Below are positions 1-57,352 of a DNA stretch of 57,352 nt, piece after piece. The notes under the pieces are model-generated. The model saw nothing but the letters and a program-made list of their open reading frames with translations, made no database searches and was not told where the DNA came from. Location: IMG/VR virus record IMGVR_UViG_3300044960_000873, positions 1 through 57,352 of that record; one strand, 5' to 3'. Every line of letters starts with the position of its first letter. Positions within the stretch are counted from its first letter, which is position 1. The stretch is from a virus (taxonomy: Duplodnaviria; Caudoviricetes). The translations under genes and the position numbers were made by a program.

Positions 1-232
1 ACGCCTGGGCTGACGCACCATTCAGATTCGCCGTCGTTCGGCTCAGATTCACGATGCTCGATCCGCCGCCCGGCACGGCAACATACATCGAGTCGTAATC
101 GCTCTTCCCCTGCGTCAGCAGTTCGAACGTGACTGCTGCCCCGTCGGACTGCAACTGGTAGACGATATTGGCGGACGGGTTGTGATATGCCGTCGCCGCT
201 GGCACCCAGGAACCGGCGAACGATGGATGCGT
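1..232. repeat. Terminal direct repeat, copy 1 (circular-contig overlap)
   Basis: Identical to 57121-57352 except T105 vs G57225. Confidence 0.97.
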
Positions 233-1084
233 GCTGATCGGCCAGTTATCCCAACGCCAGGAATCGTTCGCCACCGAGAGGCTATCGAACAGATCAGGGT
301 CCTCCAACTTCCCACACAGGGGATTCGTCAGCCCGCTCCCGTAAATAATGTCCACCTGGGTGCTCGTACCGTCCGGGTTCGTATCCACCAATGTCCAGAC
401 CACCGACGTCGTCGTGCCGCCATTGACGACGGTGCATTTCGCTGGCACACCGTTGACCCAAACGAATACGTTCGTCGCCGTCGCGTTGGCGTCGTTGAGC
501 GCGAACTTGATCGGCGTCGCCGTAAATCCATTCGCCATGCCTGCCCCAGACACCTGGCACGAGCGGTATGTCACGTGCGTCCCCGTCGTCAATTCGATGA
601 CCGGCGGCGTTGGCACATTGCCGCTGTTCGTCACCGATGCCGGGTTGCTCGCGCTCGTCGTCAGGCTCTCCGCCTGCCAGATCGGCGTCGGCGCGACACA
701 GCGCGCCTCATATTGCAACGTCTGCACCGCCCCGGCATCCTGGCGCGGGCGCAACTCCAACAACTCCACATCGACGTAGACCGATGTCCCGTCATGCCAG
801 TTGGCCACCAGGCGGGTCGTGCTGTTCCCCCACGGCTGGAACCATTGCTCGATGGTCGTCTTCAGCGTCGCGTAGGCCGTCGCCGTGTCTGCCGCCGCGA
901 TCAGCAGCGAAAACTCCAGCGGTTCCCAATTGCGCGCAATCACCCGTGGCCCGCCGACCCGTCGCCGCGCATATTGCACCGTCTTGCGCCGCACGAGCGG
1001 GTCCCCGGCCGGGAATACCACCCGGTACGAGGTCGAGCCGTTGACCGCGTTCCCCCCGATCGACGTAATCACGTTCGCTGGCAT
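1..1084 (-). CDS. Distal-tail/baseplate-like protein, 5' part (continues through the junction into 56633-57120; about 523 aa in total)
   Basis: Not in the ORF track. ATG at 1084 overlaps the tape measure stop; the frame MPANVITSIGG... is open to base 1 and joins ORF 56633-57325 via the terminal repeat. Confidence 0.75.
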   Translation of the reverse strand, partial: MPANVITSIGGNAVNGSTSYRVVFPAGDPLVRRKTVQYARRRVGGPRVIARNWEPLEFSLLIAAADTATAYATLKTTIEQWFQPWGNSTTRLVANWHDGTSVYVDVELLELRPRQDAGAVQTLQYEARCVAPTPIWQAESLTTSASNPASVTNSGNVPTPPVIELTTGTHVTYRSCQVSGAGMANGFTATPIKFALNDANATATNVFVWVNGVPAKCTVVNGGTTTSVVWTLVDTNPDGTSTQVDIIYGSGLTNPLCGKLEDPDLFDSLSVANDSWRWDNWPISTHPSFAGSWVPAATAYHNPSANIVYQLQSDGAAVTFELLTQGKSDYDSMYVAVPGGGSSIVNLSRTTANLNGASAQA

Positions 1085-4000
1085 CAGAGCGCTCCGCTCA
1101 ACGCCTCACGCATCGCGTTCCCGATCGACCGCGACACCTCGCCGCTCATCTGTCCAGTCGCGCGTTCCAATGCCGCCGCCACCGCCGCCGCGATGATCTC
1201 TGCCTGCACGGTCGCCGCGTCGGTCACTGCCTGCCCCACCGCCGCCGGCAGATCCGCCAGCGGCGACACCCCCACCGCTCCCAGCAACGTGTTGACGAAA
1301 TCGAGTTGGCTCATGCCGAGGATGCCCAGGTCCGCCAGCGACGCCGCGAGCTGGTCCGCCACCGCCTGCGTCGCCGCCGCTGGCCATGCCTCCGGGTTGC
1401 TCAGCATCTCCTGCAACAGCGCCAACTGCTCCGCCGCGTAATTCGCAGCGTCGAGCGCCCCGGAATCTGAGCCAGTATCGATGGGGAATAAGCCCTGCAT
1501 TTCCCCCTGAATGAGGGAAAATATCTTGTTGATTTGTTCCATGATCTCGAATATATTCGTGACTGTGCCGGACTCGATCTGTCGTTCCAGTTGGCTGATG
1601 AGACTGTCGACCCAATCCTGTTGCGCGAGCTCACGCAGTTGATCGAATAGCGCAGCCAATGCCTCTGGGTCGTCTCTCGCCCTCAGGCTTGGGTACCCTC
1701 CACCCTGCCCATAGATTGCGCCGCCAATCAGACTCAGAAACTCGTTCTTGAGATACCACCCCTCCTGGCTGAACCAATCCGCATGTGGTTGATTGGCCGC
1801 CTCGATCTGACTCGCCACGAGTTCGATCACATCCGCCAACTGCTGCGCCGTCGCGTCGAACCCCAGCAGCGACGAGATCAACGCGTCGATCGTCGGGTCG
1901 CTGCTCGTCCCAGCGCCACCCCCAGCGTTCGGCGGGCCGCTGAATGGCCCCCGCCCCCCAGGCCCGCGCCCGATGCTCGCCGCCAGCGCATTCGTCGCCC
2001 CAGCCGTCGATCCCAACGCCTTCGCGCTATCCCCCGCTGCGTCCCCTACCGCCTCAGCCGCCGCCCCGATCGCGTCGGCGATATCCTCCAGCGTCGCCGC
2101 CAGGTCGGCCGCCAGTTCGGCGTACGGTTCCGCTGCCGCCGCCATCTGGGCGATCAGCTCCAGGATGTCGAGGAAATTCGCGTAGAACACCTGCATCTGC
2201 TGCTCGGACAGCCGCGAGGTCTCGGCGATCGCCGTCATCGCCCGCGCCGTCTCGCCCATCAGGGCCACGCCCTGACCCGCGCCCTCGGCGAATGTGGCCA
2301 GCGCCTCGACCTGCAGCGGCGTGTAATCGTCAGCGATGGTCAGGAGCGCGTCGGTCATGATCCTGACGTCGGCGGCCATCTGTTGCGATAGCCCGGCCAC
2401 GTCGACTCGGTCTTCGGTCGCGCCGAAGGCCAGGATCGCCTCCAGCGCGGTCGGGACGGCCGCGAGGACATCCAGACTGTGCCCCGCCGCCTCGGCAAAC
2501 TCCTCGACCGCCGGGTTTACCTCGCCCCGCCACCCGTCGGCCGCCGCCGCGAACGCGTCGGCGATCACGCGCGCATCAGCACTCCACTGCGCGACGCGTC
2601 GCTCAATCAGCACCGCGCGCTTCGTCCCTTCCTCGATCGGGGTGTCGAGCGCCGCCAGCAGATCCAGGGTATCGGTGAGCGCCCGGGTCGCCGCCGAGAC
2701 GGCCTCGGCCAGATCGCTCATCGCCGGACCGGCCGCGTCGTCCCACCCTGCCGCGGCGTCGGCGAACCGTGCCGCGATCGTCCGCGCCTGCTCGGCCAAT
2801 CCGGCGACCTGTCCCTCCAGCCGGTGGTTGCTCTTCACCGCCGCGGCAGCGCCGTTCCCGAGGGCATCCAGCAGGGCGATCGTGTCCGCGAGCGCCCTGG
2901 TCGCATCCGCCACCGCCGCCGCGAGCTGCTCCGTCTCACCGCCCCGCCAGGTCGCGGCCGCGCCGCCAAAGGCCGTCGCCGCCTGCAATGCGACGGCAGC
3001 CAGCGTCGCCGCGTTGCGCGTCACGATCCCCATATCGACCGTCGCCAGAGCGGTCGTGTCGCGCAACGCCTCGACCAGCTCCAGCGCGTCCTGCAGCACC
3101 GACAGCGCCGACGCGGCCGCATCGGCGTATATCTGCGTCTGTTCCAGATAGGGACCTGCATAGATCGCGGCCGAGTCGCCGATACTGCTCAGCGCCTTCT
3201 CAGCGATGAATTTCAGGTTGGCGACCGCCTGTGCCTGCCACTCGCCATAGACGATGGTCGTGTCGTCGAGCTCCCGCACGAGCGCGACGGCATCGGTCAC
3301 GACGCCCAACGCGCCTCGGGCAGCATCGGCGTAGACGGTCAGGTGCTCGAGGTACTCGCCTGAATAGAGCGCGGCCGAATCGCCCAGGCTCGCCACGGCC
3401 TTCTCGGTCAGGAACTTCAATGCCGCGATGGCCGCTTCCTGCACGTCACCGTAGACGACCGCCGACTGCCCCAACTCGCGCGTCAGGTCAAGGGCGGTCG
3501 AGAATACGTCCAGCACCGTCCTGGCGGCGGAGGCATAGGCCTTCGCCGCCTCGACAGCGGACCCTTCTCGCGCCGCGATCTCGCCGAGCGCGCGCACCAG
3601 TTCGTCGATAAGCGCGGCGTACTCCTGGGCATTACTCAGGCTGTCACGGGCTCCTGCCAACGCCTCGGGCCCGACCGCGGGCAATCCTCCCAGCCCCTGC
3701 GCCTGCTGCCCCTTCGACCCGCCGCCACCGCCACCGTCCGAGACAACCCCACCGGGTGGCGTTCCGCTCGTCTGATAAACGGTCGTCACCGTGGCCGCAT
3801 AGGTACGTCCCGCGAAGGTCGTCAGGTCGGTCAGCAGGGTATCGAACACCGTGCGTTCGACCGCGGCCTGGGCCGTGGCCGTCGCGTCATGCTCCCCCTG
3901 CGCCATCTCTCCCATGTCGAGCACGAACGTATCGAACGGGCCACGCTGGACATTGACCCCGACCGGGATCGTGTAGCGCGCAAGCGGTTTCCCGCCGGCC

Positions 4001-6111
4001 GGCAGCGCGTTCGACGCAGGCCCGCCGCCGCCGAACCCGCCGGCGAACGTCCCGCCCAGGTCGCCGAACAGCTTGTCCAGCTCGCTCTGCCCGTTGATCG
4101 CGATATCGACGGCGATCGCGATCTCCTGGGGCAGCAGCTTGATCGCGGCGATCAACCCCTCGTCGCCTGAGATGGCCTCAGCGATGGCGTCGATCGCCTG
4201 CTTCATTGGCGAATCCGGCTGGAACCCATTCAGGACATCGCCGGCTTTCTGCACGTCCTCCAGGTAGGGTTCCAGGTTCTCCTCGCCCCGCGCGATCGCC
4301 TTCGCCAGCTCCTCCTGGGCGATCACGAGGTTCTGTTTCGCTTCGGCGAGCATCCCCTCCGCGATCGTCGCGTCCTCGACCCCGCCGATCGCGCGCGCGT
4401 GCGCGCGCTCGTAGTTCTCGAGGAACAGCACCTGCTCCGCGGTCAGCTCGATGTTGTTTTTCTGGCGCTCGATGAGGATGTCGTACGCCTGCTCCATCGC
4501 GCTCGCGTCGCGCTGGAACTGCGAGCGCTGGGTAGCGTAGATGTCCATCACGCCGGTGATCGAGTCGAGCGCTCCACCAAACGCACGATGGGACTCGGCG
4601 AGCTTGTCGGCGGCAAACGCCGCGGCGGACGATGCCTGGGTGACGGTATCCAGCCCATCGGCCATGCTCATCATCGCGTCACGGCCCTGGGCGCCGGCCA
4701 GCTCTGCCTGCGTCGCGAGGTGCTGCAATTCATCCGCGGTGGACGCTGATGCCCGGCTGACCCCACCGAGATCGCCCGCCGCTTTCTCGCCAAACCACCA
4801 GTCCGGCTTGCGTTCGAGCGCGTCGATCAGATTGTTGGTGGACTCGGTAACGTTGCGCGTAGCGAGATCAACGTTGATCAGTTCTTCACGATAGTTTTGC
4901 GCCGCTCTTTGCTCCTCGGATGTCCTCGCAGTGAGGTTGGCGAGCGCTTCCTCGTAATCGTCAGAGAACTTGATGATGAGGTGAAGTGGGCCGCCCGATG
5001 CTGTCCAGCGAGCGATATCGAACGCGGTTTCTTTTGCGGCATCCCGAAAATCGGAGAGCGCTTGCTGCCACCCACGGGCTTTTTCTTGCGCCTCTGGAGG
5101 GAACATGTTGCCGAGGATCTCTGAAAGTGTCCCGAGCGCCTCGCCGGTTATCGCAATGCTTTCCGCAGTTGACTCAAGTGTGTCAACGAGGGCTGGGAGA
5201 GTTTCGCCCGCAACCGACCCGAACGCCTTCGCAAGCGTCTCAGACGCTGCTGTCCATCGCTCGATCCGCGCGTCAAAATGAGCACCCTCAGTTGCGCCCA
5301 TCGCGCTGGAGAGTCCGCGCTTGAACTCATCAAACCAGGGCTTCGAGAGGGCTAGGGCTGCAAGCTCGAAGCGATCTGTCAGGGTCGAAATCTGTCCGGT
5401 CGTAGTTTGCGACAGGCCTGTAACGACTGCCATGTCAAGGCCCATGTCGCGCAACGCCGTGCTGACAGCTTCGAGCGCAGGCACGCCCTGAGCACGGAGA
5501 TCATTGATCGCAACGCGGGATAAGTTGAAACGCTCAATGACGGACGTGAAATCACCACTAAGAGCTTCGCGAAGGGCGAATGCTGCGCCCGCCAGTCCTT
5601 CTGCCGGATTCGACGCCGCCAAAATCTGCGCCAGGTCGATCAGTTCCTCCAGCGCCGCGCCGGTGACCTTCGCCGCCGGCAACAACCCCGCGACAGCATC
5701 GGCCATCTCCCCGAACGCGAAGGGGCTCTTCGCTGCCTCCTCCTGGATCATGCCCAGGAGCCGCTCTGTCTCCGCCCCGTCCTTCGTGAACGCCAGCAGC
5801 CGCGCGCGCGTGTTCTCCAGCCCCGTATGCAGTTGCCAGAGCCCTCCGGCCGCGGAACGCAATCCCCCGAGCAGCGCCATCGTGCCCGCCTGGGCAACGC
5901 CCGCAGCAGAGCCGAACCCGATGATCTCCAGCGCGCCGGACCGGAACCGGCCACCGGTCTGCGTCGCGGCGACTCCAACCTGTTGGAGTTGCCCCGACAC
6001 CCGCGCGCTGGCCGCGCCCACCTGGCCCAGGTCAGCCACGACCTCCTTCAGCGCGCTGTCAGAGAGGTTGGACGCTCTGATGGTGATCGTGACTGTATGG
6101 TTCTGACTCAT
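1084..6111 (-). CDS. Tail tape measure protein
   Basis: About 1675 aa, Ala-rich and helical; N-terminal tape-measure motif (IQEEAAKSPFAFGEMADA); lies after the tail chaperones; likely start MSQNHTVTITIRA. Confidence 0.92.
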   Translation of the reverse strand: MSQNHTVTITIRASNLSDSALKEVVADLGQVGAASARVSGQLQQVGVAATQTGGRFRSGALEIIGFGSAAGVAQAGTMALLGGLRSAAGGLWQLHTGLENTRARLLAFTKDGAETERLLGMIQEEAAKSPFAFGEMADAVAGLLPAAKVTGAALEELIDLAQILAASNPAEGLAGAAFALREALSGDFTSVIERFNLSRVAINDLRAQGVPALEAVSTALRDMGLDMAVVTGLSQTTTGQISTLTDRFELAALALSKPWFDEFKRGLSSAMGATEGAHFDARIERWTAASETLAKAFGSVAGETLPALVDTLESTAESIAITGEALGTLSEILGNMFPPEAQEKARGWQQALSDFRDAAKETAFDIARWTASGGPLHLIIKFSDDYEEALANLTARTSEEQRAAQNYREELINVDLATRNVTESTNNLIDALERKPDWWFGEKAAGDLGGVSRASASTADELQHLATQAELAGAQGRDAMMSMADGLDTVTQASSAAAFAADKLAESHRAFGGALDSITGVMDIYATQRSQFQRDASAMEQAYDILIERQKNNIELTAEQVLFLENYERAHARAIGGVEDATIAEGMLAEAKQNLVIAQEELAKAIARGEENLEPYLEDVQKAGDVLNGFQPDSPMKQAIDAIAEAISGDEGLIAAIKLLPQEIAIAVDIAINGQSELDKLFGDLGGTFAGGFGGGGPASNALPAGGKPLARYTIPVGVNVQRGPFDTFVLDMGEMAQGEHDATATAQAAVERTVFDTLLTDLTTFAGRTYAATVTTVYQTSGTPPGGVVSDGGGGGGSKGQQAQGLGGLPAVGPEALAGARDSLSNAQEYAALIDELVRALGEIAAREGSAVEAAKAYASAARTVLDVFSTALDLTRELGQSAVVYGDVQEAAIAALKFLTEKAVASLGDSAALYSGEYLEHLTVYADAARGALGVVTDAVALVRELDDTTIVYGEWQAQAVANLKFIAEKALSSIGDSAAIYAGPYLEQTQIYADAAASALSVLQDALELVEALRDTTALATVDMGIVTRNAATLAAVALQAATAFGGAAATWRGGETEQLAAAVADATRALADTIALLDALGNGAAAAVKSNHRLEGQVAGLAEQARTIAARFADAAAGWDDAAGPAMSDLAEAVSAATRALTDTLDLLAALDTPIEEGTKRAVLIERRVAQWSADARVIADAFAAAADGWRGEVNPAVEEFAEAAGHSLDVLAAVPTALEAILAFGATEDRVDVAGLSQQMAADVRIMTDALLTIADDYTPLQVEALATFAEGAGQGVALMGETARAMTAIAETSRLSEQQMQVFYANFLDILELIAQMAAAAEPYAELAADLAATLEDIADAIGAAAEAVGDAAGDSAKALGSTAGATNALAASIGRGPGGRGPFSGPPNAGGGAGTSSDPTIDALISSLLGFDATAQQLADVIELVASQIEAANQPHADWFSQEGWYLKNEFLSLIGGAIYGQGGGYPSLRARDDPEALAALFDQLRELAQQDWVDSLISQLERQIESGTVTNIFEIMEQINKIFSLIQGEMQGLFPIDTGSDSGALDAANYAAEQLALLQEMLSNPEAWPAAATQAVADQLAASLADLGILGMSQLDFVNTLLGAVGVSPLADLPAAVGQAVTDAATVQAEIIAAAVAAALERATGQMSGEVSRSIGNAMREALSGAL

Positions 6112-6167
6112 GCTATGATCCCGCTCACCAACCAGCGGCTCCATCGGGGACATGAGAGGGAGAACCA

Positions 6168-6614
6168 ATGCGCTACCTGGCTGTTGCCCTCATCATCTGG
6201 GGCGCTATCGCCTGTGGCGGCCGGCGAGAACTGTCCGAGCAGGCCTACGCCGAGCAGGTGCAGGAATACACCGCCACACTGGCGGATGCGATTGCCGAGA
6301 TCCGTCGCCTGTTGACCGACGCGGAACAGCGCGTCGCGCTGATCCTGAATGACGCGTGGCGCGCCGATATCCAGGCGCAGTTCGCTATCGTGCACGGCGC
6401 GGCGGACGATGTCGCGAACATGCGCCCCCCAGAGCGTTTTGCCGAGGCGCATCGTGCGCTCGAACGCGCCACCGAGTGCTACGCCGATGCCACCGATCTG
6501 TTGCGGGATGCACTGGCAACGCCGCCAGTCGCCTCCGCTATGGTGGTTAGCATGCTGCTCTCGTGCAACGATCTCATGCAGGACGCGCTCGTCGCGATGC
6601 AGCGGGTGCGCTAA
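6168..6614 (+). CDS. Putative lipoprotein moron inserted antisense in the tail operon
   Basis: Signal peptide with lipobox-like AIA-C (MRYLAVALIIWGAIACGG); GAGAGGGAG RBS. Confidence 0.7.
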   Translation: MRYLAVALIIWGAIACGGRRELSEQAYAEQVQEYTATLADAIAEIRRLLTDAEQRVALILNDAWRADIQAQFAIVHGAADDVANMRPPERFAEAHRALERATECYADATDLLRDALATPPVASAMVVSMLLSCNDLMQDALVAMQRVR

Positions 6615-6652
6615 TGCACCCATGATGGCGATGGCCAGCGCGTCGTTCTGAT

Positions 6653-6985
6653 TCATCCTCCGCCCTCCTGCTCACCGCCGCCGTGGCCCGGGCCCTGCCG
6701 CGTGGCGACCATCGCGAACGTCTGCGCCGCCCGCGTCTGCGCCTGCCGCCATTTCGCCAGGTACGTCTCCCCCTCGCGCGCCAGCGCCTCGACTGCCCAG
6801 ATGCGCGCGATCCGCAGCCGCTGGTCGTCCTCCAACCCATCCACCTCCGCCAGCGTCCAGCCGTAGTCCCGCATCAGCCGGCCGTCGAACAGGTCGCTGT
6901 CCCACGTTTCCCAGCCGGCCGGCGGCGGCTCCCCTCTCAGCCGGCCATCGACGTACCATTGCTGGAACTCGTCGCGGCTTTTGGG
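6653..6985 (-). CDS. Tail assembly chaperone GT-type frameshift extension
   Basis: The -1 frame after slippery heptamer C CCA AAA (6985-6979) reads SRDEFQQWYVDG...MRDYGW, continuous with ORF 6653-6874. Confidence 0.75.
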   Translation of the reverse strand, partial: PKSRDEFQQWYVDGRLRGEPPPAGWETWDSDLFDGRLMRDYGWTLAEVDGLEDDQRLRIARIWAVEALAREGETYLAKWRQAQTRAAQTFAMVATRQGPGHGGGEQEGGG

Positions 6986-7428
6986 TCAGCGAACAACGCC
7001 GGTGGGTAAAGGATCTGTCCCACCAGCCGGGCGAGGTCGGTGAACGACAACTCCCAGGCCAGGTCCAGCCCCCGCTGCGGCAACTCGTTCCCCGCCCAGT
7101 CGGTGATGTTGTGGGCTACCACCCGGTCATCCAGGAAGGTCGCCAGTTGCGCGATCGCCTCGATCTCCCGCGCGATCGGGTCCTCGATCGTCGTCAGCCG
7201 CGCCAGCATCGCCTGGTGCCAGATGCGCTCCCGGTTCGTGCCACCGCCGCGAACCTCCACCCAATGCTCGCCATGCTCGCCAAACGTGATCCGCCGGGTG
7301 CGTTTGCGCACGTCCACCGGCGGCGTCCCCTCGACCCTCCCCGGCCGCTCCAACGTCACCTCCCAGACCCCCGGCTCGATCGTCGTCACCGCCTGTGGCG
7401 TTACCCGCCCAGCGTCGTCCATCGGCAA
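6937..7428 (-). CDS. Tail assembly chaperone (G-like)
   Basis: Lies between tail tube and tape measure genes; slippery site near its 3' end. Confidence 0.75.
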   Translation of the reverse strand: MPMDDAGRVTPQAVTTIEPGVWEVTLERPGRVEGTPPVDVRKRTRRITFGEHGEHWVEVRGGGTNRERIWHQAMLARLTTIEDPIAREIEAIAQLATFLDDRVVAHNITDWAGNELPQRGLDLAWELSFTDLARLVGQILYPPALFADPKAATSSSNGTSMAG

Positions 7429-7488
7429 CCCTCATCCCTCACGCTGCCGGCTGGGGCGCGCAAACCTCGCGCCCCAGCCAGCGCCGCG

Positions 7489-7893
7489 TTACGAGCGCAC
7501 CCAGGTCGGCTGCGTCGCGAACACAATGTCGAACGTCGCTGAGATCATCCCGGTCAGGCTCCCCGCCTGCGGTGCGCCACCCGAGACGTACCCCGTCCAG
7601 TAGATGTAGTCCCCCGTCTGCGACCGGTCCGGGTACCAGTAGAATTTCCCCAGCGCGCGCGCATCCCGCGCCGCCGCTAGCGCCGTCTCACTATGGTCGT
7701 AGTGCTTCATCACCTGGCAGGTCGCCTGGATGATCGTCGGCCGTTGCGTCTGGAACACGTCCCCCCAGCTCGTGTCGTCCGCGAACTGGGTCGAGGTGTT
7801 CATCGTGAACCCCGTCCCCTCGGAGACGGGAGACGCCGTGCCGGTGCCGAAATAGAGGATCTGGTTGACCCCCGCGACTGGTCCGAGTGGCAT
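7489..7893 (-). CDS. Major tail (tube) protein
   Basis: 134 aa, beta-rich; position; strong GGAGG RBS. Confidence 0.75.
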   Translation of the reverse strand: MPLGPVAGVNQILYFGTGTASPVSEGTGFTMNTSTQFADDTSWGDVFQTQRPTIIQATCQVMKHYDHSETALAAARDARALGKFYWYPDRSQTGDYIYWTGYVSGGAPQAGSLTGMISATFDIVFATQPTWVRS

Positions 7894-8077
7894 CGTTCGC
7901 CCTCCTGTTCAACCGTCTGGTCGAGGAGAGCGAGCGCGACCGCCGCGGTGGCTCCTGCGTCGCCGGCGGGACCGTGGGACCTGGTGCGGCCAGCGACGCG
8001 CAATGTCATTGCCAATTATCGCATCTGGTGCCGTTTCTCGATCGCGCTGACGATCATCAGCAGCGCCCGCCGGACGA

Positions 8078-9256
8078 TCAGCCAGAACTCGCGTTCGTCC
8101 ATCGTCCCCCCAGCACCTGCTCCAATACCATCCTCATTCGCGCCGCCAGCGTATGCGGTTGCACCCGTCGGCGCGCCTCCGCCGCCAGTTCCGCCCGCTC
8201 GTCCGGCCGCGCCAGCCAGTAGCGCAGCACCCGTTCCAGGTCCGCGCTACTATCATGCCGGTAGGTCGGGATGCTCGCGCCGAATAGCTCCGCCAACTCC
8301 GGCCGGCTGTCGTCACACACCTGGAACACCCCAGCCGCCGCCAGTTCGTACACGCGTGGGTTCAGGCTCTCCGCCTCTCCCTCCGCGATCGTATCGTCCA
8401 GCCCGTAATAGCGCACCCGCCGGTGGTGGTTGATCACAATCCGCGCCCCCGCGTAATACCGGTGCGCCTCGTCGTTATCGACGAAACCCCGTTCCGGGTC
8501 GAGCACCTCCTCGGCCACTGGCGCATCCACGAACACGCCCCGCGCCCGGAAGTGGATCCCCGTCCAGTCCACCCCGCGCAACAACGCCTGCCGCTCTGGG
8601 AACGGCGAGCCGATGAAACACACGTCCGACTGGTACTCCGCGGGCATCTCCTCCCGCCGCAACGGCCGGTGGCGCTGCGGGTCGAACCCGTGCGGCAGAT
8701 AGACCACCCGCTCCGGGTGGGGATGGTTGTAGCGCGCGCGCACCTCGCGGAACCGCGCCACGCAGGTGCGCTCGTTGGTGAACACCCAATTGAACCCGGT
8801 CGCCAACCGCGATTCCGTCTCCCACTGGTAGGGCGACTCGGTGCACAGCAGCGCCGTGCGCGTGTATTGCCCCACCAACACCGCCCCGGCCATGGGAAAC
8901 ACGTACCCCGTCACCCAGAGCACCAGGTCCGGATGGAACGCCAGCATGCGCGGGAACGCCGCGCAACTCGCCAGGTCGAGCACTCGCGCCGTCGCCTGCT
9001 CCGCCGGCAACCCCGCCGCGATCCATTGCTCCTCCAGCGGCAGCAGCTCGTCGATGTACTCGTGGTAGCGGAACGCGTACACCTCCGCGCCCGCCGCGCG
9101 CAGCCCATTCACCACCCCATCGGCCACATCCCGCGTCGAGAACCGGTGGCCAGGGTAGACCACGAACACCCGCGGCGCGGACACCCGGCCTGGCGCGATC
9201 TCCGCCTCCGCCGCTGCCGCGTGGTCCAGGTAGAGCAGCCGGGACGACGCGCTCAT
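8078..9256 (-). CDS. Glycosyltransferase, CgeB/GT-B-like
   Basis: Motifs YLPHGFDP, SDVCFIGS, LNPRVYELAAAG. Confidence 0.85.
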   Translation of the reverse strand: MSASSRLLYLDHAAAAEAEIAPGRVSAPRVFVVYPGHRFSTRDVADGVVNGLRAAGAEVYAFRYHEYIDELLPLEEQWIAAGLPAEQATARVLDLASCAAFPRMLAFHPDLVLWVTGYVFPMAGAVLVGQYTRTALLCTESPYQWETESRLATGFNWVFTNERTCVARFREVRARYNHPHPERVVYLPHGFDPQRHRPLRREEMPAEYQSDVCFIGSPFPERQALLRGVDWTGIHFRARGVFVDAPVAEEVLDPERGFVDNDEAHRYYAGARIVINHHRRVRYYGLDDTIAEGEAESLNPRVYELAAAGVFQVCDDSRPELAELFGASIPTYRHDSSADLERVLRYWLARPDERAELAAEARRRVQPHTLAARMRMVLEQVLGGRWTNASSG

Positions 9257-9777
9257 CTCAGCGCCTCCGGTTTGCGCGCCAGCGCGTACACGTCGCCGCC
9301 ATCCGCCTCACGCACCTGCTCCGGGTCGAGTCCGGCATCTATCAGCCACGCGAGCAACTGAGCCGCACTCACTCCGGCGTAGAACTCGGCTCCCACCTGC
9401 CCGCCGTCCACCCCGTGCGGCGTGCGCGCCGGCGACGCCGCCGTGACGATGACCCACCCACCGGGACGCAGCAGCCGCGCCGCGTTCGCCACGATCTCCC
9501 GCGCGGCCGGGGTATGCTCCAGCGTCTCCGTCGTCACCACCACATCGCAGTGCTCCGGCTCGCCCCAGGTCGCTGCGTCGCCGACCACATCCACGCCGGG
9601 GCCGGGCCGCAGGTCCACCCCGATGTATCCCGCGCAGCCCGCGAACAACGGCCGCACCGACCCGTTCACGTCGTAGCTCCCCAGTTCGACCACCGTCAGT
9701 TGGCTGACATCCAGTTTGTCCACGACGCCGGTCACGAACCGGTATGCCGCCGGATGCATCTCAGACCACCCGCTCAT
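9253..9777 (-). CDS. Class I SAM-dependent methyltransferase
   Basis: VVELGSYDVNGS, GVDLRPGPGVD, LEH, LRPGG motifs. Confidence 0.88.
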   Translation of the reverse strand: MSGWSEMHPAAYRFVTGVVDKLDVSQLTVVELGSYDVNGSVRPLFAGCAGYIGVDLRPGPGVDVVGDAATWGEPEHCDVVVTTETLEHTPAAREIVANAARLLRPGGWVIVTAASPARTPHGVDGGQVGAEFYAGVSAAQLLAWLIDAGLDPEQVREADGGDVYALARKPEALR

Positions 9778-10252
9778 TGCGCAGCGTCACCGCGATCTCC
9801 GCCGTGTGCACCACCGCGCCCATGCCCACCCCGGGAACATCGAGCTCGGCGAACGCGTTCTGCCGCAGCGTCACCGGCACGTGCGATTGGCGCGGCGAGA
9901 GCGAGGCCATGCAGGTCGCCAGCGCCGTCATTGCCTGCTCGATCAACCCCGACCACACCCGGTCGGTCGCCCCGGCATCGTGCGCCGACATATACCCCCG
10001 CACCACCCATACCTCCTCACCGGCCATGCGCATCTGCCCCGTCGTCGTCACGCCATCCGGCCGCCATTCCGCCGATTCCCAGGCCACCGACCAGCCGCGC
10101 ACCTGTTTCTGCCCGCCGACCGTCGCGGTGAATGCAGCCTCCAGGTGCGCGAACGTCTGCGCCGTGCGCCGGTAGTCCTGCACGTTGCCGATATCGGCCA
10201 CCGTCTCCAGCCGCGCCACGATCGCATCGCGCACCTGCGCATACGTCGCCAT
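9761..10252 (-). CDS. Tail terminator/completion protein
   Basis: Size and synteny after the gp10-like neck gene. Confidence 0.6.
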   Translation of the reverse strand: MATYAQVRDAIVARLETVADIGNVQDYRRTAQTFAHLEAAFTATVGGQKQVRGWSVAWESAEWRPDGVTTTGQMRMAGEEVWVVRGYMSAHDAGATDRVWSGLIEQAMTALATCMASLSPRQSHVPVTLRQNAFAELDVPGVGMGAVVHTAEIAVTLRNERVV

Positions 10253-10734
10253 CAGAGCACCTGCCGCAGCGTCGCCAGCAGCTCACGGATGCGCCCCTGC
10301 GCCCGTGGCGCGCGGTCGCGGAACCCCCGCTCGAACATATGCGCGCCACGCGTCCCCCGCCGACCGATCGCCCGGGCAACCAGGAACGCCACCGCGCGCC
10401 CCTCGCCCAGTTTCCGGTTCACCCACAACTCGATCGGCCGGCGCGGCGGCATCCGCCCCGGCCGGCGGCCATGTTCGACGGAGAGCACCTTGATCGGCAC
10501 GTCGGTCGAGTACACCCTCCCGACGACCAGCAGCCCGCTGCCGCTCACGTCATGCGTGATCGACTGGCGCAGGTGCCCGGTCGCGCCGACGGGGGTATGC
10601 GCGATTACCCCGCCCTCGATATCCACCGCCAGCAGCTCCACCGTGCGGCGCAGCGCCGCCTCCACCGCCGCCGGCGCGCGCTGGAACGCCGCCACCAACG
10701 GCCGCGCATCGATCTCCAGCGTCAGGTTGCTCAT
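10252..10734 (-). CDS. HK97 gp10-like neck/tail completion protein
   Basis: TPVGATGHLRQSI and VEHGRRPG motifs. Confidence 0.8.
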   Translation of the reverse strand: MSNLTLEIDARPLVAAFQRAPAAVEAALRRTVELLAVDIEGGVIAHTPVGATGHLRQSITHDVSGSGLLVVGRVYSTDVPIKVLSVEHGRRPGRMPPRRPIELWVNRKLGEGRAVAFLVARAIGRRGTRGAHMFERGFRDRAPRAQGRIRELLATLRQVL

Positions 10735-11441
10735 GCCCGCCGGCCCCGGTGGGTCAACCGCGCCGCGCCAGTGCCGGCCACCGACGTACTCCAGTCCAGC
10801 CGCAGCGCCGCCGGCGCCTCGCCCCCGCGTACCCCCACCAGCTCGCGGTATTCGTTGAGCAACGCGCCCGCCAATTTCTGCGCCCGATCGGCCTTTGACG
10901 ACCGCTCGACGCTATCGATCGCCAGCGTCGCCTCCTGCTCGTGCACGAACCGCGCCGCCAAACGCGAGAATGCCCGCGCGGTGCACAACGCCAGGAACGC
11001 CTGCCGGTGCCAGGCCGGGACCGTCGTCGCCGTCGCCCCATCCAGGTCCTCGACCGTGTGCCGCGCCGTGTACGACACCCGCACCGTCTCGGTCGCGCCG
11101 GGGGTATGCCAGCGCAGCCGCAGTTTCGTCGTCGTCGGCGTGCGGTAGATCTGCCAGTCGGTCGGCTCCAGATAGACCGGCTGGCGCAGGCCGGCCGGGT
11201 ATTCGACCGCCGTGATCCGGCTGAATCCGTCGACATACCCGGCCGGCAACGTGAAGTCGTAGGTCACCCCGTCCCCAGCGATATCCGCGACGAGCACCCG
11301 TGGCGCATCGTCGTCGTACTGCTCCAGCCCATCGCGCACCGCCTGGTACAGGTCCCCCTCGGTCCCCGCATCCAGCAGCCCGGCCACGTCCTGGAGCCGC
11401 GAGCGCATCCGCTCGATCAGCGTCGCCAGGTCGTCCGCCAT
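10731..11441 (-). CDS. Head-tail adaptor-like virion protein
   Basis: Synteny after capsid genes; coupled start/stop codons. Confidence 0.55.
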   Translation of the reverse strand: MADDLATLIERMRSRLQDVAGLLDAGTEGDLYQAVRDGLEQYDDDAPRVLVADIAGDGVTYDFTLPAGYVDGFSRITAVEYPAGLRQPVYLEPTDWQIYRTPTTTKLRLRWHTPGATETVRVSYTARHTVEDLDGATATTVPAWHRQAFLALCTARAFSRLAARFVHEQEATLAIDSVERSSKADRAQKLAGALLNEYRELVGVRGGEAPAALRLDWSTSVAGTGAARLTHRGRRA

Positions 11442-11460
11442 AGCGCCTCCTCGCTGGGGT

Positions 11461-11736
11461 TCAGCTAAACGCCACCGCCGCCGCCGGCCCCGTCCCGCTC
11501 AGGTCGACGTAGACGCCGCTGCTGAACACCACCCCGCAGGGGAATTGCGCCGTCGCCGTCGTGTTGGCCGGCGCACGCAGCGTCAGCAGCACCGTCCCGC
11601 TCGCCCCGCCGTCGCGCAGTTCCAGCGTCGCCGTGTCCGACCCCGCCGCCAGCGTCGCGGCGTAGACAATGTACGGCGTCCCCGCGCTGGCGAGTTCGCC
11701 GTCCGTCGTGCGTTGGACCAGTCGCGCCGGGCCCAT
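11461..11736 (-). CDS. Small virion structural protein
   Basis: Beta-rich 91 aa ORF in the head operon. Confidence 0.55.
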   Translation of the reverse strand: MGPARLVQRTTDGELASAGTPYIVYAATLAAGSDTATLELRDGGASGTVLLTLRAPANTTATAQFPCGVVFSSGVYVDLSGTGPAAAVAFS

Positions 11737-12147
11737 CTAGGCCGCCTCATACTCGACGACGACCAGGAGCGACGGCATCGCCAGCCCGGTCCCCACCAGT
11801 TCGCGTTGCAGGTCCAGGCACGCGCCGGCCGCCAGCGAGAGCGGCGTCGACGGCTGATAGAGCACCCGCCGGGTGTAGGCCGTCTCATTCGTGCCCGACA
11901 GGTAATCCCGGTTGGCCACCTCGGTCGAGGATGCGCCATCTACGCCCCGGTTGATCACGTTGAGGTTGAACGTATTCGTCGCCTGGCCGGTAATGCCCGC
12001 CGCCGGCACGATCGTCACCGAGCGGATCCGACAGGCGAATGGGGCCATGAACACCACCCGGCTCGCCGTCGCGTCCCCCGCCGCCGCCGGCGGGATCAGC
12101 GTCTGCTGCACCAGCGGTCCGGCCAGGTCATGCATCGTGTTCGCCAT
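11737..12147 (-). CDS. Capsid decoration-like protein
   Basis: Beta-rich; GGAGG RBS; downstream of the capsid gene. Confidence 0.55.
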   Translation of the reverse strand: MANTMHDLAGPLVQQTLIPPAAAGDATASRVVFMAPFACRIRSVTIVPAAGITGQATNTFNLNVINRGVDGASSTEVANRDYLSGTNETAYTRRVLYQPSTPLSLAAGACLDLQRELVGTGLAMPSLLVVVEYEAA

Positions 12148-12176
12148 CTGGTTGCCTCCTCATGTTCGCTCGCGCG

Positions 12177-12440
12177 TCAACGCCCGCGACGCTGCCGCGC
12201 CCGTCCCAGTTTCGTCTCGTCCGCTACGCTGATGTCCGCCGACGTCTCGTCGTCATCCGCTACGCTGGTCTCGGCTGAGGTCTCGTCCACCGCCACAGCC
12301 TCGGCTGTCGCCAGCGTCGCCCAGTGTTTCGCCCCGTCATCGGTCACCACACAGACGCGGTCGGTGAACGCATACACCGCCCGCACCCGCGCCGGGTCCG
12401 CCCGGGACAACCGCGCTGCCTGCTCGCGTGAGATCATCAT
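12177..12440 (-). CDS. Hypothetical protein with acidic repeats
   Basis: Repeated DETSA(E/D)xSVAD units. Confidence 0.5.
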   Translation of the reverse strand: MMISREQAARLSRADPARVRAVYAFTDRVCVVTDDGAKHWATLATAEAVAVDETSAETSVADDDETSADISVADETKLGRARQRRGR

Positions 12441-12494
12441 CGCTACGCCCTCTCAGGCGAGGGTGGGGGCCAGAGCCCCCACCACTCCGTCAGT

Positions 12495-14966
12495 TTAGGC
12501 CACGACTTCCTTGTACAGCCCGCGGTAGTCGAGCACTGCGTAGCCCCAGATGTGGCGGATCTTGTAGGTGATCTTGTCGGCGGTGAACACGCTGCCGACC
12601 GTCGGCGCGTCCTGCACGAACAGTTCCGGCTCCTCGCGACCATTGAGGAAGCCGAGCTCAATGATCGGCGTGTTCGCCGGATCTGCCGCCGCCACCCAGT
12701 CGTTGGCATCCGTCCACTCGTCCACCACCGTGTACTCGATCCCGCGGTGGATGTTCGGCGTCGTCGCGTTCTCGTTGCTCGCCAGCACGTACGGCGCGCT
12801 GTTGGAGAGTTTGAACGCGATCTCCTCCAGTTCCGCCGGCACGAACAATCGCCGCGGCAGATTGCTCGCCCCCAACGGCTGCGTGGTCACACCATACGGC
12901 ATCTGGTCGCGCATCGCCCGGCGTACCACCGAGAGCTCCGCCGCCGACAGCGCCGTCGAGCCCAGGTTGCCGTGCGAGGCGTGGAACAACGCCACACCGT
13001 CGTAGATCGTCGGATTGTCGCGCAGCACCGTGTTGAAGATGGCGTGGCGCAGGGTGCGCACCGCCGCCTCGCCCAGCCGCACCGGAATCTGCCGCACGAC
13101 CTGCATATCGTCGTTCATGATGGTTTCCATCGTGAGGTCCTCGAGGCCACCGCGTTTGGCTGGCGCGTAGGTGGCCTCCTCGTCCCCTGGCGAGGTCAGC
13201 GGCTGGTACGTTCCGCCTTCGCTCACCGTCGGCAGGTCGCCGTACCCGCCGAGGCGCACCCGGCGGTTCGTGCGGAAATCGCTCAATCCGCTCACCTCGG
13301 AGACGAGCAGCATGAACGATTGCAGGTCCGGCATCAGGTACTGCGCGATCATGCGCCGGCGAATTGAGTCGCCGAGGATTTCGGCGAACGTGCTGGTGGT
13401 CACCGACTCGCGCAACCCATCCGGCAACTCGCGCGGCGCGTACTGCACCGCCTCGGCCAGGATCTCGCGTGGATCGGTCACCCGCCGGCCGGTGATCTGC
13501 TCGAACGCCTCGCGCAACGAGCGGAAATGCATCGGCGTGCGCAACCACAACTGCACCTGGTCCTGCTGCGGCGTCGCGCCGCGGACCAGGCCGAAGAACC
13601 CGTCCATCGCCTGCTGGAACTTGTCGCGTTGGTCGGTCGTCACCTCGATCCGCCCCAGCCCAGTCGGACGTACCTGCGCCAGCCGCGCCGCGATCTCCCG
13701 GTCACGGTCAATGCGCGCGTCGAGCTCGGCCGCCTCGAACAGCCGGCCGGAGAAATCCGCCGCGATCGCCGCGCGGAGCGGCTCCGGCAACCGGCTCTCC
13801 GCGAGCCGCTCCCGCAACACCGCCTCAGCCTGCGCCAACGCCGCGCGCTGCTCCGCCTCGCGCAGCCGCGCCTCCAGCGCCGCCAGCGATTCGCGCAGCT
13901 CGCCGTTGCCGGCGACGGCCATCGCCTCTCCCGTCGCGCCGCTATCGGCAGCGCCCGTTTCCTGCCCTGTCGCGCCAGCGCGCGCGCTCTCGGCCAACGC
14001 CTCAGCCAGTTCCTGCGTCCCGACTGCCTCGTTCAGCGCCGCCAACTCCTCGAGGCTCAGCTTGCGCCCCTCGCGCAGCCGCGCCAACAGTTTCTGCACG
14101 TCCATGATCGCCTCCTGCAATGCATCGAACACATATTCGCTCGCCCCCGGAGCGGCCACGCCCTCGGCCAATGGACCCAATAACGACCCGCCGGCAGCCG
14201 GGTTCATCACCAGGTCGACCGATTCCGCGCGCAAGATTTTGGTCACTCGCCGGCCCGACGGGCGGCGCGCCTCGGAAATGAACCCACCGCTGGGGATCAC
14301 GTGCGAGAACCCAATTGCCTCGCGTCCCGTGCGCCGTTTCACGTCGTAGGCATGCCGCACGCTCTCGCGCACGTCCGGTTTCCCCCGGTTGATCTCGAAC
14401 ACCCCCTCGACGCCCACGGCGTTCGGCCGCGCCGCGGTGATCCATCCCGCCACCGCGTCCGCGCCACGTTCGTTGCGGTTGTGGTCCGGACCACGCCCGT
14501 AAAACACCGGCACCCCGGCATATACCGGCGCGGCCTCGTGCAGCACCGCCAGCGGGTACTCGTTGCCGTTTGCGCTCACTCCGGCCCGGATGATCTGCAC
14601 GCGCCAGTCCCAGCCGTCGGCGTCGACCGCCTCGAGCAACGTCCCATCCACTGGCTGCGCATCCTGCCGCGCCGCCGCGCCGCCATCAGTCGGCTGCTGT
14701 GCCTCGTCCATCGCCCCCACCGCCACATACTCCACCCGCCGCTCGACCGCAACCGCGTCGCCCAGCGTCACCTGCCCCTCGGCGTCGATCGCGTACGATC
14801 GCCGGTAGAGTTGCCCCCCGTCGTCGTAGACGACCATGTCGTCGTACACCTCCACCGGCCAGATGCGCTCCTCGCCGTCCGGGTTCAGCGCGCGCGCCAG
14901 CAACCGGCAGATGTCGTTGTGGGAGAGGTCGGAGGCTTCCGTGAGGAAAAACCGCGTCTCGGCCAT
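12495..14966 (-). CDS. Fused prohead protease/scaffold/major capsid protein (Mu gpT-like)
   Basis: N-terminal protease-like region (IIRAGVSANG...SVDLVMNPAAGG), coiled-coil scaffold, C-terminal capsid (DGVALFHASHGNL, YKIRHIWG). Confidence 0.9.
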   Translation of the reverse strand: MAETRFFLTEASDLSHNDICRLLARALNPDGEERIWPVEVYDDMVVYDDGGQLYRRSYAIDAEGQVTLGDAVAVERRVEYVAVGAMDEAQQPTDGGAAARQDAQPVDGTLLEAVDADGWDWRVQIIRAGVSANGNEYPLAVLHEAAPVYAGVPVFYGRGPDHNRNERGADAVAGWITAARPNAVGVEGVFEINRGKPDVRESVRHAYDVKRRTGREAIGFSHVIPSGGFISEARRPSGRRVTKILRAESVDLVMNPAAGGSLLGPLAEGVAAPGASEYVFDALQEAIMDVQKLLARLREGRKLSLEELAALNEAVGTQELAEALAESARAGATGQETGAADSGATGEAMAVAGNGELRESLAALEARLREAEQRAALAQAEAVLRERLAESRLPEPLRAAIAADFSGRLFEAAELDARIDRDREIAARLAQVRPTGLGRIEVTTDQRDKFQQAMDGFFGLVRGATPQQDQVQLWLRTPMHFRSLREAFEQITGRRVTDPREILAEAVQYAPRELPDGLRESVTTSTFAEILGDSIRRRMIAQYLMPDLQSFMLLVSEVSGLSDFRTNRRVRLGGYGDLPTVSEGGTYQPLTSPGDEEATYAPAKRGGLEDLTMETIMNDDMQVVRQIPVRLGEAAVRTLRHAIFNTVLRDNPTIYDGVALFHASHGNLGSTALSAAELSVVRRAMRDQMPYGVTTQPLGASNLPRRLFVPAELEEIAFKLSNSAPYVLASNENATTPNIHRGIEYTVVDEWTDANDWVAAADPANTPIIELGFLNGREEPELFVQDAPTVGSVFTADKITYKIRHIWGYAVLDYRGLYKEVVA

Positions 14967-14974
14967 ACAACCCC

Positions 14975-15112
14975 CGTGAACACAGACAACGCCGTCAGCC
15001 GAGGCTCTCTCGTCCTCGCGCGACGGCGTCTAGCGCTCACTCAGGCGGTCGCATGTACCTGCTATGCGGTTGTCGCCCGCACACATACCACAATCGCGGG
15101 CTGGCCGTCAAA
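14975..15112 (-). promoter_or_regulatory. Putative promoter and structured leader of the capsid operon
   Basis: TTGACG followed by TGGTATGT, then a long ACGCCGTC...GACGGCGT stem. Confidence 0.4.
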
Positions 15113-15121
15113 TGCCCCGGT

Positions 15122-15379
15122 TCAGCGTGGCACGAGCCGGCAGGCGTCCTCCTCGGTCAACCGGTGCTCGATCCCGTGGTAGCACACTGCCTCGATCGGC
15201 GTCGGCAGCGGCCGGCGCACGCGGTAGATCCGGCGCGAGGGCCGGATGACCACCACCTCCGCCGTCACCGCGCCGAGCATGCAGCCGCACGCCCCGCGCC
15301 ATTCCCGGCTGCTCGGCAGCGGCTGGCCGATCGCCTCGCCGATCAGCGTCCCATTCACCCGCACCAGCGCCATCGTCAC
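15122..15379 (-). CDS. Hypothetical protein (Cys motifs)
   Basis: Coupled to the upstream gene. Confidence 0.45.
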   Translation of the reverse strand: MTMALVRVNGTLIGEAIGQPLPSSREWRGACGCMLGAVTAEVVVIRPSRRIYRVRRPLPTPIEAVCYHGIEHRLTEEDACRLVPR

Positions 15380-16197
15380 TCCGTCGCCTGCGCGTCCGGC
15401 GGGACCAGTTCCAGCCGGCAGCGGCAGCGGTTCGTTTCCGTCGCCGGCAACGCCGGGTCGTGCGGGAACCGCGCCCGGATGCCGCGCCCCAGGTTGAACA
15501 CCTCATCCATCGGGATGGGTTTCTTCTGCGTCCGCCGCGCCACAGCGATATGGTGGGGCCGCGACCGCTGCCGTTGGACGGCGGTAAACCCCGGCGAGGA
15601 TGACGCGTGCACCCAGCGTTTGCGCATCCCCTCCACCCGGCTGGCCAGTTCCACCGCCTGGTCGTAATAGGCCAGGTTGTATAGCCGGCTCACCTCGGTC
15701 TGGGCGATCGTCTCCACCCGGCTGCGCGCTGGTTTCCAGGCCCCGCTGGTCATGTCCCGCCCGATGCGGTCGAGCAACGTCGTGAACGGCATCCCCCCCA
15801 GCGCCGCCAACCGGATGTGCATACTGATCCGCTGAAGCACGTCCGCCATCAGGTCCTCGGTCAGTTTCGCCACGTACTCCCCGGCCACCCGCACCAGGGT
15901 TGGGTTCACCCCCACATAACTGCGCGCGTCCACCCGCGACAGCCGCAGGTCGGCCAGCGCCGTCGCATCCCCCAACGCCGCTGCGCGTTCCACCGCGTCG
16001 CGCAACGGCAGCGCCATCTGCCCCGTCACCGCCTGGGCCAGCGCCTCCGCCTCGCGCAGCAACTGCCGGTAGCGCAGCGTTAGCCCCCCCTCGGAGCCCG
16101 CCAGCAGGCCGAGGAGCTCGCGCCGGTAGCGGTCGAGCAACCGCAGCACCGTCGCCGCCGCCTCGTCGCTCAACCCGGCCAACGCATCGTCGGCCAT
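15376..16197 (-). CDS. Minor head morphogenesis protein (Mu gpF/SPP1 gp7-like)
   Basis: IAQTEVSR, KRWV, FPHDP and NRCRC motifs; follows the portal gene. Confidence 0.85.
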   Translation of the reverse strand: MADDALAGLSDEAAATVLRLLDRYRRELLGLLAGSEGGLTLRYRQLLREAEALAQAVTGQMALPLRDAVERAAALGDATALADLRLSRVDARSYVGVNPTLVRVAGEYVAKLTEDLMADVLQRISMHIRLAALGGMPFTTLLDRIGRDMTSGAWKPARSRVETIAQTEVSRLYNLAYYDQAVELASRVEGMRKRWVHASSSPGFTAVQRQRSRPHHIAVARRTQKKPIPMDEVFNLGRGIRARFPHDPALPATETNRCRCRLELVPPDAQATE

Positions 16198-17675
16198 CAG
16201 CCCACCGCATCCAGCGGCTGCGGTTCATCCCGCCGTAGCCGCGCCACAGGGAACACCGGCGCCTCCACTGCCGGCTCCCCCTCCGGCATTTCCTGCGGCT
16301 CCAACTGCGCGGTCTCCTCGTCCAGATCGATATCCGCGCCCAATTGGGTGGCCATGAGCAGGAACAACCGCCGCGCCGTGTCCTGGCTGACGTACCCCTC
16401 GCCCACCGCCAGCGCCAGCGTCTGGGTCAGCGTGGACAACGCGCCGACCACCTGCTGCGTATCCGCCGGCGAGAGGTCGGGCATCTCCACCCGGAACGCC
16501 TCCCCTGCCGGGATCATCACCCCCGTCAGCTGACCATCGCCGCGTTCCTCCGGCACCTCGGCCGGCAGCCGGCCAGCCAGCACCGCGTAATCCACCTGGC
16601 AACGCAGCACATCGCCCACGATCGCGCGCCACTCGTCCTGTACGCTGGTCATGCGTTTGCGCACCGGCTCGGCCATCGCCTGCGCCGAGGCCCGGTTGAC
16701 ATCCTCGCCCTCGGCGAACCAGTGCACCGGGATGCCCACCGCCCCGAAAATATGGTTGCGCAGGAACCGCATCAGGTTCGCCGCGTCGTACGTGTCCAGC
16801 CGGGGGGTCTTCGCCTCCCAACTGATGCGCTCGTTTTGCAGCATCACCGCGCCCGGCTTCGGCGGCTGCGCGTACTGCGGCAGCGCGGCCAATTCAGCCA
16901 GTTCTCGCGCTGTCGCGTCCTTCACCGTCACCGTCCAAATGAAGGCCTTCATGAGCAGTGCGCGCTCGACCTCGTTGAACACCATCTGGTCGAGCAGGTC
17001 AATGAAATCGGCCAGGGTATAGAGCAGCGAGATCCCGCGTGTACCCAGCGGGTTCTGCCGTTTCCAGAACAGCGCTGGCCGCTCGATCTCGCGCAGATCG
17101 TCAGCCCCCTCGCGCAGGTTGACGATCTGGTAAGCGCGTGGTTCCTCGCCGGGGAACGAGCGCAGCCGCACCTCGCGCACCACGCGCCAGTTCTCCGGGT
17201 CCGGCCGCACCTCGCGCACCTCCTCCGGCACGACGCAGCCGACGCGCAGATGGCCATCCAGCGGGTTGGGGAACAGCGGCAGCAGCAACTCACCGCTGAC
17301 CAGGTACACGGTCAGCAGGTCAGCCGCGTTGCGCTCCCAGTCGTTATAGCCGTCCTGCCAATGACGCTCGATCACCTCGCGCACCTGGGCGTTGCGGTAG
17401 GTCAGCGTCATCCCCTCGCCGAGGACGAAATCGACCAGCATCGAGACGAGCCGGTGCGCGACCGGGTTCGTCCGGTAGAGGTAACTGGCTACGCGCAGCA
17501 TGTGCTCGTGCTGGTAGGCCGGCAGGTTCTGTCCCCGCTCGCCAGTGATGCGCCGGTAGAGGTGGTCGTCGTCGTCGATCCCCTGGTTGGCCAACAGGTC
17601 GAACGTCGCCTCGCGTGCCGCCTCACGCCGGGTCGCAGCCGGTTGTCGCTGCCGGCGCGCGCGTCTGGTCGTCAT
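16197..17675 (-). CDS. Portal protein
   Basis: 492 aa directly after terminase; GIPVHWFAEGEDVNRASA. Confidence 0.88.
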   Translation of the reverse strand: MTTRRARRQRQPAATRREAAREATFDLLANQGIDDDDHLYRRITGERGQNLPAYQHEHMLRVASYLYRTNPVAHRLVSMLVDFVLGEGMTLTYRNAQVREVIERHWQDGYNDWERNAADLLTVYLVSGELLLPLFPNPLDGHLRVGCVVPEEVREVRPDPENWRVVREVRLRSFPGEEPRAYQIVNLREGADDLREIERPALFWKRQNPLGTRGISLLYTLADFIDLLDQMVFNEVERALLMKAFIWTVTVKDATARELAELAALPQYAQPPKPGAVMLQNERISWEAKTPRLDTYDAANLMRFLRNHIFGAVGIPVHWFAEGEDVNRASAQAMAEPVRKRMTSVQDEWRAIVGDVLRCQVDYAVLAGRLPAEVPEERGDGQLTGVMIPAGEAFRVEMPDLSPADTQQVVGALSTLTQTLALAVGEGYVSQDTARRLFLLMATQLGADIDLDEETAQLEPQEMPEGEPAVEAPVFPVARLRRDEPQPLDAVG

Positions 17676-17677
17676 CC

Positions 17678-19258
17678 TCAGCCTCCACGTCCCTGGCGCA
17701 ACACCGCGCGCCGATCCGTCCGATACGCCTCCAGCACCGGCACGCTCGCCGCCAGGATTCCAGCCGCCGGCGCGGTCCCAGCATAGGCCAGGTTGAGCGC
17801 ATCGGCATCGTCCGGCGACCGGCCCAGCCGGCGCTTCGTGTCTGCCTTCGGCTCGACCACCCGCCGGCCACGGTTATCCAGCCGCCAGGTCGGGGCCAGA
17901 CATTGCCGGCGCAGGTCGGCCAGCACCGCGTCCGCCAACCGCGACAGGTCCAGTTGCCCCTCCAGCGCCCGTTCCGCCGTCGCGAACCACAGTTCCGAGC
18001 GCCGGTTGGGGTAGTCCTCTGGCGCGATGGCCGGTTTCCCCGCGTTCACCGGCAGGAACGTGTACTCCTCGCGCTGGTCGACCACCCCGCCGCCAACCCC
18101 GTCGTCGTCCACCCGCACGATCACCGCCCGGCCGTCCAGCCCACAACGCCGGCCATATTCCCGCGCCAATTCCTTCAGGCGGCCGGCCGTCTGCGCGGTG
18201 TCCCAACCATGCCGCTGCTCGTGGTGCAACGAGACCGGCCCGCGCCGCACATGGATCGCCGTGTGGTCGTCCCCGAACCGGGCCACGTCGCAGCCGATCT
18301 CGCAGGGCACGTCGTCCGGCTCGGGCAACCCCGCCGTCGCCGCCGCCTGGAACGCCGCGTCGCTCCAGACGGCATTCACCGTCGTCGACGGCCAGCGTCC
18401 CATCACCCGCGATTCGAACAACGGTCCGGGCCGGTACCACGCCCCCGACCCCGGCGGCCACTCCAGATCGGTCGCGCGCGCATCCCCCGACGCCAGCGGC
18501 GTGCACCAGCGCGCCAGCCGTTCGTTCACCCAGGCCAGCCGAACCGCCTGGGGGAATGGCGGCGGCTCCCCGCGCAGTTCGGCCAGCACGTTCGGGTGCT
18601 CCAACGCGCTCACGCTGATCAGCACGGCGTCGGCGCGCAGCTCCGCCCGGTACGCCGCGCTGGCCACGTCGGTCGGGTTGTAGATGCAGAGCCAGCGGTT
18701 CTCCGGCCCACTGGTCAGCATCGCCTCCGCCCCCTCCCAGAACTCCAGCGGCACCCCCACCGCCTCGTCGAACACGATCAGCAACCGCTCCTCGTGGGTG
18801 CCCTGGAACGCGTTCACGTCGCGCGCGGTGTAGCCAGCGGCGTAATGATTCGGCCCATCCTGCATACGCGGCGCCTTCGGGTAGAGCCCCGGCCGGCCAC
18901 GCCGTTGGGTGCGCACCTCGCGCCAGAGCAGGTCCTGCACCTGCCTCCCCGTCGGCGCTGTCGTCAGACAGATCGAGGGCGTGCGCGTGTCATACCACCA
19001 GTTGACCAGCCCGCCGGCCACGTGCGTCTTGCCCACCGCATGCGAGGCGCGCACCAGCACACGTGGATGCGTCGCTAGCGCCTCGGCGATGCGCGCCTGT
19101 TTCTCCCACCAGGTCACCCCGAGTACGTCGCGTGCATACCCCAGCGGGTCATCCCGGTAGGCCGCGTAGGCAGAGCGCAACCGCCCCTGCGCCTCATATG
19201 CCTGGCGCAGGCGGGCGAGCGCATACAACGCCGAGATCGTCGCCTCTGCCGCGCTCAC
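17678..19258 (-). CDS. terL: Terminase large subunit
   Basis: Walker A SHAVGKT, Walker B IVFDEA, nuclease GCDVARFGDD and SPDDADAL; GTG start overlapping the terS stop. Confidence 0.93.
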   Translation of the reverse strand: MSAAEATISALYALARLRQAYEAQGRLRSAYAAYRDDPLGYARDVLGVTWWEKQARIAEALATHPRVLVRASHAVGKTHVAGGLVNWWYDTRTPSICLTTAPTGRQVQDLLWREVRTQRRGRPGLYPKAPRMQDGPNHYAAGYTARDVNAFQGTHEERLLIVFDEAVGVPLEFWEGAEAMLTSGPENRWLCIYNPTDVASAAYRAELRADAVLISVSALEHPNVLAELRGEPPPFPQAVRLAWVNERLARWCTPLASGDARATDLEWPPGSGAWYRPGPLFESRVMGRWPSTTVNAVWSDAAFQAAATAGLPEPDDVPCEIGCDVARFGDDHTAIHVRRGPVSLHHEQRHGWDTAQTAGRLKELAREYGRRCGLDGRAVIVRVDDDGVGGGVVDQREEYTFLPVNAGKPAIAPEDYPNRRSELWFATAERALEGQLDLSRLADAVLADLRRQCLAPTWRLDNRGRRVVEPKADTKRRLGRSPDDADALNLAYAGTAPAAGILAASVPVLEAYRTDRRAVLRQGRGG

Positions 19259-19836
19259 GTCTGCCCCTCCAGCAGCCGGCGCAGGTCGCGCCGCACCTCC
19301 TCCGGCGACACCCCGAACGTCGCCGCCACCCGCTCGATCTCCTCGGCGAACGCCAGGTCCAGCCGCGAGCGGTCCACCCACTGCCCCAGTTCGCGCGCCG
19401 CCTGTTCCTCCACCGCACGCAGCTCGCGCAGCAGCCCCGTGTCCAACGCGAACTCCCCCGACTTCCCGTAGCGCATCAGCAGCCCGGTACTCCCACCCGG
19501 GACAAGCGGCTTCCCCTCGGCGTCGCGGCCGCCATATGCCTCCGCGCGTTCGGCGATGATCCGCTGCAGCCGCTGCCAGCGGTCGTTGAGCGCCTCGACC
19601 CGCGCGCGCCGGCTGGCGATGCCAGTGGCTGCAACCGCGTCTGCCTGCACCGCCTGGTGGTGGGCAATGCGTTGTTGGAACTGGGTGGATTGTTTCCACC
19701 GCACGAGGGTGCGCCGGCTGACGCCGGCCCGTGCGGCGATCTCGACGTCGGTCAGCCGGTCCTCGGCCAGCAGCGCTGCCGCGAGTTCGCGTTTCGCGCG
19801 TTGCGATGCCGGAACGCGTGTGCCATTTTGCGCCAC
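19255..19836 (-). CDS. terS: Terminase small subunit (N-terminal HTH)
   Basis: HTH TDVEIAARAGVSRRTLVRWK; immediately upstream of terL. Confidence 0.8.
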   Translation of the reverse strand: MAQNGTRVPASQRAKRELAAALLAEDRLTDVEIAARAGVSRRTLVRWKQSTQFQQRIAHHQAVQADAVAATGIASRRARVEALNDRWQRLQRIIAERAEAYGGRDAEGKPLVPGGSTGLLMRYGKSGEFALDTGLLRELRAVEEQAARELGQWVDRSRLDLAFAEEIERVAATFGVSPEEVRRDLRRLLEGQT

Positions 19837-20036
19837 GCCAACCCCCGACGCATGAGCACGAGGGCCGCGTGGGCCGCGAGATCAACGCCGCCATTATGGT
19901 ACCCGAATGGTGACATACGTGCCGCAGCGACGGCAACGCAGCGCCAGCCAGCCGATAGGCGGCAGGTATTCGGCCAGCACCCGCCCACAACGCCAGCAGC
20001 GCAACCGCTGAGGGCGACGGACCGGTGGCGGTGCAC

Positions 20037-20297
20037 TCACCCGGTGACGCGGCCCCGGCGCATGCCGGCCACCGACTCATCGTCGTCGGCGACGGTCACC
20101 TCCCAGGGTTGCTCCGGCGCGTACAGGTTGGGCCGGTGTTTGCCGCGTACGCGGAACTCCCCCTCGCTGGAGGTGTCGGCGGTCGCGCCATCGAGCGCGC
20201 GCCAGGGGCCGTCGCCGGCGCGCTGGTAGATGCGGGTCTGCTCGCCAGTGGCGTCGACCGCGATGGTGTCGCCGACGGCGGGTTTCGGTAGGCTCAT
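20037..20297 (-). CDS. Hypothetical protein
   Basis: ATGA-type coupling to the upstream ORF. Confidence 0.5.
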   Translation of the reverse strand: MSLPKPAVGDTIAVDATGEQTRIYQRAGDGPWRALDGATADTSSEGEFRVRGKHRPNLYAPEQPWEVTVADDDESVAGMRRGRVTG

Positions 20298-20930
20298 ACG
20301 CGCCCCTCTAGATAGTCAAACAAACGTTTGGTTTGCCATTTCCGCTCGGCAGTCTGTGCGTCATCCCGTGCAGCAGCCCATGCGGCAGCCCGCGCCGCAT
20401 GTACTGCAGCGAGCCACGCGGCACTCTGCGCAGCATCCCAGTCGGTGTCCCAATCTGCGGCCATCGCCGCGGCGTAGGCCGCCTCCCGCGCTGCTTTCGC
20501 CGCAGCAACATCCCGTGCAGTAGCCATCTCGGCAGCCAATTGGGCATCCCACGCGGCAGTCGCGGCATCCCGTGCGGCATCCCACGCGGCAGCCCGTGCG
20601 GCATCCCATGCAGCAGCCGCAATCATGCCCTTCGCGTAGGCGCGGCTGGCCGCGATTGCGTCGCGTGGCCGCGAGTCATTGGGATACGCCTGCGTGTACA
20701 GGTGCAGCACATGTTCAGCGCAGTCGGCGGCGAATAGCCACGCGGTGCGTTCGTTCCACGTCTGGAGCTGCCGCACCAACCGCGCCCGGCGGACGACGAC
20801 ACTGTGCTCAGTCACGATCATCTCGGCCTCATCCACCTCAGCCTCCCAGATGGTAGGTCCGAGGCAGTAGATCAGGTCCTGCCGACGGAAGACGTGCAGT
20901 CCATGTTCGTTTCGTTCTCTAGTACAAACA
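20294..20930 (-). CDS. Imm5-like domain phage protein with AAWDAA repeats; start uncertain, possibly 5'-truncated
   Basis: GLH motif, LFAADCAEHVL...DSRPRDAIAASR, AAWDAA repeats. Confidence 0.6.
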
Positions 20931-21579
20931 CCCAAACGGATTTGGGGTCGTATTGTTTGCCGCGCCCCCAATTCCCGCCAGCGATTCCGCCGGGGACGTC
21001 TGCCACCTTGCGCCAGCCGTCGAACCGATAGATATCTCCTGTGTGGCGGATTGCGTTGGCATAACTCACACAAGCGCGCACCTGCCAATATACGCTAGAC
21101 CATGCTGGCGGAGCTGTAATGCGCCATAAACGGAGCGCGACTCGCGTTAGATTGCGATGCTCAGGATGGGCACAGAGACGTGCCAATTCCACACATTCTC
21201 GCCGATCAAATCCCGCGCAACGTCGATTCACGGTGCTGGCCGACACCGCTACCGCGACAAGCTCTGTGCCCAGCCATAATCCGAACGATTGCCTGCCAAA
21301 TGGCCGAGTGCTAGCCCCCAGCCAATGACCCCACTGTTCTAATGCGGCATCTGCCTCACAATCTGGGATGCGATTCCAGGCCACTAAGGGAAGAAGAGGC
21401 AGCGACATCGTCACTGGCAGTGCGTCCTGTGCAACCGGGATGTCATTCGCCTCGCGTCGCCAGTACTCGCGCAACGCATCAGCGATATCCTCGGCGTCCT
21501 CCGCGCTGGCGCACCCAGCGCCACAATCGTCGATGTGTTTGCGGAGCCGCGCCTCGTCTACCTGCCGGCTGAGTGTCAT
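20872..21579 (-). CDS. Mom-like/XF1762-like GNAT-fold putative DNA modification protein
   Basis: HWLG, VELARLC, VSYA, HTGDIYRFDGW motifs. Confidence 0.7.
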   Translation of the reverse strand: MTLSRQVDEARLRKHIDDCGAGCASAEDAEDIADALREYWRREANDIPVAQDALPVTMSLPLLPLVAWNRIPDCEADAALEQWGHWLGASTRPFGRQSFGLWLGTELVAVAVSASTVNRRCAGFDRRECVELARLCAHPEHRNLTRVALRLWRITAPPAWSSVYWQVRACVSYANAIRHTGDIYRFDGWRKVADVPGGIAGGNWGRGKQYDPKSVWVFVLENETNMDCTSSVGRT

Positions 21580-21965
21580 CCTCGCTCCTCTCCATCGTCC
21601 CGACGCAACGTCACGACGACCAATGTGTCAGCCGCGGCGACGCGGCTGAACGTGACCCTGCCGGTGCGGATGTCGTGGTCGTTGCGCACGAGGCCGCGCG
21701 CCTGACACGCGTCACGCACCCCAGCCACCCGCGCCCACACGTTGTCGTCGTCCGGCGGCCGGCCAGCGTAGTAGCGCCACGCCACGTCCATGACGGCCGC
21801 TGGCCAGGGCCATTCCGCCCGGCCGGCGATCTCCAGCAATGCGCACCCCGCCCACTCCCGCTGGTCGCGCATGGCCCGGTAGCGTGCGGACCAATGCCCG
21901 CGGCCATTTTTCGAGAGCACGTTGGGGCAAAGCGGCAGCGGGATGGCGATGGTGACTGTCGTCAT
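21576..21965 (-). CDS. RusA-like Holliday junction resolvase
   Basis: PDDDN...GVRDAC...GLVRND motif. Confidence 0.7.
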   Translation of the reverse strand: MTTVTIAIPLPLCPNVLSKNGRGHWSARYRAMRDQREWAGCALLEIAGRAEWPWPAAVMDVAWRYYAGRPPDDDNVWARVAGVRDACQARGLVRNDHDIRTGRVTFSRVAAADTLVVVTLRRDDGEERG

Positions 21966-22423
21966 ACCGACCGCGCCAGCGCATGCTCGTCGGCAACGGC
22001 AATCGCCCGACGGACCACCAACGCAATCTTGGTGCGCACCTCGTCGCGCCGTTCCGCTGGCACACGGTCATCCCGCAGAAACGCCAGCGCCGCTGCTATA
22101 GCTGGTTCCTCCTCCAGCAGATACTCCAGCCGCAGCGGCAGGAATCCGGCGGACGCCAGCAGCTGGTCAGTGTCGCGCCCGTCCAGATCCATCGCGTGCG
22201 CCAGGCGCAGTACCGTATCACGCGAAGGCAGCCGGCTCCCTGACTCGAGCCGGCTGACGAACGAATGGTCGTACCCGACGCTACGACCGATCGCATCCTG
22301 GGACAGGCAGCTGCGCCGCCGGTAGGCGCGCAGCAATTCCCCGAATGGCGGCCGGACCAATTCGCTCCGCGTCACCCCACGCCCACAACCAACAGTCCCC
22401 AAGCACATACCACCGTTCCGCAT
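21962..22423 (-). CDS. XRE-family HTH protein
   Basis: LSQDAIGRSVGYDHSFVSRLESG. Confidence 0.85.
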   Translation of the reverse strand: MRNGGMCLGTVGCGRGVTRSELVRPPFGELLRAYRRRSCLSQDAIGRSVGYDHSFVSRLESGSRLPSRDTVLRLAHAMDLDGRDTDQLLASAGFLPLRLEYLLEEEPAIAAALAFLRDDRVPAERRDEVRTKIALVVRRAIAVADEHALARSV

Positions 22424-22473
22424 GTCAGCAGCCTGTTCTATCCCCTCGTCGCGCCTTCATGGCCGCTCCAGCG

Positions 22474-22872
22474 TCACCGCCGCGCACACGGCTCGTCGCT
22501 GCGAGGATCGCCACGCAATATTCGCTCAACCTCGCCGTTCAACCAGTCGGACGGACGGACGACGTAGCACGCGACGCCTGGAACGTATGCCAGCTCCGAC
22601 AACCAATCATCCTGTTCCGGCGTCGGGTGTTGGCCTTCACGTTTGCACTCGATGGCCAACAGCCGGTCATAGCCCACCGCGATGATGTCCGGGAATCCCG
22701 GCGTGGAACGCCTCGAATCGAACGTGTGATACACCAGATAACCGCATGCGCGGGCCAGGTCCAGCACGTATTGCAGGAGTTGCTTTTCGCTCATGCGCTT
22801 GGCAGTTGCCTCGCGGAACTCGGCAACGGGGATGGGGTCACCAATTGTGTATGGCGGCGTGATGCGCGTCAT
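22474..22872 (-). CDS. VRR-NUC domain nuclease
   Basis: GFPDI...IECK...TPEQDDW PD-(D/E)xK pattern. Confidence 0.85.
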   Translation of the reverse strand: MTRITPPYTIGDPIPVAEFREATAKRMSEKQLLQYVLDLARACGYLVYHTFDSRRSTPGFPDIIAVGYDRLLAIECKREGQHPTPEQDDWLSELAYVPGVACYVVRPSDWLNGEVERILRGDPRSDEPCARR

Positions 22873-23471
22873 GCGACGCCCCGCATGCGATGCCAGCGGT
22901 TCGCGACGGAACTGATTGACCGACCGAGCCGCTGCGCGATGACGGCATACGCCGCACCCGACGAGCGCATCTCACGCAGCACCGCGTCATCGTCGGTTGT
23001 CCATGCCCGGAGCTGCAGACCATGGCGGCTCCGCTGCCCAGGCGGGACGAACCCAGCCAGGTCCGACTCGCGCACCAGATGGTTACCATTGCACACAGCC
23101 GGAATCCGCCCCTCTCGTATCCAATTCTCCACCGTTCGGCTCGTGACGTAATAGCGCTCCGCCACCTCGGTGAGGCGCAAAAACCGCACCCCGGCACGCA
23201 ACTCGGACGCCCATTCCCGCAGGCACGGCTCGGTAATGCGCTCAGGACGCCAGCGGTGCCAGTGCGCTTCATCCTCCAGAAACTCCAGCAGTCGGTCCTC
23301 CCAGACCAGCCATCGCCGGTGTGGCCCAACCCGTTGGCCACGTTTGCCGTACAACCAGCCACGCTCGATCCAGCGCACGACCGTCTTCGAGCACCCGATC
23401 CCCAATAGGTCAGCAACTGCCCGCGCGCTCAATACGAGTTTCCCGCGTGATCGCAGACCATTTCGATCCAA
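22869..23471 (-). CDS. Multi-HTH DNA-binding protein
   Basis: Two excisionase-type HTHs plus a C-terminal WTxxDD...IAQRLGRS HTH. Confidence 0.75.
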   Translation of the reverse strand: MDRNGLRSRGKLVLSARAVADLLGIGCSKTVVRWIERGWLYGKRGQRVGPHRRWLVWEDRLLEFLEDEAHWHRWRPERITEPCLREWASELRAGVRFLRLTEVAERYYVTSRTVENWIREGRIPAVCNGNHLVRESDLAGFVPPGQRSRHGLQLRAWTTDDDAVLREMRSSGAAYAVIAQRLGRSISSVANRWHRMRGVA

Positions 23472-23598
23472 CCCTCCAGTTGGAATAGGTCATGCGCTGT
23501 CCAGCGCCGACGCGAGCGGTGTGCGCGTACCGACGCGTGATACGATGCAACCGGACACGCGCGCACACGTTCCGCGCCATCACGTCGGTCCGTGTGTG

Positions 23599-24012
23599 TC
23601 ACGCCAACTCCCCCCGCCAACGCGCCGCTTGCCGCGCATATTCCGCCGCAGCGTCGGGAGCGGCCGCGTCGTCCGCAGCCGTGCGCGCGGCGTCACGCGC
23701 TTCCAAATCCGCCATCCGCGCCTGCATCTTCCTCCACGATGTCCAGCACGGCGCCGCTCCGTCTCGTCCGATGCCGATAGCATCGGGACAACACACCCAT
23801 GGACGGTAATGGGGAACATTGGCCGCTATCGGTTCCTCCGCCAGGAGTTCACTCGTCCGCTTCTCCCGCATCAGCTCGTCCTCGCCGAACCAGCGCACGA
23901 GCCCCGTACTCGTCATCCGCACGTGATACCCGCCGTCCAGCGCTGCCACGATCACCCCGGTGCAGCCCTCGTAACAGCCGTGAGATATCCGCACGAAATC
24001 TCCGTCGTTCAT
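23599..24012 (-). CDS. Hypothetical protein with KOW-like motif
   Basis: GDFVRISHGCYEGCTGVI; GAAGG RBS. Confidence 0.5.
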   Translation of the reverse strand: MNDGDFVRISHGCYEGCTGVIVAALDGGYHVRMTSTGLVRWFGEDELMREKRTSELLAEEPIAANVPHYRPWVCCPDAIGIGRDGAAPCWTSWRKMQARMADLEARDAARTAADDAAAPDAAAEYARQAARWRGELA

Positions 24013-24710
24013 CGACACACCTTCCGACAGATCGCCGGGTTCCTCGCGCCGAGATGCGGTCGAGACGGCGTCGTCCATGCTCCCGCATCCCAGAGCGCCC
24101 GCTGCTGTTTCACGGCCTGCCATGTTTGCAGCCGTTCGACGCACTCCCGCGGGTTGAACGCGACGTAGGTCCCGTCGCACGAGTCGTAGCCGCCTGCGTA
24201 GGCCGCGCGAAACCGGATTCGACTATTCACCCGGCCCATGTGCGTCCATTTCCCGCGACGTTTTGCCTCGGCCACTAAGGCAAAGGCGGGTTCCGAGAGC
24301 TTCCATGCGGTGCTTCCGCCCGTAAACAGACAGTCAAACGCATCCCAGGGCACCGGGAGCTTGTCCTGCCCGTCCTGCGAGACAAAGGCGGCTGGAAACC
24401 CCATCTCGCGGATGACCGGCAGGTAGGCGCGCGACCGCTCCCACGTTGCGGCCGCGTCGCCGACGACGTCCGGCGCGACGACGAACAGGCACTTCGTCGC
24501 GAATGGGATGAACCCCTCCAGCTGCTTCAACCACCGGTCCGCATCGAACCGATCTCCCGCCGCGTAGCAGCCGTTGTCGCAGGCGAATGCAGGGTACCGC
24601 TGCAGCCGGTCCGGGCAGTGACCGTGCCGGGGGTTCCACATGAACCCCGCACCCATGGCGATCAGCTTGTCTTCGATCGCCCCGCGCGTTGCGCCAGTCA
24701 GGTACATCAT
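24009..24710 (-). CDS. DpdA-like/TGT-like guanine transglycosylase
   Basis: DNGCY, APDVVGD, QDG, FTGGSTAWK, HMGRVNS, SCDGT motifs; adjacent to a VUT transporter. Confidence 0.7.
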   Translation of the reverse strand: MMYLTGATRGAIEDKLIAMGAGFMWNPRHGHCPDRLQRYPAFACDNGCYAAGDRFDADRWLKQLEGFIPFATKCLFVVAPDVVGDAAATWERSRAYLPVIREMGFPAAFVSQDGQDKLPVPWDAFDCLFTGGSTAWKLSEPAFALVAEAKRRGKWTHMGRVNSRIRFRAAYAGGYDSCDGTYVAFNPRECVERLQTWQAVKQQRALWDAGAWTTPSRPHLGARNPAICRKVCR

Positions 24711-25222
24711 CCCGCCGGCGCCGCCACTCGCTCGCGCCGACGGAGGAACCACAGCGCCACAACCGCGCCGGCCGTCATATACGCCTTCGCCAACATCTGT
24801 CCCGGGATGAACGCGAGCGATCCGAACGCCAACCACAGAAACACCGCCGAATCGACCGTCAGACCGACGCTGTTGCTCAACGCCACCGCGCCCAGCCATC
24901 GTCGCGCGCGCAGACGCGCGTATACCGCGAAGTCCGCTACCTCACTCAGCAAAAACGCCGTCGCCGATGCGGCGGCGAACGTCGGCGACACGAACCAAGA
25001 GAGCGCCGCGCCGACCAGGATCGCGACGATCACCCACGAGCGGCCCAGCCACTCGTGCGTCAGGTCCCGAAACGTGAAGGCGAGTCCCGCCGCGAATACA
25101 CCCGCCGGCGCATCCCATCCGAACCCCACGGGCACGATGCCGTAGCGCTGGATCGCCCAGTTCGCCGCGAAGATCGTTCCGATGTACCCCGCGCACGCCG
25201 CGATCCCGTAGTAGCGGCTCAT
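24707..25222 (-). CDS. VUT-family (YhhQ-like) queuosine-precursor transporter
   Basis: Hydrophobic; AANW, FTFRD, AFLLSEVADFAVY, SNSVGLTVDSAVF. Confidence 0.85.
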   Translation of the reverse strand: MSRYYGIAACAGYIGTIFAANWAIQRYGIVPVGFGWDAPAGVFAAGLAFTFRDLTHEWLGRSWVIVAILVGAALSWFVSPTFAAASATAFLLSEVADFAVYARLRARRWLGAVALSNSVGLTVDSAVFLWLAFGSLAFIPGQMLAKAYMTAGAVVALWFLRRRERVAAPAG

Positions 25223-25271
25223 TCCGTTCCGCGCCTCCCTCTTCTGCTTCCCTGCTCGCGTCCGCGCCGAT

Positions 25272-26303
25272 TCACGCGGGCCAACGCTGCCGTGGCCGGC
25301 CCTGCTCGTCGTACCACTGCGCCAGCAACCCATTTGGCCGGATCTCCAACGGCGGCGGCGGATTCCAGTATGCCGGCGCCACCGCCGCCGTCTCCTGGTA
25401 GTCCAGCTCCACAACCGCTGGCGATGCTCTGCTCGGCGGCACATACACCCGCGTGAACCAATTCGTCAGCGCATTTTTCCAGCCGGCGAACCGCTTCTCT
25501 CCCTGGTTCGCCCGCCTCATGCTCCAGTAGTCGCGGAACTTCATCGCCTCCACACGCAGTTGCGCGTACCCGATAGCCGGACCATCGCGGCAGGCCAGCA
25601 CCTCCCGCAGGTGCGCGACCACCGCCGCCTCTTGTATCGCGCCCATACCAGGAACTGCGCGGATGATCGCCACGATCTCCCGTTCCTCGGCCGATACCTC
25701 CCGTTCCTCATCGATCATCGCGGCAGCTGCAGCTGGCGGCATGCCGCCAGCTTCTCTTCTTTTCTTTTCTATTCTTTTCTTTTCTATTAGGGCCGACTGG
25801 TCGTCGATTGATCGTCGACTGGTCGTCGATTGATCGTCGACTGGTCGTCGATTGATCGTCGACTGGTCGTCGACTGGTCGTCGATTGATCGTCGACTGGT
25901 CGTCGACTGGTCGTCGACTGGTCGTCGACTGGTCGGGGATGGAATCCGAAGCCAATTCCTCCGCCTCGTCCGGGCCAGGCAACAAACTGGGGGCCGGTTT
26001 CTCGATCCGCTGCCAGGTGTTGTAATTGCGGAATACCAGGTACGCCTTCCCGGCCACCACGTAACGCCGCAATTGGCTCATGCTGCGCAGCACCGCCGCG
26101 AGGTCCGCCTCGATCGTCTCCAGGTCGCACCCGCCATAGACCGCCGGCAGCATCAGCCGGATCGCCCGCGCCGAGCCTTTCAGCCGCCCCTCATCGTCCG
26201 CGTTGGAGAACAACCCGATGTAGAGCACCTGCTGCGCCGGGGTGAGTTCGGAAAACCCGTCGTCGCTCCAGATCGTCGGGTCGATCATCCGTTTTCGCGC
26301 CAC
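25272..26303 (-). CDS. Phage replication initiator (lambda O-like arrangement)
   Basis: MARKRMIDP...ADDEGR N-terminus; internal iterons and EKKRIEKKRR linker; next to DnaB. Confidence 0.85.
   Translation of the reverse strand: MARKRMIDPTIWSDDGFSELTPAQQVLYIGLFSNADDEGRLKGSARAIRLMLPAVYGGCDLETIEADLAAVLRSMSQLRRYVVAGKAYLVFRNYNTWQRIEKPAPSLLPGPDEAEELASDSIPDQSTTSRRPVDDQSTINRRPVDDQSTINRRPVDDQSTTSRRSIDDQSALIEKKRIEKKRREAGGMPPAAAAAMIDEEREVSAEEREIVAIIRAVPGMGAIQEAAVVAHLREVLACRDGPAIGYAQLRVEAMKFRDYWSMRRANQGEKRFAGWKNALTNWFTRVYVPPSRASPAVVELDYQETAAVAPAYWNPPPPLEIRPNGLLAQWYDEQGRPRQRWPA
25751..25935. repeat. Replication origin: about 13 tandem 11-bp iterons plus an A/T-rich tract
   Basis: GACTGGTCGTC/GATTGATCGTC units at 25795-25935; pyrimidine and AT-rich run at 25751-25789. 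Confidence 0.8.
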
Positions 26304-27637
26304 TATTCGACCCCGTCCCACATATCGCACGAGACGAACTCCGCCGTCCGCGCCCGAAACCGCATGCGTCCCACGCCGGTCGGTCCATTCCGGTGTTTCG
26401 CGACGATCAACTCGGCCATCCCCGCCTCGGCCGACGTGTCGTACTGGTCCGGCCGGTGGATGAACACGATCACATCCCCGTCCTGCTCGAGGCTGCCTGA
26501 CTCACGCAGGTCGGACAGGATCGGCCGCGGCGGCGTGCGCCGTTCCACCGCCCGGCTCAACTGCGCCAACGCCAGCACGGCGACGTCCAGCTCCCGCGCG
26601 AGCCGTTTCATCTCGCCGGAGACCAATGTCATCTCCTGCACTCGGTTCTCCGGCCGTCGCCGCCCCTGGCCGCTCGGTACCGTCACCAGCTGCAGGTAAT
26701 CGACGATCAGCACGGCGATGCCCCGTTCCGCGTGCATCCGCCGCGCCCGTCCCACCACCGACGAAAGCGACATGTCCGGCGCGTCGCTGATGTACAGCGG
26801 CCGTTCCGCCAACTGGGCGAATGCGCGCATCACCGCGCTCGTCTCCGCCTCGTTTCCGCCGGCCAACTGGTAGGCGTACATGTCCACGCCTGAGTTCAGT
26901 GCCAGGAACCGGGACGCCAGCCCCGCCTCATGCATCTCCAGCGAGAGGAACCCGACCGGCGTTCCGCGCAGGCTCACCGCGTTGGCGATCTGCACCGCCA
27001 GCGCCGTCTTCCCCACCGACGGCCGCGCCGCCACGATCGTCAACTCCCCGCGCCGCAAGCCGCCGATGATCCGGTCGAGCGGGTAAATCCCCGTCTCAAT
27101 GGGCCGCACCGCCGGCTGCCCCAACGCGTCGAACACCCGCTCCGCGATCTCGGCCATCGCCCGATACTCCGTCCCCATGCGCGCCATCGCCGCCTCGGTC
27201 AGCGCCTCGGTCGAGCGGGCCGTCACCTCCTCGATGCTCAGCCCCCGGTCCATCGCCGCCTCGCCGATCGCGCGCGCCGCCGTCAACAACCGTCGCCGCA
27301 CCGCCGCCTCGCGCACCCGGCCAGCGTAATATCCCGCGTGCACCGCCGTCGGCGTCGCGGCGATCAGCTCCGCCAGGTAGGCCTCTCCGCCGGCGTCGCC
27401 CAAGGTCCCCCGGTCGCGCAGCTCCGCCGCGAGCAGCAGCAGGTCGATCGGCACACGTCGTTCGAACAGCGCCACCATCGCCGCCCAGATCGCCTGGTGC
27501 GCCGCGCGGTAAAAGTCGCTTGGCTCCAGCCGCGTCGATAGGCTGATGATCGTCTCGCGGTCGATCAGGCAGGCGCCCAGCACCGCCTGTTCCGCATCGA
27601 TTTCGTGCGGTGGCAACTCCGGCGTTCGCCATCCCAC
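26303..27637 (-). CDS. dnaB: Replicative DNA helicase
   Basis: AARPSVGKT, VDYLQL, LAQLSR, DLRESGSLEQD, KHRNGPTG. Confidence 0.97.
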   Translation of the reverse strand: MGWRTPELPPHEIDAEQAVLGACLIDRETIISLSTRLEPSDFYRAAHQAIWAAMVALFERRVPIDLLLLAAELRDRGTLGDAGGEAYLAELIAATPTAVHAGYYAGRVREAAVRRRLLTAARAIGEAAMDRGLSIEEVTARSTEALTEAAMARMGTEYRAMAEIAERVFDALGQPAVRPIETGIYPLDRIIGGLRRGELTIVAARPSVGKTALAVQIANAVSLRGTPVGFLSLEMHEAGLASRFLALNSGVDMYAYQLAGGNEAETSAVMRAFAQLAERPLYISDAPDMSLSSVVGRARRMHAERGIAVLIVDYLQLVTVPSGQGRRRPENRVQEMTLVSGEMKRLARELDVAVLALAQLSRAVERRTPPRPILSDLRESGSLEQDGDVIVFIHRPDQYDTSAEAGMAELIVAKHRNGPTGVGRMRFRARTAEFVSCDMWDGVE

Positions 27638-27685
27638 GCCACACCTCGCTCGTCGCAGCCACGCTGTTCCCCGCTGGCGTCCGCC

Positions 27686-28486
27686 TTACCCCTCGCTCCA
27701 ACAGCGTGCCTTCGCTGCGCTGAGCGCTTCCTCCACGGCTGGTTCCTCGCGGATACCCAGCCGCACCGCCTCCGCGTGCAGCTGACGCACCCGCGCCCGG
27801 TGGTGTTCGTCCACGCATTCCTGCGCCTCCGTCACGATGCGCAGAATGTGGACCGCATCGAGTCCGGCCTCTGTCGCGCTGGGCAACGACTCTCCGGTCG
27901 CTCCATCGACCGTGTCCGCGCCTGGGCTCACCACCACGAGCTGTCCCTCGGCGTCGACTTCGACCTCGGCGCCGAGCTCTTCCGGCGTATACATCCCGCC
28001 GATGCTGTCCGGGAACGCCATCCGCGCTACGGCCGAGATCGAGCGCGCGCGCAACATCGCCGCCGGGTATTTCAGCCAACTGGGGTTGTTGAGCAAACCG
28101 GCCCGTTTCGCGTCCTCCAGCGTAAACGCGTACCGCTGCCGGCTCGTCCATCCCCGGCGTTTGTATGAGACCTCGCAGCGCGTCTCGTCGGTGTGGGTGA
28201 ATATCACCGCCCCATCACCGTGGTCGCGGTAAATCAACGCGAGCATGAGCTCGCTGTTCGCCGTCGGTTTCCCCTGGAGATGCAAAATGTTCGACAGCGC
28301 GTACATCGGCGGGACGCCCAGTTCCCGCCCGCGCTGCATGACCGCCAACGCAGCCTGCCAGGTGGTGATATGTTTGGGCAGCAGCCCCGAAGCCACCAGC
28401 GCCTCCGCCATCTGGGTCATCGTCTGCCACTCCTCAACGGAGGGCAGCAAGCTCATCCCGGCTGTCACGGCCGGCAATTGGGTCAT
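27686..28486 (-). CDS. RecT-like single-strand annealing recombinase
   Basis: GRELGVPPM...QGKP, WLKYPAAMLRAR, GMYTPEE. Confidence 0.75.
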   Translation of the reverse strand: MTQLPAVTAGMSLLPSVEEWQTMTQMAEALVASGLLPKHITTWQAALAVMQRGRELGVPPMYALSNILHLQGKPTANSELMLALIYRDHGDGAVIFTHTDETRCEVSYKRRGWTSRQRYAFTLEDAKRAGLLNNPSWLKYPAAMLRARSISAVARMAFPDSIGGMYTPEELGAEVEVDAEGQLVVVSPGADTVDGATGESLPSATEAGLDAVHILRIVTEAQECVDEHHRARVRQLHAEAVRLGIREEPAVEEALSAAKARCWSEG

Positions 28487-28648
28487 GGTCGTTCCTCTCA
28501 GCGCCAGCCGGCGGCCAACGCCGCCGTGGCCAATACGCAGGTGAACAGCGTCGTCAAGGTCAGCAACAGCGCGCAGCCGAGCATGCGCGCGCTGGCCTCC
28601 AGGTCGTCCTCGCCATCCATCGCTCGCCTCATTCCCACCGAGAGCGCC

Positions 28649-28975
28649 TCAGTGGATCAGGTTCCAGCACACGAGGAACACGCCGCTCCACATCGCTCCG
28701 CCGGCCACGCCGGCGAGCATGAGCAGCGCCGCCTCCCCCACTCGCCGCCTGTTCACCCCGCGCGGCGCGCCGGACGGCGATGACGATGGCGCGCCGGGGC
28801 AGGCAATCAGGTCGAGCAACCGTTCCCAATCCCGGTCGGCTGGGGGCGATATCCTCGCCCCCAGTTCCCACCCCGCCGAGAGCACATCGCCCGCTGGCGG
28901 ATACATCGGCAGGGTTTCGTGCCGGAGCCGAACGTACATGCTGACGAGCGTGTCATCCGGCTCGTAACGCTTCAT
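28649..28975 (-). CDS. Hypothetical protein with C-terminal TM segment
   Basis: Coupled start MKRYEPDD. Confidence 0.45.
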   Translation of the reverse strand: MKRYEPDDTLVSMYVRLRHETLPMYPPAGDVLSAGWELGARISPPADRDWERLLDLIACPGAPSSSPSGAPRGVNRRRVGEAALLMLAGVAGGAMWSGVFLVCWNLIH

Positions 28976-29529
28976 GCTTCGTTCTCCACGTCCCACCCGG
29001 GGTCGTCGGCGCCGACGTAACGTGCGAACTCGTCCGCCGTTATCGCGTCCTCGTCCGCGTACGGATCGCGGCCGGCCATCGGCGGCGGACTCCAGGCCGG
29101 CTCCTCGTCGTGCTGCTCGGAGCAGCACGACGTCTCCTCCGCCAGGATCGCGCCCAGCTGCTCCAAGCTGTCGACGAGGTACTGCCTCACTCGCCCGCAC
29201 CCCTCACACCGGTGCGTCATATGCATCTGGGGGTCATAATCGCTGAACCCCCAGTGCCGCACCGCGCTTCCGCGAAACGTGAACGCGATGCCATCGATCA
29301 TCACGGTGGCGACCAGACACCCTCGGTAGCCCTCCTCCGTGATGACGATCTTTGCCGGGTCCAGGCTGATCCCGAAACATACCTGGACCCGGTTCGTCAC
29401 GTGTTCCCGCACGGACCGTTCGTGCGCCGCAATACGCCCCAACCGCTCGGCCTCCAGCCGAGCCTCCCGCGCCGCATGCGCGGCCAGTGCGCGCTCCCGC
29501 AGCGTCGCCAGTTGTGTTGCTGTGCTCAT
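28972..29529 (-). CDS. Hypothetical protein
   Basis: AGGA RBS; start MSTATQL; CxxC. Confidence 0.55.
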   Translation of the reverse strand: MSTATQLATLRERALAAHAAREARLEAERLGRIAAHERSVREHVTNRVQVCFGISLDPAKIVITEEGYRGCLVATVMIDGIAFTFRGSAVRHWGFSDYDPQMHMTHRCEGCGRVRQYLVDSLEQLGAILAEETSCCSEQHDEEPAWSPPPMAGRDPYADEDAITADEFARYVGADDPGWDVENEA

Positions 29530-29592
29530 GGTGTTATCCTGTCCGTACACTCTCACGCATCGCCTGTCCCCGGCCGCTGTCACCGGCTGGGG

Positions 29593-29958
29593 TCAGGCCG
29601 CGTTCTGCGGCAGCGCCTCGGCCTCGGTCCAGGGGACGAGCCGCCCCAGGTCGTAGCCGATCTCCTCGGCCTGCCGGGCGATCTCGCGCTCGTAGCGCAG
29701 CGTGCGCGGGGTCACCCCGCCGGCCAGTTCTCCCCAGGCTCGCCGTTCACCCGCGTCGGTCCATTGCGCCGCGATCAGCGCCTCGGCGCATTCCCGCGCC
29801 AGCCGCGCCAACAACAGCCGCGTGCGCGACACCTCCGACGGGCTGATCAGACCGTCGGCGCAGGCTTCCTCGAACATGCGCCGGAACTCTCCCAGCGCGT
29901 CGTACACATCCTCCACCTCGGCGATTGCCCGCACGGCTCGCCGTTCGTGCGAGGTCAT
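29593..29958 (-). CDS. Phage regulatory CII-like protein
   Basis: ADGLISPSE motif; GGAGG RBS; downstream of cro. Confidence 0.45.
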   Translation of the reverse strand: MTSHERRAVRAIAEVEDVYDALGEFRRMFEEACADGLISPSEVSRTRLLLARLARECAEALIAAQWTDAGERRAWGELAGGVTPRTLRYEREIARQAEEIGYDLGRLVPWTEAEALPQNAA

Positions 29959-30326
29959 GCCCACCTCCATTCGCCTGACATGCGTGCCATTGGGCCAATG
30001 GCCGCTATGCTCGTCCTGGGTGGCCCGTTCGCCACCGGCGAGCCGGCCAACCGGGGAGTCTGACGACCGGTTGCCCAGCTCGCCGGTGGCGGGCGCCGCG
30101 CCAGAGATCCAGCGCCGCGCCACGCCACGGAGAGAGGAGGAGTGAGGGATGCAATGGGGACCGGCGGCGGCGCAGTGTGGGGAACGCCGCCGCCGGCGTG
30201 CGGAAGGAAGATCCCGTGCCGAGGGGAATCGGCACCTGGCAACCGCCAGCGGTCGGCCAGCGGCTGTCACGTGCCGGCCGGCGAACCAGCCGGCACGCGC
30301 AGGGAGGAGTGAGGAGGAAATATGCA

Positions 30327-30596
30327 TCAGGAACCCGGCCCATCGCCGGCCGACTCGCGCACCGTCTGCGCCGCCAACCAGGCGAGCACGTCCGCCGCGA
30401 TGAAGCGCACCACCCGCCCGCGCTGGATGTACGGCATCCCCTGCGAGCGCCATAGCGCCGCGGTGGTCGCGCCGATGCGCAGCGCCCGGCAGAGTTCCGC
30501 CTCATCCCAGATCAGCGGCGCGGGCGTCTCCGCCGGCGCGACGACTGGGGCCGGAAGCCGCCGGCGCACCCGGCGGACGATGACCGTCGCGCTCAT
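30327..30596 (-). CDS. Excisionase-like HTH protein
   Basis: ELCRALRIG...WRSQGMPYIQRGRVVRF. Confidence 0.75.
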   Translation of the reverse strand: MSATVIVRRVRRRLPAPVVAPAETPAPLIWDEAELCRALRIGATTAALWRSQGMPYIQRGRVVRFIAADVLAWLAAQTVRESAGDGPGS

Positions 30597-30808
30597 GCCG
30601 CGCCGCGTTCCTGGTCGCTGGCCAGGAACTCGTGCGGCAGTTGCAGGACCCGAGCCGCCTCGCGGGCGAACTGCTCGGTCATCGGGTAGCGGCCGGCCAG
30701 GATGCGCGAGACCGTCTCGCGCCGATACCCGGTGGCATCGGCCAGCCACACCGTCGTGCGGCCCTGCACCTGGAGCACGCGGCGCAGTTTGCGCCGGTCG
30801 AACGCCAT
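30593..30808 (-). CDS. Cro-like repressor
   Basis: Small HTH (WLADATGYRRETVSRIL) divergent from cI. Confidence 0.8.
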   Translation of the reverse strand: MAFDRRKLRRVLQVQGRTTVWLADATGYRRETVSRILAGRYPMTEQFAREAARVLQLPHEFLASDQERGAA

Positions 30809-30825
30809 GCCCACCTCCCGTTCGG

Positions 30826-30935
30826 CTCATCATGGATATATCACGTTGTCATGCATGATACGGTGATGCCCGTGAGAATGTCAATGGTCTGTGGTATGGA
30901 TATTCACGTGAACACACGTGATATCAAACTCACGT
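30826..30935. promoter_or_regulatory. Lysis/lysogeny switch: leftward promoter and operator-like repeats
   Basis: Minus strand TTGACA(30884-30879)-N18-TATCAT; repeated GATAT(A)TCACGT motifs. Confidence 0.7.
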
Positions 30936-31591
30936 TCGGGGAATGGCTGGACGATCAGCTCGTCGCGGCTGGGTACAACCAGACCACGTTCGCCGAGGCG
31001 ATCGGGGTTGCCCAAAGCGCGGTGAACCAGTGGGTGAATAACGTCCAGCCGCCGAGCCGGCGCAACGTCGCCCGCATCGCCCGCGCACTGAACATGGCGG
31101 CATCCGACATCGAGGCCCGGATCGATCGACGCCGGAGAGGAGGTCTGCATGCTGCCACTGCTGTCCGGGTCGCCCGGAATGTCGCCACGTTCAGGGTGCA
31201 CGGCGTTGTTCCCGCCGATGCATTCCGTTGGGCCGACAGTGGAGGCGAGTGCGGCGAGGTGGATGTTCCACTATCCTGGCTGCAAGGCCGCGACCAACGC
31301 GAGTTTTTCGTCGTCGAGGTCTCCGGGGATTGTCTCAGTTCCCTCGGCATTGGCGATGGCGCGTATCTGTTCTGCCAGCGCGCCACGCGGTTGCCGCGTG
31401 ACGGCGACCTGGTCATCGTCCGCATCGGGGACGAGGTAACCTGCAAACGCTGGCGCTGGGCGGGTGGGCGCGTGGAACTCGTCGACGGCGACGAGCGCGT
31501 CGTCTATTCCTGTGACCCGCGCTCCAGCGAACTGCACGTCGAGGGCTACGTCATCGCCGAGATCCAACCCCACGGCAGCGTGCACACATGA
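30896..31591 (+). CDS. CI-like repressor (XRE HTH plus S24 peptidase)
   Basis: HTH NQTTFAEAIGVAQSAVNQW; S24-like VSGDCL and VTCKR (Cys at the usual catalytic Ser position). Confidence 0.88.
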   Translation: MDIHVNTRDIKLTFGEWLDDQLVAAGYNQTTFAEAIGVAQSAVNQWVNNVQPPSRRNVARIARALNMAASDIEARIDRRRRGGLHAATAVRVARNVATFRVHGVVPADAFRWADSGGECGEVDVPLSWLQGRDQREFFVVEVSGDCLSSLGIGDGAYLFCQRATRLPRDGDLVIVRIGDEVTCKRWRWAGGRVELVDGDERVVYSCDPRSSELHVEGYVIAEIQPHGSVHT

Positions 31592-31762
31592 TCCCAGGCG
31601 CGGTGACGCCGGCCGAGCCACACCACCACCGCGCGACCCGGCCGACGCGCCCCGCGAGGCGGCAATCAGCCTAATCAGCCACGCCGTATCCGTCCAGTAG
31701 GCCAAACGTCCTAGGAGCGCCCTCGCCATGCACACGGCTATGCCCAACCGTTCCGCTGCGCT

Positions 31763-32869
31763 ATGACCCGCGATTACCCCGGCGTGCGCATCCTCCCCTC
31801 GGGCGCGATCGCCTACACGATCCGCGAACCCGACCATGCGGGGATCGTCCGCCATCGCACGATCACCCGCGACCAGGTCACCGGCGAACCGTTCCGCACC
31901 CCGGCCGCCGCCCATCGCGCCCGGTTGCGCCACCAGGCGCGCATCGCCGCCGGCCAACGTCCCCGCTCGCGCGAAACAACCGGGAGCTACGCTCGCGCCT
32001 GGCTGCGAACCAGGCGCGACCTGAAGCCCTCCAGCCTGCGCGTCTACCGCTACGCCGTCGAGCAGGTCGTCGCCGGGCTGGGGGAGATCTCCCTCGCCGA
32101 GCTGCGGCCGTCCGATGTACGTCGTTTCCTCGACATGCTCGTCCAGCGCGGTCTCGCCCCGCGCTCGATCCGCCTGATCCACACCGTCCTACATATGCTC
32201 CTGGAGGCGGCGCTGGCCGACGATCTCGTCGGCCGCAACCCCGCCCGGCGCGTCCATCCACCGAGCGTGACCAAACACGAGGTCGTCGTCTGGCAGCCCG
32301 AGGAGATCCGCCGCTTCCTCGCCGTCGCCGACGCGCATGCATACGCCGCGCTCTGGCGGCTCGCGCTGGAGACGGGCATGCGCATCGGCGAGTTGCGCGG
32401 GCTGAGCTGGCGCGACATCGACCTCGCCGCCGGCCAACTCACCGTGCGCCGCACCGCGACCGTCGATGACCGAGGAAGGGCGATCCTCGGCGACAGCCCG
32501 AAGTCGCCGGCCGGCCGGCGGACGCTGCCCCTCTCCCCCCGCGTGGTCGCGCTCCTCGCTGCCCAGCGGGCCAACGCCACGAGTACGCTGGTGTTCCCCG
32601 GCCCCTCGGGCGACCTGCTGCGCCGCGACACGCTGGGCCGCTGGTTCCGCGCGCTCGTCGCCGAAGCCGGCGTGCGCCCGATCCGGCTGCACGACCTGCG
32701 CCACACCGCAGCGACCATCCTCCTGCTGCAGGGAGTCCCGGTGCACGTCGTCGCGGCGGTGCTGGGTCACAGCAACCCGAGCGTCACCCTCGCCGTCTAT
32801 GCCCACCTGATCCCCGGTTCGACCCGCGACGCGCTCGAGCTGCTGGCGCGCTACCTCGACGCCATGTAG
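31763..32869 (+). CDS. int: Tyrosine integrase
   Basis: TGMRIGE, PKS, HDLRHT, LGHS, VYAH catalytic motifs. Confidence 0.96.
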   Translation: MTRDYPGVRILPSGAIAYTIREPDHAGIVRHRTITRDQVTGEPFRTPAAAHRARLRHQARIAAGQRPRSRETTGSYARAWLRTRRDLKPSSLRVYRYAVEQVVAGLGEISLAELRPSDVRRFLDMLVQRGLAPRSIRLIHTVLHMLLEAALADDLVGRNPARRVHPPSVTKHEVVVWQPEEIRRFLAVADAHAYAALWRLALETGMRIGELRGLSWRDIDLAAGQLTVRRTATVDDRGRAILGDSPKSPAGRRTLPLSPRVVALLAAQRANATSTLVFPGPSGDLLRRDTLGRWFRALVAEAGVRPIRLHDLRHTAATILLLQGVPVHVVAAVLGHSNPSVTLAVYAHLIPGSTRDALELLARYLDAM

Positions 32870-33111
32870 CACGTTTGGCGCACGCGCGCGCTAACATGTC
32901 CCAGCATCCCCAGCCAAATGCGGGTCTGGCGCAAAACCGCGTTAGAGTTGTGTTAGCGGAAGCGCGCTTTCCGGCGATCAGCGGCGGGAAGCCGGCCGGC
33001 CGCAACCCCCAAAACCCGCGTACGGACGCCGCAGCCCCAGTCGCCAGGGCACGCCGGGGCGTGCGACAGTAGCACGCCATTGCAGCCAGTCTGTAGCACG
33101 TTTGTAGCACG
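32865..33111. other. Probable attP: arm-type repeats and a tRNA-3'-like core
   Basis: GTAGCACG-containing repeats at 32865, 33069, 33092, 33103; CCAGCATCCCCAGCCA (32901-32916) resembles a tRNA-Gln 3' end. Confidence 0.55.
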
Positions 33112-33128
33112 ATGGGCCGCTGAGGGTA

Positions 33129-33157
33129 TTGACAAACGCTGAATCGTGCGCTATTAT
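33129..33157 (+). promoter_or_regulatory. Sigma70-type promoter
   Basis: TTGACA-N17-TATTAT. Confidence 0.85.
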
Positions 33158-33224
33158 TACGCCATGAGAGGAGGCCCCGCTGGCGAGGGACGCCACAGGG
33201 GCCGGGACACGGAAGGGAACTCCG

Positions 33225-33422
33225 ATGCGCAGCCGATTCACCACCATCCGCGACCTCGTCGCCGCCGTCTACTATGCCGACCCCATGCTCTTCGAGGAGC
33301 TGGGCGAGCAGCGCGTCGAGGAGATCGCCTGCGAGGTGCATACCTCGCGCTACGAGGACATCGACGACGAGGAGTTCGACATGATCCTCGCGCAGGCCCT
33401 GCGCGAGGCGGTAGGCATGTAG
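33225..33422 (+). CDS. Small acidic hypothetical protein
   Basis: First gene after the promoter; TAG stop begins the repeat module. Confidence 0.7.
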   Translation: MRSRFTTIRDLVAAVYYADPMLFEELGEQRVEEIACEVHTSRYEDIDDEEFDMILAQALREAVGM

Positions 33423-33454
33423 CACACCCTGGGGGCGGCTCGCCACCGCCCCCA

Positions 33455-33505
33455 CCGGTCGCCGGAACTGTCCGGCCTGACGAGCCCCGCGAGGGGCGAA
33501 ACCGG
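33455..33505 (+). ncRNA. Hammerhead ribozyme type III (HH1)
   Basis: CCG-GUC, stem I GCCGGA/UCCGGC, CUGACGA, stem II GCCCC/GGGGC, GAAA-CCGG; predicted cleavage after 33460. Confidence 0.92.
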
Positions 33506-33518
33506 GAGGAGACCCACG

Positions 33519-33824
33519 ATGACCAGCAGCCGCGATGCACGCGTCCCCTATATCGTCACGCCACGCGCCGTGCGCGCCGCTCCTGACGCCGGCTACGACG
33601 CCTGGGCGGCGCTCGCCCGGGACGTCATGGAGCGCGCCGCCGGGGCGTTCCCGGCGGGCGTCGATCGCGAGGCGCGCCTCGGCCTGATCGGCCGGGCGCT
33701 CGTGGACGCCGGGTTCGTCGCCCCGGCGTTCCTCGACGGGCAAGCCGCCGTCTGGTCCGTGCCCGGGACCGGCGGCGTCGAGATCACGTATCCGTGGGAG
33801 GTCTACACGGCCATCCACGGATAG
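33519..33824 (+). CDS. Hypothetical protein flanked by ribozymes
   Basis: GGAGG RBS; bounded by HH1 and HH2. Confidence 0.75.
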   Translation: MTSSRDARVPYIVTPRAVRAAPDAGYDAWAALARDVMERAAGAFPAGVDREARLGLIGRALVDAGFVAPAFLDGQAAVWSVPGTGGVEITYPWEVYTAIHG

Positions 33825-33857
33825 CACACCCTGGGGGCCGGCTCGCCACCGGCCCCA

Positions 33858-33910
33858 CCCGTCCGCCGGGACAGTCCGGCGCTGACGAGCCCCTCGCGGG
33901 GCGAAACGGG
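33858..33910 (+). ncRNA. Hammerhead ribozyme type III (HH2)
   Basis: CCC-GUC, stem I CGCCGGG/UCCGGCG, CUGACGA, stem II, GAAA-CGGG; compensatory changes vs HH1; cleavage after 33863. Confidence 0.92.
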
Positions 33911-33922
33911 AGGAGAGCCACG

Positions 33923-34123
33923 ATGACAGAGTTGTACGGGCCGATTACCCGCGTGCGGTTTGCACGCGGGACGCTGGACATCCAGCGCTTCTTCGGCGGG
34001 TTCTTGCTGATCGCACGGGACCTCGTTGGCCACATCGTGGCCGAGGAGGCCCGGGACGACCTCACTGGCCGCGATATTGCGGCCTTCGCCCTGCGCGCGG
34101 GCCTCCTGCGCAGGGCGAAGTAA
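33923..34123 (+). CDS. Small hypothetical protein
   Basis: GGAGG RBS after HH2; MTELYGP. Confidence 0.7.
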   Translation: MTELYGPITRVRFARGTLDIQRFFGGFLLIARDLVGHIVAEEARDDLTGRDIAAFALRAGLLRRAK

Positions 34124-34234
34124 CATTTGCTTCCGACGCACGCCGGCCCGGCTCACCACCGGGCCGGCGAGAACTAGGCGATCAGTCGTCGGGCCGGGAT
34201 CACTCCCCGGCCCTCTTCGCGTGAGGAGAAAACA

Positions 34235-34585
34235 ATGGATCGCTTCGGCGCCGACCTCCTGTCCGCCGCCGTGGATCGCGCCGTCGAGGCCCTCGCTGGG
34301 CCGGCCGGCGCGCAGGTGGTCTCGGAAGCTCGCGCGCGCCACGTGTGCGAGCAGCTCGCCCAGCGCGCCTACCAGGCCGGGCGCGACGCAGCCATCCGCG
34401 AGCTGCGTACCACCGACGACGCCATCGCGGAACTCGGCCGCAGCCGGGCGACCATCACCGCCCTCGCCCGCCGGTACGAGATCGGCTGGCGCATCGGGCG
34501 GGATTGGCTGTTCCGCCCGGACGACATCGAGCGCCTGCGCGCCATCATCGCCGGCCTCCGCCCCGGCCGGCCACGTCAGTCGTGA
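34235..34585 (+). CDS. HTH DNA-binding protein (excisionase/MerR-like)
   Basis: TTDDAIAELGRSRATI...GRDWLF. Confidence 0.75.
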   Translation: MDRFGADLLSAAVDRAVEALAGPAGAQVVSEARARHVCEQLAQRAYQAGRDAAIRELRTTDDAIAELGRSRATITALARRYEIGWRIGRDWLFRPDDIERLRAIIAGLRPGRPRQS

Positions 34586-34604
34586 AGTTCCTCCTCGTCA
34601 CCCA

Positions 34605-34633
34605 TTGACAATGTACACGATACCGTGTATATT
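34605..34633 (+). promoter_or_regulatory. Sigma70-type promoter with an embedded palindrome
   Basis: TTGACA-N17-TATATT; TACACG-N4-CGTGTA overlaps the spacer and -10. Confidence 0.8.
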
Positions 34634-34658
34634 GTGGGTGTAGCCAGAGGAGGCGGCG

Positions 34659-35201
34659 ATGATCACCACGGCGAGCCCCAACAGCGCGATCCCCGGCGAG
34701 GCCTTCCGCGCCTCGCACCCGACAGACCGTTGGGGCGCGCGCCGGAACGGCCACTGGGCCGCCTACGACCGCGACGGCAACCGTCTCGCCGTCGGGGCGG
34801 ACTGGTGCACCGCCCCGACGGCCGCCGAGCTCGAGGCCTGGGACGCCGAGGCGCAGGCGGCGGCCGCCCGCGTGGCCGCCTGGCCGGTCGACGTCATCGG
34901 CCAGGCGCTCTACATCCGCTTCGGCCGTCTGCCGCGCGCTGGCCGGTCGCGCAACTACGCGACCGGCCAGCTCGAGCGGGGCGTCAGCGTCTACCGCGCG
35001 CGGTACAACGCGCGCACCGACGCGCTCGACGCCTCGAGTGCACTAGCCGGCACGTACGTTCACTACCTCATCGCCGGCAAGCGGCCCTACCTGGTCGCGG
35101 GCGATGAGGTCGGCACCGGCTCCGACGGCGAGCCGGTGCTCGCCAACGCCCGCGTGGTGGCGGAACTCGTCGCCACCCCCGACGGGTTCCGCATCGCCTA
35201 G
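34659..35201 (+). CDS. Hypothetical protein
   Basis: GGAGG RBS; YIRFG...SRNY...GVSVY. Confidence 0.75.
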   Translation: MITTASPNSAIPGEAFRASHPTDRWGARRNGHWAAYDRDGNRLAVGADWCTAPTAAELEAWDAEAQAAAARVAAWPVDVIGQALYIRFGRLPRAGRSRNYATGQLERGVSVYRARYNARTDALDASSALAGTYVHYLIAGKRPYLVAGDEVGTGSDGEPVLANARVVAELVATPDGFRIA

Positions 35202-35234
35202 CACTCCCTGGGGGCCGGTGGCGAGCCGGCCCCT

Positions 35235-35285
35235 CCGGTCGCCGGAACTGTCCGGCCTGACGAGCCCCGCGAGGGGCGAAACCGG
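35235..35285 (+). ncRNA. Hammerhead ribozyme type III (HH3)
   Basis: Identical core to HH1; cleavage after 35240. Confidence 0.92.
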
Positions 35286-35298
35286 GAGGAGAGCCACG

Positions 35299-35856
35299 AT
35301 CGAGGTCGCGTTCATCCGCTTCGAGGTCGATTCCGGGATCCTCCTTTTCGGGTCCTCTAACCCCGACGAGGAGGGCTGCGACCGGTGGGCGTCGGCCCAC
35401 CGGTTCGGGGAAAAGGTCGCCGACCTCATGCGTCGGGAGTTCCCCGACGCCGAGGTCCTCTTCAGCGTCGCGCTGCCGGGCACTGCCCGGCACGGCGTCA
35501 CGACCGACACCGACGACCCTGAGACCGTCGGTGAGGTCTACTCGTGGGCGCTCAACCGCGTGCTCGGCGAGGGAGACTGGCTGGTCTCCCTCGACCTGGA
35601 CGACCCGGACTGCCCGATCAGCATCCTCCGCCACGCCACGAGCGGCGAGGACTTCCTCGCCCTCGTGGACGACGCGCTGGTCGTCGTCCAGGTGCTGGGC
35701 CCGCTGGAGGGCCGCACGGTGGCCGCTCTCCAGCGCCGCGACATCACCGTGGCCCAGGTCATCCAGCAGGTTCCCACCTGGTGGGAGCCTGCGGACGACG
35801 ACGACGACGCGTTCATCGCCACCCCCGACATATCCGACCAGTATCCCGCCGCCTAG
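35299..35856 (+). CDS. Acidic hypothetical protein with apparent ATC start
   Basis: Same RBS context as the HH2 gene (GGAGGAGAGCCACG) but ATC instead of ATG, in frame. Confidence 0.6.
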   Translation: MEVAFIRFEVDSGILLFGSSNPDEEGCDRWASAHRFGEKVADLMRREFPDAEVLFSVALPGTARHGVTTDTDDPETVGEVYSWALNRVLGEGDWLVSLDLDDPDCPISILRHATSGEDFLALVDDALVVVQVLGPLEGRTVAALQRRDITVAQVIQQVPTWWEPADDDDDAFIATPDISDQYPAA

Positions 35857-35889
35857 CACTCTCTGGGGGCCGGCTCGCCACCGGCCCCA

Positions 35890-35942
35890 TCCGTCTGCCG
35901 GGAGTGTCCGGCACTGACGAGCCCCGCGAGGGGCGAAACGGG
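35890..35942 (+). ncRNA. Hammerhead ribozyme type III (HH4)
   Basis: UCC-GUC, stem I UGCCGGG/UCCGGCA, CUGACGA, stem II, GAAA-CGGG; cleavage after 35895. Confidence 0.92.
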
Positions 35943-35955
35943 ACGGGAGGACCCG

Positions 35956-36300
35956 ATGTACCACGAGGTGTCGAGCGACGTCGACCGCGCGGGGGCTGTG
36001 ATCCCGCGCGTCTGGTGCGACCGAACTGGGGCTGTGCGCCTGAGCGGCGCGCACAGCCCGGAGCAGGCTATGGTCGCCGAGACGGTCGGGTACCACAACG
36101 TCGTTGCCGGCTCCGCCGGCGACGACGTCGCATTCATCGGTCGGCTGAACGCGCGCTGCCCGCAGGGGTGGCGCGTCATCGATGCCCGCGCGACGTTCTA
36201 CTCGGCCCCACGGGCCGGCGCGATCCGCATCGGACAGATGAAGTTCCGCCCGGGCGGCCCCGCCTGGGCGTTATACGCGGTACCGGCGGAGGGCCGCTAG
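35956..36300 (+). CDS. Hypothetical protein
   Basis: GGAGG RBS after HH4. Confidence 0.7.
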   Translation: MYHEVSSDVDRAGAVIPRVWCDRTGAVRLSGAHSPEQAMVAETVGYHNVVAGSAGDDVAFIGRLNARCPQGWRVIDARATFYSAPRAGAIRIGQMKFRPGGPAWALYAVPAEGR

Positions 36301-36505
36301 GCAGCCCTCCGGCCCGTTCCTGCTCCGGTACAACGGGGCTACGACCTATCTCGCCATCCTGGCCTGCCCGGCCTGCGGGCACCGGGACGAGATGTAGTCG
36401 CGCCGCCCGTCCCGTGGGGAGGACCACCGCCGGATCGTCGCCGGCCACGGGGCCCGCCGAAGCCCGGCAGCGGGCCGGGCTGGCCTAGAGGACTGAGAGG
36501 ACAAC

Positions 36506-37054
36506 ATGGATCCATCCCTGTCGGTCGTGCCCCTCCCTGTGCGTATCGCACAGGGCATCGCGCGCTCCCTCCACCACGCCTGCGCGTTGGAGGCGAGCGT
36601 AACTCGTGAATGGCGAGAGGCGCGTACTCTCGCCGAACTCAACGACATCTGGGCGGCCGGGGTGTGGTTGGCCCTGGCCGAGAACCCCGGCCGTTACCCC
36701 ACCAATATGCCGCCGCCCAGGTTCTGCTGGACGGCGTTCGATGGGGGACTCGAGCACACGACAGCGAGCGGCCGCCTGCACATCATCGTGCAGGACGAGG
36801 ATATGCCGCTCCACATCACCGCCTGGGCCGGCCCAGACGGTGACCGCCCGGCGACTTCGGTCGCCGAGTTCTGGCTCGCCTACGACAGTGGGCGTCTGGT
36901 CGCAGACGCCCAGATTCTCCGGCCAGACCTGATCGAGGGGCGCGAGGATCGCGTCGCCCCGATCGGTGACCTGGTGCACGTCCTCCGGGATCGGTACGGC
37001 GTCCAGTGGGACGTCATCACGCCGGAGGGAGAGGAGGTGCTGAGCATCGTCTAA
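36506..37054 (+). CDS. Hypothetical protein (paralog A)
   Basis: Shares N-terminus and LRPDLIEGREDR with 37163-37801. Confidence 0.75.
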   Translation: MDPSLSVVPLPVRIAQGIARSLHHACALEASVTREWREARTLAELNDIWAAGVWLALAENPGRYPTNMPPPRFCWTAFDGGLEHTTASGRLHIIVQDEDMPLHITAWAGPDGDRPATSVAEFWLAYDSGRLVADAQILRPDLIEGREDRVAPIGDLVHVLRDRYGVQWDVITPEGEEVLSIV

Positions 37055-37162
37055 TCCCCCAGTCCCCAGTTCCGGTCCGCCGGACAGGGCGCTCGCGACG
37101 CCCCTGGGGACCCGCCGAAGCCCGGCGCTGGGCCGGGCTGGCACAACGAGAGGAGTTCCCCG

Positions 37163-37801
37163 GTGGATCCGTTTCTGCCAGTCGTCCCCATCCCCATCCG
37201 CATCGCCCAGGGCGTTGCGCTCGGGCTCGGTCACGCCTGCGCTGGCTACGCGCAGGCGACCGGCGAGTGGATGCGCGCAGTCACGCTGCGCGAACTCTCG
37301 GCATGGTGGACCATCGCCTACGCCGAGGGGACGCGCCGCGACCGCGAGTATTTTCAGTCTCTGGGCATTCACCCCGCTCCGTTCGTCGGCGGCGTCTCCG
37401 GATGGAGCGCTGGTCAGGACGGGCCAGTGCCCACACTGGAGTGGACGACAGCGACCGGTCGGCTGCACGTTGTGGTCCGCGACCAGACGCCACTGCCGTC
37501 GGTCATCGCACGAATCACGATCTGGGCCGGACCGGCTGACGACCGGCCCCCGACCGAGATCGTGATGCTAACAATCAGCAGCACGATCTCGTCCAACGGG
37601 TTCGTGGCCGAGGCCAAGATGCTTCGGCCTGACCTGATCGAGGGGCGGGAAGACCGGCTGATTGTGATCCCAGACGTGGTCCGGGGACTCACAGAGGTCG
37701 GTCTTGACCTCCGTAACCCCGAAGCCGACAGCGAGACCATGCCGTCGGCGAAGGAACTCGTCGACCGGGCGTTCCGGGCCCGGTACGGAAAGGATGACTG
37801 A
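37163..37801 (+). CDS. Hypothetical protein (paralog B)
   Basis: See paralog A. Confidence 0.75.
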   Translation: MDPFLPVVPIPIRIAQGVALGLGHACAGYAQATGEWMRAVTLRELSAWWTIAYAEGTRRDREYFQSLGIHPAPFVGGVSGWSAGQDGPVPTLEWTTATGRLHVVVRDQTPLPSVIARITIWAGPADDRPPTEIVMLTISSTISSNGFVAEAKMLRPDLIEGREDRLIVIPDVVRGLTEVGLDLRNPEADSETMPSAKELVDRAFRARYGKDD

Positions 37802-37802
37802 T

Positions 37803-38123
37803 ATGTACACCATCACCGAGATTCGCCTGCCGGCGCAAAGCCGCCGGATAGTCTGGAGGGGCGAAGACCTCGGCCAGGCGGTCATGGCCCTCGAGGCCAT
37901 CGCTGCCGAGGCCATCGACGACGCCCAGTACTGGCCCGAGTCTGCCGAGGTCGTGACGTACTGGCCGAGCGGCAACCGCCGCGACCGGTACGTCCTCCGG
38001 GACGAGGACGGCCTCGTCCCCTACGAGATCGACCCCTGGCGCGGGTGCACGGCCCGGCGCGAGGTCGCGCACATCGCGCTCGCCGGCATCGCCGTGCGCG
38101 ACCAGCGCGTCGGCCCCGCCTAA
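37803..38123 (+). CDS. Hypothetical protein
   Basis: AAGGA RBS; follows paralog B. Confidence 0.6.
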   Translation: MYTITEIRLPAQSRRIVWRGEDLGQAVMALEAIAAEAIDDAQYWPESAEVVTYWPSGNRRDRYVLRDEDGLVPYEIDPWRGCTARREVAHIALAGIAVRDQRVGPA

Positions 38124-38184
38124 TCGTTCAGCACGCCGGCCCGGCTCACCACCGGGCCGGCGGGGAGGAGATTGTGGGGGAGCA

Positions 38185-38580
38185 ATGACCAACGACCTGC
38201 TCACCCTCGCTCAGGCGGCCCAACTGGCCGGGGTCAACCCTGCCAGCCTCCGCCGCGCCATCGCGCGCGGCACCCTCGCCGCCACCAAATACGGCAAAAC
38301 CTATCTCGTCACGGCTGACGAGATCGCCCGCTTCATCCGCGAGCGCCGGTTCGCGGACCGCAGGAGGGAGATACCCGGTATGCGCATGTACGTCACCGAG
38401 TCCCTCCCCAACCACTGGGTCATCAACGACGCCACCGGGTGGTGGCTCGTCCCCAACGTCCCCGGCGGCTGGACCCGCCGCACCGCCTATCGCGGACACG
38501 TCGCCAGCCTCGCCCCCGTTTCCGTCGGCGTCGCCGCGGGTATGGCCCGCCTCGTCGGTTACGAGGAGCCCACGCCATGA
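38185..38580 (+). CDS. HTH_17/excisionase-like DNA-binding protein
   Basis: LLTLAQAAQLAGVNPASLRRAIARG; ATGA-coupled to tnpB. Confidence 0.8.
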   Translation: MTNDLLTLAQAAQLAGVNPASLRRAIARGTLAATKYGKTYLVTADEIARFIRERRFADRRREIPGMRMYVTESLPNHWVINDATGWWLVPNVPGGWTRRTAYRGHVASLAPVSVGVAAGMARLVGYEEPTP

Positions 38581-39761
38581 CCGACGCCACCCGCACCTAC
38601 CGGTTCCGCCTCTACCCCACGCCATCCCAGGCGGCCCGCCTCGACCTCTGGCTGATGCGCTGCCGCCATCTCTACAACGACATGCTGACCCAGCGCATCT
38701 GGTCATGGCAGACGCGCCGGGTATCGATCACCTATTACGACCAGCAGAACGCGCTGCCGGAAATCCGGCGCGCATTCCCGGAGTACGCCGAGCTCCCCTC
38801 GAACGTGCTCCAGAACGTCGCCCGCCGTGTCGATATCGCCTATCAGCGTTTCTTCCGGCACGGCGCGGGGTTCCCCAAATATCAGGGGTTCCGCCGCTAC
38901 AACTCGTTCTGCCTCCACTCCCCCAGCGGCTGGAAGCTCCGCCCCGGCCCCGGCCGCATGGGCCGGCTCTCGATCCTGCGCCTGGGGGATATCCCCGTGC
39001 GCGTCCACCGTCCAGTCGCGGGAGAATTGCGCACCTGCACCATCGTGCGCCAGGCCGGCCGCTGGTATGCCTGCATCACCGCCCGCCACGTGCCCATCCC
39101 CGAACTCCCGGCCAGCCCAGCCGCGGTCGGCGTCGACCTGCGCGTGGCCGAGCATTTCCTCGCTACGAGCGACGGGGAGTTGATCGACAACCCCCACCCG
39201 CTGGAGCAGGCATTACGCGACCTCGCCCGCATCCAGCGCACGGTCTCTCGCCGGCAACGCGGCAGCAACCGGCGCGAGGACGCCGTGCGCCAGCTCCAGC
39301 GGGCGCATCAGCGCGTCGCCAACCTGCGGCGCGAGTTCCACCACCGCCTCAGCCACGACCTGGTGACGCGTTACCAGGTGATCGTCGTCGAGGACATCTC
39401 CCCCCTGTTCATGGTCGAGCGCGCGCAACGCGACCCCTACCCGCGCAACCAGGCGCGGCGCGCGCTCGACTCCGGCTGGGGGCAGTTCCTCGGTCTGCTG
39501 GAGTACAAATGCCGCGACCTGGGGCGGATGTTCATCCGCGTCGAGCCGGCCATGACCAGTCAGACCTGCTCGCGCTGCGGGGCCGAGCACGATACCGGCC
39601 CAACCGAACGTATATTCCGTTGTCCGCAGTGTGGATGGGAGGTGCACCGGGCGATCAACGCTGCGCGCAATATCCTGGCGCGTGGCCTGGAGTTGGAGTA
39701 TCATTGCACCAACAGCCGACTACCGGCTGACGGGGACGGGGGGCAATGGCCCCCCGGATGA
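38577..39761 (+). CDS. tnpB: TnpB-family RNA-guided protein, predicted nuclease-dead
   Basis: TYRFRLYPT N-terminus, RuvC-I VGVDLR, RuvC-II VVED, TSQTCSRC/CPQC zinc finger, RuvC-III HRAINAARNI lacking the Asp. Confidence 0.92.
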   Translation: MTDATRTYRFRLYPTPSQAARLDLWLMRCRHLYNDMLTQRIWSWQTRRVSITYYDQQNALPEIRRAFPEYAELPSNVLQNVARRVDIAYQRFFRHGAGFPKYQGFRRYNSFCLHSPSGWKLRPGPGRMGRLSILRLGDIPVRVHRPVAGELRTCTIVRQAGRWYACITARHVPIPELPASPAAVGVDLRVAEHFLATSDGELIDNPHPLEQALRDLARIQRTVSRRQRGSNRREDAVRQLQRAHQRVANLRREFHHRLSHDLVTRYQVIVVEDISPLFMVERAQRDPYPRNQARRALDSGWGQFLGLLEYKCRDLGRMFIRVEPAMTSQTCSRCGAEHDTGPTERIFRCPQCGWEVHRAINAARNILARGLELEYHCTNSRLPADGDGGQWPPG

Positions 39762-39812
39762 ACCGTGGACTTCGCGCCCGTGGAGGTGAGCGATCCCGCG
39801 TACGAACGAGGT

Positions 39813-40024
39813 GTTCCGCCCACGCGTGCGGGGAGTAGGCGACAATCACCCAGTCGTTCTCCGAGTACAAGACGTTCCGCCCACGCGTGCGGGGAGTAGG
39901 CGTTCGCCATGGCCACGATATCTTTGGCGAGCTCGTTCCGCCCACGCGTGCGGGGAGTAGGCGGCAGCACCGTAATAGCAACCACGCGCCAAGTCGTTCC
40001 GCCCACGTGTGCGGGGAGTAGGCG
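39813..40024 (+). CRISPR. CRISPR mini-array: 4 repeats of 29 bp and 3 spacers of 32 bp, plus a degenerate trailer
   Basis: GTTCCGCCCACGCGTGCGGGGAGTAGGCG at 39813, 39874, 39935, 39996 (last with 1 mismatch); exact 61-bp period; remnant GCGAGGAATAGGCG ending at 40060. Confidence 0.93.
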
Positions 40025-40121
40025 AAATGCGCTGGATGCCTGTGCCGCGAGGAATAGGCGTAGACGCTGCCGGCCAGCACGCCGGTCCACTCGATGCAGT
40101 GCTGGTGTGACGAGGAAACAT

Positions 40122-40151
40122 AAGCCCCGCTACCACCCGGTAGCGGGGCTT
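40122..40151. terminator. Hairpin between convergent transcription units
   Basis: 13-bp perfect stem AAGCCCCGCTACC/GGTAGCGGGGCTT. Confidence 0.7.
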
Positions 40152-40216
40152 CGTTCATCAGCGTGCGATTGCCTCTACGCTAGGCTCCCTCGTCCCCATG
40201 GCGCGGGCGTGGAGTG

Positions 40217-40530
40217 TCAAAAAATGCCATTAATTCGGCGTCTGAGGGCAATCGGATCCGTCAGGTAGCGGTAGACGGTGCGCTCTGCGACGCCGAGCGC
40301 GCGGGCGATATCCCTGCGGGTCAGGCCCTGGCGGTCGAGTTCGTGCGCGCGGGCGACGCGTTCGCGGTGTCTCGTCTGGTGGCTCCCAACGCGCCGTGGC
40401 CTGGCCGGCGCGGGTCGATGTCGCCGGCGAGGATGCGGTCGATCACGGCGCGGACGACAACGAACCGGCTGCCCAGGTTGTCAAGGCCATAAAATGACAC
40501 GAATCCTGCATCCCGCATGCCAGGGCTCAC
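40217..40530 (-). pseudogene. Frameshifted resolvase-type HTH gene
   Basis: HTH GLTRRDIARALGVAERTVYRYL lies in a frame without its own start, overlapping ORF 40321-40530. Confidence 0.45.
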
Positions 40531-41192
40531 CACGGCGTCACCCGCTCTCCCAGTCTCCACACCGCCTCCGCCGCCAGCGCCCGCAGCCGGCCCAGCCCGT
40601 ATGTCGTATGTTTCCCTACCCCGCGATACTCCCCGAACCGCGCCAATAGCCACAGCGTCGCCAGGTCCTCCGCATCCACCCGCGAGCCGTCGAAGCGCAC
40701 CACCCCCACGAACCCGCGCTGCGGCTTCCCTCCGGCGATCGGCAGCGTCGCGTAGCGCAACACCTCCGGCACCACCCCCACCCGGCGCACATCCGGGTAC
40801 GCGATCTCGCCGCCCAACGCCCGCCAGCGTTCCACCAACGACCCGAACACGTGGAACGCGTCCGGCGTCTGCACCTCCAGCCCCGCCGTGCGGAAATGCG
40901 TCGGCGTCTCGAACGCCAGCCGCAGCGTCCGCGGCAAATCACCAGCCGGCGACAGGTCAGCCAACCGCGCGCGCCGCACCAACCGCGCCCCCGGGTCTCC
41001 CAGCAGTAACGCCCGCGTCAGGTCATCCTCGAACGACACGACATCGATCGTCCGGGCCCGCACGACCACGCTGTATGGCCGTACCGCATCCCCCGCGTGC
41101 AGCCGGTCGGCCAGCTCCAGGTCGACCCGCCCCACCGTGCTCATCACCCGCTCGATCGGCCCACGCCCCGTCGCGTCGGACAACCTCACCAC
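40527..41192 (-). CDS. cas6: CRISPR pre-crRNA processing endoribonuclease Cas6
   Basis: RPYS, LAFETPTHF, GFVGVVRF and C-terminal G-loop GVGKHTTYGLG. Confidence 0.88.
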   Translation of the reverse strand: MVRLSDATGRGPIERVMSTVGRVDLELADRLHAGDAVRPYSVVVRARTIDVVSFEDDLTRALLLGDPGARLVRRARLADLSPAGDLPRTLRLAFETPTHFRTAGLEVQTPDAFHVFGSLVERWRALGGEIAYPDVRRVGVVPEVLRYATLPIAGGKPQRGFVGVVRFDGSRVDAEDLATLWLLARFGEYRGVGKHTTYGLGRLRALAAEAVWRLGERVTPW

Positions 41193-41572
41193 CGTGACGC
41201 AGCCTGCCAGCGCCGCCACAGTTCCGGGTTGTGCTCCCGGCAGAGCCGCTCCACCTCCTCCGGCGCGATCAGCCACCACGCATGGTGCGCCCGCCGGCGT
41301 GGCTTCACCCGCCGCGCCCGGATCCGTTTCTCCCGCGCCAGCCGCGCCAGCCACTGGGGCGTATACCCCGTCACCAGCGCCGCTTCCCCCGTCGTGTACC
41401 AGCCTCGCTGTTGCGTTTTCCAGATGCGCAGCCGCCAGCGCCAGTTCTCCAGCGTCCGCGGCGCGATCCCCAGCCGTCTCGCGATCCAGCGGTCCGTGCG
41501 CGTCGCGCCCCATCGGCTCAGCGCCTCCTCCACCTCAGCCCGTCGCCGGCGTTGGGTCCTGTTGCTCCCCAC
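41186..41572 (-). CDS. HTH DNA-binding protein
   Basis: IARRLGIAPRTLENW and YTTGEAALVTGYT; coupled to cas6. Confidence 0.7.
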   Translation of the reverse strand: MGSNRTQRRRRAEVEEALSRWGATRTDRWIARRLGIAPRTLENWRWRLRIWKTQQRGWYTTGEAALVTGYTPQWLARLAREKRIRARRVKPRRRAHHAWWLIAPEEVERLCREHNPELWRRWQAASRW

Positions 41573-41837
41573 TGCGCGTGTCCACCTGCCGTTGCAACGA
41601 GAACCCGATCGTTGGCGTCAGATGCGCAATCCCGCTCGCCGGGTGCTCGGCGTAGGCGCGCAGCATCTCCCGGAACGCTGCCTCGCTCGCTGCCGCGACG
41701 CCCGCTGCCAGCACGACCCCCTGTTCAGCGTCCACGCACAGCCGCTCCATCAGCGTCAGCGCCAATTGGCTGCAATCGTCACAGAGGCCCGTCGTCCCGA
41801 GCACGCGTGCCTCATCCCCACATGCCCGGCAGGGCAT
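41535..41837 (-). CDS. Small Zn-finger-like protein
   Basis: CRAC...CDDC; GAGAGG RBS. Confidence 0.55.
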   Translation of the reverse strand: MPCRACGDEARVLGTTGLCDDCSQLALTLMERLCVDAEQGVVLAAGVAAASEAAFREMLRAYAEHPASGIAHLTPTIGFSLQRQVDTRSGEQQDPTPATG

Positions 41838-41846
41838 CGGCCCCTC

Positions 41847-42461
41847 TCATTCCGCCGGCCACCCGAACGTTACGCTCACCACCCCACGCCGGCTCCCCAC
41901 CGTCGAGCCGATGTCCCGGTGTTGCGCCAGATTCGGCAGCGCCACATAGAGCATCTCCCCATGCGCCCGCAGGTACTCGCGCAGATGCACATCCCAGCCG
42001 TGGTGCGGCGACGGCCAATCCCGCACGCCCTCCGCGATCCGCCGCGGCAGCAGCACCGCGATCGTCCCCACCCAGATGCGCAGCGAACGCAGTCGGTCGA
42101 TACACGCCCGGATCGGCCGGCCGGCGTCCAGCGCCCGGTTCACCCAGGCCGGGTGGTAATAGCGCGCCGCCGTGAACAACGTCACCGCCACGTCCGCCGC
42201 CAGCAGCTGCGGCAACCGCGTCGCCAGGCTGGGACAGATATCCGCGTCGTCCTCGACATACAGCAGGTGCGTCGCATCCGGGCGCGCGTGCAACCCCAGC
42301 GCCACTGCCCGGTCGGCCGTCCGCCGCTGCGCCCGGTGGTTCGTCGGCTCCTCCGCCGCCTGCACCGTCACCAACGGCGGCAACCCCAGCCGTTCGAGTT
42401 GGCGCACCGTGTCCCGCAGCGCCTCCGCCCGGCTCCAGACGCTGGGGATGACCGTAACCAC
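41847..42461 (-). CDS. GT-A fold glycosyltransferase
   Basis: LLYVEDDA, WD, PNLAQH...STVG motifs; start inferred. Confidence 0.7.
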   Translation of the reverse strand: MVTVIPSVWSRAEALRDTVRQLERLGLPPLVTVQAAEEPTNHRAQRRTADRAVALGLHARPDATHLLYVEDDADICPSLATRLPQLLAADVAVTLFTAARYYHPAWVNRALDAGRPIRACIDRLRSLRIWVGTIAVLLPRRIAEGVRDWPSPHHGWDVHLREYLRAHGEMLYVALPNLAQHRDIGSTVGSRRGVVSVTFGWPAE

Positions 42462-42712
42462 CCGCGCCGGTGCGTCAGATGGTCCAGCAACACATGCCGG
42501 CCCCACGCCCGCGCCGGCCGGCAGGGGAGCGCGAGCAACAGCACCCACGCCGGGTGATGCGTCAGCCGATGCAGCCGGTACAGCCGCGACCGGCTCGGGT
42601 GCACGCGTCGCGTCAGCAACACCGCCATCAGCAGTGGCGCATCCGGCGCGATCCCCCACACCCGGTCCATATACCAATGCGTCCCCAGGCAGGCCATCAA
42701 CTGAACCCCCAT
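42368..42712 (-). CDS. Small His-rich membrane-bound metal-dependent hydrolase-like protein
   Basis: H...APD...HRLTH...HVLLDHLTH pattern. Confidence 0.5.
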   Translation of the reverse strand: MGVQLMACLGTHWYMDRVWGIAPDAPLLMAVLLTRRVHPSRSRLYRLHRLTHHPAWVLLLALPCRPARAWGRHVLLDHLTHRRGWLRSSPASGAGRRRCGTRCANSNGWGCRRW

Positions 42713-43422
42713 TGCCGGCCATAGCGCGCCTCCAGCCGCTCCATCAGCCCCGGCCACCCCTGACGCAACACCCAGGCATCGGACAACGGCAACGGCCCCA
42801 CCCGCCACGTCTCGCGCGGCATCCCCAGGCGCGCATACACGTCGTACGCCGGGTGGTAGTGCAGCCCCCGGTCGCCGATATAGGCCCAGATATCGGCATC
42901 GCTCCAGCGCCGCAGCGGCCATGCCCGCCATTGCCCATCCACCGCCTGGAACAACCCGCCGAACCGGCGGGTGGCGATGCGCCGGTGCCGCGCCTCGGCC
43001 GCCCGGATGCCCACGAGACAGCCGTCATACCCAGCCGTCAGCGACCAGGGTTCCATCTCCTGCCCGATCCAGCGCATTTGCGGCAACGGCTCGCGCCAGA
43101 ACGGCTCCTCCCGCCAGGGGTCGAACCACCCCGCGTGCCGCGCCCACCCCTGCACCACCTGCAGCTCGGGGAAGCTCAGCACGAACTCCTCTTCGCCGGG
43201 GTGGATCAATTCGTCGTCGGCCCAGATCGCGGTGATCCCCGGCCGCACTAGGCGCGCTAGGTCGAGCACCACCAGCGAATCCTTCCCCCCGCTGAATGCC
43301 ACGTACCAGCGACGCCCCAGCTCCAGCGCCGTCTCGATCTCCCCGATCGCCCGGTCTACCCGCTGGCGGAACGGGCGCGTGCGTGCATGCAGCGCGTCCT
43401 CGCGCCGCAACGCCGCCCCCAT
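42697..43422 (-). CDS. cysH: CysH-like PAPS reductase-family protein (type IV-B ancillary)
   Basis: PP-loop AFSGGKDS, GIRAAEA, PLRRWSDADIWAYI, YHPAYD; directly after csf3. Confidence 0.9.
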   Translation of the reverse strand: MGAALRREDALHARTRPFRQRVDRAIGEIETALELGRRWYVAFSGGKDSLVVLDLARLVRPGITAIWADDELIHPGEEEFVLSFPELQVVQGWARHAGWFDPWREEPFWREPLPQMRWIGQEMEPWSLTAGYDGCLVGIRAAEARHRRIATRRFGGLFQAVDGQWRAWPLRRWSDADIWAYIGDRGLHYHPAYDVYARLGMPRETWRVGPLPLSDAWVLRQGWPGLMERLEARYGRQWGFS

Positions 43423-43424
43423 GC

Positions 43425-44093
43425 TCAGCGCAACTCCGGCATGAAACACCGCGTCCGTTGCTCTGGTCGCCGCCCCGGTGGACGAATCCCCCAGTCCATC
43501 TGCGTCCCCGGCCCCAACTGCCCCATGTGCGCCGCCGCGAACTCCACCGGCAGCGGCCGGCGGAACCGCGCGATCGCCGCGTCGCCCCCCGGCTCCACCG
43601 TCCAGGCGCGCACCTGCCCCCAGCCATGCGCATATCCCGCGCCAATGTTGTGGCAGCGCGCCAGCAGCCGGCGCAGCTCCGCCGCATCGCCGATCGCGTG
43701 CCAGCGCACCCACGGCGTGACGATGCGCGTGTGTCGCGTGCGGTAGGCCTTGTACGGCCCGCCGGCGGTCAATACCCGCCGCACCGTCTCCGGCGTAAAC
43801 CCCAGCGCCGGGCCGTCGTCGAACCGCCGGTGCGTCCACGACTCGAACGTCGCCCGCGCCTCGGCCAGCGGTGAGGAAACGCACCACCACCAGTGCCCCT
43901 CCCACGATTCCCGCGCCAGCGGCAGTTCCGCCTCGACCACCGGCCGATGCCCGGTCATGCCCAGCGCGAATTCCTCCTCCCCCAGTTGCTCGCGCAGCGC
44001 CCAATAGGCCAGGATGCCCTCCAGCGCCGGCGACCACGGGTCGGAGGCCGCATACCCATTCACGAGCCACGCCGTCACCAGCAGCGGCTCCAT
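43425..44093 (-). CDS. csf3: Type IV Cas5-like subunit Csf3
   Basis: LEGILA, G-loop IGAGYAHGWGQV, RPLP, GIRPP. Confidence 0.88.
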   Translation of the reverse strand: MEPLLVTAWLVNGYAASDPWSPALEGILAYWALREQLGEEEFALGMTGHRPVVEAELPLARESWEGHWWWCVSSPLAEARATFESWTHRRFDDGPALGFTPETVRRVLTAGGPYKAYRTRHTRIVTPWVRWHAIGDAAELRRLLARCHNIGAGYAHGWGQVRAWTVEPGGDAAIARFRRPLPVEFAAAHMGQLGPGTQMDWGIRPPGRRPEQRTRCFMPELR

Positions 44094-44587
44094 CAGGTCA
44101 CCTCATGGCCGATCGTGTCCAACACCGTCTCGAACCGCCGCTCGGCCGGCCGTTCCCGCTCCAGCCGGTCGCGCACCAGCGCGATCACCAGCGACGACTG
44201 CGTGTTGTAGATATCGAGCACCCGCCGGTGGTCCACCCGGCGCAACACCCCGGTGAGGAATTCGCGCTGCTCCGGGTCCGCTCCCGGCTGGATGTACTCC
44301 CCCTCCGCCGTCTCCACCAACGGGATCACTCCACGAATGCCCACCTCCACCGCCCTGGGGTGGAGCGAGCCACAGGCCAGCCTGGGCATCAACCGGTCGA
44401 GGAACTCCGGCAACGTGCGCGAGCGTTTCGCCGATGCGCGCACGAACCGCGCGACCTGGCTCCAAACGTCCGGCGTGATCTTGAACCGGTTGCGGTCCCG
44501 CGAGCGCCAGGTGGCATACACCAGCAACGCCGCCGTCGCCTCATGCAGATCCCCGGTGTCGAACCCGTAGATGTACTCCCCGCTCAC
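44093..44587 (-). CDS. cas11: Type IV-B small subunit Cas11
   Basis: Alpha-helical 164 aa protein between csf2 and csf3, translationally coupled to both. Confidence 0.7.
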   Translation of the reverse strand: MSGEYIYGFDTGDLHEATAALLVYATWRSRDRNRFKITPDVWSQVARFVRASAKRSRTLPEFLDRLMPRLACGSLHPRAVEVGIRGVIPLVETAEGEYIQPGADPEQREFLTGVLRRVDHRRVLDIYNTQSSLVIALVRDRLERERPAERRFETVLDTIGHEVT

Positions 44588-45579
44588 GCGCCGGCTCCGA
44601 TCATGCGGCGGATCTCCGGTTGGTTCGCGTCCAGCATTGCGTCGTAAATCCCGCGCAGGTGCTGGTCATAGGCATCCTTCGCCGACGCCGCCGGCAGGCT
44701 CAACAAACACCGGTCGGCGACGGTGACGAATTCGGGCACCACCTCTCCCGTATCCAGGTCCCCCAACACCGTCTCCAGCGTCACCAGCCCATGCCCCCGG
44801 TTCGCCTGTCCGCCGATGTGCGGCGAGCGGCTGAACGTATGCAGCCCCGAAACCAGGCAGCCCAGTTCCACATCGGTCACGTCGAGCAGGTCGATGTGCG
44901 CCAGCAATTGCGTCCCCGCTGCGAGCAGCTCCACCGTCATGCGCATCTGCTGCGCCGGCGCATCCCCCCGCGCCGGTTTCGACTCGTCGCTGGGCAACAA
45001 CGCCCCCTGGGTCAACGCCGGAGCCGATTGCGCCAGGTACGGCAGGTAGGCGGGGTCTTTCGCGTCGTCCTTGCGCGAGAACGATTTCTCGAACGTCAGC
45101 GCCGCGTAGGAGACGGTCGTCGTCAGGCGGTGGAACGGATCAATCGCCGGCAGCGCCTCGACGCATACCGGGTAGGCGTTGGATACGCGCATTTTCCCCG
45201 GCAGCACCTGGTTGCCGATCCCCCCGCCTAGCAGCGCCAGCATCGGCAGCAGCCGGCGATACGCCCGCGCTACCCCCAGGTCGGTCTGCTGTTGCCCACC
45301 GATCGCGCCGCCGGAGAACAACAGGTGGAACGCGTCCAGCGAAATCACCGGGTTGCCCAGACGCTGGAGCAAATACGTCGCCATCAGGTCGCGCAATTGC
45401 CCCCGCCAGGCGTTGCCTGAGTAGCAGAATACCCTCGCGACTGACTCGTCCGGCTGGAGGATCGGCTCCTCCACCAGGAATGACGTCGTCGATTCCGACT
45501 CGCCGATGTGCGAGAGCGGGCTACGTAGGGTGAACCGTTGCAGCAGGCGCAGATTGCGCGTGCGCGTCGTCGTCTCCAT
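44584..45579 (-). CDS. csf2: Type IV Cas7-like backbone Csf2
   Basis: SPLSHIG, SGNAWRGQLRD, LFSGG, LLGG, G-loop IGGQANRGHG. Confidence 0.92.
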   Translation of the reverse strand: METTTRTRNLRLLQRFTLRSPLSHIGESESTTSFLVEEPILQPDESVARVFCYSGNAWRGQLRDLMATYLLQRLGNPVISLDAFHLLFSGGAIGGQQQTDLGVARAYRRLLPMLALLGGGIGNQVLPGKMRVSNAYPVCVEALPAIDPFHRLTTTVSYAALTFEKSFSRKDDAKDPAYLPYLAQSAPALTQGALLPSDESKPARGDAPAQQMRMTVELLAAGTQLLAHIDLLDVTDVELGCLVSGLHTFSRSPHIGGQANRGHGLVTLETVLGDLDTGEVVPEFVTVADRCLLSLPAASAKDAYDQHLRGIYDAMLDANQPEIRRMIGAGA

Positions 45580-46327
45580 CCAACCTCCGGGCGATATGCA
45601 ATACCAACCGGAACAGGTCGCGTTCGTAGTTGCGCCAGTGGACGAGTTCGGCATCCAGCCGCCGCCACTCCCGGATGCCCAGCCTGGCGATACGGTGCGG
45701 TGGCGGCTCTCCGCTGAATACGTCATCGCGGGTCAGCCCCGCCGCCAACGCCGCCTCCACCGCCGTCAGGCACGCGCGCAGTCGCTCGCGGTCCACGATC
45801 AACGTGTCCTCCTCGACCTGCACCGGGAACGTACCGCTGCTGTAGGCGATCTGGGCGCGGAAGATCGTGTGTTTCTGCCCCGTCAGGGCGATGCAGAGCA
45901 CGAACGGAGGCGCTGGGGGATCGAGCAACGACTCGCGCAGGTCGGCGCGCCCCAGCCGGCGGTGGCCACTGGGGATGCCTGGGGAGAACGCATGCGAGTA
46001 ATTGCGCCAGCCGAGCCGCTGGGAGGCTGGGGGCGGCTGCCCCGCGCGCGCCAGGTGGTCGCGCCACCCCTCGTTCGTCGAGAGATAGACGCACGCCTGG
46101 CACACCGTCTGCGACGTCGGCACGGCCGCCGCGTTCACGTTGGTGAACGTCGCCGGGTCGAACGCCGGCCGGCCACGCTGGGGCCAGCCCACCCCGCCGG
46201 TCTCGCCGCCACATAACCAGCAGGCCGGATCAGCCCCATACCGCTCCCCGCGTTTGGGGATTGGCGGGCGCCATTCGGGTGATCCAATCAGCCGGTGCGC
46301 CAGTTGCGGCGCGCTGAACACGCGCAT
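45521..46327 (-). CDS. csf1: Type IV Cas8-like subunit Csf1
   Basis: CWLCG, CQAC, LLDPPAPPF, GQKH. Confidence 0.85.
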   Translation of the reverse strand: MRVFSAPQLAHRLIGSPEWRPPIPKRGERYGADPACWLCGGETGGVGWPQRGRPAFDPATFTNVNAAAVPTSQTVCQACVYLSTNEGWRDHLARAGQPPPASQRLGWRNYSHAFSPGIPSGHRRLGRADLRESLLDPPAPPFVLCIALTGQKHTIFRAQIAYSSGTFPVQVEEDTLIVDRERLRACLTAVEAALAAGLTRDDVFSGEPPPHRIARLGIREWRRLDAELVHWRNYERDLFRLVLHIARRLDGDDDAHAQSAPAATVHPT

Positions 46328-46333
46328 GTGCAC

Positions 46334-46362
46334 AGTGTACGAACAATGGATGGTATGAGCAA
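46334..46362 (-). promoter_or_regulatory. Promoter of the type IV-B operon, probably giving a leaderless mRNA
   Basis: TTGCTC-N17-TACACT separated by 6 nt from the csf1 ATG; no SD sequence. Confidence 0.6.
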
Positions 46363-46565
46363 CCCCTATTGGATGGGGAAATGGATGGAGCCAAACAGCG
46401 GGCAGTGGCTGTCAGCCGGCCGCCCGCTGTTTGGCACAGGGAGGAGGGAGAGGAGAAATATGCACTGGGTGGCCCGGCCACGCCGCCGGGCCATGCGTGA
46501 CCGCCGGCCAGTTCCCACGGCCTCTGGGCTCCGGGTCATGCCGCGCAATCTGGCCTGCCCGCAGA

Positions 46566-47849
46566 TTACTGCGAACCCGGCAGGCGCACCAATGTCGCCC
46601 GTCCAAATCCCAACGGCACGTCGCTGCCGTCGTCGTCGCGCCAGATATCCCAGGCGTAATCGCTGCCTGCCGCCAGATTCGCCGGCCACGCCGTGTCCGC
46701 GATGGTCATGTCCACGATCCGGTTTGCCGCGTCATTGATCGTCACCGCTGGGGAGAGCACTGTCTGTGCCGGATTCGACCGCCGCGCGATTTCGCTCCGG
46801 AACGTTTGCCCCGCAATGCTCCCCGTGCCCTGGATCGTCATCCGCACTACCTGGTCGCTGCCGATGTACAGCGTGATGTCCGTCTCGACCGGCATGTCAT
46901 CATCTCCCATCACCGCAATGACTGCATCATTCCGCCCCGTCACCGCCACGATGCGGTCATCCCGGCCGCTCACCAGTACCAGCGCGTCGTCGCGCCCCGC
47001 CACGTGAATGACGCGCGGATCGCCCGGCGGCGGCGTCGATACCGAGCCGTCCGCCCGTACTTCGCATCCGCCGCTGAGCACGCCCGGAGCGCCTGTGCCA
47101 GCGAACGCCGCCGCACTGGCCACGCCGCCGGCCGCCAGCAGCGCCGCCGCGCTCGTCCCCAGTGTGGCCTCGGCCAGCAGCCGGTCTGCTCCATCCAGCC
47201 GCCCCGTGCCGCTCGTCCCCAGCGCCCCAGCGCCGGCCGTGCTCACATGCGCGACGGCACTGCCCGCAGCCAGGACATCCGCGCCAGCGTGCCCGGACAG
47301 CGATGCGCCGCCGGCCAGCAGCCCGTCCCCGAGCACCTCGTTGCCGCCGGAGATCGTCCCGTCGCCGGCTAGCGCCCCCGCGCTGGTGACCAGCGCCGCG
47401 CCCGTCGTCCCCAGCGCCCCAGCGCCGGAGAGCGCCGGCCGCTCCGCAATCAGGCCGTCGGCGACGACGCCCACCGCCGGCTGCGCCGTGGCCAGCGCGC
47501 CGACCGCGACGACCCCGCTGGCCACCACCTCGGGCGTCGCCGTCGCCGCAATCTGCCCCGTCGCCAGCGTCAGTCCCGCGCCGGGAATATCCGCCGCGCC
47601 AGCCGCCGTCAGCGTCGCCGCGCTCCCGAGCGCGCCTGGGGAAACCGTCTCGACCAGCGCTGCTGTCGCAAGCTGCCCCGTGGCGCTGACCGGAGCGCTG
47701 CCGGCCATCTCCAGCGTCGCCGCGCCAGCCAGATTCGGCGTCGCGCTCAGCAGCCCATCGCCGAATATCTCACCAGCCCCAGGCGCCGCCGATGGCAGGA
47801 ATCGCCGCCGCCGGCGCGGGCGATAAATTGTCCGTCGCCACGCCGGCAC
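46566..47849 (-). CDS. Ala/Gly-rich virion fibre-like protein with C-terminal beta domain
   Basis: Low-complexity repeats; position in the second structural cluster. Confidence 0.55.
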   Translation of the reverse strand: MPAWRRTIYRPRRRRRFLPSAAPGAGEIFGDGLLSATPNLAGAATLEMAGSAPVSATGQLATAALVETVSPGALGSAATLTAAGAADIPGAGLTLATGQIAATATPEVVASGVVAVGALATAQPAVGVVADGLIAERPALSGAGALGTTGAALVTSAGALAGDGTISGGNEVLGDGLLAGGASLSGHAGADVLAAGSAVAHVSTAGAGALGTSGTGRLDGADRLLAEATLGTSAAALLAAGGVASAAAFAGTGAPGVLSGGCEVRADGSVSTPPPGDPRVIHVAGRDDALVLVSGRDDRIVAVTGRNDAVIAVMGDDDMPVETDITLYIGSDQVVRMTIQGTGSIAGQTFRSEIARRSNPAQTVLSPAVTINDAANRIVDMTIADTAWPANLAAGSDYAWDIWRDDDGSDVPLGFGRATLVRLPGSQ

Positions 47850-47857
47850 GGGCTATT

Positions 47858-48349
47858 TCACTCCTCCTCGATCCAAAACGTCAGTTGCACGGTGATGTCG
47901 TCCGCCGGCGTCGTTTGCGAGCGCACGATCAGCGCTTCCCCCTGTTTCGCTTTCGGCGCGAACGCCGGGTCGGGAAACCAGAGGTCGAGCGGCGACAACC
48001 GGATATTCCAGCCGAATTCGGCCAGCGTCACCGCCGTGCCGGTCGTCGTCGCGACGGTCGCGTTGTTGCACTCGGCCGCGACGCCGGCCGCCGCGTCGGC
48101 GCTGTCCACCGGCGCGGGCGTCACCGCCGAGCCGCCCGAGCCGCTCGTCACCGTGGCCGGCAAGCGCAGGATGCTGATACGCAGCCCCTCCTCCGCCGCG
48201 TCGGCCACCTCGCTGATCTGCGAAAGCATGATCCCCCGCAACCTGACGGGTTTGTCATCCGCCGGCAGCAGCTCCAGCAGGTCGGCGTCGCCGCCGGCCG
48301 TGGCCAATGTGCCCTGATAGGCAACGGAGTAAATACGTCCCATACCCAA
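47858..48349 (-). CDS. Virion structural protein
   Basis: Beta-rich; coupled within the cluster. Confidence 0.55.
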   Translation of the reverse strand: MGMGRIYSVAYQGTLATAGGDADLLELLPADDKPVRLRGIMLSQISEVADAAEEGLRISILRLPATVTSGSGGSAVTPAPVDSADAAAGVAAECNNATVATTTGTAVTLAEFGWNIRLSPLDLWFPDPAFAPKAKQGEALIVRSQTTPADDITVQLTFWIEEE

Positions 48350-49496
48350 TGCTCCTGATCCACACGCGCGTAGCCCGCCGCCGGATTGGCAGCGACGCAG
48401 CAGCCGCGCCAGTCGCCGTCGGACAGACCAGCGTGATCCACGACACGCGCAGCGTCGTGCTCGCGCCTGTTCCGGTCGCGTTGCACGTCACCCGCACCCG
48501 CAGGTTGCTGTAGTCCGTGATCGCCGCCGCCTCGCTCGTTGTCAGTCGGTAGCCGAGCAGCTGCCAGGCGGTCGTCGCGCTGGTGATGTTGCTCACCGTG
48601 CGCGTGGCGATCTGCGTCGTCCCCTGGTACACCTCGATCTGCAGCGACAGCGTACGCCCGCCGGAGACGAACTGCGCGTACACCATGACCACGTGGTCGT
48701 CATCCACGCTGGGCGCCGAGAGACTTCCCAGCGCCACCTCGAACGCTGCGTTGTTCGGGTTGCCCGGCGTCGTCACGTAGGTCGTCGTGTCGATCGCCGT
48801 CGCCGCCTCGTCCAGCGCCTCGTGCACCGTCGAGGCCCCCGTGATCGTCCACGACCCGGAGTTCGAGACGGTCGAGGTCGGCAGCGCGTGCTGCAGGTCC
48901 CCGGCCGTCCAGTCGTCCCCGCGCATGCTCTGGTTGCCGACGCCCCCGTCCCAGGCAGCCACTCCTGGCTGGCCGCTGGTCAGGTTGCCATCGACGACCC
49001 CGTATTCGCGCTGCTCAGCCACATCTCGCGCATACAATTCGCCGGTGAGCAGCGGTAACAGCGCCTGTCCCACGACGTACAACGCGATGTCGTCGCTCGT
49101 CGTCAGGTCAGGCGGCGTGGCAAATCCCGTGCCTGTATTGCTCAGCTCGCTGAATGTGCCCGAGTGTCGGAACGTCCAGGCGGCGTTGCCGTTGCCCTGG
49201 ACGTAAAACCCGTAATACGCGCTGCTGCCCGCCGCGCCCATGCGCACGCCCACGCCGAGGCCAGAATCCTGCGCTGCCACGCTGGCGAACCGCAGCCGCG
49301 CAAAATGGTTGGCGCTGAACGATGCGGACGACGTTTTCCAGCGCGCGCCAACGTCGTCGTTGGTCGTTCCGTCCCAGGTCAGCCCGTTCGACTGCACCTG
49401 GAGGTCGGAACCGCTGCCGCGCACGTACTCCCAATTGGCCAGCGAAGAAATCGCCGTGCCGTTAGCGGCCGTGAAATTCTCGCTGGCCGTGGCCAT
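48255..49496 (-). CDS. Lectin/beta-sandwich-like virion or adsorption protein
   Basis: Ser/Thr/Gly-rich beta-strand composition. Confidence 0.55.
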   Translation of the reverse strand: MATASENFTAANGTAISSLANWEYVRGSGSDLQVQSNGLTWDGTTNDDVGARWKTSSASFSANHFARLRFASVAAQDSGLGVGVRMGAAGSSAYYGFYVQGNGNAAWTFRHSGTFSELSNTGTGFATPPDLTTSDDIALYVVGQALLPLLTGELYARDVAEQREYGVVDGNLTSGQPGVAAWDGGVGNQSMRGDDWTAGDLQHALPTSTVSNSGSWTITGASTVHEALDEAATAIDTTTYVTTPGNPNNAAFEVALGSLSAPSVDDDHVVMVYAQFVSGGRTLSLQIEVYQGTTQIATRTVSNITSATTAWQLLGYRLTTSEAAAITDYSNLRVRVTCNATGTGASTTLRVSWITLVCPTATGAAAASLPIRRRATRVWIRSIGYGTYLLRCLSGHIGHGRRRRRPAGAAAGG

Positions 49497-49497
49497 C

Positions 49498-50418
49498 TCA
49501 GTTCACGGGTTCCACGCTGCCGCCGGTCTCATATTCCCGGCTCTGCACCAGGAACGAAAGCCGGCGCACGCCGAACTCGTTGCGGCAGTTGTCCTGCAGC
49601 GCCTGCGGCAGTCCCCCACACGGGATGATCCAATCCACCGTCCGGAACGAACCGTCGCCGCCCAGCACGGAGCCGTCGAACCGTTGGTAGCGCTGGCACA
49701 TCGTCCAGCCCACGTCGACTACCCCGCCAGGCACGTCGTACCACGTCTCGCAGCCGTCGCTCGGGCTACGCTCACCCAGCGCGATCGGCCGCTCACCGGT
49801 ATCGCTCGTGCGCTCCGGGATCGGCGCGGTACACGGTTCGGCGAAACAGAGCACGCCCTCCCAGTACCACACCTGGCCACTCTCGGGGTCGCGTAGCCAT
49901 AACTGGTAATCGTGATCGCCGTGCATCCGCGCCATCTCCGTGCTGACGATGTGGGCGATCAGGTAGGACTGGGCCCCGCCTGGGGAGACGTCATACGCGC
50001 CTTTGTAGCCGGTGTGCGATTCGCGGGTTTGGGTAAACGGCGGATGCTCCGACGCCAGCACCCAGGCGGGCGGCGCGTCGCCGTGCTCGTGCGCGTTCAG
50101 CCCGTCATGGCTGGCCGGGCCGTGCCAGCCGAGCGTCACCCCAGGCGTAGGCATCGCGTGCGTGGCCGTCGCGGTTGCGGTCGGCTCCGACGTGGCCGTG
50201 GCCGGCAGCGGCCGGCAGGTCACCTCCCACGAGCCCGGCTCCTGCTGGTACGCCAGTTCTTCGAACGCCGTCTCGCAGGTGATCGTGTACGTTTCGCCCG
50301 GGGTCAACGCGATATGCCCCGGCGCGTGCTCCGCGCCTGATGTCAGCGCCAGCGCCGGCAGCGCGACCGCCGCCGTGGCCAGCGCCAGGCCCAATGTCCA
50401 TCGTCGTCGGTCGCGCAT
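49498..50418 (-). CDS. Secreted Cys/His-rich protein
   Basis: Signal peptide MRDRRRWTLGLALATAAVALPALA; Thr/Ala linker; HEHGDAPP. Confidence 0.65.
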   Translation of the reverse strand: MRDRRRWTLGLALATAAVALPALALTSGAEHAPGHIALTPGETYTITCETAFEELAYQQEPGSWEVTCRPLPATATSEPTATATATHAMPTPGVTLGWHGPASHDGLNAHEHGDAPPAWVLASEHPPFTQTRESHTGYKGAYDVSPGGAQSYLIAHIVSTEMARMHGDHDYQLWLRDPESGQVWYWEGVLCFAEPCTAPIPERTSDTGERPIALGERSPSDGCETWYDVPGGVVDVGWTMCQRYQRFDGSVLGGDGSFRTVDWIIPCGGLPQALQDNCRNEFGVRRLSFLVQSREYETGGSVEPVN

Positions 50419-50435
50419 GTAACTCCTCCAGTCGG

Positions 50436-51050
50436 CTAAGCGAACACGATGTCGAGGTCACCGTCGGCGATGGTGAACGTGTCGCCAGCGTTACACGTTT
50501 TCGCGTTGATGAACCGCACCACGCCCGATCCGTTGCTGGTGATGTCGATCGCCGCACCGCCCGACGTGGCCGCTAATTTGAACGTATTCGTCGTGCTATC
50601 CCGCACGAAATAGATCGTGTTCACGCTCACCCCAGCGGGCAACGTTGCGCCGCTGGGGGCCTCCAGTTCCACGCGGTTCCCGTCGGCCAGCCCGTGGCTG
50701 GGGGCCGTGAACACGTCTGTCGCGGCATCGGCCGTGAACACGTCCGCCGCGCCGCCCAGCGGCGCGCTGCCATAAAACGTCCCCGCCGTCGCCGCGCTCC
50801 ACAGCCCGATGTGTGTGATCGGGTTCGAACTCGTCTGCTCCGGCAGCCCGGTGAACTGCTCCTGCGCCGCGTTCTGCGTCGCGCCGCTCGCCGCCGCGTC
50901 GTACGCGCAGGCCTGCCGGGCATAACTCCCGCCGCTCAGCTCATTCACGCCGGTCGTCCCCGGGTGCCCAGCGTGCAGCGAGATATGCGTCGCCGCGGCT
51001 GTAATCGCGTCGATGCCGATGTTTTTCGCCGCGTTGGTCAATCCCGCCAT
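50436..51050 (-). CDS. Phage tail/structural protein
   Basis: ISLH...GVNELSGGSYARQ...THIGLWSAATAGTF motif common in actinobacterial-type phage tail genes. Confidence 0.7.
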   Translation of the reverse strand: MAGLTNAAKNIGIDAITAAATHISLHAGHPGTTGVNELSGGSYARQACAYDAAASGATQNAAQEQFTGLPEQTSSNPITHIGLWSAATAGTFYGSAPLGGAADVFTADAATDVFTAPSHGLADGNRVELEAPSGATLPAGVSVNTIYFVRDSTTNTFKLAATSGGAAIDITSNGSGVVRFINAKTCNAGDTFTIADGDLDIVFA

Positions 51051-51346
51051 CGCTCTGCTCCTGTCTGCTCCACCCACTCCGTGCACTCGCGCAGCCCGCG
51101 CTCAGCCACCCCCTCAATGCGCAGCAGCCGTGCGATGATTGCCGCCCGCACGCTCCCCCGCGTGTTTTCCATGCCGATCCGCCGCGTCATCAGCGTCACC
51201 TGATTCTTCACCGTCCGTTCGGTGATGTACAGCGCCTCGGCGATCTCCGCGTTTGTCCGCCCCGCCAGTATCAGCCAGGCCACCTGCCGCTGGCGCGGCG
51301 ACAGCCGATAACGGCGCATGCCGGCATCGGCCACGCTCTCCACCAC
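51038..51346 (-). CDS. LuxR-type HTH regulator
   Basis: LSPRQRQVAWLILAGRTNAEIAEALYITERTVKNQV. Confidence 0.88.
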   Translation of the reverse strand: MVESVADAGMRRYRLSPRQRQVAWLILAGRTNAEIAEALYITERTVKNQVTLMTRRIGMENTRGSVRAAIIARLLRIEGVAERGLRECTEWVEQTGAERWRD

Positions 51347-51359
51347 CTCCAGCCACCGG

Positions 51360-51524
51360 CTAGCCACGCAGCCTCCGCAGGATGCTGAACGCTCCGCCGA
51401 ACCACGCGCCGCCGGCTGCCGCTCCCGTCGCCAGCGCCGCCGACGGGTCATTCGCCAAGATGTACGAGAGCGCAGCGGCGAGTACCGCCATCACCAGCCC
51501 CCATATCCATTGCCGCATGGTCAT
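51360..51524 (-). CDS. Small two-TM membrane protein
   Basis: Hydrophobic; GGAGG RBS. Confidence 0.55.
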   Translation of the reverse strand: MTMRQWIWGLVMAVLAAALSYILANDPSAALATGAAAGGAWFGGAFSILRRLRG

Positions 51525-51826
51525 GTGTCGCCTCCGTTCAGCAAGCCGCGCGGTTTCGCATCGCCCGTCTTCTTCGCTGTCACGCTGGCCAACGTCGCCA
51601 GCGCCAAGCCCAACATGCCCCACTGCTGCCATTCCGCCCACGACCACACTGGCCACGGCGGATCGGCCAGCGTCACCAGCGCGAACGCGACCGGGTAGTT
51701 GAGCCAGTCGAACAACCGGTCGGCCCGGCTGCCGGCCCGGGTCAGCCGGCGCAACTGCGCCATAATCACCATTTGCACCGATAGCGCCGTCACTCCGCCG
51801 ATGGTGATCGTCGCCGCGTCAGTCAT
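51521..51826 (-). CDS. Holin-like membrane protein
   Basis: Three hydrophobic segments near the endolysin. Confidence 0.55.
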   Translation of the reverse strand: MTDAATITIGGVTALSVQMVIMAQLRRLTRAGSRADRLFDWLNYPVAFALVTLADPPWPVWSWAEWQQWGMLGLALATLASVTAKKTGDAKPRGLLNGGDT

Positions 51827-52046
51827 CCCGCAACGCCCCCCGGGCATACAGCCAGCGCCAGAACAGGAGCCGCCGCGGCGATACGCCGTATTCTTCCTGG
51901 ATCAGCCGGTCGCGGTGCTCCTCCAGCCACAGCACCGTGCGGACGCCGAGCACCGCGTGCACCGCTCCGTCGTCGTACACCCGCCGTGGCATCTGCGCGC
52001 CGTCGTCCTCGTCTCCCGGGTCGCGGCCGGTCGCCTCGCACATCAC
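51819..52046 (-). CDS. Hypothetical protein
   Basis: Coupled ORF. Confidence 0.45.
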   Translation of the reverse strand: MMCEATGRDPGDEDDGAQMPRRVYDDGAVHAVLGVRTVLWLEEHRDRLIQEEYGVSPRRLLFWRWLYARGALRDD

Positions 52047-52276
52047 CCCTGCTCCGCCAGCGCCAGATAGGCTCGATGCAGCGCGTGCAGATCGCGGCCA
52101 GGCGGGCAGAGCAGCGCCAGCCAGCTATCGCTCTCTCGCCGCATCCACATGAGCGCCTCGGCCCGCAACAGGCTGTTCCGCCGCTGCCGCGCGTCCGCGC
52201 ACGCCTGGAGCAACACCGCCGCCGCCAGCCGTTGCGCGGGCTCGGACGGCGTGGTCGCGATCAGCCCCATGCCCAT
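52043..52276 (-). CDS. Hypothetical protein
   Basis: RLAAAVLLQACADA; start uncertain. Confidence 0.45.
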   Translation of the reverse strand: MGMGLIATTPSEPAQRLAAAVLLQACADARQRRNSLLRAEALMWMRRESDSWLALLCPPGRDLHALHRAYLALAEQG

Positions 52277-52308
52277 CGCTGGCGACGGCCAACTGCCAAC
52301 CCGACGCC

Positions 52309-52620
52309 TCATGCCCCCACCAGGCGTGGCGGCGGGATCGGATCGTCCTCGCGCACCTGCACGATGTCCCATGGCGGAGCAACCCCAGGCGTCCACTGCA
52401 ACACCGCTCTCTCGAATCGCTGGTACACCAGCCCGTCCTGCCCCAGGAACTCCGCCTCCAGCGGGTACCCGAACACGCTGAGGATGCCCGCGTTCACGTC
52501 CGCTGGATACCGCGCGCTCCCCAGATCAATCACGTATTGCCGGAAACCACCGGTGATCGGCACCGGCCAATCGCCCCCATCCGCCGCCGTCAGATACAAC
52601 GTCCCGTTCTCGTCCCGCAT
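52309..52620 (-). CDS. Stand-alone copy of the endolysin C-terminal repeat domain
   Basis: GYPLEAE...YQRFER..LQWTP...PPWDIV shared with the endolysin. Confidence 0.75.
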   Translation of the reverse strand: MRDENGTLYLTAADGGDWPVPITGGFRQYVIDLGSARYPADVNAGILSVFGYPLEAEFLGQDGLVYQRFERAVLQWTPGVAPPWDIVQVREDDPIPPPRLVGA

Positions 52621-52623
52621 GTA

Positions 52624-54024
52624 CTACTCCAATTCCGCTCGCGCCGGCAGCGACGCGCTGCACGGCAATACCACGATGTCCCATGGCGGAGCCTGATCCG
52701 GCGTCCATTGGAGCGTCAGCCGCTCGAACCGCTGATACGTGAGCCCATCCGCGCCGCGCCACTCCGCCTCCAGCGGATACCCCGTCACGCTCAGCATCGC
52801 CGCGTTTTGGTCGTCCCCGCCCCGCGCCCGCCCCTGCGCCTCGACCCAGGCGCGGAACCCGGCGATCACCGGATGCGGGCAGCGCGTGCCATCGGCGTAC
52901 GTGAGGTACAGCGGTTCCGTCGCAGCAATTTCCCTCACCCGTGCCATCAGCGCATTCCACCCCACGCCGCCGTTCGCCCTCATCCGTGCCGGACAGTCCT
53001 TCCCGTCCCGCGCCCATTTATTGTGCTGGGCGACCCGTTCGGTTGATTTTTGGGGATGATGCGTTGCCAGCCATGCCACGAGCTGCGCGAGGTGTTCCCT
53101 CGTCTTCGCGTCGTCGCCGTCGCTGTTGATGCACGTCTCAATGCTGGTGCTACTGTTGCCAGGCCCGTCCGCGCCGTCGCTCGCCTGCCAGGTGCGTTCC
53201 TCCAACGGCACAAGCCAGACGATCTCGCTGTCATCCACGACGAACGTAAACGACACGCCGGGATTGCCCGGACTCGCGCCACCGCCGTTGTGGGTGAACC
53301 GCCGGTGCATCTCCGCGTTCGCCCCCGGAGATGGGTTGCCCGTCTCGTGCACGGTGATCCACTGCGCGCCTTCAGGCGTCACCGGCAGCCCAGGCCGGTT
53401 GCTATTGCCGGCCGGGATGAACGATTTCCGGACGGGTATTCCGTTGATGTTGTCCGGCATCTCGAATGCCATCGGCCCAACCTCCACCGTGAGCAGCTGA
53501 TTCGCCAGCCGCGCGATGCCTGCCCCGTAGCCGATGCCGGGGTATGCCCATTTACCGTCCAGATCGCGCAGTACGCGCACCGAACCGCGCCAGGCTGGCG
53601 GCGTCGCCGCATACCTCGGGTCGTCCGCCGTCCACGGTCCTTCGCCCCGTGCATAGGTCGCCAGATGCGCCATATGCGCCCGGATACCCTCGGCCGGCGT
53701 GGCGAACCGTAACGCGGCGTCCGGATTGTTGTTCACCGCTCCTAGCCCGCCGGGGTTGTTGCGTTCCCGTGCAAATCGCGACTGCCACGCCGCCGTTTCG
53801 TGCAGGATCTGCGCCGCCGCCAGGTCATGGTTGATGCCCAGCCGCCGCGCCTCGGTGACGATCGCCGCGCCGATGCCCGCCGGAGCCGGCCAGTACTGCC
53901 CATCCGGCGCGTAGCGCGCGGCATACCCCGGCCCCCGCTGGGCAAACCAGCGTTCGATCTGCGCCGCGCTCGCCGTCCCGTCCCCCAGCACCGGCGTCTC
54001 CGCGTCGTACCGCGCCATCAGCAT
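52624..54024 (-). CDS. Endolysin: glucosaminidase (GH73-like) + amidase_2 + cell-wall-binding domain
   Basis: AQILHET...NNPGGLG; ITVHETGN, SIETC, QHNKW...KDCP. Confidence 0.9.
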   Translation of the reverse strand: MLMARYDAETPVLGDGTASAAQIERWFAQRGPGYAARYAPDGQYWPAPAGIGAAIVTEARRLGINHDLAAAQILHETAAWQSRFARERNNPGGLGAVNNNPDAALRFATPAEGIRAHMAHLATYARGEGPWTADDPRYAATPPAWRGSVRVLRDLDGKWAYPGIGYGAGIARLANQLLTVEVGPMAFEMPDNINGIPVRKSFIPAGNSNRPGLPVTPEGAQWITVHETGNPSPGANAEMHRRFTHNGGGASPGNPGVSFTFVVDDSEIVWLVPLEERTWQASDGADGPGNSSTSIETCINSDGDDAKTREHLAQLVAWLATHHPQKSTERVAQHNKWARDGKDCPARMRANGGVGWNALMARVREIAATEPLYLTYADGTRCPHPVIAGFRAWVEAQGRARGGDDQNAAMLSVTGYPLEAEWRGADGLTYQRFERLTLQWTPDQAPPWDIVVLPCSASLPARAELE

Positions 54025-54320
54025 CTGTTCCGCTTTCGCTGGTCAAACTCCACCAACGTCGCGTAGGTGGTGCTCACCAGCAACACCGCCAATTGCGCCG
54101 CGATCAGCCCCTCGTTCGTCACCACGCGTCCCACGATCCCCAGGCCAATCCCGTTCAGATCGAACCAGCGCAGGCTGATGCGCAGAACCAGCAGCGCCCA
54201 CAGCCCAGTGACCAGCGCCTCGGCCGGCCGGCCGGCCGTCCAACGCATCCATGCCAGCGTCAGCAGCGTCACCGTCAATGCAGCGTATAACCCGCCGATG
54301 ACCACGATTAGGACAACCAT
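54018..54320 (-). CDS. Holin-like membrane protein
   Basis: Three TM segments, directly upstream of the endolysin. Confidence 0.6.
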   Translation of the reverse strand: MVVLIVVIGGLYAALTVTLLTLAWMRWTAGRPAEALVTGLWALLVLRISLRWFDLNGIGLGIVGRVVTNEGLIAAQLAVLLVSTTYATLVEFDQRKRNRC

Positions 54321-54625
54321 CGCTGTACCAAAACGAACAACGACGCACCTAATGCTCCCGCAAACGCCAGGATGATCGCCCGCGCAAACCGGCGCGCCGT
54401 TTCCTCCAGCGCCCGCCAGTTCTCCGCCGCCCGCAGGTCCTCTTGCCGCTCGTCGCGTTGCGCCAGCATGCTGGGCAACGCCTCATGCAGCGCTGAGGTG
54501 ACAATCTCGCGCACGAGCATTGGCAGCGCCGATGTCGACGTCGCCACAGACCGCTCCAACGTCGTCACTCGCTCCTCCAGCCGCGCCAGCCGCGCCAGGA
54601 TTGGCGCGAGATCGTCACCACTCAT
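54308..54625 (-). CDS. Coiled-coil protein with C-terminal TM (XhlA-like lysis accessory)
   Basis: LARLEERVTTLE plus a hydrophobic tail. Confidence 0.55.
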   Translation of the reverse strand: MSGDDLAPILARLARLEERVTTLERSVATSTSALPMLVREIVTSALHEALPSMLAQRDERQEDLRAAENWRALEETARRFARAIILAFAGALGASLFVLVQRWLS

Positions 54626-54634
54626 GCATCCTGC

Positions 54635-54994
54635 CTACGTGTTCAGCGCCACCACGGCCCGGAACCAGGCGACCGCCGCCGCCGCATCCTCGCCCTGCTC
54701 CGTCGCCACCCGCGTGATCTGCCGCTCCATCAGGGTGACGAAACAGGTCAAGCGTCCGAAATACGCCGCCTTGCGGATCTCGCGGCGCAACACCGCGCTC
54801 GCGTCCTCCGGCGCGACCGTCTCATACGAGGCAACGACGTACTGCGCCAGAGCCGCGTATTCCCGCTGTGCGCCTGGGCTGACGGAGCACCGCTCATGCC
54901 GGCTGGGGTGCTTCACCCCCGCCAGCGCCGTCGCCGGCGCAGCAACCGCCGCTGCCATAGCCACCACCACCATTGCCAGGATCATCCGTCGCAT
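54635..54994 (-). CDS. Secreted hypothetical protein
   Basis: Signal peptide; GGAGG RBS. Confidence 0.6.
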   Translation of the reverse strand: MRRMILAMVVVAMAAAVAAPATALAGVKHPSRHERCSVSPGAQREYAALAQYVVASYETVAPEDASAVLRREIRKAAYFGRLTCFVTLMERQITRVATEQGEDAAAAVAWFRAVVALNT

Positions 54995-55003
54995 CGGTTC
55001 CTC

Positions 55004-55525
55004 CTATTGCCCACGCCGGCCCGCGCCGGCAGCTTCGAGCCGTTGTCGCGCGCGCGCCACCCGCGCGCTACTCCCAGCAATTGCGCTATTCGCATGCGCG
55101 CGCAGGTCCGCCAGTTTTTGCGCCCTCGTTCGTGTCGCGTCGCGCGCGAGCGCGATCAGTTCCTCCCGGTCCACCCAGCGGTACACTCGCGCATCGGTCT
55201 CCTCGTGCACCAGTTCCAGCAGCACGTGGTGGCCGGCCGACGGCATTGCAGCCAAGTCCTCCGCCGCGTCTTGATCCTTCAGCCGAACGTGCCGATCCCG
55301 GAACGTCTGCCCCCAGCGCTCCCGCTGCTCCGCCGCGAATAATTCCCGGTTATCCAACCCATCGTCCCGTGGCGCGTCGTCGGCGAGTTCGTAATTCACG
55401 CGCCACCCGGCCGGCGGGTTCAATTGCAATTCGCACAGCAGCAGATTCAGCGCTTGCGCATCCGCAGACCATGGCCGTTTCCCCGGCGGGTTCATTGCCC
55501 GTAACAGCCGTTCGCGCCGATCCAC
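55004..55525 (-). CDS. Hypothetical protein
   Basis: GTG start just after the tail gene stop. Confidence 0.5.
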   Translation of the reverse strand: MDRRERLLRAMNPPGKRPWSADAQALNLLLCELQLNPPAGWRVNYELADDAPRDDGLDNRELFAAEQRERWGQTFRDRHVRLKDQDAAEDLAAMPSAGHHVLLELVHEETDARVYRWVDREELIALARDATRTRAQKLADLRAHANSAIAGSSARVARARQRLEAAGAGRRGQ

Positions 55526-55526
55526 G

Positions 55527-56633
55527 TTAGTGCTCCCGCAACCACGTGTTATGCGCCCGCCGCTCATTCGCGCGCAGCCGCTGCCGAAAACTCCCTCGGG
55601 GCCGCGCCCCGGCATTACCCCCACTCGTCGCCCGCTCTGGAGGCGCTACCCGCACTCCCACCGCCGGCTCGATCGCCTGCATCTCCACCTGCATCAACTC
55701 GTTGTCATCCGAGAGTTGCCGTCGCAGCACCCGGCAGGTGTGGCGCCGCCCGCCGAATCCCACGCCGGGCAGGTACACCTGCGCGAACATCCCCTCGCGG
55801 ATATTCCACAACTCCGGTCCCACTCCACCCCGCACGGTTACTCGCGGATTCGTCCGGCGCAGCAACTCATCCCGCGCCGCCAGATACAGCGATGCGCCTG
55901 CTTCCGTCGTGATCGTCACCTGGGCTGGCCGGGACAACGTCGCTCCGCCGTCACTCAGGCTGTACCGCTCGGTCCCGCGTTTTACGACCACCTCCGCCGC
56001 CCAGTCATCCCCGCTCGATTGGTACACCCATTGCAGCAGGTTGCCGTCCGCGACCAGCGGAATTGCCAGCTGTCCCGGTCCCGCCAATGCCCCCATCCAG
56101 CGCACGTCGCCGTTTTCCGCATCGATCCACAACTCGCTCGTCGATTGCTCCATCAATTCCACCAGGATCGACCAGGCATCCTGCCCCGTGAACTGGTAAT
56201 TGCGCAGCGGCGCGTCCGAGCCGTCCGCGGGCAGGTAACGCGTGTTGAACCATCCAATCCCCGACAGCGCCTCGCGCAGCACCCGTCCTGCGATATAGCC
56301 CGGCGATGTCGGGTGCCGAAATATCGTCTCCCAGCGCATCACCCGACCCGAGAGAAGTACCCACGGCTGTCGCGCCGTGATCACCAACCGGTCCACGTCG
56401 AATTGCGGCTGATCGATAACCCCCACCCAACCGCCACATCCTCCCGCGCCGACGATCTCCAGCCAGCTCCCGCCCGCCGGATCGATATATGCCGCGCTGG
56501 CCGCCGGATCGGAGTAGGACAGCGTCACCGTGGCCATCCCTGGCTCCCCCAACGCGGCTATCGTCCATTCGCGTTGACACCACGCCTCCGCGTAAACCAT
56601 CGCCGCTCCACGCCGGAACACCACCGTCGCCAT
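55527..56633 (-). CDS. Tail hub/minor tail protein
   Basis: Follows the Dit-like gene with TGATG coupling. Confidence 0.65.
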   Translation of the reverse strand: MATVVFRRGAAMVYAEAWCQREWTIAALGEPGMATVTLSYSDPAASAAYIDPAGGSWLEIVGAGGCGGWVGVIDQPQFDVDRLVITARQPWVLLSGRVMRWETIFRHPTSPGYIAGRVLREALSGIGWFNTRYLPADGSDAPLRNYQFTGQDAWSILVELMEQSTSELWIDAENGDVRWMGALAGPGQLAIPLVADGNLLQWVYQSSGDDWAAEVVVKRGTERYSLSDGGATLSRPAQVTITTEAGASLYLAARDELLRRTNPRVTVRGGVGPELWNIREGMFAQVYLPGVGFGGRRHTCRVLRRQLSDDNELMQVEMQAIEPAVGVRVAPPERATSGGNAGARPRGSFRQRLRANERRAHNTWLREH

Positions 56634-57352
56634 CAGCCAAACGCATTCCGGTGTTTGATCACGTCGGTCGCCCCCAGCCCATCGGTCACGGTGTTCGCCC
56701 CCGGATTCAGCACCGGCCAGCCGGCCGCCGTCGTCGGCAGCGGGCTGTTGTAAATCGGCCCGCTGCCGCTCGTCGTCGGTATGCCCGTCTCGCAATCGAG
56801 CGTCAACGTTGCGTCCGGCGCGAACGTCCCGGGGAAATTGATCGTGTACGCACCAATGGTGTAATTGCCTGCGTAATAGTCGTAATTTTGCGGCGCACCC
56901 ACCACGACCGTCGGCGGCGCGTTGATGGTGGTCCGGACCGGCGATCCGATATCATCGAACGTCACCGTCGCCGGGTCAGCCCCACCGCCGTCGTTCTCGA
57001 TCCCAGCCGCGATGGCTATGTAATTGATGGCGATATTGATCGACGTGGAAACCGAGGCGTTCGCGCGCGTGGTCCACGCGTTGAGCCAGCGGTCGCTGTT
57101 CGGCTGTCGAACGCGCACGTACGCCTGGGCTGACGCACCATTCAGATTCGCCGTCGTTCGGCTCAGATTCACGATGCTCGATCCGCCGCCCGGCACGGCA
57201 ACATACATCGAGTCGTAATCGCTCGTCCCCTGCGTCAGCAGTTCGAACGTGACTGCTGCCCCGTCGGACTGCAACTGGTAGACGATATTGGCGGACGGGT
57301 TGTGATATGCCGTCGCCGCTGGCACCCAGGAACCGGCGAACGATGGATGCGT
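56633..57352 (-). CDS. Distal-tail-like protein, 3' part
   Basis: Ends with Dit-like WPVLNPGANTV; continues from 1-1084. Confidence 0.75.
   Translation of the reverse strand, partial: THPSFAGSWVPAATAYHNPSANIVYQLQSDGAAVTFELLTQGTSDYDSMYVAVPGGGSSIVNLSRTTANLNGASAQAYVRVRQPNSDRWLNAWTTRANASVSTSINIAINYIAIAAGIENDGGGADPATVTFDDIGSPVRTTINAPPTVVVGAPQNYDYYAGNYTIGAYTINFPGTFAPDATLTLDCETGIPTTSGSGPIYNSPLPTTAAGWPVLNPGANTVTDGLGATDVIKHRNAFG
57121..57352. repeat. Terminal direct repeat, copy 2
   Basis: Matches 1-232 with one mismatch. Confidence 0.97.

Follow-up and report, generated by a model that had tools for sequence, protein, structure and literature searches.

Type III hammerhead motifs set between GC hairpins and SD sequences in the early genes of a hot-spring phage

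Results

The window, by which we mean the whole stretch of 57,352 bases analyzed here, belongs to an uncultured hot-spring phage, and the sequencing runs that contain it are hot-spring and microbial-mat metagenomes. The region of interest reads as part of an early/lysogeny block. In the neighborhood of the first ribozyme motif (HH1) are genes for a CI/LexA-type repressor, an excisionase-like protein and an integrase, the last ending 586 nt before HH1. Judged from the repressor, the integrase, the excisionase-like gene and two consensus promoters, the phage is temperate and tailed. All features given below lie on the plus strand. Three GTAGCACG repeats (33069..33112), probably operator-like, stand just 5' of the -35 element of promoter P1 (TTGACA-17-TATTAT; 33129..33157), and TGTAGCACGTTTG is present also at the integrase stop (32865). 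The second promoter, P2 (TTGACA-17-TATATT), lies at 34605..34633. The suggestion in an earlier note on this DNA that two promoters feed the operon holds: both are genuine consensus matches, each at 11 of 12 positions, and the region contains three promoter sites where 0.7 are expected.

Between the small genes that follow P1 and P2, four near-identical modules (33420, 33822, 35199 and 35854), at the coordinates given in the earlier note, repeat a single layout: a TAGCAC stop, 7-9 nt, a GC hairpin, a type III hammerhead lying -1 to +1 nt from the hairpin at stem III, GGGAGG, and a start codon. The first gene, gpA (65 aa; 33225..33422), ends in TAGCAC and is followed after 7 nt by a 9-bp hairpin with the loop CUCGCCA (33430..33454), which leaves 0 nt to stem III of HH1 (33455..33505). 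The end of that stem is overlapped by the SD sequence GGGAGGAG (33504..33511) of gpB (101 aa; 33519..33824). In module 2, an 8-bp hairpin with the same loop (33834..33856) precedes HH2 (33858..33910) and gpC (66 aa; 33923..34123), whose stop is TAA. After it comes a ribozyme-free hairpin of the same family, with the loop CUCACCA (34138..34169), and then gpD (116 aa; 34235..34585), which is HTH_17/excisionase-like (E 1.5e-6). Downstream of P2, gpE (180 aa; 34659..35201) has a weak DUF6098 match and 23 metagenome homologues. The module 3 hairpin (35210..35234) carries a loop inverted (UGGCGAG) relative to the other three and leads into HH3 (35234..35286) and gpF (185 aa; 35299..35856). We observed that gpF opens with ATC where the other modules show ATG. 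Module 4 comprises a hairpin (35866..35888) and HH4 (35890..35942), followed by gpG (114 aa; 35956..36300). No family was assigned to gpA, gpB, gpC, gpF or gpG. As the earlier note stated, gpB and gpF each have a ribozyme on either side. A second ribozyme-free hairpin (38131..38162), with GGGAGGAG directly after it and then an HTH_17 gene that begins at 38185, is matched exactly over 32 nt by the one at 34138-34169. TAGCAC was also considered as a stoperator-type repressor site, that is, a 13-bp asymmetric site with many genome copies oriented with transcription. This was rejected, the 6-mer being all that the GTAGCACG sites and the cassettes have in common; it occurs 14 times in the window against 10.6 expected, with 8 of these within 32867-35859.

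On all the sequence criteria that could be applied, the four motifs classify as type III hammerheads. The pattern CTGANGAG-N8-24-CGAAAC matches four times in 57,352 bases against 0.02 expected, a count reached in none of 100 shuffles. All four copies have the catalytic core (a GUC site, CUGACGA, GAA and the A15.1-U16.1 pair), assessed as C3 U4 G5 A6 N7 G8 A9, G12 A13 A14, A15.1-U16.1 and H17. Helices measure 6-7 bp for stem I, 5 bp for stem II and about 5-6 bp for stem III; the pairs adjoining the core (1.1-2.1, 10.1-11.1 and 15.1-16.1) are standard in every copy, with no mispair among them. Stem III is open and stems I and II are closed by loops, which is the type III topology. Each copy also passes the acceptance rules given in the main text of PMC3088659, having a full conserved core and no mispair that touches it. 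Paired bases fill 98.9% of stem cells, versus 38-60% with the partners slid. The energy of the hammerhead fold differs from the minimum free energy (MFE) by 0-4.1 kcal/mol at 37 C and, at 65 C, by 0-2.3 kcal/mol. The co-oriented copies share the direction of the genes and lie downstream of the two promoters, all four within 2.5 kb. New 5' ends had been predicted at 33461, 33864, 35241 and 35896, and these agree with our own parse, which places the cuts after 33460, 33863, 35240 and 35895. Of the listed sequencing runs that contain the stretch, none is recorded as RNA; one contig piece, marked "RNA? (probably DNA)", spans HH3 and is not evidence of uncleaved RNA.

Comparison with Rfam gave the expected family at a low score. 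RF00008 was the sole family with E<0.01, at 30-36 bits, which is below its gathering score of 48.5; at the gathering threshold, the whole window returned no matches. Individual scores were 35.2 (HH1), 35.8 (HH2) and 30.3 bits (HH4), and the core of HH3 is identical to that of HH1. Loops I and II are tetraloops (ACUG, ACAG or AGUG, and GCGA or UCGC, respectively) with no obvious complementarity between them; in HH2, loop II reads UCGC, the reverse complement of GCGA, which is loop II of the remaining three. Fast natural hammerheads use a loop-loop or pseudoknot contact between stems I and II, and such a contact was not recognized among these loops. Pairing of TAGCAC with loop I, inspected by eye, was possible in module 4 alone and was discarded.

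The four copies, 61-96% identical over 75 nt, are by sequence recent duplicates. Compensatory changes in their stems had been put forward as a sign of selection on the fold. Within the window they are thin: one stem III pair is changed on both sides (C-G to G-C), and the covariation score, reached in 87 of 500 shuffles, is not significant on its own. HH2 and HH4 each have one added stem I pair (C-G and U-A, respectively), and two pairs are altered on one side only between window copies. Two related loci, L125 and L129, add only two sequences to this comparison. They keep the core and differ in their stems, L125 in stems I and III and L129 in all three. None of the 13 conserved core positions is altered in any of the four copies or in either relative. 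The L129 ribozyme (L129/L132) scores 43.5 bits to RF00008; TAGCAC, a hairpin and the type III hammerhead come after a gpE homologue there, in the same position as in the window. Segmental duplication was rejected as the source of the A-B/A-B order of ribozyme flavors because the flanked proteins are unrelated, comparisons among them giving a best E of 0.25 or worse with the exception of gpH/gpI. A link between the hammerhead and the gpE gene family was likewise rejected: a type III copy lies downstream at 0 of 67 loci and a type I copy at 1 of 67, so the ribozyme is not tied to the gene.

Searches for further relatives returned little. Neither the region nor gpE had a blastn or tblastn match among 50,697 phage records. 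The exact stem II pattern was absent from viral_contigs and genome_contigs and matched six times in metagenome_contigs, where only L125 was related and the other five were different hammerheads. No gpF relatives were found in viral_contigs, and an alignment search of genome_contigs with gpE found none. A back-translated DGEPVLANA pattern retrieved the L129 contig and one chance match (L131). For the CRISPR-like spacers, neither the rest of the window nor the compared loci gave a match, and spacer 1 had no exact match in viral_contigs.

We then considered the hairpin as a companion of the ribozyme, using our own hairpin descriptor on 120 viral loci picked by one stem II pattern. Of 33 type III copies, 23 (70%) had a GC hairpin adjoining the ribozyme at stem III; a hairpin adjoined the ribozyme in 5 of 121 type I copies (4%) and was present at 9.9% of 4,650 random positions. 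The survey loci are described as unrelated, and those from related phages are not independent; counted once per locus, adjacency was 17 of 23 for type III versus 5 of 78 for type I. The hairpin is lacking from 10 of the 33 type III copies. Where present, it follows the stop codon at a median of 8 nt (5-8 nt in 14 of 19) and lies -2 to +2 nt from stem III in 22 of 23. Specificity for the type III topology argues that the hairpin is tied to the ribozyme and is not a property of general intergenic space. The start codon of an ORF of at least 40 codons lay within 45 nt downstream of 35 of 37 type III copies, a set formed by the survey loci plus L125 and L129, versus 46.5% of controls. Within the window, an unfiltered search with a covariance model of the whole cassette brought up no additional complete cassette and added only the two ribozyme-free hairpin cassettes (21.5 bits at 38131 and 15.1 bits at 34138). 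Searches of the openly accessible literature found no description of the hairpin companion or of SD coupling.

Discussion

We consider it likely, from sequence and by comparison with known clusters, that four active type III hammerheads, each in a three-part intercistronic cassette, yield single-gene mRNAs in this temperate hot-spring phage. RNA polymerase would initiate at P1 (33129) and P2 (34605) to give a polycistronic early RNA, and the hammerhead in each emerging cassette would fold and cut after its GUC. On the upstream message, the cut would leave a 2',3'-cyclic phosphate, separated by a few nucleotides from a very stable GC hairpin that would act as a 3' cap; stacking of this hairpin on the short stem III is also probable. 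The downstream message would start with a 5'-OH base-paired in stem I; its leader would be capped at the 5' side by the structure of stems I and II and would continue through a free GGGAGG to the start codon. Each single-gene mRNA made in this way would be stabilized and translated independently of its neighbors. The motifs, their intact cores and orientation, the promoters and the hairpin companion of type III copies are observed; cleavage of these four copies, the end-protection role and the stacking are inferred. The "protected ends" of the earlier note are plausible in this model, in which the 5' product would finish with the stable hairpin and the 3' product would begin inside stem I. Protection by a 5'-OH does not extend to every host: the glmS cleavage product that bears one is degraded by RNase J1. 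Self-processing into single-gene mRNAs, also proposed in the earlier note, is by analogy the same reading that the main text of PMC3088659 already gives for prophage clusters with in vitro cleavage.

Other roles for the modules were weighed against this processing model. The GGGAGG comes immediately after stem III in HH1-3 and after a further 5 nt in HH4, and cleavage had been suggested to unmask the ribosome-binding site. The abutment in HH1-3 is real, but only the first 2-3 G lie inside stem III, and unmasking is weakly supported. A rival reading, which we regard as unlikely, is a cleavage-activated translation switch: the stretch after the stop (CACUCCC or similar) would pair with the GGGAG of the SD, and the cut, by separating the anti-SD in the 5' product from the SD in the 3' product, would turn on the downstream gene. 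MFE folds of modules 2-4 do pair CCCU, CUCCC or CUCUC with GGGA(G), and the full hammerhead fold is compatible with an outer helix in module 3 (GC.CUCC with GGAG.GC) and with a shorter one in module 2. However, the anti-SD helix is absent from module 1, and in module 4 it takes the 3' strand of stem III and thereby excludes the active fold. The helix has just 3-6 pairs, marginal at 65 C, and the ACCC, UCCC and UCUC variants show no compensatory pattern with the SD side. Circular mRNA, raised in the earlier note for the doubly flanked genes, fares worse, and we put its probability close to negligible. It would require gpB and gpF, both flanked twice, to be freed and then closed by a reverse hammerhead reaction or an RtcB-type ligase. 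Ends consisting of a 5'-OH and a 2',3'-cyclic phosphate are the right chemistry for RtcB. The stem III strands of neighboring copies, on the other hand, are of two flavors; CCCGU or UCCGU set against ACCGG leaves a central C.C mismatch, such that a hybrid ribozyme for self-ligation would be mismatched. For such clusters, the main text of Perreault et al. (PMC3088659) reports a search for circular or spliced products that found none.

The ribozyme might also be incidental to a unit that is mainly a hairpin-plus-RBS intercistronic cassette, serving as a site for processing or insulation by host RNase or as a recombination joint for swaps of small genes, with the hammerhead an optional or decayed passenger of low activity. 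The cassettes at 34138-34169 and 38131-38162 run from stop to hairpin to SD to start without a ribozyme, the flanked genes are mutually unrelated, and among the 67 viral loci with a gpE-family gene, a type III copy lies just downstream at none and any hammerhead at 3. We nevertheless find this reading very unlikely: decay would strike the core first, and the core is intact in all copies and both relatives while the stems vary, and the hairpin accompanies the type III topology specifically. The processing model can be combined with a further proposal, which we advance as a tentative though real possibility. In line with this proposal, the GC hairpin ends 0 +/- 1 nt from the open stem III and starts 5-9 nt past the stop of the preceding gene. 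More than a mere neighbor, it may be an accessory domain, integral to phage type III hammerheads and not described before, that stacks on the short stem III, aids folding and stays behind as a 3' cap; with the ribozyme and SD it would form a portable "punctuation cassette" interchangeable with the ribozyme-free hairpin and SD cassettes (34138 and 38131). The corresponding proposed rule of architecture is that in phage hammerheads of type III, and not of type I, stem III is joined to a hairpin whose spacing from the preceding stop codon is constant. If true, this rule would explain how both cleavage products are stabilized, make phage hammerheads with scores under the Rfam threshold easier to detect, and offer a natural design for intercistronic insulators.

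The closest known systems are the prophage clusters of Perreault et al. (2011; PMC3088659), whose main text describes multiple hammerheads near integrases, flanking single genes. Three clusters of this kind were seen to cleave, and the cleavage shown includes cleavage in vitro; prophage clusters are described in this literature as cleaving both in vitro and in vivo; the authors' reading is that long phage transcripts are cut into single-gene mRNAs (PMC3088659). The window resembles these clusters, as the main text presents them, in having several (at least two) close and co-oriented hammerheads within a few kilobases of phage DNA, following the direction of transcription around single genes or short blocks of varied identity, with an integrase nearby. 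It differs in the type III topology and very high GC content of its copies and in its origin from a hot-spring virus, and an upstream hairpin and downstream SD in fixed geometry are not part of that main text. Relative to RF00008, the window copies share the core, the three helices, the open stem III and the GUC site; they differ in score (30-36 versus 48.5 bits), in the shortness of stem III and in having tetraloops for both loops. Synthetic ribozyme insulators of the RiboJ type, reportedly introduced by Lou et al. in 2012, offer a likeness of working and not of membership. In these, a self-cleaving hammerhead in the 5' leader strips upstream RNA, producing a defined structured 5' end and an exposed ribosome-binding site, as cleavage of the window cassettes would. 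The window copies differ in being natural, in lying between genes instead of after a promoter, and in having an extra hairpin on the 5' side of the ribozyme; they may be of interest as thermostable, compact ribozyme insulators. T7-like phages use intercistronic RNase III hairpins to produce stable single-gene early mRNAs with hairpin-capped 3' ends. The punctuation of a polycistronic early transcript into stable single-gene mRNAs would be the same here, whereas the cut is made by a host enzyme in T7-like phages and the window RNA carries its own catalyst. By this analogy, the two ribozyme-free hairpin cassettes might work in the T7 way. The processing of messages by clustered phage hammerheads is thus a known phage habit and not a new kind of system, and the window adds one more phage, GC-rich and from a hot spring, to a large group in which hammerheads serve as punctuation of early operons.

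Four hammerhead cassettes in an early/lysogeny block

A single cassette type occurs four times on the + strand between positions 33420 and 35958, with modules 1–4 beginning at 33420, 33822, 35199, and 35854. Each copy runs from the upstream gene's stop codon, embedded in TAGCAC, through a 7–9 nt spacer and a GC hairpin to a type III hammerhead (HH1–HH4), GGGAGG, and a start codon. The hairpins are perfect, 8–10 bp long, and separated from the hammerhead by about 0–1 nt. The pattern CTGANGAG-N8-24-CGAAAC matched the window four times against 0.02 expected, and 0 of 100 shuffles reached four. The shared layout that an earlier note had read from the sequence is confirmed. By our own parse, all four copies contain the GUC site, the CUGACGA and GAA cores, and the A15.1–U16.1 pair, with stems I, II (GCCCC/GGGGC), and III of 6–7, 5, and 5–6 bp, respectively; the core and stems of HH3 are identical to those of HH1. 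Predicted cleavage falls after 33460 (HH1), 33863 (HH2), 35240 (HH3), and 35895 (HH4), in exact agreement with the new 5′ ends proposed earlier (33461, 33864, 35241, and 35896). In HH1–HH4, all core nucleotides are present and no mispair adjoins the core, as required by the acceptance rules of Perreault et al. 2011 (PMC3088659). These intact motifs support the proposal that the transcripts carry self-processing hammerheads. An Rfam search of the window returned no match at gathering (48.5 bits for the hammerhead model), but sub-threshold matches of 30.3–35.8 bits were obtained, namely 35.8 bits for HH2 and 30.3 bits for HH4 in a 3.4-kb scan and 35.2 bits for HH1 scanned alone. No other Rfam family gave a meaningful E-value.

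The window, a linear IMG/VR virus record (57,352 b; estimated completeness, 83%; G+C, 68%), belongs to a temperate tailed phage and has the cassettes within a + strand block. This block encodes a repressor with HTH and S24-peptidase domains (30632–31591) and a tyrosine integrase (31763–32869). Promoter P1 (33129–33157, +, 11/12 consensus) precedes gpA, HH1, gpB, HH2, gpC, a ribozyme-free hairpin, and an HTH_17/excisionase-like gene, and promoter P2 (34605–34633, +, 11/12 consensus) precedes gpE, HH3, gpF, HH4, and gpG. The opposite strand carries the genes for portal, protease-capsid, DnaB, replication initiator, and endolysin. The ribozyme-flanked genes are small, lack a family, and are mutually unrelated. 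Because of this unrelatedness, segmental duplication is ruled out as the origin of the alternating order of the two ribozyme flavors (HH1 and HH3 versus HH2 and HH4).

Several other features of the region were recorded. The gpF start is ATC (35299–35301) in place of the ATG of the other three cassettes, and the next canonical in-frame start lies more than 120 nt downstream; a contig from an independent run reads the same as the window over 35199–35349, including this ATC. Within 36449–37801, gpH (36506–37054) and gpI (37163–37801) are tandem paralogues with 42% identity; the repeat spacing is 657 nt, and no family matches either gene. The stretch 38439–40061 encodes a TnpB-like protein of 440 aa (HTH_OrfB_IS605, OrfB_IS605, and Cas12f1-like TNB) and, 51 nt past its gene, four direct repeats of 29 nt separated by three spacers of 32 nt (39813–40024) and a degenerate fifth repeat. 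Such a 29 + 32 geometry is that of a type I-E CRISPR array. No cas genes are in view in this phage, the spacers matched nothing in the window or the compared loci, and spacer 1 had no exact match in IMG/VR.

A hairpin companion of type III hammerheads

The survey comprised at least 120 IMG/VR loci that matched a looser core pattern and were chosen by stem II pattern only; among the loci listed, at least 32 locus-strands each carried two to six hammerheads. A GC hairpin was scored as abutting if it had at least 5 bp and ended −2 to +4 nt from the ribozyme 5′ edge, a descriptor that is our own and unvalidated. Among the matches listed, an abutting hairpin accompanied 23 of 33 distinct type III hammerheads (70%), leaving 10 without one, versus 5 of 121 distinct type I hammerheads (4%) and 9.9% of 4,650 random positions; these counts include related loci and are hence non-independent. 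Taking one hammerhead per locus among the same matches gave 17/23 for type III and 5/78 for type I. The geometry is narrow, with a hairpin-to-stem III gap of −2 to +2 nt in 22 of the 23 listed copies and a median stop-to-hairpin spacer of 8 nt (5–8 nt in 14 of the 19 that are preceded by the end of an ORF); by the same measure, the window cassettes have spacers of 7–9 nt and gaps of −1 to +1 nt. When two further contigs (L125 and L129) are included with the matches listed, 35 of 37 type III copies are followed within 45 nt by the start codon of an ORF at least 40 codons long (control, 46.5%), and 22 of these 35 also have an SD-like word (control, 10.2%). The hairpin companion extends beyond the window phage. 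On the minus strand of another viral contig (L030; hammerhead positions 2361 and 3855 on the reverse complement), a type III hammerhead fills the whole intergenic gap: the upstream TGA abuts stem III, and ATG follows without spacer or SD.

The contrast between the two types is as predicted if the hairpin acts as a 3′ cap, given the different 3′ ends they leave. After type I cleavage, the upstream product keeps stems II and III of the ribozyme at its 3′ terminus; after type III cleavage, it keeps only 6–7 unpaired nt unless a hairpin is added. Coaxial stacking of the hairpin on stem III, which is short and open, would explain its presence equally well.

Fold evidence and relatives

The cassettes are recent duplicates, with a likeness of 96% over 75 nt between modules 1 and 3 and of 89% over 96 nt between modules 2 and 4, and covariation among them is accordingly thin. 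One stem III pair is exchanged on both strands, being C-G in HH1 and HH3 but G-C in HH2 and HH4; HH2 and HH4 each have an extra core-proximal stem I pair (C-G and U-A, one in each), and two pairs show one-sided changes. The compensatory changes reported earlier in stems I and III are real but prove nothing alone: the covariation score of the four copies was equalled or exceeded in 87 of 500 shuffles. The hammerhead fold lies 0–4.1 kcal/mol above the minimum free energy at 37°C and 0–2.3 kcal/mol above it at 65°C, a temperature made relevant by the hot-spring and microbial-mat metagenomes that constitute the runs containing window DNA, some of them possibly the source itself.

Two relatives provide better evidence for the fold. 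The hammerhead of L125 (a metagenome contig of 1,071 nt, 77% GC) shares stem II and its loop with the window copies but not stems I and III; a hairpin abuts it, and an ATG lies 6 nt past stem III. On L129 (a contig also listed as L130 and L132), a gpE homologue with 35–40% identity lies under a consensus promoter and ends in TAGCAC; a hairpin comes next, and then a type III hammerhead (43.5 bits) that keeps the core while all three stems are unlike those of the window. The next intergenic gap of L129 (3693–3805) holds a hairpin with loop CCCACCA (compare CUCRCCA in the window) and then ~70 structured bases, in which our descriptor found no hammerhead and Rfam no match at E ≤ 1.

A whole-cassette covariance model run over the window with filters off found no full copy beyond the four. 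Weak matches were returned to ribozyme-free cassettes at 38124–38194 (21.5 bits) and 34127–34254 (15.1 bits), which have in common an exact 32-nt hairpin of the cassette hairpin family, with loop CUCACCA. The module 3 hairpin loop (35218–35226), UGGCGAG, is the exact reverse complement of CUCGCCA in the other modules, as is HH2 loop II (33893–33896), UCGC, of GCGA in the other copies. Both loops look like the outcome of DNA-level inversion of perfect palindromes, which suggests only loose constraint on loop sequence.

TAGCAC and gpE

TAGCAC occurs 14 times in the window against 10.6 expected, with eight occurrences on the + strand within 32867–35859: the integrase stop, three within GTAGCACG, and the four cassette stops. 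The three GTAGCACG copies lie directly upstream of the P1 −35 element (within 32865–33112) and look like an operator; TGTAGCACGTTTG occurs at the integrase stop (32865) and again at 33092. TAGCAC also opens the L129 cassette but not that of L125. Promoter-proximal and cassette sites show no likeness beyond the 6-mer, which may reflect a common protein site, some function in RNA, or chance. Genes of the gpE family show no tie to hammerheads: among 67 viral loci with a gpE homologue, none had a type III hammerhead just downstream and three had any hammerhead in the flanks. At one of the 67 (L135, ~2915–2990), a type I hammerhead has the gpE-family stop codon, TGA, inside its CUGAUGA core.

Transcript processing and known phage hammerheads

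Two proposed consequences of cleavage fared less well. Circularization of doubly flanked genes is unsupported, as stem III pair 15.3–16.3 differs between neighboring ribozymes: the 5′ strand of HH2/HH4 (CCCGU/UCCGU) set against the 3′ strand of HH1/HH3 (ACCGG) gives a central C·C mismatch, which would render a hybrid self-ligating ribozyme defective. Ligation by an RtcB-type enzyme is conceivable but likewise unsupported. Nor did unmasking of the ribosome-binding site gain support. Only the first G's of GGGAGG lie within stem III. A longer anti-SD helix, pairing the post-stop spacer with the SD, is predicted for modules 2 and 3; module 1 lacks it, in module 4 it would compete with stem III, and no covariation across the four modules supports it.

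Clustered phage hammerheads are already known; in the main text of Perreault et al. (PMC3088659), three such prophage clusters cleaved during in vitro transcription, and circular or spliced products were not detected. That main text contains no description of the hairpin companion, and our literature searches, which covered openly accessible text, found none. Relative to these known clusters, the hairpin geometry offers a testable architectural rule for type III phage hammerheads that may be new.

Follow-up and report, generated by a model that had tools for sequence, protein, structure and literature searches.

A phage-borne type IV-B CRISPR-Cas operon with its own Cas6 and a neighbouring I-E-type mini-array

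The stretch of DNA analysed here (the window) is an entire IMG/VR virus record of 57,352 bases, in which portal, capsid-protease, DnaB, integrase and endolysin genes are present. Third-position GC frame analysis and reading of the open reading frames (ORFs) delimited ten minus-strand genes, csf1-csf2-cas11-csf3-cysH-like followed by four small packed genes and cas6; family scans agreed, and the gene order first read from the sequence was thereby borne out. Together with the elements on the far side of cas6, the locus comprises:

38185..38580, plus strand: excisionase-like HTH_17 gene (Pfam HTH_17, 4.2e-10; PHROG excisionase/regulator families)
38577..39761, plus strand: TnpB-family protein, 394 aa (Pfam HTH_OrfB_IS605, OrfB_IS605, Cas12f1-like_TNB)
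39762..39812, plus strand: short array leader and likely TnpB guide site, between the tnpB stop and repeat 1
39813..40024, plus strand: I-E-type CRISPR array, four 29-nt repeats and three 32-nt spacers
40122..40151, minus strand: 13-bp GC-rich, terminator-like hairpin between the cas operon and the array
40223..40480, minus strand: helix-turn-helix gene remnant, an open frame without a usable start codon (translation)
40527..41192, minus strand: cas6, a short Cas6 of about 205-221 aa (Pfam CRISPR_Cas6, 3e-17; 63.6 bits, cut-off 25)
41186..41572, minus strand: gene I, HTH_17 DNA-binding protein (Pfam HTH_17, 9e-7)
41535..41837, minus strand: gene H, 100 aa, two CxxC pairs (sequence)
41847..42461, minus strand: gene G, possibly glycosyltransferase-like (PHROG 854 glucosyltransferase, weak, E 0.0043)
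42368..42700, minus strand: gene F, small protein of ~110 aa (third-position GC coding frame)
42697..43422, minus strand: cysH-like, PAPS-reductase/PP-loop ATPase (Pfam PAPS_reduct, 3.3e-13; 50.4 bits, cut-off 22.5; PHROG 2302, 6e-24)
43425..44093, minus strand: csf3, Cas5 (PADLOC Csf3_0_IV, 1.8e-37)
44093..44587, minus strand: cas11, type IV small subunit (PADLOC Cas11_2_IV, 5.8e-42)
44584..45579, minus strand: csf2, Cas7 backbone subunit (PADLOC Csf2_0_IV, 8.2e-58)
45521..46333, minus strand: csf1, Cas8-like large subunit with CxxC pairs (PADLOC Csf1_0_IV, 2.2e-28; coding supported by the third-position GC frame)

The NCBIfam Csf1/2/3 equivalogs also gave matches, all under their curated cut-offs (1.6e-15 for cas8u_csf1), and csf1 starts either with GTG at 46333 or with ATG at 46327. 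When Csf2 was compared with the PDB by phmmer, the IV-B Csf2 7jhy scored 2.9e-14, the IV-C Cas7c 11fs 7e-11 and the IV-A Csf2 8rc2 1.2e-4, so that among solved Cas7s the IV-B structure is, by sequence, the nearest. The cysH-like protein, as read from its sequence, has the SGGKDS motif and lacks the C-terminal Cys motif. With cas11 and a cysH-like gene present, and helicase and adaptation genes absent, the assignment to a phage-borne type IV-B system held. Nuclease genes are missing as well: searches that included positive control genomes found Cas1, Cas2, cas3_core, DEAD_2 (DinG), AAA_30 (RecD) and Y1_Tnp (TnpA) in 0/1 records each, which agrees with the lack of cas1/cas2, cas3 and dinG noted earlier, across a record that is 83% complete (CheckV) and whose absent genes could sit in the missing part.

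Among the accessory genes, neither F nor H matched a family in Pfam, NCBIfam, PADLOC or PHROG, and F had no homologue in related loci. Gene G starts at 42461 or 42371, and a G-like stretch with 34% identity adjoins cysH in locus L168. Gene I recurs in IV-B loci, with a homologue of 55% identity in the operon of locus L137 and another of 45% identity beside cas6 in L140; in the phage its end is overlapped by cas6 over 7 nt.

Alignment of 21 sequences of the Cas6 family revealed an invariant His32 and a glycine-rich loop, GVGKHTTYGxGR. The family profile matched Thermus thermophilus Cas6A (4c8y) at 4.7e-17; the likeness is to Cas6A and not to the I-E enzyme Cas6e, which counts against a joint action of this protein with an I-E-type array. 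Cas6 was present in 9 of the 45 IV-B loci examined (7 distinct) and belongs to a small family, new here, that is built into type IV-B operons and was absent from PLSDB plasmids and INPHARED phages. As the family lies inside the operon in 8 of the 44 other loci, we infer that Cas6 works with the Csf proteins. The order csf1-csf2-cas11 is common only to the phage locus and L137, csf1-cas11-csf2 being found in 33 of 42 IMG/VR loci. Moreover, the cassette is mobile: the phage record shares only its cas genes with genome G001. The uniqueness implied by the original prediction was overstated, since the available parts of the literature already describe 12 instances of IV-B loci with Cas6, as well as IV-B accompanied by a mini-array.

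The four-repeat array noted about 500 bp past cas6 is real, as is the Cas6 itself; the array ends 502 nt past the gene. Its repeats start at 39813, 39874, 39935 and 39996, an exact period of 61 nt that is far beyond chance; the repeat that comes last on the plus strand differs by one base from the other three, which are identical. Aligned in register with the I-E repeat of T. thermophilus, the repeat is identical at 19/29 positions, against 7/29 on the other strand, and has an I-E-like geometry of 5 + 16 + 8 nt, although 5 of the 8 handle positions differ from the Thermus handle and similarity between the two leaders was not significant. With 29-nt repeats and 32-nt spacers the array is genuinely of class-1 type, which favours a IV-B partnership; it is I-E-type, and its plus-strand reading direction leads away from the cas operon. 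The repeat hairpin on the plus-strand RNA is weak, with an A.C and a G.G mismatch, and its fold (-7.8 kcal/mol) is no better than that of shuffled sequences, which speaks against a IV-B partnership of the array. The leader segment 39762..39812 had no match of 11 nt or more elsewhere in the 57,352-base record.

Spacer GC is 50-59%, compared with 68.4% for the phage. In one metagenome contig from run X7, spacer 3 is kept and another 32-nt spacer replaces spacer 2, while flanking contigs differ by 0-1 bases; this suggests recent, polarised adaptation, and adaptation by a host I-E system. Since the phage is without adaptation genes, the spacers appear to be renewed by host I-E Cas1-Cas2. Searches for a host array with the same repeat and for spacer targets found none, the latter result weakening a role in targeting by the IV-B complex.

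Between cas6 and the opposite-strand array lie the terminator-like hairpin and the gene remnant, an arrangement that also counts against a functional link. Two terminator-like sites, including this one, were found in 38000-46800 (shuffle mean 2.7). The remnant is not among the listed ORFs of 50 aa or more, and bin 40224-40607 was much deeper than neighbouring bins in 4/4 metagenome runs.

No comparable array was found in any of the eight other Cas6-bearing IV-B loci: it is absent from L005 (the whole 57-kb genome G001), L132/L163, L137, L139, L152/L154 and L156, and a solitary repeat, searched for in L005/G001, L132, L137 and L139, was absent from these. In the sister locus L137 (support 100/99) the 6.4 kb past cas6 contain no array, and this closest relative lacks TnpB as well; the array is therefore not a conserved partner of the IV-B/Cas6 lineage. 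Apart from the phage array, just one array lies close to a IV-B locus with Cas6, that of L158, and it belongs to a type V-M Cas12m. Arrays of any kind occurred in 2/7 distinct Cas6-bearing loci versus 0/30 (one-sided Fisher p = 0.03), in a small survey where the second of the two is that Cas12m array.

The best solved relative of the TnpB-family protein is ISDra2 TnpB (3.3e-42, PDB alignment). In its RuvC site the Asp and Glu are kept and the third Asp is Ala, a change found in 3 of 12 aligned sequences, namely the phage protein and its two closest relatives (73% and 56% identity). The description of this TnpB as dead is based on a single substituted residue out of three, and the available part of the TldR paper cautions that single RuvC substitutions can be spurious. 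The tnpB stop lies 51 nt from repeat 1 on the same strand; genes neighbouring the tnpB relatives start 2-46 nt past the stop in 4/5 loci and 298 nt past it in phiLo. The gene end has a hairpin where relatives have the terminal hairpin of their guide RNA, and room is left before repeat 1. As only the third RuvC Asp is missing and an apparent guide-RNA end of its own is present, TnpB probably needs no array. Service of Cas6 to TnpB, once offered as an alternative, is unlikely because the Cas6 family travels with IV-B operons lacking TnpB, and is weakened further by the apparent retention of TnpB's own guide-RNA 3' element. Upstream, the stop of the excisionase-like gene, which has no similarity to gene I, overlaps the tnpB start.

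The window is best explained as a temperate hot-spring phage carrying a horizontally mobile type IV-B cassette of a sub-lineage that retains its own Cas6. For the array, the single most likely reading, held tentatively and at somewhat less than an even chance, is that crRNAs produced by the phage Cas6 are loaded into the IV-B complex, which then binds without cleaving. Reading of the I-E-type mini-array, its spacers renewed by host I-E Cas1-Cas2, would proceed along the plus strand from the side of tnpB, and the phage Cas6, perhaps alongside host Cas6e, would cleave the pre-crRNA within its repeats. The crRNAs are predicted to load a Csf1-Csf2-Cas11-Csf3 complex that may bind complementary nucleic acid of competing mobile elements and, cutting nothing, block transcription or replication, as in type IV-A3 without DinG; the CysH-like PP-loop enzyme might act on the bound target. 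TnpB, with its altered RuvC site, would form a module apart, guided by an RNA of its own. The intactness of all IV-B effector parts and Cas6 within one operon favours this reading, as does the failure to find an anti-repeat tying the array to TnpB. A guide-complete IV-B system, as originally proposed, is thus retained as the leading reading, but the array as Cas6/IV-B partner, though real, is I-E-type, unconserved and on the opposite strand, with its leader side abutting tnpB.

The main rival, which we consider unlikely though a serious contender, is an ordinary viral mini-array for a host type I-E system, filled by host Cas1-Cas2, cut by Cas6e, used by Cascade-Cas3 and aimed at competing phages or serving as a decoy; IV-B and Cas6 would then be an unrelated neighbour drawing RNA from elsewhere, for instance from hijacked or sponged host arrays. 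The I-E character of repeat sequence, geometry and spacer length, the reading direction away from the operon, relatives of the cassette that work without any array, and the mobility of the cassette, with only cas genes shared with G001, all fit, and viral mini-arrays exploiting host systems are well documented in the consulted parts of reviews. However, no matching host array was found, a complete effector, equipped with a Cas6 of its own, lies 0.5 kb off, the handle diverges from that of Thermus, and 2/6 I-E stem pairs are broken on the plus-strand RNA, so that Cas6e should be hindered.

A non-functional passenger, that is, a fragment of a host I-E array taken up by recombination at a mobile-DNA scar and serving no effector, is very improbable: the low number of repeats (four), their weakened hairpin, the position between a gene remnant and TnpB, and spacers whose targets were not found would suit it, but the identity of three repeats, the exact spacing, the spacer polymorphism with 32-nt length preserved and the spacer GC expected of foreign-derived spacers in a maintained array do not. 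Very improbable, too, is a guide store for the TnpB-like protein, a nascent type V-like system whose inactivated nuclease blocks by binding (compare Cas12m and Cas12b3). The short same-strand distance is the usual type V layout, the Asp-to-Ala change common to the three closest sequences suggests a maintained, altered function, and IV-B loci have type V effectors that only bind, together with mini-arrays, close by in L158 and, in the available source, on an Actinomyces plasmid. Against it, array-TnpB complementarity (-36.8 and -37.4 kcal/mol; control mean -35.5, sd 2.9) is not above background, the repeat is class-1 (I-E) in type, and the protein, at 394 aa, is an ordinary TnpB with a close likeness to ISDra2. 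The relatives' elements, moreover, end <=50 nt from the stop in 4/5 loci, the gene-end hairpin still allows a fixed guide to fit in ahead of repeat 1, and the four other TnpBs examined near IV-B loci are ordinary, with the third Asp intact.

A nuclease-free IV-B system that, unusually, has its own Cas6 and lies beside an apparently still-changing array could serve to test what guides IV-B, with the caveat that the array may serve other machinery instead.

The operon resembles the Mycobacterium sp. JS623 IV-B locus (7jhy) in having csf1, csf2, cas11, csf3 and a cysH-like gene and no helicase, nuclease or adaptation genes. According to the parts of the reviews consulted, typical IV-B loci have neither Cas6 nor array, whereas the phage operon includes Cas6 and has an array 0.5 kb away, and the solved Mycobacterium complex bound heterogeneous RNA and not co-expressed I-E crRNA, which tells against our preferred reading. 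IV-B with Cas6 was described by Pinilla-Redondo et al. 2020 as "rare exceptions: only 12 instances"; the available text reports no arrays for these loci, in contrast to the phage. The phage-borne TnpB homologue without TnpA recalls TldR, often prophage-borne, in its altered RuvC triad conserved in closest relatives, but has 1/3 catalytic residues changed and an intact C-terminal domain, and no target was found for it; the TldR authors, in the part available, set a minimum of two changes, since a single one can be spurious. An Actinomyces plasmid (IV-B beside a mini-array and an inactivated Cas12b3; Makarova et al. 2025, Extended Data Fig. 7 legend) and L158 (IV-B, Cas6, Cas12m) likewise combine IV-B, a small array and a TnpB/Cas12-family protein with impaired or absent nuclease, but their arrays are those of recognised type V effectors, whereas the phage has a small TnpB and an I-E-type repeat. 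Fuxivirus, a Bathyarchaeia virus, carries IV-B with cysH and a nearby two-repeat mini-array, and adaptation with help from the host was likewise suggested by its authors; this archaeal virus has just one spacer, and Cas6 has 0 occurrences in the available text, whereas the phage has Cas6, three spacers and a spacer difference at the population level. Type IV-A3, as described in the available sources, shares the mobile-element setting of a type IV effector, I-E-like repeats, the lack of its own adaptation genes and binding-based interference. It differs in having DinG, a Cas6e-like Csf5 and an array constant in the locus, where the phage has no DinG, cas11 plus cysH, a Cas6A-like Cas6 and an array that is not conserved; its arrays borrow host Cas1/2e in trans, a precedent for the crRNA-guided IV-B complex preferred here.

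The record is linear, 57,352 bases long and 83% complete by CheckV, has a GC content of 68.4% and derives from hot-spring and microbial-mat metagenome runs. Genes for a portal, a capsid-protease fusion, a DnaB helicase, a tyrosine integrase and an endolysin mark it as a temperate tailed phage. Ten packed genes on the minus strand, from 46333 to 40527, were resolved by third-position GC frame analysis combined with reading of the ORFs, and the four repeats of a CRISPR array lie on the plus strand beyond the last of them.

Features of the cas locus and its array
46333-40527, minus strand: operon in the order csf1, csf2, cas11, csf3, cysH-like, F, G, H, I, cas6
41847-42461, minus strand: gene G, weak match to a PHROG glucosyltransferase (E 0.0043)
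41186-41572, minus strand: gene I, HTH_17 protein (Pfam 9e-7)
39813, 39874, 39935 and 39996, plus strand: repeats of 29 nt each, the first three identical, the fourth with one C-to-T change

PADLOC models identified the effector genes (Csf1_0_IV, 2.2e-28; Csf2_0_IV, 8.2e-58; Cas11_2_IV, 5.8e-42; Csf3_0_IV, 1.8e-37). The cysH-like gene, directly 3' of csf3, matched Pfam PAPS_reduct (3.3e-13) and the last gene matched Pfam CRISPR_Cas6 (3e-17), both above cut-off. Matches to the NCBIfam equivalogs for Csf1, Csf2 and Csf3 were all below the curated cut-offs, and these proteins are therefore divergent members of their families. Family scans gave no match for genes F and H. Homologues of gene I were observed at L137:2362-2712 (55% identity) and L140:354-626 (45%), two loci from our survey, inside or beside IV-B operons carrying the Cas6 family of the window, and gene I may regulate this cassette specifically. 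Gene G has a 34%-identical counterpart at L168:14287-14532, directly upstream of cysH in that IV-B locus, and may be a recurrent accessory gene. Searches of the whole record (83% complete) for Cas1, Cas2, cas3_core, DEAD_2 (DinG), AAA_30 (RecD) and the Y1 transposase (TnpA) were negative in every case (0/1 each), and each was positive in control genomes, which confirms the lack of cas1/cas2, cas3 and dinG originally read from the sequence.

The combination of csf1, csf2 and csf3 with a cas11-like small subunit and an adjacent cysH-like gene, and with no DinG, RecD or Cas10-HD, agrees with the definition of type IV-B as given in the available sections of the literature (cas11 plus a cysH-like gene, a Csf1 large subunit and no helicase). 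With Csf1 instead of Cas10 as its large subunit, the locus lacks the Cas10-HD of type IV-C. Among solved IV-A, IV-B and IV-C structures, to which the comparison was confined, Csf2 matched best the IV-B structure 7jhy (2.9e-14), followed by IV-C Cas7c (7e-11) and IV-A Csf2 (1.2e-4), and it may therefore group with IV-B. The usual IV-B lack of Cas6 and of an array does not apply here, with cas6 in the operon and an array 502 nt from its stop. Since this lack is a usual trait and not a defining one, the locus was still filed under IV-B, of which it is an atypical variant: it carries the full IV-B effector set with a Cas6 encoded in the operon, an I-E-type array on the opposite strand, and no adaptation, nuclease or helicase gene. 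The original prediction of a phage-borne type IV-B system with its own Cas6 and a four-repeat array about 500 bp further on is thus borne out by the gene families, the operon position and the measured gap.

The C-terminal domain of Cas6 matched PF10040 at 63.6 bits (cut-off 25), and in its glycine-rich loop, GVGKHTTYGLGR, the G, T, G and G positions are conserved in 21 of 21 sequences. His32, invariant across the family, lies within an LH..PY motif that aligned weakly with Cas6 6fjw, and is a candidate catalytic histidine. The nearest solved relatives of the family are Cas6A (4.7e-17) and Cas6B of T. thermophilus, not Cas6e. A 90%-identity search yielded 22 family members, and 25 representative clusters were found at E <= 1e-30 among 1.84 billion representative proteins; PLSDB and INPHARED contained none. 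The Cas6 proteins P0002-P0004 have 77-88% identity.

Searches with Csf2 and Cas6, using both individual proteins and alignments, yielded 42 IMG/VR loci and several metagenome loci. CysH was detectable in 36 of the 42, the other six ending at a contig edge soon after csf2 or csf3. The Cas6-family profile was positive in eight of 44 scanned loci (L005, L137, L139, L163, L152, L154, L156 and L158; L163 and L132 are the same contig); with the window included, the family is present in nine of 45 loci, or seven distinct ones after merging those with identical Csf2. In all of them cas6 is part of the operon, where it follows cysH or separates it from csf3. Cas6-bearing loci are scattered over the Csf2 tree, and at least 3-4 gains or losses are required. 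Because the Cas6 proteins of these scattered loci form one family, it is simpler, although not proven, to regard Cas6 as a probable old, often-lost component of IV-B. The cassette itself is mobile, as the cas genes are all that G001, a 98% complete phage genome carrying L005, has in common with the window.

All loci were searched for arrays (a 10-mer occurring three times or an 18-mer occurring twice, 45-95 nt apart) within flanks of up to 10 kb and often shorter, and no I-E-like array was detected in any other Cas6-bearing IV-B locus. The survey for cas6 plus array suggested with the original prediction therefore returned no second example with an I-E-like array. Nor were solitary repeat copies found in the window, G001, L006, L007, L132, L133, L134, L137, L139 or L142. 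The sister locus of the window, L137 (support 100/99), has the same csf1-csf2-cas11 order and the HTH gene I; neither an array in the 6.4 kb beyond its cas6 nor a TnpB was found there, and no non-coding conservation with the window was detected. The only other array, that of L158, follows a 570-aa Cas12m (PDB 23vw, 1.9e-164), with which it is a self-contained type V-M system. L158 belongs to a lower-GC phage unrelated to the window, with an IV-B operon (8959-13248) that includes the same Cas6 family; Cas12m is located about 4 kb downstream, followed by the small, irregular array, whose repeats end in GGAAC/GAAAC (L158:17146-19240). Remaining repeat pairs in the survey loci were rejected as tandem, iteron-like or coding duplications. 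The Csf2 clade of the window was not found in those searched of 401 Actinomycetota genomes, nor, separately, in any of four. A divergent phage Csf2 clade from IMG/VR (L174-L177 and L179-L183), with 25-29% identity to the window Csf2 by tblastn, was also observed; csf3 and cysH accompany it in 9/9 loci and Csf1 in 8/9 (not L177), no cas11 was detectable by tblastn, and it may represent a distinct IV-B-like variant.

The array contains three 32-nt spacers, and it starts 51 nt past the stop of tnpB, which is also on the plus strand. As a reference we used the I-E locus of the T. thermophilus plasmid pAA229, in which the genes from cas3 to cas2e precede an array of the same orientation. Read on the plus strand, the window repeat shares 19 of 29 positions with that of pAA229 without any shift, compared with 7 of 29 in register, and 15 at the best shift, for the minus strand. 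It also has the layout of the Thermus repeat, a 5-nt flank, a 6-4-6 stem-loop and an 8-nt tail (5 + 16 + 8), and judged by its repeat the array is type I-E-like. In the plus-strand orientation the variant repeat comes last, as degenerate repeats do in the Thermus array. Folding alone had first favoured the minus strand (-10.8 vs -7.8 kcal/mol, with G.U in place of the A.C of the plus strand), but this reading was dropped because the in-register match to Thermus, the position of the variant repeat and a spacer polymorphism in the metagenome run X7 independently favour the plus strand. The plus-strand hairpin retains four of six pairs, two being broken by A.C and G.G mismatches, and its -7.8 kcal/mol fold was matched by 153 of 200 shuffles, so it is not a stable 6-bp hairpin; whole-array folds were uninformative on strand. 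The 8-nt tail differs from that of Thermus at five of eight positions, and similarity between the two leaders was not significant.

In run X7, a contig with a depth of 4.2 starts at repeat 2 and shows 18 substitutions, one insertion and one deletion over spacer 2, therefore pointing to another 32-nt spacer in this place. The same contig continues through repeat 3 and spacer 3 to at least 39992 with no listed difference, and other X7 contigs, which cover neighbouring genes, differ from the window by 0-1 bases. A common distal spacer next to a differing proximal one suggests leader-end acquisition from the tnpB side, as seen in one of four runs and a single low-depth contig. Two exact 21-nt patterns detected no identical repeat in IMG/VR, and the whole repeat was absent among the matches listed for a loose 17-nt pattern in genome_contigs; these covered at least 120 genome stretches and were discarded, since most had matched by chance or held one variant repeat of an actinobacterial I-E-type array. 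Rfam provided no family for the repeat or for a TnpB guide RNA. The interval separating the array from cas6 contains a terminator-like hairpin of 13 bp and the remnant of an HTH gene that lacks a start codon. The bin 40224-40607, comprising the remnant and the 3' end of cas6, was 3-20x deeper than its neighbours in 4/4 runs, and many metagenome contigs break near 40568-40600; this bin is probably similar to a mobile element present in many copies in the community, which suggests that the remnant is the scar of such an element. Most joints from read mapping were rejected as noise, with sides of only 20-31 nt in GC-rich DNA.

Several features hint at, without proving, a Thermus/Deinococcota-like host: the hot-spring source, the 68.4% GC, a repeat 66% identical to the T. 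thermophilus I-E repeat, T. thermophilus Cas6A as the nearest solved Cas6, and the best plasmid/phage matches of TnpB, which are Thermus and Deinococcus elements and Thermus phages (37-41% identity). The capsid protein had only distant matches among phages and gave no host clue, and the window DNA had no match in INPHARED. Elsewhere in the window, about 17 copies of an 11-nt unit (CGACTGGTCGT / CGATTGATCGT) at 25772-25968, upstream of the DnaB helicase gene, look like iteron or origin-type repeats, and a sub-threshold match to the Rfam Guanidine-II riboswitch at 38000-38057 (22.4 bits vs a gathering score of 32, E 0.14) is probably due to chance in GC-rich DNA.

The 394-aa TnpB contains three Pfam domains and matched ISDra2 TnpB (3.3e-42) over residues 6-370; it is preceded by an excisionase-like HTH gene whose stop overlaps the tnpB start. 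In its RuvC site Asp187 and Glu272 are retained and the third catalytic Asp is replaced by Ala, a change also seen in the two nearest relatives (73% and 56% identity) but not in the three that come next, which keep the Asp. The description of this TnpB as dead thus holds for the third Asp but not for the other two residues, and as the TldR paper, in its available part, warns that single substitutions are unreliable and can be compensated from another position, loss of nuclease activity is only a prediction. Searches with the single protein or an alignment found no relatives in IMG/VR; the TnpB proteins P0024-P0026 have 48-73% identity. The TnpBs near other IV-B loci (L155, L157, L172 and L174) have an intact third Asp and therefore look like ordinary insertion sequences, and co-location of IV-B with TnpB as a rule was ruled out.

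That TnpB uses the array would fit their proximity, but the repeat is homologous to I-E repeats and not of type V kind. No anti-repeat or tracr-like complementarity to a scaffold was found, the best duplex energies falling within the control distribution. In related loci the distance from the tnpB stop to the next gene start is 2-46 nt in four of five cases (298 nt in phiLo), and in four of these relatives tnpB ends with a common covarying hairpin and, after it, a conserved motif. Because of these short gaps and gene-end hairpins, the most likely site of the TnpB guide is the 51-nt gap upstream of repeat 1; a GC-rich hairpin of the window (39735-39756) occupies about the same place as those of the relatives, with an offset in the MAFFT alignment, and no other part of the phage matches the 51-nt gap over 11 nt or more. 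Use of the array by TnpB is accordingly very hard to sustain. The spacers, with a GC content of 50-59% against 68.4% for the phage, had no target in the window, the fetched loci, INPHARED or PLSDB. In view of their GC content and the alternative spacer of X7, a functionless passenger array appears very improbable.

The main rival explanation takes the array for a classic viral mini-array that serves the I-E system of the host, with the IV-B complex and Cas6 obtaining RNA from elsewhere. The guide-complete system originally proposed is present as far as its parts are concerned, effector, Cas6 and array lying in one locus, but other Cas6-bearing loci lack an I-E-like array. We regard the rival as unlikely, albeit a serious competitor, and tentatively prefer a mechanism in which the phage uses its own array. 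By analogy with type IV-A3, whose arrays are described in the source sections available as filled in trans by host I-E Cas1-Cas2, the host would fill the array; the phage Cas6 would cut its transcript into plus-strand crRNAs, predicted to be ~61 nt long with an 8-nt 5' end (AGUAGGCG) followed by the spacer; these would load the Csf complex, which would bind its targets without cutting them. The two explanations are not exclusive, because the crRNAs of one array could load both systems. With somewhat more reserve, we propose that a IV-B sub-lineage may have kept Cas6 to draw on I-E-type pre-crRNA, mostly from host arrays, the phage of the window being self-sufficient through its own host-fed array. 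In a bolder extension, IV-B loaded with host crRNAs might serve as an RNA-guided anti-CRISPR by shielding or marking the protospacers of its own element.

Among CRISPR subtypes, type IV-B is the least understood. In the sections available, reviews up to 2025 present it as lacking arrays and Cas6 and having no known function, a 2024 review and the 2025 classification likewise give it as without arrays, and the sole purified IV-B complex is reported to have carried random RNA. If the phage is self-sufficient, this would be the first guide-complete IV-B with several spacers, making the guide source and activity of the subtype (CysH included) directly testable; if the array serves the host I-E system, the locus would be an ordinary viral mini-array beside an ordinary, Cas6-bearing IV-B cassette. 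One natural 6.5-kb locus offers effector, processing enzyme and array, so that questions about the RNA taken up by the Csf complex, the molecules bound by this complex and the role of CysH can be addressed, and a small Cas6 family built into the IV-B operons of unrelated phages provides concrete material for the field.

The literature searched contained no description of an IV-B locus combining Cas6 with a multi-spacer I-E-type array, nor of an IV-B-specific Cas6 family. In the parts of these sources available, Pinilla-Redondo et al. (2020) list 12 Cas6-bearing IV-B loci, and a Bathyarchaeia virus family is described as carrying IV-B with a two-repeat mini-array, in a text that makes no mention of Cas6 there. 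The 2025 classification also describes, in its accessible part, an Actinomyces plasmid in which IV-B adjoins an inactivated Cas12b3 and a mini-array; this plasmid and L158, with its Cas12m, constitute two cases of IV-B beside a binding-only type V effector.

Follow-up and report, generated by a model that had tools for sequence, protein, structure and literature searches.

The locus described here lies in a temperate phage, within its accessory region, and probably holds a domesticated, TldR-like TnpB that adjoins a phage type IV-B CRISPR array without using it. According to this reading, two RNA-guided modules stand back to back in the window (the whole stretch of DNA analysed, 57,352 bp). 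The first would be a type IV-B-like CRISPR-Cas system with a small array and a cas6 of its own, and the second a domesticated TnpB, most likely a TldR-like DNA binder, that would probably take its guide from elsewhere than the array spacers.

The array occupies positions 39813–40024 of the plus strand and consists of four 29-nt repeats, starting at 39813, 39874, 39935 and 39996 (61-bp period; the fourth repeat has one mismatch), and three 32-nt spacers (39842–39873, 39903–39934 and 39964–39995, plus strand). A truncated last unit follows at 40025–40060 on the same strand, in which 17 nt precede a degenerate 3' half-repeat at about 40042–40060; this half-repeat and the sequence after it are kept in a related phage, L012 (positions 6205–6235). 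Repeat 1 begins 52 nt past the last base of the tnpB stop codon, which leaves a leader-proximal gap of 51 nt on the plus strand (39762–39812) that possibly encodes the TnpB guide. Both this distance and the distal position of the degenerate repeat are as the first-pass annotation had given them. The spacers are mutually unrelated (5–12 of 32 nt identical) and have a GC content of 50–59%, compared with 68% for the record, and thus look acquired.

A contig from another metagenome (run X7) covers 39874–40139 and carries a replaced spacer 2: the differences listed, 18 substitutions and two indels, are all confined to 39904–39933, and from spacer 3 through repeat 4 to the tail the sequence is identical. 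The replacement is seen in one contig with a depth of 4.2, and the same run contains, in addition, fragments of the adjacent genes without any error; where runs X10 and X11 leave the window uncovered, they are uninformative. Because a different spacer at position 2 is combined with an unchanged distal part, the leader is assigned to the tnpB side, to which the degenerate repeat at the distal end points as well. As in adaptive arrays, identical repeats end in a degenerate distal one, the spacers are unique and uniform in length, and their content differs between populations. The format, with 29-nt repeats and 32-nt spacers, is class 1-like; a 29-nt repeat and a 32-nt spacer in a 61-bp unit constitute the type I-E format, and the leader-proximal spacer turnover points to acquisition of the Cas1-Cas2 type.

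The repeat folds poorly in both orientations. Rfam returned nothing at gathering scores and no CRISPR-DR family for the repeat, and the matches obtained for 39500–40200 are weak and at chance level (E up to 10). No spacer has a self-match in the window that could serve as protospacer. Strict searches, from which absence is not implied, gave no match for the array region in plasmid or phage collections and no exact 24-mer of spacers 1–3 in viral contigs. Other arrays with this repeat were found neither in viral contigs, nor in the metagenome-assembled genome (MAG) G001, which carries a related phage, nor in 184 genomes of the phylum of G001. Joints in the metagenome comparison (38095 to 40562, and others) have sides of 22–24 letters at 80% likeness and were treated as foreign or repeat matches.

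The first-pass annotation had assigned the array to TnpB. This is not supported, since a cas6 gene and a type IV effector operon that includes a cysH-like gene, which had been overlooked, start on the minus strand 376 bp past the hairpin downstream of the array. The minus-strand operon contains csf1 (type IV Cas8-like; 45521–46333; PADLOC typeIV_Cas8, E = 2.2e-28), csf2 (type IV Cas7; 44584–45726; typeIV_Cas7, E = 1.3e-57), the type IV cas11 (44093–44587; typeIV_Cas11, E = 5.8e-42), csf3 (type IV Cas5; 43425–44093; typeIV_Cas5, E = 1.8e-37), a cysH-like gene of the PAPS reductase family (42697–43431; PF01507, PAPS_reduct, E = 2.2e-12), two unknown ORFs, a second HTH_17 gene (41186–41572; PF12728, E = 9e-07) upstream of cas6, and cas6 itself (40527–41219; PF10040, E = 6.2e-17; PADLOC Cas6, E = 2.7e-19), the start of which was set after the 230-aa protein P0121. 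The NCBIfam models match csf1 (TIGR03114, E = 1.6e-15), csf2 (TIGR03115, E = 4.5e-17) and csf3 (TIGR03116, E = 7.6e-11) below their curated cut-offs, and the assignment rests on PADLOC and gene order.

The cysH-like gene, which sits between csf3 and cas6, is described as an accessory marker of type IV-B (PMC8175902, 10.1101/780106). No helicase, and no family beyond those named, was matched by the ORFs scanned from 40.5 to 50.4 kb, and cas1 has no match in the record. The gene set is accordingly that of type IV-B, i.e., csf1, cas11, csf2 and csf3 with a cysH-like gene and no helicase; however, both a cas6 (40527–41219) and an array (39813–40060) are present, which makes the locus a variant of this subtype. 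In the viral record G185, csf1, cas11, csf2, csf3, cas6 and cysH follow each other in one row, with a Cas6 that is 50% identical, and this gene row assigns cas6 to the type IV lineage. Neither G185 nor G186, both cas6-bearing type IV-B viral records, has tnpB or an array within the available sequence. Distant Cas6 matches occur in 20 of the 184 phylum genomes, with no arrays within the short loci examined.

A GC-rich hairpin of 13 bp (40122–40151) separates the array from the cas6 side. The 66-nt stretch around it folds with –40.3 kcal/mol (z = –6.75; 0/200 shuffles as good), and the hairpin is conserved in L012. A strong hairpin after the array had been reported before, and its stability is borne out, but the sole terminator-like call in 38000–40700 is this hairpin on the minus strand, with a T-rich tail after it. 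Termination in either direction is conceivable, the minus strand having the better T-tail, and the fact that the only terminator-like call is placed between cas6 and the array, on the minus strand, speaks against transcription running through from the cas operon. The array may plausibly be transcribed together with tnpB, since the leader is on the tnpB side. A resolvase-type HTH remnant (HTH_7; PF02796, E = 8.6e-08) with neither start codon nor catalytic domain lies beyond the hairpin at 40220–40480 of the minus strand.

In the mechanism that we propose for the first module, plus-strand transcription of the array would proceed from the tnpB side, Cas6 would cut the pre-crRNA, and the 32-nt guides would be loaded onto the Csf complex. 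New spacers would enter beside tnpB by way of the Cas1-Cas2 of the host, which is invoked because the phage lacks cas1. The missing cas1 and the type I-E format of the 61-bp unit also fit a different division of labour, in which a class 1 (type I-E-like) Cascade and Cas6e of the host service the phage mini-array and the phage type IV-B complex is array-independent, as type IV-B complexes elsewhere are. The relatives that carry the same cas6-bearing type IV-B operon and no array are in agreement with such an arrangement, and in one structure study type IV-B complexes bound non-CRISPR RNA (PMC8175902). We nevertheless regard it as doubtful: the repeat was not found in the 184 genomes of the candidate host phylum or in the MAG with the related phage, the cas1 contig of this MAG begins with an unrelated repeat, and the phage has a Cas6 of its own 376 bp past the hairpin.

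The second module is a solo tnpB gene (38577–39761, plus strand) that encodes 394 aa and is present as one copy in the record. The protein contains the Pfam domains HTH_OrfB_IS605, OrfB_IS605 and Cas12f1-like_TNB, matches the NCBIfam model guided_TnpB at 267.9 bits (cut-off 100), and matches the ISDra2 TnpB chains 8h1j and 8bf8 over residues 6–370 (E = 3.3e-42). The HTH_OrfB, OrfB_IS605 and zinc-ribbon TNB domains, together with the full-length similarity to ISDra2, identify it as a member of the TnpB family, and the zinc-finger cysteines are kept. The RuvC-I D187 and RuvC-II E272 are likewise kept, and RuvC-III reads HRAINAA, as first noted from the sequence; the D-E-D triad is thus not intact, its third residue being Ala359, which aligns to the second D of the DRD motif in ISDra2 TnpB (chains 8h1j and 8bf8). 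The Ala359 codon, GCG at 39651–39653 (plus strand), is two changes away from GAT or GAC, on which ground a sequencing error had been called unlikely, and such an error is now excluded by the same motif in the two next-closest proteins (73% and 56% identity). RuvC-I has DLR instead of DLG, as previously observed, and the same is true for 6 of the 120 best hits.

The gene upstream of tnpB is an HTH_17 gene (MerR/excisionase-like; 38185–38580, plus strand; PF12728, E = 4.2e-10), the TGA stop of which overlaps the tnpB ATG (ATGA). This coupling, already reported by the first-pass annotation, implies that no left end remains. The absence of tnpA, reported there as well, is upheld, with neither a Y1 transposase (PF01797) nor a serine recombinase catalytic domain (PF00239) across the 57,352-bp record. 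The right-end motif of TnpB relatives (GGGGAG..GTCAC) is absent at this tnpB, and the marks of a transposon setting, i.e., left and right ends, tnpA and several copies, are missing. The GC3 of tnpB is 0.84, like that of neighbouring genes, which indicates that the gene is not a recent arrival.

A search of homologues for the same D-to-A change, which the first-pass annotation had suggested, returned HRAINAA in 3 of the 120 best hits, and these are the three closest proteins (P0001, P0002 and P0003; 56–100% identity). None of the remaining 117 has the motif, and all of them have D at position 359; of the full 120, all retain E272 and 119 retain D187. P0002 is the protein at 73% identity, and the proteins with HRAINAA at 73% and 56% identity are full-length. 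Judged from these alignments, the D-to-A change is real and conserved, and the deterioration of the RuvC active site that characterizes TldRs is found in these three proteins, with one of three residues affected. From this one residue, we infer that TnpB has lost cleavage.

Among genomes and metagenomes, the only TnpB relatives recovered were L012 (truncated), L006 (on a short contig) and canonical IS copies; canonical copies from G053 and G088 turned up in the scan of the phylum, and viral contigs contained no relatives with either the single protein or the clade alignment as query. In L012, a single deletion has removed most of tnpB together with the array, and the neighbouring genes stay, including the HTH_17 gene (85% aa identity). 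The tnpB of L006 is 47% identical to that of the window, and an HTH_17-like ORF upstream of it is a weak match below the cut-off (E = 1.2e-4); no HTH_17 protein homologues are listed on contigs sized like those of P0002 or P0003. A 77%-identical Cas6, P0124, is encoded on a contig of 10,893 bp, and P0002 on a contig of 10,880 bp from another source, a similarity in size that is a hint only.

Over tnpB codons 1–68, dN/dS against L012 is 0.21, which falls inside the range of eight neighbouring genes (0.10–0.38), and on the basis of these 68 comparable codons tnpB is under purifying selection. With a conserved D-to-A change, no tnpA, no left end and purifying selection, TnpB looks domesticated and TldR-like as far as its sequence can tell, and the domestication suggested by the first-pass annotation is in this respect supported. 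An unlikely alternative is that tnpB is a stranded IS200/IS605 remnant, decaying and functionless beside the array leader, for which the missing tnpA, the single copy, the lost catalytic residue and the deletion of most of the gene from a related phage that kept the neighbours could be adduced. The ORF is intact, however, the D-to-A change is still present in full-length proteins as distant as 56% identity, dN/dS is low in the 68 comparable codons, the overlap with the upstream phage gene leaves no left end, and codon usage matches the phage.

It is less likely still that TnpB retains nuclease activity through a rearranged RuvC site, the lost Asp being substituted by another residue. In favour of this, D187 and E272 show strict conservation, and PMC10691335 describes rearranged RuvC-III sites in TnpB as well as branches with conserved RuvC-III substitutions that are thought to be active. 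On the other hand, Ala is unable to bind metal, there is no acidic residue close to the RuvC motifs whose conservation is specific to P0001–P0003, and the only candidate acidic positions, 339 and 344, are located in the zinc-finger loop.

In the preferred reading, the guide of the domesticated TnpB would be a single RNA derived from the 3' end of tnpB itself and the 51-nt gap. A stem-loop over the tnpB stop codon (39730–39766, plus strand; core GGGGGGC/GCCCCCC, outer ACGG/CCGU stem, then TGAACCG) is a candidate for the 3' end of the guide-RNA scaffold on the basis of folds and structure alignment, and it weakly resembles the non-coding DNA 3' of the L006 tnpB (25 of 35 nt, 95th percentile of 500 shuffles). 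The candidate 16-nt guide (39764–39779) has four matches in the window with at most three mismatches, itself included, where 2.93 are expected, which is at chance level, and no match above chance in the candidate host MAG G001. These searches yielded neither a delimited guide RNA for TnpB nor a promoter target.

In relatives at 30–46% identity, the right ends read GAAGCCCC-loop-GGGGAG-NN-GTCAC, and the array repeat contains GCGGGGAGT. A derivation of the repeats from the omegaRNA 3' hairpin was considered and rejected: a covariance model of the 3' end, R1, built from the ends of 11 relatives and searched with filters off, produced 18 matches in the window (E = 0.32–9.9), none of them in 39500–40100, which comprises the tnpB 3' end and the array. 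A longer omegaRNA model, from the 105-nt alignment A4, was discarded with just 4 consensus pairs. No anti-repeat or tracrRNA above chance was found in 38100–39812 or 40060–40560, where anti-repeat scores of 15–18 do not exceed the shuffle 95th percentiles of 20–24 and three of the four are under the shuffle medians; a 24-nt inverted repeat includes spacer 3 and is therefore not repeat-specific. In these searches the repeat thus shows none of the complementarity or homology to a scaffold or tracrRNA that type V and TranC systems display.

In the small number of loci compared, the array and tnpB are present or missing together: the window has both, L012 lost both, and G185 and G186 have neither within the available sequence. 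This observation runs against our main reading, and it means that the array could have arrived with tnpB. The corresponding proposal, which we rate as highly improbable, is that the array and the RuvC-III-dead TnpB are one functional unit that entered the type IV-B phage locus together. If it were true, the 3' end of the tnpB mRNA would be guide-RNA scaffold and CRISPR leader at the same time, and TnpB would either take guides from the array, as a dead transposon-to-CRISPR intermediate in a phage, or control the array, i.e., the expression of, or the spacer uptake into, an array that feeds the type IV-B complex; in either form, a class 1 CRISPR system would have a TnpB built into it.

Least probable of all is the idea advanced by the first-pass annotation, that the RuvC-III-mutant TnpB is guided by several array spacers, which would make it a multiplex repressor or a nuclease-dead intermediate resembling TranC or type V: tnpB does end 51 nt before repeat 1 on the strand of the presumed array transcript, the two are lost together in L012 and absent together from distant cas6-bearing type IV-B viral loci, and intermediates between TnpB and Cas12 with CRISPR RNA as guide have been documented (LaTranC PDB chains; PMC13565253), but the immediate neighbours of the array are cas6 and a full type IV effector operon, the anti-repeat search stays at or below shuffle level, the omegaRNA-end model finds no match in 39500–40100, the 29/32-nt format and leader-proximal spacer turnover fit class 1 Cas1-Cas2, and L006, the sole clade member with downstream DNA, has no array repeat in the 123 nt examined after its tnpB stop.

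Which RNA guides type IV-B and what role the cysH-like partner plays have been open since the subtype was defined, according to PMC8175902. A compact phage locus that combines type IV-B genes with their own cas6 and a living array would offer natural guides with which RNA loading, target binding and the action of CysH can be approached. The conserved clade of RuvC-III-mutant TnpBs in a prophage accessory region is a candidate for a new TnpB domestication, and recent work on TldRs states that further domestications remain to be found (PMC13622181). With the tnpB stop 51 nt from the leader-proximal repeat, the locus is, moreover, a natural case for asking whether TnpB and an array can share a transcript or guides.

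Compared with known type IV-B systems, the phage locus has the same five signature genes in one minus-strand operon on a mobile element, and likewise no helicase, nuclease or cas1 was found here. It differs by having cas6 and an array with spacer turnover, whereas type IV-B is described as lacking cas6 and array, rare exceptions aside (PMC8175902, 10.1101/780106), loci with Cas6 being termed 'rare exceptions' (10.1101/780106); furthermore, its carrier is a tailed temperate phage and not a plasmid. [quoted passage not shown] The hosts of Fuxivirus, however, are archaea, and its array consists of a single spacer between two repeats; the phage locus has four repeats and a half-repeat, a cas6, and tnpB at the leader.

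As in TranC, type V-U and Cas12f-like systems, a TnpB-sized protein is encoded directly upstream of a CRISPR array. The PADLOC Cas12f and Cas12u models match TnpB with E = 3.7e-55, though they match TnpBs in general, and the LaTranC chains match its C-terminal 130 residues only (E = 1.8e-11). Distinct from these systems are the assignment to guided_TnpB by NCBIfam, the absence of an anti-repeat in the regions searched, the 29-nt class 1-like repeat, and the adjacent cas6 and class 1 operon.

The damaged RuvC triad, the absence of tnpA and of a left end, a new gene neighbour and the prophage setting are shared with TldRs, the criteria for which, and their occurrence in prophages, are given in 10.1101/2023.11.30.569447. 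The nearest relatives appear to be ordinary IS605-type TnpBs and not the fliC, csrA and oppF clades. Whereas TldRs are truncated, the phage protein has lost one of three catalytic residues, with the zinc finger and the C-terminus intact.

The best explanation of the repeat array next to tnpB is that it is the CRISPR array of an unusual type IV-B system, carried by the phage and equipped with its own Cas6. Beyond the hairpin that closes the array lies a minus-strand cas operon that the first-pass annotation overlooked, comprising cas6 (40527–41219; Pfam E 6.2e-17, PADLOC E 2.7e-19), csf3 coding for Cas5 (43425–44093; PADLOC E 1.8e-37), cas11 (44093–44587; PADLOC E 5.8e-42), csf2 coding for Cas7 (44584–45726; PADLOC E 1.3e-57) and csf1 coding for a Cas8-like protein (45521–46333; PADLOC E 2.2e-28), with a gene of the PAPS-reductase family (Pfam) placed between csf3 and cas6 at 42697–43431 on the same strand. 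The NCBIfam type IV models match these cas genes as well, below their curated cut-offs, and by its predicted products the operon is a type IV-B gene set. No helicase family was matched among the scanned ORFs of the cas stretch, and no match to cas1 was obtained in the window record. A related arrangement is found in the viral record G185, where a compact csf1-cas11-csf2-csf3-cas6-cysH row (contig L054, 2341–7092) encodes a Cas6 that is 50% identical to that of the window, and in the viral record G186, where cysH and cas6 occur together; this gene content suggests a viral type IV-B lineage of which cas6 is a regular member.

Minus-strand ORFs of 291, 427, 163 and 413 aa in or beside the operon (41847–42722 and 46566–49496) have no match in Pfam, NCBIfam or PADLOC, and could be accessory genes of a type IV-B variant. 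Between cas6 and the hairpin there is a resolvase-type HTH_7 remnant (40220–40480, minus strand; E 8.6e-08) with neither a start codon nor a catalytic domain, and this stretch is swapped for other sequence in L012, a contig from a related phage. The tnpB-array-cas6 junction is flanked by two HTH_17 genes, one on the plus strand (38185–38580) and coupled to tnpB, the other on the minus strand (41186–41572) and just upstream of cas6.

The array consists of four 29-nt repeats with a 61-bp period (39813–40024, plus strand), the first of which begins 52 nt past the tnpB stop codon; the repeats give way to a truncated unit, which contains a degenerate half-repeat, and then to a 13-bp GC hairpin. The position of the first repeat, the distal degenerate repeats and the hairpin described in the first-pass annotation all matched on re-reading of the sequence. 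The spacers are 32 nt long, mutually unrelated (5–12 of 32 positions identical) and have a GC content of 50–59%, compared with 68% for the phage. Repeats of 29 nt and spacers of 32 nt are the lengths of type I-E arrays, and also of those type IV arrays for which I-E or I-F systems supply the adaptation. Type IV repeats are described in 10.1101/780106 as similar to those of co-occurring type I arrays. The 3′ ends of the spacers (39866–39873, 39927–39934 and 39988–39995) read CAAGAC, GAGCTC and CAAGTC before the repeats, so that all three terminate in C and CAAG.C is common to two; this likeness could be a PAM-derived trace, the result of slipped acquisition, or chance.

A second version of the array is present in the metagenome run X7, which is not marked as a possible source of the record and in which the neighbouring genes are covered by error-free contigs. 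A 266-nt contig of this run covers 39874–40139 with 18 listed substitutions and two indels, all within 39904–39933, i.e., in spacer 2, while repeats 2–4, spacer 3, the half-repeat and the tail are identical to the window. Since the differences are confined to one spacer they are not sequencing noise, and X7 has a different spacer in slot 2 and the older end in common with the window, as read from a single contig at a depth of 4.2. The exchange of spacer 2, together with the degenerate distal units, argues for a leader on the tnpB side and for ongoing acquisition. The sole terminator-like site found within 38000–40700 is the hairpin in its minus-strand reading, where it would stop the cas6 transcript short of the array. 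Given a leader on the tnpB side and a minus-strand terminator, transcription of the array most likely proceeds along the plus strand from a start within or upstream of tnpB, in agreement with the earlier idea that tnpB and the array are co-transcribed.

The window constitutes an entire IMG/VR virus record of 57,352 bp with an estimated completeness of 83% and a GC content of 68%, and the runs containing this stretch are labeled as hot-spring or microbial-mat metagenomes. It encodes, by domain matches, a CI-like repressor (HTH_3 and Peptidase_S24; 30632–31591, plus strand) and a tyrosine integrase (31763–32869, plus strand), as well as an endolysin and a tail-fibre-like gene, which together point to a temperate tailed phage. 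The tnpB/CRISPR region is located a few kilobases downstream of this lysogeny module (30632–32869), past a series of small plus-strand ORFs of unknown function. The related phage contig L012 (51 kb) is syntenic with the window at a DNA identity of ~80–88% and was binned in a Candidatus Fraserbacteria MAG, a host assignment that is tentative because binning of phage contigs is unreliable. In G001, the MAG that holds this related phage, contig L047 carries cas1 (8200–9045) and, at the contig start (1–93), an unrelated 27-nt repeat that occurs twice, 66 bp apart; thus the host side has at least one CRISPR system, with a repeat unlike that of the window.

The tnpB gene (38577–39761, plus strand; 394 aa) is assigned by family and domain models, and residues 6–370 of its product align with ISDra2 TnpB (E 3.3e-42). 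RuvC-III reads HRAINAA, with A359, encoded by GCG at 39651, aligned to the second Asp of the DRD motif in the ISDra2 TnpB structure. The first-pass annotation was correct in what it observed here: sequence and alignment bear out the 394-aa frame, the motif and the codon, the ATGA coupling is seen as an overlap of the tnpB start with the stop of the HTH_17 gene, and its missing tnpA agrees with our finding no Y1 transposase, serine recombinase domain or second TnpB copy in the window record. When all 120 matches listed were aligned with MAFFT, the RuvC-III column was Asp in 117 and Ala in 3, RuvC-I was Asp in 119 and RuvC-II was Glu in every one; the Ala-bearing proteins among these matches are the window TnpB plus the two proteins closest to it (73% and 56% identity). 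The next three relatives (46–51% identity in the alignment) retain the Asp; like the window TnpB, they read DLR at RuvC-I and carry an insertion downstream of RuvC-II. No acidic residue that is conserved in the three Ala proteins alone and is close to the RuvC motifs was found, and for this reason the window TnpB likely no longer cleaves DNA. Alanine at the first two triad residues of ISDra2 TnpB abolishes activity (PMC8612924). Loss of cleavage is nevertheless not certain, since other TnpB branches with conserved RuvC-III substitutions are thought to be active (PMC10691335).

Both Ala-bearing relatives are full-length and retain D187, E272 and the four zinc-finger cysteines, which argues that tnpB is maintained as a gene; its GC3 of 0.84 is similar to that of neighboring genes. 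Between the window and L012, tnpB codons 1–68 give a dN/dS of 0.21 and eight neighboring genes, including the cas genes and the integrase, give 0.10–0.38, so that purifying selection acted on tnpB during most of the period after the two phages diverged, and the tnpB deletion in L012 is recent. Judged from these comparisons, loss of the RuvC-III Asp is a conserved, selected state, which makes a TldR-like role our best guess for the window TnpB. The metagenome and MAG contigs L024, L014 and L025 have in common a conserved sequence of ~150 nt upstream of a tnpB whose product is 56% identical to the window TnpB at the N-terminus, apparently a mobile IS family; on L025, the copy lacks residues 97–293 through an internal deletion and retains a canonical omegaRNA end and HRDHNAA.

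The first-pass annotation had further proposed that TnpB draws its guides from the array. Position apart, no tie between the two was found. A search for an anti-repeat in the 1.7 kb upstream and 0.5 kb downstream gave best scores of 15–18 against shuffle medians of 16–19, which speaks against array use. Relatives at 30–46% identity have a clear right end, GAAGCCCC-loop-GGGGAG-NN-GTCAC, directly past which the tnpB copies on L018 and L019 diverge. Because the repeat contains GCGGGGAGT, its descent from this right-end hairpin was tested, and a covariance model of 11 omegaRNA ends gave no match in 39500–40100 at E up to 10, which likewise counts against the proposal. In its favor, array and tnpB co-vary across the small number of loci compared. 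L012 keeps tnpB codons 1–68, fused without a gap to the 3′ 16 nt of a repeat, and past the joint the downstream sequence, the hairpin and cas6 continue as in the window; a single deletion thus took the rest of tnpB and the entire array and spared all cas genes. TnpB and the array are both absent from G185 (20 kb, 29% complete) and G186 (61.5 kb, 77% complete). For so few loci adjacency explains the co-variation as well as function does; use of the array by TnpB is very improbable, and we do not rate it lower only because of this co-variation. The suggested TnpB-to-Cas12 intermediate is unsupported, given the two negative searches and the cas6 and type IV-B operon that adjoin the array.

A guide RNA of TnpB's own may instead end at the array. 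A stem-loop at 39730–39766 spans the tnpB stop codon and has TGAACCG on its 3′ side, and on the short contig L006 a similar hairpin with TGAACCG (25 of 35 nt) lies in non-coding DNA 3′ of a 47%-identical tnpB, a likeness whose score is no higher than the 95th percentile of shuffles. If the scaffold ends with this stem-loop, the guide would sit in the 51-nt gap before the first repeat, and the gap would double as the array leader. The 16-nt candidate guide has no above-chance match in the phage or the candidate host MAG. Both the window and L012 have an HTH_17 gene upstream of tnpB, and L006 has a weak HTH_17-like ORF there.

The locus merits bench study on two counts: its type IV-B system comes with natural guides, and the gene for its predicted dead TnpB ends at a CRISPR leader. 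In PMC8175902 and 10.1101/780106, type IV-B loci are described as being without a CRISPR array and, 'with rare exceptions', without Cas6, whereas the window has both. It resembles the archaeal virus of PMC10848311, for which an atypical type IV-B locus with a mini-array is on record, in combining a virus-borne type IV-B locus with an array; that mini-array has two repeats, whereas the array in the window has four.
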